DNA of 20,065 bases from Candidatus Heimdallarchaeota archaeon (GCA_030668825.1 DAOVET010000044.1:1-20065), one strand, 5' to 3'. Shown: positions 1 through 20,065, counted from the stretch's first letter. Numbers and translations are program-made. Notes: generated from the letters alone by a model not told the origin.

Positions 1-804
1 AATACCATTGCTGATATTGATGAGAGTATTTGAATGAATTACCACATCTTCCATATTACTTACGGTAATAGCTGTTTCAGATATGTTTGCACAGAAATTA
101 TTCCTAATATTACACAAAACAGAATACCCTACAGAAAGAAAATTGTCAATATTTACAATTTCATTATCTTCTACAAGTAGATTGTGGCTATTCCAAGAAC
201 AGGACAAAAAAGAATGATCACAATCATAAGCCTGATTATTGGTAACTTCGCAATTAGTTGATTCGCTTATCAGAATGGCTTTCCTAACTTGCTCAAAAGT
301 GTTGTTTTGAATCAGACATTCATTTGAAAAGTACCAGTTTTGAATGCCGATTTTAACATTATTAAACTGATTATTTCTAATAACACAACTAGATGAATTA
401 TCAATATATATACCCTTACCTGTTTCAATATTGTGGAATTTATTATTTTCAAATATTGCCGTTCCAGGAGCTATACTTTTAATAAATATTCCATTAATTA
501 CTGTGTCAAAGGTACAGTTTTTAATCTTGAAATACTTTGTAGTGAGCTTAATTATAATTCCCCATTCTCCATTATTGGATATTTCAAGTGATTCTAACAA
601 GTATGGATTCGAAATTGTACCATTTCCTAGAAATCCATAATCTGTAAAGTTAGAATCATACTGAATGACAATTGATGAAGATGTTATTGTAGGAGAAATA
701 GGCGTATTTACCTTACTAAATACAGTATTCTTCTCAAGAATAGGACTAATTCCCAGAATGGTTGATATCAGAATTATAGCTACAATCTTGGATTTTTTAT
801 TCAA
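1..804 (-). CDS. Secreted right-handed parallel beta-helix (NosD/CASH-like) surface protein, runs off the window edge
   Basis: Not in the ORF track. Manual translation from TTG at 804 gives MNKKSKIVAIILISTILGISP...IVIQYDSNFTDYGFLGNGTISNPYLLE, a signal peptide plus the same motif as 10167..12467 (IVIVNDDNFTDYGFLGSGTSEEPYLIE). GGAG lies just upstream and a TATA-like box about 30 nt upstream. Confidence 0.85.
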   Translation of the reverse strand, partial: MNKKSKIVAIILISTILGISPILEKNTVFSKVNTPISPTITSSSIVIQYDSNFTDYGFLGNGTISNPYLLESLEISNNGEWGIIIKLTTKYFKIKNCTFDTVINGIFIKSIAPGTAIFENNKFHNIETGKGIYIDNSSSCVIRNNQFNNVKIGIQNWYFSNECLIQNNTFEQVRKAILISESTNCEVTNNQAYDCDHSFLSCSWNSHNLLVEDNEIVNIDNFLSVGYSVLCNIRNNFCANISETAITVSNMEDVVIHSNTLINISNGI

Positions 805-1191
805 AGTTAGATAATCTCCAATATTTTTACTCCTTATATATTTGTAACCTACGCTAATAAGAGTTTCTTGAAACGAAGCATCGAGCTCGAATCCCTTTCT
901 GTTCAAGAAGAAAACCCTTTTAGGTTTCAGGTATCCTTTTTTCAAGCTTCTTCGTACTGATTATTAGTTAAACACTTGATGAAAAATGACTTGGCATAAA
1001 ATTTCTGTGGTGCTTATAATACCAAGACTCTTCTAGTACTTTGATAGGCAAAAATTACATTCGTTGCCTCTAATCCGTTGCCAGTTAATTCTTTGCTTAT
1101 CACTAAAAGGAAAAAGGAGTGAAGAGAAGAAGATATTTAGTTTTTTGAAATCTTGTTCGAATTCTTCGGAGCAATTATACACGTTGTACAG

Positions 1192-1243
1192 CCAGTGGTT
1201 CCTCTATTGGTTTAAGCAATAGGACTAGAAGAGGAACCATTGG
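1192..1243 (+). repeat. Inverted repeat / long stem-loop upstream of tnpB
   Basis: CCAGTGGTTCCTCT (1192-1205) pairs with AGAGGAACCATTGG (1230-1243): 14 bp with one G-U. An inner CTATTG/CAATAG pairing is possible, and TTTTT follows. Confidence 0.8.
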
Positions 1244-1299
1244 TTTTTGATCATTCGATAATGGTTTCAGTGTTTATTAAACACTTACAATTTTAAGAG

Positions 1300-2868
1300 G
1301 TGAAATTCATGAAATTTGAAGAAAATAATAAACAAAAAAAACTAAAAAATGGAAAACAAAAAGATGAGAAAAGTGGAAAAACAAATTGCACACTTCAAGC
1401 ACCATTTGTCCCCATTTACAATACTGTTAAACTCAGGATAAAGACAGAACAGATGACTGCTCGAAAGTGTGATAGGTTGAGGTTAATTACTGAACGAGAT
1501 ACTCGAATCTGCAACGACTACTTACGAATCATCAAATACAACGAGGAGAAAGTACTTCAAAACAATGGACAAGTCAACAAATCCTTGTTGGATAAATTGA
1601 CTTTAACAACTTCTTTCAGAACAAATCACAAACTACGAACAACTGTTCCTCACGACTTGAAGAAGCGTTACCCTCGCTGTTCCCATGATGAATTCACCGA
1701 ATGCAGAGATAAAGCTATCTGGACTTATGAAAGCTGGAAAACACTACAGAGTCTTACCAAAAAGGAGCTGAATAGACCACGATTCAAGGAGAAAAACCCT
1801 CGAAGGCAGTCAATAAATAGAGATAAGTTTCGAGTGATTTATACTCACAAGAATACCATTGCTAAAATTTGGCTAGCATTAAGGGATTCTCTTGATACGA
1901 AACGATCTGGTAAATCAAACCATAAGAAACTTTGGCTACCTTTAGCATTTTCACCTTATCACGAAAAGAAGATGAAACTAGGGAAAATAAAAACGTTGGA
2001 ACTAGTATATTATCCAGAAACCAAACAGTGGTGGGCACATTTCACCCTTCAATATACTGTCCCTCTTTATCAATCTACAAAACCACCAGCTGTGTTGGGA
2101 GTAGATCTAGGGATAAAGAAAACAGCTGTTGCGGTGTTACTTACCCCCTCTGGGAAAGTAATCATGGATAATATCCGCTTCATCGTTGATAAGGAACGAC
2201 AACACAAGATACGCCATCTGGATAACCGGATTAAGTCTATTCAAAGACTGTTAAATATTCGCAACAACAACGGTCAACCTACTAAACAGCTTAATGCCAA
2301 ACTCTACAACCTACGTAGAAGACTTCGCTCTGTCATAGAACAGGAACTGGGATATGCTGTTAACCAACTAGTTAACTTTATTCTCCAGTTGAAAAAGCGA
2401 TATAACCTGTTTATCTCAGTAGGTTATCCTAAGGAGATTCGGAAAAGTCACCCTCGTGGTAGCGGAAACAAATCCTTACGAAGTTGGGTGCACAAGTGGG
2501 GCTTCCGTCTCTTTGTCACTAAACTGAAGCACAAACTTGCTCTTTATGGATTTGAATCCTATCGAGTGGTAGCGATTGGTGAAAGCTGGACCTCGAAACA
2601 ATGTTCAAAGTGTAATTCACGTAACACTATCCGTATAGGTCAAGGACAGTTCAATTGCCATGATTGCGGTTATGAACTAGATGCTGATTTGAATGGGGCA
2701 AGAAACATTGGAAAAAGGTTGATACAATATGTGTTAAAAACAAAGTATGGTTTTACAAGAATTGGAGACAAACTTTCAGGTGACTACTACCCGATAACAC
2801 TTTTTAAGTGTTTACAGCCTTTAGGTCAGTGGCTTAAAGATTCTACTAAGAATCCCTCGTCTCTCTAG
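1300..2868 (+). CDS. tnpB: TnpB/Cas12f-like RNA-guided endonuclease with rearranged RuvC-II
   Basis: RuvC-I VLGVDLGIKK (D269). RuvC-II position ISVGYP (G375) with an alternative Glu in IGESWTSK (E428). Zinc finger CSKC...CHDC. RuvC-III DADLNGARNI (D463). GAGGTGA RBS suggests the real start is ATG 1309. Confidence 0.92.
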   Translation: MKFMKFEENNKQKKLKNGKQKDEKSGKTNCTLQAPFVPIYNTVKLRIKTEQMTARKCDRLRLITERDTRICNDYLRIIKYNEEKVLQNNGQVNKSLLDKLTLTTSFRTNHKLRTTVPHDLKKRYPRCSHDEFTECRDKAIWTYESWKTLQSLTKKELNRPRFKEKNPRRQSINRDKFRVIYTHKNTIAKIWLALRDSLDTKRSGKSNHKKLWLPLAFSPYHEKKMKLGKIKTLELVYYPETKQWWAHFTLQYTVPLYQSTKPPAVLGVDLGIKKTAVAVLLTPSGKVIMDNIRFIVDKERQHKIRHLDNRIKSIQRLLNIRNNNGQPTKQLNAKLYNLRRRLRSVIEQELGYAVNQLVNFILQLKKRYNLFISVGYPKEIRKSHPRGSGNKSLRSWVHKWGFRLFVTKLKHKLALYGFESYRVVAIGESWTSKQCSKCNSRNTIRIGQGQFNCHDCGYELDADLNGARNIGKRLIQYVLKTKYGFTRIGDKLSGDYYPITLFKCLQPLGQWLKDSTKNPSSL

Positions 2869-3040
2869 ATTCGATGGGCTTGGTCGAGAATCCGTCATCT
2901 ATTTAGATTCGACAGGTTCGGTAATGAGTGTCCATTAGCAAGAGATGAATCCTTTGAACAGATTAATAGCATAGTATGCCTCTGTTCCAAAAAACCAGCA
3001 CTGATACAATATGAATTGATTATCTTTTCATTTTGTACAG
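2869..3040 (+). ncRNA. Putative omegaRNA (reRNA) scaffold of the TnpB; may start within the ORF 3' end
   Basis: Several stems lie right after the stop: GTCGA/TCGAC (2883-2913), TCATCT/AGATGA (2895-2948), TAATG/CATTA (2922-2937) and GAACAGA/TCTGTTC (2956-2987). This position is typical for TnpB guide RNAs. Confidence 0.5.
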
Positions 3041-3540
3041 TTTTGCTACTACGGAGAATTCTGTTTCTTCAATATTACGCTGGTTTAGGATGAGTCTTGA
3101 GAGGACCTTCCTGAATACTGTAAAAGGTTTTTGGGGAGAGAATAACTCATGCAAAGTTCTTTCAACACATATCTCAATGCAATCTGTAGAACTTGAATCA
3201 TTACATTGCTTTCCTACATCTCCCCCCTTTTTTCCTTTTTTTCTTCAAATGTACTTATATCAATTGCTTGGCCTCCTTGAAAACCAGAAATAGCTTTTGG
3301 GAAAGAATAACTTCCGGGAGTCTTAAGGTCAAAAAAAGGATTATTATTTACTTTCCATCTTTTATTAAGTGGTTTTTGATTCAAGTAAAGTATCTCTAGA
3401 TTTGCTGAAGAGTAAGCATCGAATATGTGAGATTACTTATGATGCAGAAGCAATTGAAAAACCTTCATAATAATTACAATATTGCCAAACTTATACAGAT
3501 TCTCTGATAGTTATTCTCAAACATATTTATACAAACAAAA

Positions 3541-3978
3541 CTATTCATCCAGAATCCGCTTTGAAAAATCATAAATCAGCAAACTATCACATTCATAATT
3601 GGATACAAATTTCTCCGCTCGTTCTAACCACAAGGCTAGAAGATCCTTATCTACTTGTTTCATTGAAATTAATGTACTCAGTACTTTGCAGGGGAGTCTA
3701 GAAGTCAAAAGAGGATTATCATTAACCTCCCATGCAAGTGAATAATAACCTACAGCGAGGTCTAAATCATCTTTTACAGTGTGTAAATTTCCTAAATAGA
3801 AATAGGAGAGGGAAGAATGAGGTGAAGAGAGTGAAAGTTCCTGAAAAAACAATATCGCTGAATCAATGTCTCCTTCTTGAATCAAATCTAAACCTATGTT
3901 AATTAATGTCTGATATTCAAAATCAAATAGTGAAAAAAATTGTGTTTGTTTTGTTTCTTGTTTTTCGAGATTAAGCAT
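3541..3978 (-). CDS. Small tetratricopeptide-repeat (TPR)-like protein
   Basis: Helix pair LINIGLDLIQEGDIDSAILFFQE...SYFYLGNLHTVKDDLDLAVGYYSLAWEVN fits the TPR consensus. ATG 3978 is preferred over 4089 because TTTTATA lies about 35 nt upstream. Confidence 0.65.
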   Translation of the reverse strand: MLNLEKQETKQTQFFSLFDFEYQTLINIGLDLIQEGDIDSAILFFQELSLSSPHSSLSYFYLGNLHTVKDDLDLAVGYYSLAWEVNDNPLLTSRLPCKVLSTLISMKQVDKDLLALWLERAEKFVSNYECDSLLIYDFSKRILDE

Positions 3979-4263
3979 GATTACTTTCGACAAAGAGTCT
4001 AAAAGTTCAGTATAAAAACCCAAAGAATTTACGGCTATTTTTAGATTTAACAAATATAAGTGTTTCAATAAAGCTCTAGATAGATACAATAAATCCAGAA
4101 TATTTCATTCCTATTCATTTTGCAGAAGGGGCGGATTTAATGTTTCTAAATTATTATGGGACAACTATAGAAAATTGTGGTTGCGAAATTGTTCATCTAA
4201 ATTATTTTGAATCAATCAAATTCAAAATATAACAACCCAGAGAGCAGAACTAGAAAATTAAAT

Positions 4264-5259
4264 TCACTGCCCTTTTATATCTTTCAAATACCAGTTATAA
4301 GTTTCTGTTAAAGCTTCTTCGAATGTTTTCTTACTAGTAACACCCAGTATGCTTTCGATTTTCTCTGTATTCACTATTCTAGTCTTTCCCATCTGATTGA
4401 CTCTATATCTATCTAACAAAGGTTTTTTCTTGAAAAGTTTCCATTGTAGCTCTCCAAAGAAACCAATAAGCATAGCAATGTTATAATTTAGGTTGAAAGA
4501 ATTAAGCTTTGTTTTACATATTTTAGCAGCTGTTTCAAATAGTTCGCGTCTAGTAAGAATAAAACTAGTGTGATTAAATATTTCCCCTCTGGCTTTATCT
4601 ACTGCTTCCATTTTTATCAAAGCTTCAACAACATCTTCAACATAGCTATAAGAAAAAATCACTTTACCCTTGCTGATGAAAGGAATTTTTCTATTGCTCT
4701 CGATTAAATTAAATACTGTTGGAGCCCAGTGATCACCCGGGCCAAAAATGATAGGAGGCCTTAATGCTGATGCTTTAAATCCAAATTCCTCAGCAAACTT
4801 GAATACTTCTTGTTCCCCTAAATACTTACTTTCTCTGTATCCTGGAATCAAATCAACTCTAAAAGATTCATCTATTGGATAATCAGGGAATTTAAAGCCA
4901 TAAACACCTAAAGTAGACATATAGATGAATTTCTTTGAACCAGCTCTAATAAACTCATCAAGCAGATTCTTAGTTCCAATATGATTTATTCTGTAAAAAC
5001 TAGGCAATGGTGCAAGATCATCTACAACAGCTGCTAGATGAAAAACTGATTCAACGTCATCTAAACATCCTACTAAGCTTTCTTTCGAATCAAGATTCCC
5101 AAAGAATAACTCTATTTCATATTTATTTAATGTCTCACATTTCTCTTTTTCACTGGGAAGAACCAATGCTGATATTCTTTCGTCTGGGTATCTTTTCCTG
5201 ATTTCCTTCACTAAATTAGTACCTAGGAAACCAGTTATACCTGTAATGAGTATTGACAT
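4264..5259 (-). CDS. NAD-dependent epimerase/dehydratase (extended SDR, 3-beta-HSD-like)
   Basis: ITGITGFLG Rossmann motif, HLAA, YMSTLGVYG, catalytic YRESK and LRPPIIFGPGD. Confidence 0.92.
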   Translation of the reverse strand: MSILITGITGFLGTNLVKEIRKRYPDERISALVLPSEKEKCETLNKYEIELFFGNLDSKESLVGCLDDVESVFHLAAVVDDLAPLPSFYRINHIGTKNLLDEFIRAGSKKFIYMSTLGVYGFKFPDYPIDESFRVDLIPGYRESKYLGEQEVFKFAEEFGFKASALRPPIIFGPGDHWAPTVFNLIESNRKIPFISKGKVIFSYSYVEDVVEALIKMEAVDKARGEIFNHTSFILTRRELFETAAKICKTKLNSFNLNYNIAMLIGFFGELQWKLFKKKPLLDRYRVNQMGKTRIVNTEKIESILGVTSKKTFEEALTETYNWYLKDIKGQ

Positions 5260-5346
5260 GATAAATATTAGAATCGACTTTCAGATTAAAAATACTTCTA
5301 CTAACCAATCATTTTACATAAAAAGAGGAAAAAAAAGAAAAAAAGT

Positions 5347-6831
5347 TTATTCTTTCTTGAATATTTTTCGAAGGCCAATCACAATAAGACCTTTTTCTCT
5401 TCCAGATAGTTTCCTGTAATCAATCCATTCTACTTCATTTAATATTTTCTTGAAATTTAGTTTGTCTGGTTTCTCCTTAGTTGAAAGACTGCTTAATCTT
5501 TGGATCATCCACTCGAAGCTTAGAACGAAATTAAATCTAGCCCATATCCAAACAATAAGATCAAAGAATAGAACCGTAACGAAAGCGAGAAGCAGAACCC
5601 AGTATTCTCCACCTTGACCAAATTGACCACTTAATAAATTGACAGTTTTGAATGCCGGATTAAAGATAGCATATGGAACAAGATGGTAGATTTGTAAAAC
5701 GAAAATGGATAATGAGAGAACGCCCCAAATTCTGAAATATTTGACAATAATGTTATTTCCAAATTTCTGAGATTTTCCTCTAAATTCTACAAGCCAGAGA
5801 AGAAGAGTCATCAGTCCTACCTGACTAGCTAAAAGCATGAAGAAAAATGGAAATGTCGGACGTTCAAAATTGATGTCAAAGTGCATAAAAGTAGCAGTTA
5901 TACCTCCTATTACGCCCAGAATAATAGTTATGAGTAAACCCCATAGAGGTAATCTCTTAGGTGGTTTTTCCATTGCTAAAACAATACCGAAACCTACTCC
6001 AACAAGGGAAGTTATTAAATAGGGAAACAGAGGGTAGTAATCTCCAGTTAAAACCATCATTAAATACGTTCCAAAACTTGCATTTTCAACTTGCATATCC
6101 ATACTTGGCCACGTAAGGTGATATACATTTTCAGATGCGGATGCAGGAATAAGCCAGTTTATCTGTTCTGAAGCATACCATAAGAAAGGAGTAGTAACTG
6201 CTATAACAACAATTAACCCTAGAACAATGAACAAATTCCTTTTCACTTTCTTATATCCACCATTTCTATTTAAGAAGAAAAGAACAATAGCGATAATTAT
6301 CATAAGATAGCCTATTATTTGAAGAGCTTCCATACGGAAGATTTGAGTCCAAATCTTTGACACTATAGCTGAATCTGCCCAAGTAGAAGCTGTGAAAGGT
6401 TTTCCCGTCTTAATTAGACTTCCGAAATAGCCATAATAACCAAAAGATTCAGCTATAAAACCAGCAATAAGAATCCCAAAACCAGTCATAATCTGTTTAA
6501 GAAAGACTCTAGAAGTAGCATCACCACGAGAAACTCTTTTTACAAAAGAAACAGTATTGACTACTCCTGAAACAAGGATAAAGATACCAACCCAATTACC
6601 AAAAAATCCCGAAAAGAGGATAAAGATGGCAAAAAAGGGATTAGTAATTTGAAAAATATTTTCAATCCCTGCATCAAAAACCCAGCTGTAATCATACTTA
6701 TGATTGAAAACATGAAGGAAGACCATCATCCAAATAGCAAGACCTCTAAGGAAGTCAATAGAAGCAATACGCTTCATTCTTTTAGAAGAATTTACTTCTT
6801 CAGTTTTTAAATCTGTGCTCATCGCTACCAC
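5347..6831 (-). CDS. Multi-pass membrane acyltransferase-like protein (DUF1624/HGSNAT-like)
   Basis: RIASIDFLRGLAIWMMVFLH N-terminal signature, ALQIIG, YYPLFPY, GVLSLSIFVLQ and many hydrophobic helices. Confidence 0.8.
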   Translation of the reverse strand: MVAMSTDLKTEEVNSSKRMKRIASIDFLRGLAIWMMVFLHVFNHKYDYSWVFDAGIENIFQITNPFFAIFILFSGFFGNWVGIFILVSGVVNTVSFVKRVSRGDATSRVFLKQIMTGFGILIAGFIAESFGYYGYFGSLIKTGKPFTASTWADSAIVSKIWTQIFRMEALQIIGYLMIIIAIVLFFLNRNGGYKKVKRNLFIVLGLIVVIAVTTPFLWYASEQINWLIPASASENVYHLTWPSMDMQVENASFGTYLMMVLTGDYYPLFPYLITSLVGVGFGIVLAMEKPPKRLPLWGLLITIILGVIGGITATFMHFDINFERPTFPFFFMLLASQVGLMTLLLWLVEFRGKSQKFGNNIIVKYFRIWGVLSLSIFVLQIYHLVPYAIFNPAFKTVNLLSGQFGQGGEYWVLLLAFVTVLFFDLIVWIWARFNFVLSFEWMIQRLSSLSTKEKPDKLNFKKILNEVEWIDYRKLSGREKGLIVIGLRKIFKKE

Positions 6832-7107
6832 ATCAAGAATTATGGGAAAAAAAATAGTTCACAGCTATAAAAATCTAACCCGAAATAATTGAGATGTTGT
6901 TAAATATAGAAAACTCGCAAAAATATATTATTCTTTATTCCATAGTATCTTAAAATAACAAAAAATTATGCTAACTTGGCAGTAACTCGAAGAGATTAAC
7001 ATTTGTCTTTAACCCATTGCACCTTTTTTCAGGTTTTTAATTAACTGAAAAACTGCATATTTAAATGTGTTAATCAAGATTTATAATTGAACCATGAAGG
7101 ATGTAAA

Positions 7108-7797
7108 ATGAAATTAAAAGAAATAGTGATGAAAATTGCATTAATTTCAATCTCAGTTTGGGTTTATGTACCAATAATAGCAGGACTTATTACTCTAATG
7201 ATATGGGTAATACCGTTAGCTTATACCTCTTGGTTTCTTTTTCAATCTTTTGGACCATTTCGATGGATAGAAACAATTTATTCTATAGGTCTTCCTTTTG
7301 AAATTTTTATGTTTGTTTTTGAGACTATAGCTTTTATAGGTGGGCTGACTTTGGTTTTCTGGGGTTTCAGTCACATAGTGAAAGCTCGAAAAAATAATAT
7401 AAAAATAACTCAAACAGGTCCTTATAAATATATTCGTCATCCCCAAAACTTGGGAATTATTCTGATTTCATTCCCTTTTGCTTTAATGATTCCTGGTTAT
7501 GATCATGGGATAAGGGTAGGTGATGTTCTTTCGTGGGTTTTCTTCTGTTTTCTTCTTATTATCTGGTCTGATGTCGAAGAAAGAAAATTACAAAAAGAAC
7601 ATCCAGAAGAATTTGTAGAATATAAATCCAAAACTGGATACTTTTTTCCTAGAATTAGAGAAAAACAACCTTTAATAATTCAGAAAAAGAAATACTACTA
7701 CTTTATTCGTTATTTAAGCTTTATTTTTACCTATTGTATGATAGTTCTAATTGCGCTTCTTTTTACAAAGTATGTTCCAGGGCTTCTTGTTCGTTAA
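7108..7797 (+). CDS. Isoprenylcysteine carboxyl methyltransferase / PEMT-family membrane methyltransferase, copy 1
   Basis: TGPYKYIRHPQNLG and EERKL...EEFVEYKSKTGYFFP motifs. Start set at ATG 7108 by alignment with copy 2. Confidence 0.85.
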   Translation: MKLKEIVMKIALISISVWVYVPIIAGLITLMIWVIPLAYTSWFLFQSFGPFRWIETIYSIGLPFEIFMFVFETIAFIGGLTLVFWGFSHIVKARKNNIKITQTGPYKYIRHPQNLGIILISFPFALMIPGYDHGIRVGDVLSWVFFCFLLIIWSDVEERKLQKEHPEEFVEYKSKTGYFFPRIREKQPLIIQKKKYYYFIRYLSFIFTYCMIVLIALLFTKYVPGLLVR

Positions 7798-7819
7798 ATG
7801 AAAATATGAAGGATGTAAA

Positions 7820-8539
7820 ATGAAATTAAAAGAAATAGTAAAAAAAATCGCTTTAATTTCAATCTCACTTTGGGTTTATGTACCAATAATAGCTGGACTT
7901 ATTACTCAAATGTTATACATGATACCTTTAGCTTATACCTCTTGGGTTCTTTTTCTATCTTTAGGCTACGCTAGTTGGGCAGATTTGATTTATATCTTTG
8001 GTCTTGGGGGGAAATATCTTCCTCTTGGAATTTTTTTATTCGTTTTTGAGTGTATTATATTTGTTGTTGGGTTGACTCTGTTTTTCTGGGGTTTCATTCA
8101 TATAGTACGAGTCAGAAAAAACGATATCAATATAGCTCAAACAGGTCCTTACAATTACATTCGTCATCCACAACACTTGGGAATCATTCTCATATCACTT
8201 CCTTTTGCTTTATGGATAATCCCTAGGTTTGATTCAGGAATCTTGATAAGTATCCGTATAGGTGATATTCTTTCGTGGGTTTTATTCTGTTTTGTTCTTA
8301 TTATCTGGTCTGATGTCGAAGAAAGAAAATTGCAAAAAACATATCCAGAAGAGTTTGCAACTTATAAAACCAGAACCGGGTTCTTCTTCCCAAAAATAAG
8401 AAATCAAAAAACACTGAAAATTCAAAAGAAAAAATATTATTATCTTATTCGCTATCTAAGCTTTTTCCTCATTTATTGTATAGTAGCATTAATTATGTAC
8501 TTAATTACAAGGTATATTCCTGGAAGTGTTTCTCGATAA
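7820..8539 (+). CDS. Isoprenylcysteine carboxyl methyltransferase / PEMT-family membrane methyltransferase, copy 2
   Basis: TGPYNYIRHPQHLG and EERKL...YKTRTGFFFP motifs. Tandem paralogue sharing the upstream ATGAAGGATGTAAA. Confidence 0.85.
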   Translation: MKLKEIVKKIALISISLWVYVPIIAGLITQMLYMIPLAYTSWVLFLSLGYASWADLIYIFGLGGKYLPLGIFLFVFECIIFVVGLTLFFWGFIHIVRVRKNDINIAQTGPYNYIRHPQHLGIILISLPFALWIIPRFDSGILISIRIGDILSWVLFCFVLIIWSDVEERKLQKTYPEEFATYKTRTGFFFPKIRNQKTLKIQKKKYYYLIRYLSFFLIYCIVALIMYLITRYIPGSVSR

Positions 8540-8626
8540 AAAAGTGAAATTTAGCTTAGTCTAGAATAAAAGATGAGTGAAATATATATTCCAAAACTGG
8601 AGTTTCTAAAAAATAAAAAGCAGGGT

Positions 8627-8866
8627 TTAATTTAACCCTATAATGTCTCCATCTTCAGTGTAATCCATTCTGTTAGCAGCTGGAACAGGAGGTAATCCAG
8701 GCAGCGAGAACATGCTACTACAGATAGGAACGTTGAGACGAGCACCAGTGTATAAAAGGACCTCGTCCACGTTTAGAGTCCAATCAATAGGAGCACCCAT
8801 TAAACCTACTTTGTCAGTGAGACTTAATTGGGTTTTAGCCATACACATTGGGAAGTCAGCAAAACC
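8627..8866 (-). pseudogene. fhs: Orphan 3' fragment of fhs (last 79 codons plus stop), remnant R1
   Basis: Collinear with 16863-17102 (GFADFPMCMAKTQ...DYTEDGDIIGLN*). By hand alignment, 26 codons differ synonymously and 9 non-synonymously. Similarity extends about 35 nt past the stop, to about 8591. Confidence 0.95.
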
Positions 8867-8964
8867 AGCGTGAAATGCATCCTCAGTAGCATTATACCTT
8901 AACTCAACTGCTATATTTATGTTTATAAAATAGAAAAAGAATAGAATAAGTGTAAGATGATAAA

Positions 8965-9954
8965 ATGAGAAAAATTATTTCTTGCATCGTGTTTGTTGTT
9001 TTACTGGTAGGGGTGATGTTTTCTCAAATAGTAGGTTCAAATGTCAGTGATGAAGTGGATCCTAATAATCACAATTATCCTGTCTATAATCTAATTAATC
9101 TAGCTTTGAACAATCAAACAAGTACCAATCTCTCTGCACAAATTATGATTTTCAATCAAACTACCCAAGAATGGGAACTCAACCAACAACTGATTGAAGT
9201 AATAGAACAAGATATGCAAACACTTGCAACAACCATTGAAAAACTTTCAGAGATCTACCTATATTCTTTAAATACTTCGTTTTCACCTGGTTCCCTTAAC
9301 TTTCTGCTAGTTACAAAGATTAATCTTGCTCAAAATGCTGTAACAACTATTCTTTCTGCTATCTCTTCTGACACTGAAAAGTGGTGGTATGTAAAGCATG
9401 CTTCTTATCCAATTATAGATTTAAGTGAAATTGCTGTTGAAGGAAGTTTCAAATATAATGTAATAGATGCGATGGATATACAGACAGGTTATTATATTTA
9501 CTTTGAAAATGGTTCTGAATCTTTTGTTTGTAGAGAACAGAATGGGCTCTCTGCTTCCCTTTGGCTATTCAATGGAACAGATTGGGTGCCTAATGTAGCT
9601 TTTCGTCAATTATTAGAAACTGATCTTCTAGGATTAAAACAAAGGATAACAGAAATTAAAGACCTTGAAGCGCGTTATCTCCATCCTACATTTAATCGAG
9701 ATCCAGAAAAAATTTACTATAAAAATATTTTTACCTTTGCGGTTGGAATTAATTATACAAAATGTTTAGGTACTGAAAAACAATTGAAAACCTTTTTCTT
9801 GCTTTATAGTGCCTTAGAACAGTTTTGGTATGTAGAAAGGATTCTCTATATAAGAATCGAGAAAACTGTAAATATCTCTTGGTTCTCTCTATTATCAATT
9901 TTTGTTCTTCCTATTCTGCTTTTATATAAACGAAAGAGAAATCACATCGAGTAA
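8965..9954 (+). CDS. Hypothetical secreted protein with C-terminal membrane anchor
   Basis: N-terminal signal peptide, several N-x-S/T sequons, and a C-terminal hydrophobic helix followed by KRKR. Confidence 0.75.
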   Translation: MRKIISCIVFVVLLVGVMFSQIVGSNVSDEVDPNNHNYPVYNLINLALNNQTSTNLSAQIMIFNQTTQEWELNQQLIEVIEQDMQTLATTIEKLSEIYLYSLNTSFSPGSLNFLLVTKINLAQNAVTTILSAISSDTEKWWYVKHASYPIIDLSEIAVEGSFKYNVIDAMDIQTGYYIYFENGSESFVCREQNGLSASLWLFNGTDWVPNVAFRQLLETDLLGLKQRITEIKDLEARYLHPTFNRDPEKIYYKNIFTFAVGINYTKCLGTEKQLKTFFLLYSALEQFWYVERILYIRIEKTVNISWFSLLSIFVLPILLLYKRKRNHIE

Positions 9955-10166
9955 CAATGACAGTTTCTTGATGAAAATAATAACTGGAAGAATATAGAAC
10001 TAGGAATTGCGGGAAGATATTCTCACCAACCAGAGACTATATATCAAGATATTAGTGAGATGAATATAATTCCTAGCCACAATAATCTTTTTCATTGCTA
10101 TGTAAACGATCAATAAATTTTCTTCCCACAATACTTATAATTTCATAATAACTAGCTTTGCTTTAA

Positions 10167-12467
10167 GTGAAAAAAAAAATGAAAAAGAAACTAGTATTGG
10201 GAATCATAGTTATTGTGGTTATACTTTCAACAAGTATATTCAGAATACAACCAATCTTTGCTTCTAATTACACATACCAATTAACTAATCCTGCGATTAG
10301 GTCCTTAGTTCCACTAGATCCTATAGTAATTGTTAATGATGATAATTTCACAGATTATGGTTTTCTTGGATCTGGAACTTCAGAAGAACCATATTTAATT
10401 GAAAATTATGAAATTATTACTTCTAGTGACACAGGTATTTATATTACTGGTACAACAAAACACTTTGTTATTCGCAACTGTTATGTTCATGCATATTGGG
10501 ATGGTATAGTTATTGAATATGCAGCTGAAGGAACAGTTTCTATTTCTAATACTACTTGCAGTAACAATAGAGGGGATGGAATTAGAGTATTCTATTCAAA
10601 TAATGCAACCCTGACTAATAACATTTGCAACAATAACTACTATTGGAGAAGTAAAGGTATCTCATTATCCCATTCTTCAGGATCTACAGTTATAAATAAT
10701 ACTTGTAATATTAACTATTATTACGGTATTTTTGTACGCTATTCACCTGAAACCGTTTTAATAAACAATACTTGTCAAGCTAATCATTGGGGTATTTTTC
10801 TAGAATACTCCTTTGGAGCTTCTATAATTAATAGCATTTTTACGAATAACTATTATGTTGGTATAAGTATAATGGATTCATCAGAAATTATTGTGACCAA
10901 TAATAATTGCAGCAATAATGGGTATACTGGTTTAGCAATAACTAGTTCACCAGAAGCTGTGATAATCAATAATGTATGTAATAACAATTATTTATCACAC
11001 GGTCTTTCTATGTACTATTCAGCTAGAGCGACACTGATTAACAACACTTGCAATAACAATAAATATCAGGGTATCTTTATATCTGGTTCAGCAGGATCGA
11101 CTTTAATCAACAATACTATACAGAATAATGGTTTTTATGTCTCAGAAGATTCTATTGAATCTTACCTAAATTATACTTTAGAGAACAACTTGGTAAATGG
11201 TAAGAAAATAGGTTTTTATATCAATCAAGATGGATTGATTTTATCAGAACCAGGCTATGCACAATATATTCTGATTAATTGCTCAGAAGTAGTGATATGT
11301 AACCAAGAATTAACTAATACTGCTTCTAGTATAGATCTTAAATGGTGTGACAATGCGACAATAATCAATAATACATGCAATGACAATGATTATGAGAGCA
11401 TTAATGTAGAAAATTCCACAAATGTTATGCTGATTAATAATATTTGTAATAGTAATAGAGATGGCATTTCTGTATCTTTTTCTTTCGAGATTATTCTGGA
11501 AAACAATACGTGCAACTACAATTCCCATGATGGAATTTCTGTTGAATATACTACAGATGTAATGTTGCAAAACAACACATGCTTCAATAATGAGCGGGAT
11601 GGTTTTCATATATTACTTTCTGATGATGCATGGATATTGAACAATACGTGCAATGATAATCTAGATGAGAATATTCATGTGCTAGCTTGTCCAGGAGTTG
11701 TATTGGAAAATAATGTATGTAATGGAATTTATTTGCGTTTTTCACCTAATGCTACACTAACAAACAATTTTTGTTATGACAATGATTGGGGGATTAGGGT
11801 AGAGCTTTCTTCTTATATAGTTTTAATAGACAATATATGCCAAAATAACTATTTTGGAGGAATCCGCCTATATCATTCTTCATGGGCGACACTAACAAAA
11901 AACGTTTGCAACAATAATGATGATGGTATTTTAGTTCAAGGTTCATCATTTGTTACACTGACAGATAATACTTGTAATGAAAATAATTATGTAGGTATTT
12001 ATTTAGTAGGTGGGTCAAGTTCGTTAATTTCTAATAACACATGCAAATACAACAACTGGGGAATCGGATTGAGTAATTCAGTTTCTTGTCTAATAACATA
12101 CAACCTTCTGAAAGAAAATGAAGAATATGGTATTGCTATAGAATCTGGTTCCGATGGAAACACCATACACCATAATATTTTCATATCTAATAATCTTGGA
12201 GGTACTTCTTATGCTTATGGAGGTACTTCTCAAGCATACGATATGGGAACCAACAACACCTGGTATGAAGAAGAAACCAAAGAAGGCAATTTCTGGTCTG
12301 ATTGGGATAAGAAGAAACCTTATCCTATAGATGGTAGTGTTGAATCCACAGATCTTTACCCATTGAATGAAAACATGGAAAGGATAAACTATAGCTCTGT
12401 AATATTAATATCTTCAATTATGTTATTATCAGTTGTTGGAACATATATGAGACGAAAAAAAGTTTAA
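10167..12467 (+). CDS. Right-handed parallel beta-helix repeat (NosD/CASH-like) cell-surface protein
   Basis: Signal peptide, many approximately 22-aa repeats GI.L..S....L.NN.C..N, the GNFWSD...PYPIDG...DLYPL end motif, and a C-terminal TM helix plus RRKK. Start may be ATG 10179. Confidence 0.92.
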   Translation: MKKKMKKKLVLGIIVIVVILSTSIFRIQPIFASNYTYQLTNPAIRSLVPLDPIVIVNDDNFTDYGFLGSGTSEEPYLIENYEIITSSDTGIYITGTTKHFVIRNCYVHAYWDGIVIEYAAEGTVSISNTTCSNNRGDGIRVFYSNNATLTNNICNNNYYWRSKGISLSHSSGSTVINNTCNINYYYGIFVRYSPETVLINNTCQANHWGIFLEYSFGASIINSIFTNNYYVGISIMDSSEIIVTNNNCSNNGYTGLAITSSPEAVIINNVCNNNYLSHGLSMYYSARATLINNTCNNNKYQGIFISGSAGSTLINNTIQNNGFYVSEDSIESYLNYTLENNLVNGKKIGFYINQDGLILSEPGYAQYILINCSEVVICNQELTNTASSIDLKWCDNATIINNTCNDNDYESINVENSTNVMLINNICNSNRDGISVSFSFEIILENNTCNYNSHDGISVEYTTDVMLQNNTCFNNERDGFHILLSDDAWILNNTCNDNLDENIHVLACPGVVLENNVCNGIYLRFSPNATLTNNFCYDNDWGIRVELSSYIVLIDNICQNNYFGGIRLYHSSWATLTKNVCNNNDDGILVQGSSFVTLTDNTCNENNYVGIYLVGGSSSLISNNTCKYNNWGIGLSNSVSCLITYNLLKENEEYGIAIESGSDGNTIHHNIFISNNLGGTSYAYGGTSQAYDMGTNNTWYEEETKEGNFWSDWDKKKPYPIDGSVESTDLYPLNENMERINYSSVILISSIMLLSVVGTYMRRKKV

Positions 12468-12715
12468 AAAATGAAGAAGTGAAAAATTAGAAATCCCAAC
12501 GATATAGCTTCTTCTTTTCATATTTCTCGTTTTAAATTTATCCAAATTTTTTACTCGATTTTTTGTTTTAACTTTTAATAGTTCAGCTAACCCTCCAATT
12601 TAACTTAAATAAGAAAAATGATAACTTCTAGCAAGTACTTATATAAAACCAATCAAACAAGTACTACGATTCTTCTTGGAAGAATCTAACTTAATGTAGC
12701 GAAGTGGAATTATTA

Positions 12716-14035
12716 ATGAAATTAAGTAAAAACAAGAAGATAACTTTACTAATTATCTTCTCATTAGGAATAATCGCTTTAACTCAAACTCCTCAAACAT
12801 ATGCGTTTTTTGGAGGAAAAGTTAGCGGAAAAGTAACCTATAATGGAAGTGGTTTAAGCAATGCTTTGGTCACTTTATTAATAGATGGAAATGTTGAAGA
12901 TACTTACTACACATCCAGTACAGGATTTTATTCTGTACGTACAGATGACCTGTTACGGGATACTATACCAGTAGAGATAAAAGTAGAAAAAAATGGTTAT
13001 ACAACCATTTACAGAGAGACGTATCTATATCCATGGGTACCAACAACCTTGAATATAGAATATTTAGTAAATTTAAGATGTAAAGGATATGTCTATGATC
13101 ATACAGGAACCGCCTTATCTAGTGCAACTGTAAAACTAATCAAAGTAAGCGGAGGAGCAGTGTTGAAAACTGTTACAACTAACAGCAATGGATATTATGA
13201 CTTTACAAAAAGTGTTATGGAAAACCTTCATTGTAAACTTCAAGTCTCAAAAACAGGATATGAAACTAAATTTATAGAGCTTTATGCGAGTGGTCAAACG
13301 ACTACAGCAAATTTCTATATAGCTTTGACAAGTGCTGAAAGAATTGCTGCTTTCTTTGTATGCACTACTGCAGCACAGTTTGGTTCGGATTATGAAACAT
13401 CGCCCTATGTAGATGGATACATATCTCAGCTAATAAGTGAAGAGGGATTTGATGACTATCGGGAATACTATGATGAAGCAGATTGGGAAGATGCAATTGC
13501 TGAAATTGATACACTGGAAGATGAGGATACATTTGTATTTATTTACATTTTTGCACATGGTAGATCTTATGGTCCAACAACCCAACATACAATAGTTGAA
13601 ATAGCCCCGGATGTAGATATGTATTCAGAAGATTTTGCTGTGGAAATAGCTAAACTGGAATCAAATAATATCATGTTATTAGCAGAAGCATGTATGAGTG
13701 AAGGTTTTGTAAATGATCTTGAAGGGACAGGAGTTTTTGTAATATCAACTGCAAAATTGGATCAATTTGCATACATGGAATGGTATGAAGATGGATATGA
13801 TCCTGATGGACCCCCCCATGAATCATATTTTCCTGGAATGGAAGGGATTTTTTCTAGGTTCTTCTTCGAGTCAATTCATCTATGTAATAGCGACTACACT
13901 GCTTTTCTTTATGCAAGAAATTCAGCTATAGATTATTATTGGGATTATATAGATGGCAACCCTGGAGATATGGGAGGACCACCTGTAGCACAATGTAGTG
14001 ATCAGTGCGTTTACACATGGTTTGAAACTTGGTAA
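12716..14035 (+). CDS. Secreted protein with two carboxypeptidase-regulatory-like beta-sandwich domains and a C-terminal clan CD (caspase/legumain-like) peptidase domain
   Basis: Signal peptide. Two repeats of the type G.V.....LS.A.V.L......T.S.G.Y...V.K.GY.T. FIYIFAHG and LLAEACMSEGF match the His-Gly...Ala-Cys dyad of clan CD. Confidence 0.75.
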   Translation: MKLSKNKKITLLIIFSLGIIALTQTPQTYAFFGGKVSGKVTYNGSGLSNALVTLLIDGNVEDTYYTSSTGFYSVRTDDLLRDTIPVEIKVEKNGYTTIYRETYLYPWVPTTLNIEYLVNLRCKGYVYDHTGTALSSATVKLIKVSGGAVLKTVTTNSNGYYDFTKSVMENLHCKLQVSKTGYETKFIELYASGQTTTANFYIALTSAERIAAFFVCTTAAQFGSDYETSPYVDGYISQLISEEGFDDYREYYDEADWEDAIAEIDTLEDEDTFVFIYIFAHGRSYGPTTQHTIVEIAPDVDMYSEDFAVEIAKLESNNIMLLAEACMSEGFVNDLEGTGVFVISTAKLDQFAYMEWYEDGYDPDGPPHESYFPGMEGIFSRFFFESIHLCNSDYTAFLYARNSAIDYYWDYIDGNPGDMGGPPVAQCSDQCVYTWFETW

Positions 14036-14253
14036 TGATTATTAAATTACCATTTTTTTTTCTAGAAACTAGAGATTTTTTTCCCTTTTCTGAACCAATT
14101 CAAAAATAGGTGAAAAACAGGAAAATGAACTGAAAGAGTGTAATAGCTTTAAGAGCAACAAAAGGAAATTTCAAAGACATAATAGATTTCAATCTCTCTT
14201 ATAAATATATAAGGTATTTACAATTGAAAAAAATGAAAATAATAAAAGTAGGG

Positions 14254-14298
14254 TTAATTCGACCCCATAATTTCTCCATCTTCTGTATAGTCCATTTT
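14254..14298 (-). repeat. Short orphan fhs 3' end, remnant R2
   Basis: Encodes KMDYTEDGEIMGSN* versus RMDYTEDGDIIGLN* in fhs. The flank AATAATAAAAGTAGGG (about 14238-14253) matches the flank of the intact gene. Confidence 0.9.
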
Positions 14299-14390
14299 AT
14301 AACTTGTCAGGGCTCAAATCCCTGCAACTTTTGTCCAAAACTTACATATTTATAGGAATTTTAAGTTGTTAGAATTAGAGGTATTATATT

Positions 14391-14729
14391 ATGAAGAAAT
14401 TTTTAGTAACATATCATGCCCCTGTTTCTTTTCATGAGAAGATGAGAAATGCAACTCCTGAAGTGCATCAAAAAATGATACAAGCTTGGATGAGTTGGGC
14501 ACAAGAAAATAAAAGCAATCTTGTTGACTTTGGAACACCATTAGCTAATGGAAAATCTTTGTCAAAGGATGGTACTTCACCTGGTAACAAAGAGTTAAGC
14601 GGATATTTCATCTTTCAAGCAGAAAGTATTGATGAAGCTGTAATCTTATTAAAAAATCATCCTCACTTGTTATCAGATGATTCATGCACATTGGAAATAC
14701 ATGAACTCATGCCTTTACCGAACATGTAA
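14391..14729 (+). CDS. YciI/DGPF-family dimeric alpha-beta barrel protein
   Basis: W.SW......LVDFGTPL...ELSGYFIFQAESIDEAV.LLKNHPH......LEIHE pattern. GAGGT RBS upstream. Confidence 0.85.
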   Translation: MKKFLVTYHAPVSFHEKMRNATPEVHQKMIQAWMSWAQENKSNLVDFGTPLANGKSLSKDGTSPGNKELSGYFIFQAESIDEAVILLKNHPHLLSDDSCTLEIHELMPLPNM

Positions 14730-14860
14730 AGCTTGTACCATCCGTACTAGTAAGTTGTAATGTTAATGATTGTTTAAATCACAAAAAGAGATAATTCCTT
14801 TCTTCAATTTAATTATATTCAAAAGCAAAAAGTAATTGTTAAAAAGAAAAGAAAATAGGA

Positions 14861-14913
14861 CTAGTTTAACCCTATGATTTCTCCATCTTCAGTATAGTCC
14901 ATTTTGTTAGCAG
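14861..14913 (-). repeat. Short orphan fhs 3' end, remnant R3
   Basis: Encodes ANKMDYTEDGEIIGLN* (TAG stop), collinear with 16863-16915. Confidence 0.92.
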
Positions 14914-14986
14914 ATTATGTTGGTCACAGAATAACACAACAAGATTTGAAAATGTTAAGCCAGGAATTTTGAAATAATTGAAATTA

Positions 14987-16675
14987 CTAACTTGACACTA
15001 TAGTTGTTGTATAAGGAACAAAAACGACAGAGAAGTAAATTTCTGCATATCTTTTTGCGAAAACAAAAGTAATTTGTTCTCCTACTGTAAATGTCTGGTT
15101 TATACTCCCAATAATTTCAAAATTTCCGTACCCTATAATAATAATTGAACGACCATTGTGAGGACTACCAATATACGTTGTAATTGTATCAGATGAATTG
15201 AATATTGAAATGTTATTTATAGGATAATATGAATCATAGAAGGAATTGTTATCCGTATCAATCACTAACGAAGTAATGAAAATAAAAGAACCTTGAGCTT
15301 CAAGAGGAACATTAGAAAAATTTATGGCGACAGAAACCTTAAAATTAAATGTTCCGTTTGATAAGAAATTTGCTTCGGTAATCAAACATTCTCTTTCTAT
15401 TTGCATATCTAACCCAATTTTGGATTCTAAGGAGTAGAAATCACTTAAATCAACAAACAATGGTAGTGCAAAAAACGAGGAACAAAGAATCAAGGTTAAG
15501 AGAAAATAATTAGCAATTTGTATCGATAATTTTTTAGAAAAATTCCTTTTTGCAGAAACTTCATTTAACCTATCATGAGAGTTTATGTGCCGTTTATCTT
15601 TTTTCTTCAATTTTCGAATATATTTGAGAGCTAGAATTGTGATAAAAAATAATAAAAAGGGTTCAAACTCTACTTGAAATAATTTAACAAGAATTTCAAA
15701 ATTAAGATTACCCTCTAGAAGAAATAATGATCCGTAGAAAAAATAAAATAACCAAAGAATCACACCGATAGAGAGAAAAAGTAGAAATTTCTTCTTTGAA
15801 TATTTAAAATCCTCTTTTCTAGAAAAGTGAAATGGCTCTTTGATATTATTGAACAGTATGAAAAATAATAAAATAAATGCAAAAGAAGAAAAAACATAAT
15901 ACGCGGATAAAACAGGTTGACTATTGGTTTTCTTGTTTAGTGCAAATAGATAAGAGAAAATAACCATATTTCCATCACCTGATATAAACAAAGTAACAGG
16001 CATGAGTATCACATAATATTTAATCACATCAACAGATTCTTTGCTAAAAGGGATTTGGTTATTATCCCTATTCATAAATGATTTGGTTGGAATAAACAAT
16101 AGGAACAAACCCTGAAAAAGCAAGAGCAGCGCTACTATAAATATTAATAATAGATAAGTTCTGGAAAAAATCACTTCAATAGAATATATAGCTTCACTAG
16201 CAGGAAGTGCGTTCCAAAGACTTATCACACTGAATTTCAACGATGTACCGGTTATTAATAGATGTATAATGGTTCTAACCGCCAAATATATTGAAGTTAA
16301 GCCAGTTTTTCTAGGAAAGAATCTGCTGAAAACCAAATTGAGGAGAAAAATTATCAAAAATAATTCAAAAAAAAGTGCTACAGGAAGATTTTTTGCTAAA
16401 AGTATCATGTCAGCTCCTCTAACGAGGAAAGCGCTTGAATTTGTTGCAATTTGTGAAGCATCTAGTAAAAATGAATTTGTTGTCACATGTAAAATCTTTA
16501 TCTGGGTAAGCATTATAGTGAAGGAGAAAATTATAATATTAATACATAAAAAAATAGTATTAGTAACTTTGTTCTCAAAAATTACTAAAAACTTAATTTT
16601 TTCGTTTTTGAAGAACTTACTCATTTTCATATTTCTTTCAATTTCTGAATAATAAACATTTTCAATAAAGGACAA
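14987..16675 (-). CDS. Hypothetical polytopic membrane protein with C-terminal beta-rich extracellular domain
   Basis: 562-aa ORF, very AT-rich, about 9-10 hydrophobic segments, then a soluble domain with N-x-S/T sequons. Start uncertain, possibly at the internal MKMSK. Confidence 0.7.
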   Translation of the reverse strand: MSFIENVYYSEIERNMKMSKFFKNEKIKFLVIFENKVTNTIFLCINIIIFSFTIMLTQIKILHVTTNSFLLDASQIATNSSAFLVRGADMILLAKNLPVALFFELFLIIFLLNLVFSRFFPRKTGLTSIYLAVRTIIHLLITGTSLKFSVISLWNALPASEAIYSIEVIFSRTYLLLIFIVALLLLFQGLFLLFIPTKSFMNRDNNQIPFSKESVDVIKYYVILMPVTLFISGDGNMVIFSYLFALNKKTNSQPVLSAYYVFSSFAFILLFFILFNNIKEPFHFSRKEDFKYSKKKFLLFLSIGVILWLFYFFYGSLFLLEGNLNFEILVKLFQVEFEPFLLFFITILALKYIRKLKKKDKRHINSHDRLNEVSAKRNFSKKLSIQIANYFLLTLILCSSFFALPLFVDLSDFYSLESKIGLDMQIERECLITEANFLSNGTFNFKVSVAINFSNVPLEAQGSFIFITSLVIDTDNNSFYDSYYPINNISIFNSSDTITTYIGSPHNGRSIIIIGYGNFEIIGSINQTFTVGEQITFVFAKRYAEIYFSVVFVPYTTTIVSS

Positions 16676-16731
16676 TTATATACTCAATTATTAACATATT
16701 ACTCTCAAAGAAATCACTCAACGAGCTAGAT

Positions 16732-16860
16732 ATGTCCAATATTACTCAAATAGAAGAATTCAGAGAAGTTGTCAGAAATATTCGTCAAACCTACAATCTC
16801 TTTCCTTTGGAAGACGCCAAAGAACTGGAATTTCTAGAAAAAAGAAATAATAAAAAGTAG
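16732..16860 (+). pseudogene. Small ORF or 3' tail of a lost gene convergent with fhs
   Basis: MSNITQIEEFREVVRNIRQTYNLFPLEDAKELEFLEKRNNKK*. The frame is open from 16669 and stops 2 nt from the fhs stop. A similar tail (KLEFLKNKK) lies next to remnant R1 at 8594-8620. Confidence 0.45.
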
Positions 16861-16876
16861 GGTTAGTTTAACCCTA
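16858..16876. repeat. Inverted repeat spanning the fhs stop codon
   Basis: TAGGGTTA-GTT-TAACCCTA is a perfect 8-bp stem, followed on the minus strand by T-rich sequence (terminator-like). Confidence 0.6.
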
Positions 16877-18566
16877 TAATATCCCCATCTTCAGTATAGT
16901 CCATTCTATTAGCAGCTGGAACAGGGGGTAAACCAGGCAACAAGAACATGCTACCACAGACAGGAACGATGAAACGAGCACCAGTGTACAATCTTACTTC
17001 ATCAACATTAAGAGTCCAGTCAGTAGGAGCGCCCATTAAGCCAATTTTATCGGTTATACTGAGCTGAGTTTTAGCCATACACATTGGAAAGTCAGCAAAG
17101 CCTAGAGCTTCGATAACTTTGATGTCTTGTTCAGCTTGGGGAGAATACTCAACATCTTTAGCACCATAAATCTTGGTAGCGATTTTTTCAATCTTGGTTT
17201 TAATAGAATCAGAAAACTCATAAGCGAATTTGACATCACCAGAACCTTTTTCGATGGCAGCAAGAACAGCTTCAGCGAGGTCGAGACCACCTTCACCACC
17301 CTTTATGAAAACTTCACTGACAGCAGCGGTGACGCCGAGAGATTGGCATTTGTCTTTGATCCATTGAATCTCTTCATCAGAATCAAAGGGGAAGCGGTTA
17401 ATGGCGACGACAGGAGGAATGTTGAAGATGTTGAGCATGTTGTCGAGGTGTTTTTCGACATTCTCGAAGCCTTTGGCTAATTCATCCATATGGAGGTTTT
17501 TAGCTTCATCTAAATCTTTGATACCACCGTGAAGTTTGAGAGCTCTTGCAGTAACAACGAGAACAACAGCATTGGGGAGAGTGTCGTATTGGCGAGCGAC
17601 AATGTCGACGAATTTTTCGAAACCGAGATCAGCAGCGAAACCGCCTTCGGTGATAGTGTAGTCAGCGAGTTTGAGAGCGAGCTTGGTGCCGATGATGCTA
17701 GAATTGCCGTGGGCCACATTTGCGAAGGGACCTCCGTGTATGAATCCTGGTACTCCTTCAAAGTTTTGTACTAGGTTTGGTTTTATTGCATCTTTCAGTA
17801 TTAGTGTCATTGCTCCTACTGCTTCTATATCCTTAGCGAATACTGGCTTATCATCATAAGTATATCCTAATAGAATACTCCCTAATCTTTCTTTCAGTTC
17901 TCTCACATCAGCTGCTAGAGCTAAAATAGCCATGATTTCTGAAGCTGCTGTAATCACAAAGCCTGTGTTTCGGATGTCACCACCCATTCTTCTTCCACCA
18001 ATTCCAGTAATAATATCTCTTAATGCTCTATCATTCATATCCATTGCTCTTGGCCATGTTACTTTTGTTGGATCAATGTTACACTTATTTCCTTTTGTTA
18101 AGTGATTGTCAAGCAAAGCTGCGAGTAAATTATGTGCTGAAGTAATTGCATGTATATCTCCTGTAAAATGCAGATTTATGTCCCACATAGGAAAGACTTG
18201 TGAGTATCCTCCTCCTGTAGCTCCTCCTTTTATTCCAAAAGTTGGACCCATTGAAGGTTCTCTTAAAGCGAACATGACTTTCTTGCCCATCTTTTGCATT
18301 GCTTGTGATAGACCTATCGTAGTTACTGTCTTTCCTTCTCCTGCTCTTGATGCAGTCATAGCTGTTACGAAAATTAATTTGCCATCTGGTTTGTCAGAAT
18401 TAAGTATTTTAAGCATGGTTTGGTAATTTATCTTAGCAACATGCTTTCCAAATTGCTCTAGGTCATCTTCTTCTAGACCTACTTTTGCAGCAATTTCTCT
18501 AATGTTTTTCATATCTTTTGCTTTTTCTTGAGCAATTTCAATGTCTTTCTTCATTATAATCATCAT
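16863..18566 (-). CDS. fhs: Formate--tetrahydrofolate ligase
   Basis: GEGKTVTTIGL, LREPSMGPTFGIKGGATGGGYSQV, INLHFTGDIHAITSAHNLL, HGGPFANVAHGNSS, TEGGFAADLGFEKF and CMAKTQLS. Confidence 0.98.
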   Translation of the reverse strand: MMIIMKKDIEIAQEKAKDMKNIREIAAKVGLEEDDLEQFGKHVAKINYQTMLKILNSDKPDGKLIFVTAMTASRAGEGKTVTTIGLSQAMQKMGKKVMFALREPSMGPTFGIKGGATGGGYSQVFPMWDINLHFTGDIHAITSAHNLLAALLDNHLTKGNKCNIDPTKVTWPRAMDMNDRALRDIITGIGGRRMGGDIRNTGFVITAASEIMAILALAADVRELKERLGSILLGYTYDDKPVFAKDIEAVGAMTLILKDAIKPNLVQNFEGVPGFIHGGPFANVAHGNSSIIGTKLALKLADYTITEGGFAADLGFEKFVDIVARQYDTLPNAVVLVVTARALKLHGGIKDLDEAKNLHMDELAKGFENVEKHLDNMLNIFNIPPVVAINRFPFDSDEEIQWIKDKCQSLGVTAAVSEVFIKGGEGGLDLAEAVLAAIEKGSGDVKFAYEFSDSIKTKIEKIATKIYGAKDVEYSPQAEQDIKVIEALGFADFPMCMAKTQLSITDKIGLMGAPTDWTLNVDEVRLYTGARFIVPVCGSMFLLPGLPPVPAANRMDYTEDGDIIGLN

Positions 18567-18771
18567 CTAAGATTGTTAGTTGAACCCTCTTTCTGAGTTT
18601 CAGTTAAAAAATATTTGCATATTCAGATAAATTACATTACTCACTATTATTACAGTAAGACTGATTTTTTACTACCTCTCTTCTGTTAGAATGTTGTCAA
18701 ATAGATACGTTCTAAAATGTCCAAATCCTTTGAAACTTAGAAGTCAAAATCATAGAGTAGTGTATAGTTTA

Positions 18772-19740
18772 ATGAGATGCGAACACCCACAATGTAATGT
18801 TGATGCAGACATACTTTTCTACTGTAGATTCTGCAGAGGTTCATTCTGCCAAAACCACAGAAATTCGCAAGATCACAACTGTCCTTCAGTAAATCAAAGA
18901 ACAGGTACAGCTCCTGGTGCACCCCAAAGTTCTGTTACCCCTGCTGAAGCTATGCGAAGATTTGCCCATAGTGTCTCTCAAGCTGCACAACAATCTCAAC
19001 AAGCTCAACATTCTCAAGAGTCACAACCTGCACCTAAGTATTTTGCAGATGAAAAAAGTCAGAAAAAGTTCATAGTACAACGTCTTACTGAATCTGGACA
19101 GCTTTTTACATTGGGTAATGAAGTTTTGGACATTCTTTTCGGCTTTGCTCTAATAGTGCTTGTTTTCGGTCTCTTTCAATATTTTGCTGGTTCTACAGGT
19201 ATTTGGTGGTGGGGATTTGTAGTTTCCTTTGCTTTAGTTGGCACTGCTTTTCTACCTCATGAACTAGCTCATAAGTTTGTTGCTATAAGAAAAGGTCAAT
19301 ATGCTAGATACATCCTTTGGGTAAGGGGGTTGATGTTTACTCTATTAACATTGGTAATCGGAATAGGTCTAATCGTTCCTGGTTTTGTCGCTATTGTTCC
19401 GATGAGTAGACAAATGAATAAAAGGGATTTAGGGTTAGTTGCTTTTGCTGGACCTTTTACAAATGCGATAATAGGATTTGTTAGCTTGATTTTTGGATTC
19501 TTAACTCATTATGGTGCTATAGCTTTACCTCCTCTCTTAGCAAGTCCTAATATCTTTATCCTAGTTGCTCAGTTTAACGGTTTAATTGCGCTCTTCAATT
19601 GCATACCAGTCTGGCAACTTGATGGTAAGAAAATATTGAATTGGAGTAAAGTTGCATATTTTGCACTAATCGCTGCTAATCTGGCATTAGTCATACCTGC
19701 ATTCATAATTAATCCCTCTTTTCTTTCGGGGGGTTCATAA
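18772..19740 (+). CDS. AN1-type zinc finger fused to site-2 protease (peptidase M50)
   Basis: CEHPQC...FYCRFCRGSFCQNHR...HNC (AN1), a Gln/Ser-rich linker, then HELAH, AGPFTN and FNCIPVWQLDG. Start probably ATG 18772 (track gives 18691). Confidence 0.9.
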   Translation: MRCEHPQCNVDADILFYCRFCRGSFCQNHRNSQDHNCPSVNQRTGTAPGAPQSSVTPAEAMRRFAHSVSQAAQQSQQAQHSQESQPAPKYFADEKSQKKFIVQRLTESGQLFTLGNEVLDILFGFALIVLVFGLFQYFAGSTGIWWWGFVVSFALVGTAFLPHELAHKFVAIRKGQYARYILWVRGLMFTLLTLVIGIGLIVPGFVAIVPMSRQMNKRDLGLVAFAGPFTNAIIGFVSLIFGFLTHYGAIALPPLLASPNIFILVAQFNGLIALFNCIPVWQLDGKKILNWSKVAYFALIAANLALVIPAFIINPSFLSGGS

Positions 19741-19804
19741 TTTATCTAAAATAGAGATTTTTATGATTTCAATCAAAAAAGATAATTATAGGGACTCTTA
19801 ACTA

Positions 19805-19872
19805 GATTAGGGATGAACAAGGCATTACTGAGAGCTTTTGCTCTATGACGAGTCATAGTTAGTCTGATTAAC
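19805..19872 (+). ncRNA. Box C/D 2'-O-methylation guide sRNA (double guide, large-subunit rRNA H69 and H70/71)
   Basis: C-like box GGGATGA 19810-19816, guide ACAAGGCATTA, D' CTGA 19828-19831, hairpin GAGC-TTTT-GCTC, C' ATGACGA 19845-19851, guide GTCATAGTTAGT, D CTGA 19864-19867. The guides are complementary to the conserved LSU rRNA motifs AAUGCCUUGU and UAACUAUGAC. Confidence 0.85.
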
Positions 19873-20065
19873 TATATCTTCTTCCTATTTTTTTGTACCT
19901 CTTCTTCTTTAATTGGTGTAAGCTTTCTGATCCTAACATAGCCATTGTGGTTCGTAGCTCAAAAATAAAAGTAGTAATAAACTTCCTCAATTCACTTACC
20001 CCACCCTTTGCCAGAGCTCTTAATACTGGGAGTGCAAAGGCTACATAATCAGCACCTAAAATTAG
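19868..20065 (-). CDS. fni: C-terminus of an FMN-dependent TIM-barrel enzyme, probably type 2 isopentenyl-diphosphate isomerase
   Basis: Manual translation LILGADYVAFALPVLRALAKGGVSELRKFITTFIFELRTTMAMLGSESLHQLKKKRYKKIGRRYS*. The LGAD....ALP and EL...M.MLG pattern fits IDI-2, but an alpha-hydroxy-acid dehydrogenase is not excluded. Confidence 0.6.
   Translation of the reverse strand, partial: LILGADYVAFALPVLRALAKGGVSELRKFITTFIFELRTTMAMLGSESLHQLKKKRYKKIGRRYS

Follow-up and report, generated by a model that had tools for sequence, protein, structure and literature searches.

Orphan fhs ends and cargo in the window

We analysed a 20,065-nt stretch from Candidatus Heimdallarchaeota archaeon (GCA_030668825.1 DAOVET010000044.1:1-20065; genome label G000), hereafter the window, with coordinates counted from its first letter. 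The anchor gene of the locus is an intact fhs, encoding formate--tetrahydrofolate ligase (567 aa; 16863–18566, minus strand; ORF with a PF01268 match at E 1.1e-236). Repeat and genome searches revealed three orphan ends of this gene: R1 (8608–8866), which starts at fhs nt 1465 and covers the rest of the gene together with about 22 nt aligned beyond the stop, and R2 (14229–14300) and R3 (14841–14913), which run from nt 1658 and nt 1652, respectively, to the end plus the terminator. In the repeat search of the window, family D4 comprised 8609–8679, 14236–14306, 14843–14913 and 16845–16915, and family D2 paired 8609–8866 with 16845–17102 (81% over 258 nt). A search of the whole genome with the 323-nt fhs end recovered the resident gene (E 2.8e-167), R1 (E 4.7e-73, 83%), R3 (E 4.9e-16) and R2 (E 1.1e-14), and the next match was at chance level (E 0.034); a fifth fhs-end copy lies at G000:C116:53110-53220 (111 nt, 89%, E 5e-36). 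All copies in the window are in direct orientation, on the minus strand like fhs itself, so that both kinds of search confirmed the four same-orientation fhs ends of the original prediction.

The remnants had been described as ending at the stop codon, but the copies extend 20–45 nt beyond it, through a hairpin across the fhs stop and a T-run (16838–16875, minus strand) that form the 3′ limit of the sequence common to all copies; by eye, the similarity of R1 past the stop reaches about 45 nt. The hairpin (AGGGTTA-GTT-TAACCCT; 16859–16875) maintains its pairing via altered bases in the copy G001_f2 and via G–T in G005, as judged by eye. Since it tolerates G–T pairs and is followed by a T-run, it resembles an RNA 3′-end structure. 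The window contains no tRNA genes and no matches to Rfam families.

R1 is in frame, with a dN/dS of 0.06 against the resident fhs, and its position is held by an 860-nt orphan in the sister species (G013). G013 retains an intact 570-nt orphan (nt 1133 to the end), of which R3 is an internally deleted form. The oldest remnant is an internal fhs piece (6979–7027, minus strand; gene nt about 1193–1241; repeat family D12), whose counterpart in the sister genome measures about 160 nt. This piece, longer in the sister, indicates that the array extends past R1 and encloses two tandem paralogous membrane-protein genes between R1 and the piece (7087–8539, plus strand), with weak ICMT/DUF1295/PEMT matches.

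The cargo beside fhs is a 562-aa polytopic membrane protein without a family (14987–16675, minus strand; about nine hydrophobic segments), which has 96% identity in the sister genome. It is followed by a YciI-like protein (14391–14729, plus strand; family match), whose gene is absent between homologous genes on the sister genome's contig, and by three further plus-strand genes: a 443-aa protein that matches CarboxypepD_reg and, weakly, peptidase C13 (12704–14035), a 766-aa right-handed beta-helix (NosD-like) protein (10167–12467) and a 329-aa protein without a family (8965–9954). All three have hydrophobic N-termini, and the cargo was as originally described, namely a membrane protein, YciI and three secreted proteins. 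The beta-helix family again adjoins fhs ends in G001, G013 and G020, and the 329-aa protein has a paralogue within the C116 module that bears the fifth fhs orphan. On the downstream side lies a conserved flank (3541–6831, minus strand; acyltransferase-like 5347–6831, 4264–5259 and 3541–4089), which is syntenic in G012 and G009 and in part in G013; the conserved upstream neighbour (18691–19740, plus strand; zf-AN1 and peptidase M50) is syntenic genus-wide.

Independent assemblies across the junctions

Contigs from four other studies bridge the R1, R2, R3 and fhs–cargo junctions and the boundary at fhs nt 840, with 0–2 differences; X6 record 27 and X12 record 2 cross the R1 junction, and X12 record 8 and X14 record 22 the nt-840 boundary. 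Since independent public assemblies bridge these junctions, the array is not a strain chimera. An artefact of assembly or binning, with contigs chimeric between co-occurring strains, might be suspected because G000 is a MAG of 138 contigs with 4.67% contamination and several fhs contigs of relatives break at repeat boundaries. The spanning contigs, however, and the recurrence of differently sequenced arrays in independent MAGs leave this explanation a practically negligible probability. The other-study contigs, which drop rare variants, contained no junctions of deletions or circles.

Variation of the array across the genus

The comparison set comprised 25 species genomes of the genus (G000 and 24 others), all of them MAGs with a completeness of 63–94%, a kind of genome in which mobile elements with integrases are often missing from bins. 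DNA matching the fhs end was present in 19 of the 24 other genomes, and clear orphans with non-fhs upstream flanks were found in seven of the 25 (G000, G001, G007, G008, G012, G013 and G020); G015 and G016 probably carry orphans too. The cargo varies by genome and includes a solute-binding protein, an amidohydrolase, GNAT, a P-type ATPase with a TRASH regulator, a beta-lactamase-fold protein, an ABC ATPase, a caspase-like protein, MarR and PNPOx. The site is empty in G005, where the conserved flank directly follows fhs. G008 contains a clean insertion of one solute-binding-protein gene plus an orphan, and the sequence behind this orphan is the one behind fhs in G005. The predicted polymorphism of modules among relatives was borne out. 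As a separate observation, no donor sequence for the modules was found.

The array is not the simple chronology proposed, with the newest module next to fhs. The difference between the G000 and sister arrays consists of the YciI gene, R2 and the 443-aa gene, which lie mid-array, and R1 is 79% identical to its positional counterpart in the sister beside a neighbouring gene at 97%. G020 carries a unit (fhs nt 841 to the end, a beta-helix gene and a caspase-like gene) repeated about three times, with homology continuing beyond the stop for about 220 nt and entering the following gene.

Mosaic resident gene and foreign origin of the orphans

Comparison of fhs between G000 and G013 revealed 97–100% identity over nt 1–839, 71–88% over nt 840–1699 and 97–98% over nt 1700–1871, and the 166 nt after the stop were likewise 97–98% identical. 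The resident fhs therefore contains a mosaic 3′ patch (gene nt 840–1699; 16868–17727, minus strand) defined by its identity to the sister genome, and shows the native 5′ part and foreign 3′ part that end displacement demands of its anchor gene.

All 11 orphans tested were in frame and stop-free, with dS of 0.42–2.68 and dN/dS of 0.03–0.26 against the resident gene, values limited by the saturation of dS near or above 1 and by several orphans of less than 100 nt. The open frames and low dN/dS indicate that the orphans diverged as parts of working genes. Several orphans were closer to the fhs of other species than to that of their own genome: G012_f1 was 92.0% identical to G013 fhs versus 83.7% to its own, G013_f1 was 92.5% identical to G012 and 93.2% to G018 versus 80.9% to its own, and G008_f1 was 92.3% identical to G022 versus 87.0% to its own. 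The orphan ends derive from functional fhs alleles of other lineages and are not local duplicates. The earlier proposal that each of repeated insertions left a displaced fhs end is supported.

The same signature at other genes

An automated screen of G000 identified 12 gene-end orphan pairs in direct orientation and none in inverted orientation. In the 3′-end type, orphans lay downstream of the intact gene in six of six genes, and besides fhs these were genes for an M20 peptidase, an ABC transporter, GDPD, a radical SAM protein and ABCE1; a second M20 peptidase gene (C39) is followed by a further candidate, which failed the automated screen. The ends of the six targeted genes share no common motif. 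In G007 and G008, the orphans of the ABC-transporter gene differ in length from that in G000.

Two loci were compared with five relatives each. The 8.3-kb cargo at ABCE1 is absent in four of them (G013, G009, G001 and G005). Its orphan is 80.6% and the resident end 90.3% identical to the single copy of the sister, and the less sister-like orphan favours a Campbell-type crossover or later exchange over plain displacement of a native end. ABCE1 is represented by alpha and beta alleles. In the 5′-end case, the C116 hydrolase, the module is absent in three relatives (G013, G012 and G009). Its two hydrolase copies are 76% alike, and to the single copy in the sister the orphan is 87% and the full-gene copy 77% identical; the orphan thus fits a displaced native end at the C116 hydrolase, but not at ABCE1. 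The suggested search for 3′-end stacks at other genes hence yielded five further genes in G000, and with two checked loci empty in relatives, the notion of fhs as a dedicated integron-like platform was not upheld.

The empty sites also bear on local tandem duplication, in which a segment running from inside fhs into the downstream genes would have been duplicated and then have diverged and lost genes. The G020 unit, present about three times with homology past the stop, has the appearance of such a process, and only in G020 do paralogues stand behind each orphan. The modules in the window, by contrast, are mutually unrelated, the orphans show the foreign affinities given above, and in the empty sites at ABCE1, the C116 hydrolase and fhs (G008/G005) the gene abuts the orphan flank, with the cargo absent. 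For the window, these three observations contradict duplication, which we regard as very unlikely.

Breakpoints and the recurrent boundary at nt 838–841

The fhs copies have at least seven distinct 5′ boundaries. Most are scattered (nt 1133, about 1345, 1465, 1496, 1581–1615 and 1652–1658), but one, at nt 838–841, occurs in G012, G013:C61, G020:C22 (twice, with related flanks) and G020:C69, in four unrelated flank contexts. A contig of G016 breaks at the same place, and the mosaic patch of the resident gene begins at nt 840. No island of nucleotide identity was found at nt 838–841. Random illegitimate joints do not predict one boundary beside four unrelated flanks, and its recurrence is suggestive of a shared element or of a break at a specific site. 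The variable breakpoints of the original prediction therefore stand in that several boundaries exist, but R3, and probably R1, acquired theirs through later deletions, and nt 838–841 recurs.

A dedicated agent so far unseen would account for this recurrence: either a nuclease that cuts fhs at nt 840/841, or unbinned episomes with an fhs arm (nt 841 to the end), in which case fhs would be the true platform and the other loci by-products. Consistent with such an agent are the four flank contexts, the G016 contig break, the patch start at a site that is not an identity island, and the 24 TnpB-like nuclease genes in the G000 genome. Against it, Pfam and NCBIfam searches of the scanned module proteins revealed no nuclease or replication gene, the remaining fhs boundaries are scattered, and gene conversion by an nt-841 orphan already present would by itself produce a patch edge at nt 840. 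In addition, Ca. Heimdallarchaeum endolithica PR6 (G041, 'complete genome') and G042 contain one fhs 3′ half each. On balance we consider a dedicated agent unlikely.

Recombinase searches

PF00589 (tyrosine recombinase) had no match in G000. Among the 25 genus genomes, searched in six frames with stops read through, PF00589 matched in 13, never on an array contig, and 12 lacked any match; PF00239 matched in 23, again with none on array contigs. No recombinase was found among 27 fhs-locus proteins scanned with Pfam, or by NCBIfam in ten of these that were family-less or weakly matched. The statement that the window lacks a recombinase is correct for integrases; the window does contain a TnpB-like gene of a multi-copy IS (1300–2868, with a Cas12f1-like TNB domain), located outside the array.

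These results weigh on the possibility that the array consists of decayed tandem site-specific elements (using a tyrosine or serine recombinase or a casposase), whose attP carried a replacement gene end and whose integrases were lost or left unbinned. The topology is that of tandem islands at tRNA genes or in the 3′-distal parts of protein genes, MAGs tend to miss mobile elements, and the nt 838–841 boundary recurs. Nevertheless, array contigs of all 25 genomes lack PF00589 and PF00239, and the absence of any tyrosine recombinase extends to the 12 genomes above. The repeats are 45–864 nt long and 75–89% identical, whereas archaeal att sites, in the passages of PMC6563490 that deal with them, are 8–69 bp long and matching. 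The number of fhs boundaries, the targeting of at least six unrelated genes whose ends share no motif, and the ill-fitting 5′-end case at the C116 hydrolase also speak against such elements, which we hold to be improbable. The hallmarks of a site-specific integrative array are lacking: neither the array contigs nor the scanned module proteins yielded an integrase or remnant, the copies have no fixed short att core, with one 5′ boundary recurring, and the six targets have no common motif.

Proposed route of gene gain

The interpretation originally put forward is, as a whole, partly supported. The array is probably the product of homology-anchored, integrase-free end displacement by host recombination that is not specific to fhs, and the data suggest the cell's own recombination as the force behind repeated gene gain. 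Here, fhs borders what would be a hypervariable stretch of the chromosome of a Heimdall-group Asgard archaeon. DNA of a related lineage, comprising the fhs 3′ part and its downstream sequence, would recombine with the resident fhs by homology, and its other end would be joined without homology, or a circularised fragment would enter by a single crossover. The expected outcome is an intact but chimeric fhs, followed by cargo and by a direct-orientation orphan attached to the older downstream DNA. The orphans, being still homologous to fhs, could receive later insertions and exchange sequence with the resident gene by gene conversion, and deletions would subsequently erode them. Such a scheme would need no integrase; host recombination would suffice, and other genes would be affected likewise. 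The data show the anatomy and polymorphism of the array, its foreign orphan alleles, the mosaic fhs, the recombinase-free array contigs and the other loci with empty sites. We infer the mode of DNA entry and the molecular route, which may be either one-ended homologous plus illegitimate joining or of the Campbell type.

A wider reading is doubtful: accessory genes in Heimdall-group Asgard archaea might be gained mainly by integrase-free end displacement at many conserved genes, leaving datable orphans, and at fhs the process might be seeded site-specifically at nt 840/841 by a targeted break or an episome with an fhs arm. If this were true, fhs would be a recombinase-free capture platform and the orphans a reservoir of alternative fhs alleles.

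Comparison with known systems

Integrons line up promoterless-looking cargo units in order at a single site and depend on IntI, attI and attC. The fhs locus resembles them in this outcome but has no IntI, attI or attC, fragments of a housekeeping gene delimit its units, and insertions occur beyond the array's head as well. An integron was rejected for the window, in which there is no tyrosine recombinase or Rfam match and the sole hairpin spans the fhs stop and is RNA 3′-end-like.

In the tycheposons of Prochlorococcus, partial tRNAs separate stacked modules (Hackl et al., preprint 10.1101/2020.12.28.424599). In the parts of that work concerned with island structure, modules are stacked at a conserved gene with partial gene copies between them, newcomers push older modules along and most islands lack an active element, all as at fhs. 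The tycheposons described there differ in their tyrosine recombinases, in att sites that lie within tRNA or tmRNA genes and span about 40 nt, and in fragmented integrases, none of which was seen here. For Thaumarchaeota, the sections of Krupovic et al. 2019 (PMC6563490) on integration targets place 14 of 68 integrated elements in the 3′-distal parts of protein genes. Like our locus, these elements are found in an archaeal host, target the 3′ end of a protein gene and have empty sites in relatives, but as portrayed there they have integrases or casposases, and their att sites or target duplications are short (median 17 bp), whereas the repeats here are 45–864 nt long, diverged and without integrase or casposase.

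Homology-facilitated illegitimate recombination is known from bacteria capable of natural transformation (de Vries and Wackernagel, Prudhomme et al. and Meier and Wackernagel, through the relevant passages of PMC5361080; see also PMC3240628). As proposed for fhs, a single homologous anchor inserts foreign DNA without a site-specific enzyme, and the process predicts a chimeric anchor gene and variable joints. The bacterial events come from laboratory experiments and are rare and usually accompanied by deletions, and ABCE1 fits a Campbell-type single crossover better.

C-terminal displacement in rhs/cdiA-type loci is reportedly the subject of Jackson et al. 2009. In rhs and T6SS loci, displaced 3′ ends occur, for which the portion of Kirchberger et al. 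2017 (PMC5361080) treating their origin proposes homology-facilitated illegitimate recombination. The rhs/cdiA/T6SS loci likewise consist of an intact gene followed by same-orientation displaced 3′ ends in which some conserved sequence persists; horizontal transfer brings in the new end together with its downstream genes, the orphans find their match in other strains' alleles, and the loci are mosaic and lack an integrase. The displaced ends in those bacterial loci, however, are variable toxin domains with immunity genes, with selection acting on toxin–immunity pairs, whereas in the Asgard archaeal host they are homologous termini of housekeeping genes (fhs, ABCE1, transporters) that can stand in for one another, with unrelated accessory cargo, at several genes genome-wide and with one 5′-end case. 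The locus is best read as the same mode as the rhs/T6SS orphan arrays, now at archaeal housekeeping genes.

Copies of the fhs 3' end in the window

The window comprises the entire contig C27 (20,065 bp) of the MAG (G000; 2.76 Mb in 138 contigs, completeness 90.6%, contamination 4.67%, G+C 33%) and carries fhs on the minus strand at 16863–18566 (PF01268, E 1.1e-236). The closest public fhs loci are in Candidatus Heimdallarchaeota MAGs (88–93% protein identity), and fhs of Ca. Heimdallarchaeum endolithica PR6 shares 74% protein identity. A whole-genome search recovered the three originally noted 3'-end copies (orphans), all in the same orientation as fhs: R3 at 14841–14913 (E 4.9e-16), R2 at 14229–14300 (E 1.1e-14) and R1 at 8608–8866 (E 4.7e-73), after which the next-best match to the fhs end had E 0.034. 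Every copy extends 20–45 nt past the stop codon. The set grew by a 111-nt copy on another contig (C116:53110–53220; 89% identity, E 5e-36) and an internal 49-nt fhs piece at 6979–7027, whose counterpart in the sister genome G013 is ~160 nt.

Pfam and NCBIfam scans returned the cargo between the copies as originally described, with no recombinase among it, and NCBIfam gave no informative match for ten module proteins that were family-less or weakly matched. Neither tRNA genes nor Rfam families, as a possible true target, were found within the window. Two genes at 7087–7797 and 7820–8539 encode tandem paralogous membrane proteins (76–81% DNA identity; weak ICMT/DUF1295/PEMT matches). On G013:C61 there is a 97% counterpart of the second one alone.

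fhs arrays among relatives

G000, the 24 other species genomes of its genus and 16 genomes from other families were searched at the DNA level for the fhs end. Of the 24 genus genomes, 19 had matches; the 16 from other families had none, a zero of little meaning because a DNA search misses copies as diverged as theirs would be. Orphans with non-fhs upstream flanks were identified by tblastn and blastn of fetched regions in seven genomes (G000, G001, G007, G008, G012, G013 and G020), and two more (G015 and G016) probably carry them too. The orphans range from 45 to 864 nt, with 5' boundaries at fhs nt ~838–841, 1133, ~1345, 1465, 1496, 1581–1615 and 1652–1658. Differing modules among relatives, anticipated in the original prediction, were indeed found. 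The cargo varies by genome, and includes a solute-binding protein, an amidohydrolase, GNAT, a P-type ATPase with TRASH regulator, a beta-lactamase-fold protein, an ABC ATPase, caspase-like proteins, MarR, PNPOx and beta-helix proteins, while the flanks of the locus are conserved (a zf-AN1/M50 gene and neighbours upstream, a common gene set downstream). G005 has an empty site, with the conserved flank directly after fhs; G008 has one extra solute-binding-protein gene and an orphan, behind which lies the same sequence as behind fhs in G005. Outside the genus, the 3' half of fhs occurs once in the PR6 genome (G041, deposited as complete) and once in G042, and no fhs orphan was present within 10 kb downstream in the two fetched regions (L056 and L057). 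Short FTHFS proteins starting near residue 281 gave 876 matches, mostly partial or on short contigs and thus uninformative on orphans in other taxa. G020:C22 (L043:6359–15559) carries about three repeats, ~80% identical, of a unit made up of fhs nt 841 to end, a beta-helix gene and a caspase-like gene, and one of the orphans there has a frameshift near residue 440.

Comparison of G000 with G013 revealed that the arrays differ in the middle and not beside fhs. The fhs-adjacent membrane-protein gene and the beta-helix gene are 96% and 93% identical, respectively; in G013 a 570-nt orphan (nt 1133 to end) is all that lies between them, and at that position G000 has R3, YciI, R2 and a 443-aa gene. 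Module order therefore does not give the clean chronology, newest next to fhs, that had been proposed. R3 begins with the same 16 nt as the G013 orphan, continues with ~48 nt that do not align and picks up the orphan sequence again at nt 1652, a pattern indicating that R3 is an internally deleted derivative of that orphan. Thus the predicted variability of breakpoints holds in the scattered 5' boundaries, but part of it reflects later erosion. The place of R1 is taken in G013:C61 by an orphan whose 5' boundary is at nt 841; R1 shares just 79% identity with it, whereas the neighbouring gene is 97% identical, indicating that the orphans themselves are recombination substrates.

Foreign alleles in the orphans and the resident gene

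All orphans that could be placed in register (11/11) are in frame and without stop codons, and their comparison with the resident gene gave dS of 0.42–2.68 and dN/dS of 0.03–0.26, indicating divergence within working genes rather than in decaying local duplicates. Several orphans are closer to the gene of another species than to that of their own genome: the G012 orphan is 92.0% identical to the G013 gene versus 83.7% to its own, the G013 orphan 92.5% and 93.2% to the G012 and G018 genes versus 80.9%, and the G008 orphan 92.3% to the G022 gene versus 87.0%. The resident fhs genes of G000 and G013 are 97–100% identical over nt 1–839 and 71–88% over nt 840–1699, and 97–98% identity resumes over 166 nt past the stop codon. 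By this identity profile, the resident fhs is itself a mosaic.

Contiguity of the locus

At least 90% of the sampled words of the locus were present in runs from several other studies, and contigs from four runs of four studies were compared with the window. These contigs had 0–2 differences from the window and bridged every critical joint, ruling out an assembly artefact, including the chimera of strain haplotypes that had been raised against the array. In assemblies of these runs (X6, X12 and X14), the R1 5' boundary is bridged by X6 record 27 (8302–8917) and X12 record 2 (8128–8917), R2 by X6 record 29 (11385–14296) and X14 record 19, R3 with its neighbours by X6 record 30 (14271–16443), X12 record 7 and X14 record 20, the passage from fhs to the first cargo gene by X6 record 31 (16527–17279), and the nt-840 boundary within fhs by X12 record 8 and X14 record 22. 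A loose end in X6 at 16838 shows that a variant also occurs in which other DNA immediately follows the fhs terminator. Joints between the repeats, as left by deletions or circles, were not seen in the contigs of the four runs; since contigs drop rare variants, this is uninformative.

The same arrangement at other genes

Self-comparison of G000 was followed by an automated screen for gene-end orphan pairs, with one copy over the terminus of an ORF (≥200 aa) and its partner outside any comparable ORF. The screen yielded 12 pairs in direct and none in inverted orientation. 3'-end orphans lie behind the genes for an M20 peptidase, an ABC transporter, GDPD, a radical SAM enzyme and ABCE1; fhs, predicted to be a dedicated platform, is thus one of several such sites. 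The orphan is downstream of the intact gene at all six 3'-end-type genes, fhs included; a candidate at a second M20 peptidase gene (C39) failed the screen. Cargo at these loci includes no recombinase and comprises peptidases, PAP2, patatin, TetR, YbjQ and large unknown proteins. No common motif was seen at the 3' ends of seven target genes.

The 8.3-kb ABCE1 cargo is missing in four of the five relatives checked (G013, G009, G001 and G005), and the fifth, G012, has a different insert of ~1 kb and an orphan. A hydrolase module on C116, which holds the 111-nt fhs orphan and is bordered by a duplicated hydrolase-gene 5' end, is missing in three of five (G013, G012 and G009). At the ABC transporter, G013 has the same arrangement, and G007 and G008 have orphans of other lengths. 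In both empty-site cases, ABCE1 and the C116 hydrolase, the two copies are only 76–78% alike, yet the insertion is younger than the split of the sister species; therefore one copy must have been imported. At the hydrolase it is the orphan that resembles the sister's copy more (87% vs 77%), and at ABCE1 it is the resident end (90.3% vs 80.6% for the orphan), so the direction of displacement appears not to be uniform.

Recombinases

PF00589 had no match in G000, and none on contigs with an fhs array across the 25 genus genomes, 13 of which have a match anywhere; all 14 control genomes have one. The family, Xer-type included, was absent from 12 of the 25, G000 among them, at a completeness of 72–92% that leaves the absence unproven. 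PF00239 matched small resolvase-type genes (~250 aa) in 23 of 25 genus genomes, again with none on the fhs-array contigs. One such match (C29:24670–25113, in the gene at G000:C29:24400–25137; L128:6401–7138) adjoins the orphan of the ABC-transporter gene; this resolvase-type serine recombinase has related copies at 64–69% identity, 1–7 per genus genome, and may be an IS607-like transposase. A 522-aa TnpB-like protein (window 1300–2868; Cas12f1-like TNB domain, E 2e-15) lies outside the array in an element at ~967–3164, and belongs to a multi-copy IS with 24 PF07282 matches in G000 and many copies at 65–88% identity in G012 and G013.

Proposed homology-anchored insertion and known systems

The core of the original prediction, successive insertions that displace gene ends by homology and without an integrase, was upheld by the foreign alleles, the empty sites and the lack of PF00589 and PF00239 on array contigs. 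These observations, together with topology, polarity and mosaicism, are shown by the data and fit homology-anchored, integrase-free insertion, whereas the route at the molecular level and the mode of DNA entry are inferred. Incoming DNA with a conserved gene's end and the neighbours of that gene would recombine through gene-end homology, and its far end would be joined illegitimately, or a circularised fragment would enter by one crossover. The products would be an intact chimeric gene, cargo and an orphan end. Orphans could afterwards serve as additional landing sites and gene-conversion partners; the nt 840–1699 patch of the resident fhs would be explicable with an nt-841 orphan as template, and later deletions would wear orphans down.

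C-terminal displacement likewise builds orphan arrays at rhs/T6SS effector loci, for which the cited text proposes homology-facilitated illegitimate recombination as the route (PMC5361080). Tycheposon islands (preprint) and elements that sit in the 3'-distal regions of genes in Thaumarchaeota (PMC6563490) have a similar topology, but both depend on integrases and short att sites. The main text of a paper on Heimdallarchaeum mobile elements (PMC8813620) mentions neither formate nor direct repeats; in that of a paper on Atabeyarchaeia (PMC11529989), direct repeats, attachment sites and homologous recombination all go unmentioned. No archaeal case of C-terminal displacement or orphans was among the literature matches listed, and we found no description of gene-end orphan arrays in archaea in the literature searched, supplements aside.

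How foreign genes enter Asgard archaea is an open question with relevance to where the gene content of eukaryotes came from, and only a small number of Asgard mobile elements are known. Orphan gene ends would be physical footprints of single gene-gain events without mobile-element machinery; since they reveal insertion site, polarity and, by allele comparison, donor lineage, gene flow in an uncultured archaeal genus could become traceable from genomes alone. Core metabolic and translation genes (fhs and ABCE1) are mosaics whose ends are exchanged together with adjoining cargo, with consequences for marker-gene phylogenies and fhs-based surveys of acetogen-like metabolism.

A recurrent boundary in fhs

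The boundary at nt 838–841, just ahead of the codons for FANIAHG, occurs in G012, G013:C61, G020:C22 (twice) and G020:C69, and a contig break in G016 coincides with it. The flanks of these orphans represent four unrelated contexts, shared only between the two G020:C22 copies. For random joints over ~900 nt, we estimate the chance of three more falling within the same 4 nt at ~1e-7. An island of sequence identity was rejected as the cause, as the DNA varies at wobble positions and is not unusually conserved; the boundary may stem from a break at a specific site or from a shared element that has escaped detection. A targeted break, if true, would make this hot spot a new kind of capture site.

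Hairpin at the fhs stop codon and other repeats

A hairpin spans the fhs stop codon at 16859–16875 (AGGGTTA-GTT-TAACCCT on the plus strand), followed by a T-run, inside the 20–45 nt shared by the copies. T-tracts alone are generally regarded as sufficient for termination in archaea, so a hairpin with a T-run here is odd. Its pairing is preserved with changed bases (AGGATTA/TAATCCT) in one G001 fragment (G001_f2), with G-T in G005 and with a bigger loop in G020; one M20 peptidase gene, on C22, likewise has its stop codon within a hairpin. At a contig end, G000:C127 (L131:11501–11585) carries an element of ~85 nt that may be a MITE-like repeat; dozens of contigs from G005, G012, G013 and G001 contain it at 85–95% identity. 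G000:C20:93561–100176 contains big tandem or overlapping direct repeats of 2–4.4 kb (76–84% identity) over ORFs of 728 and 739 aa.
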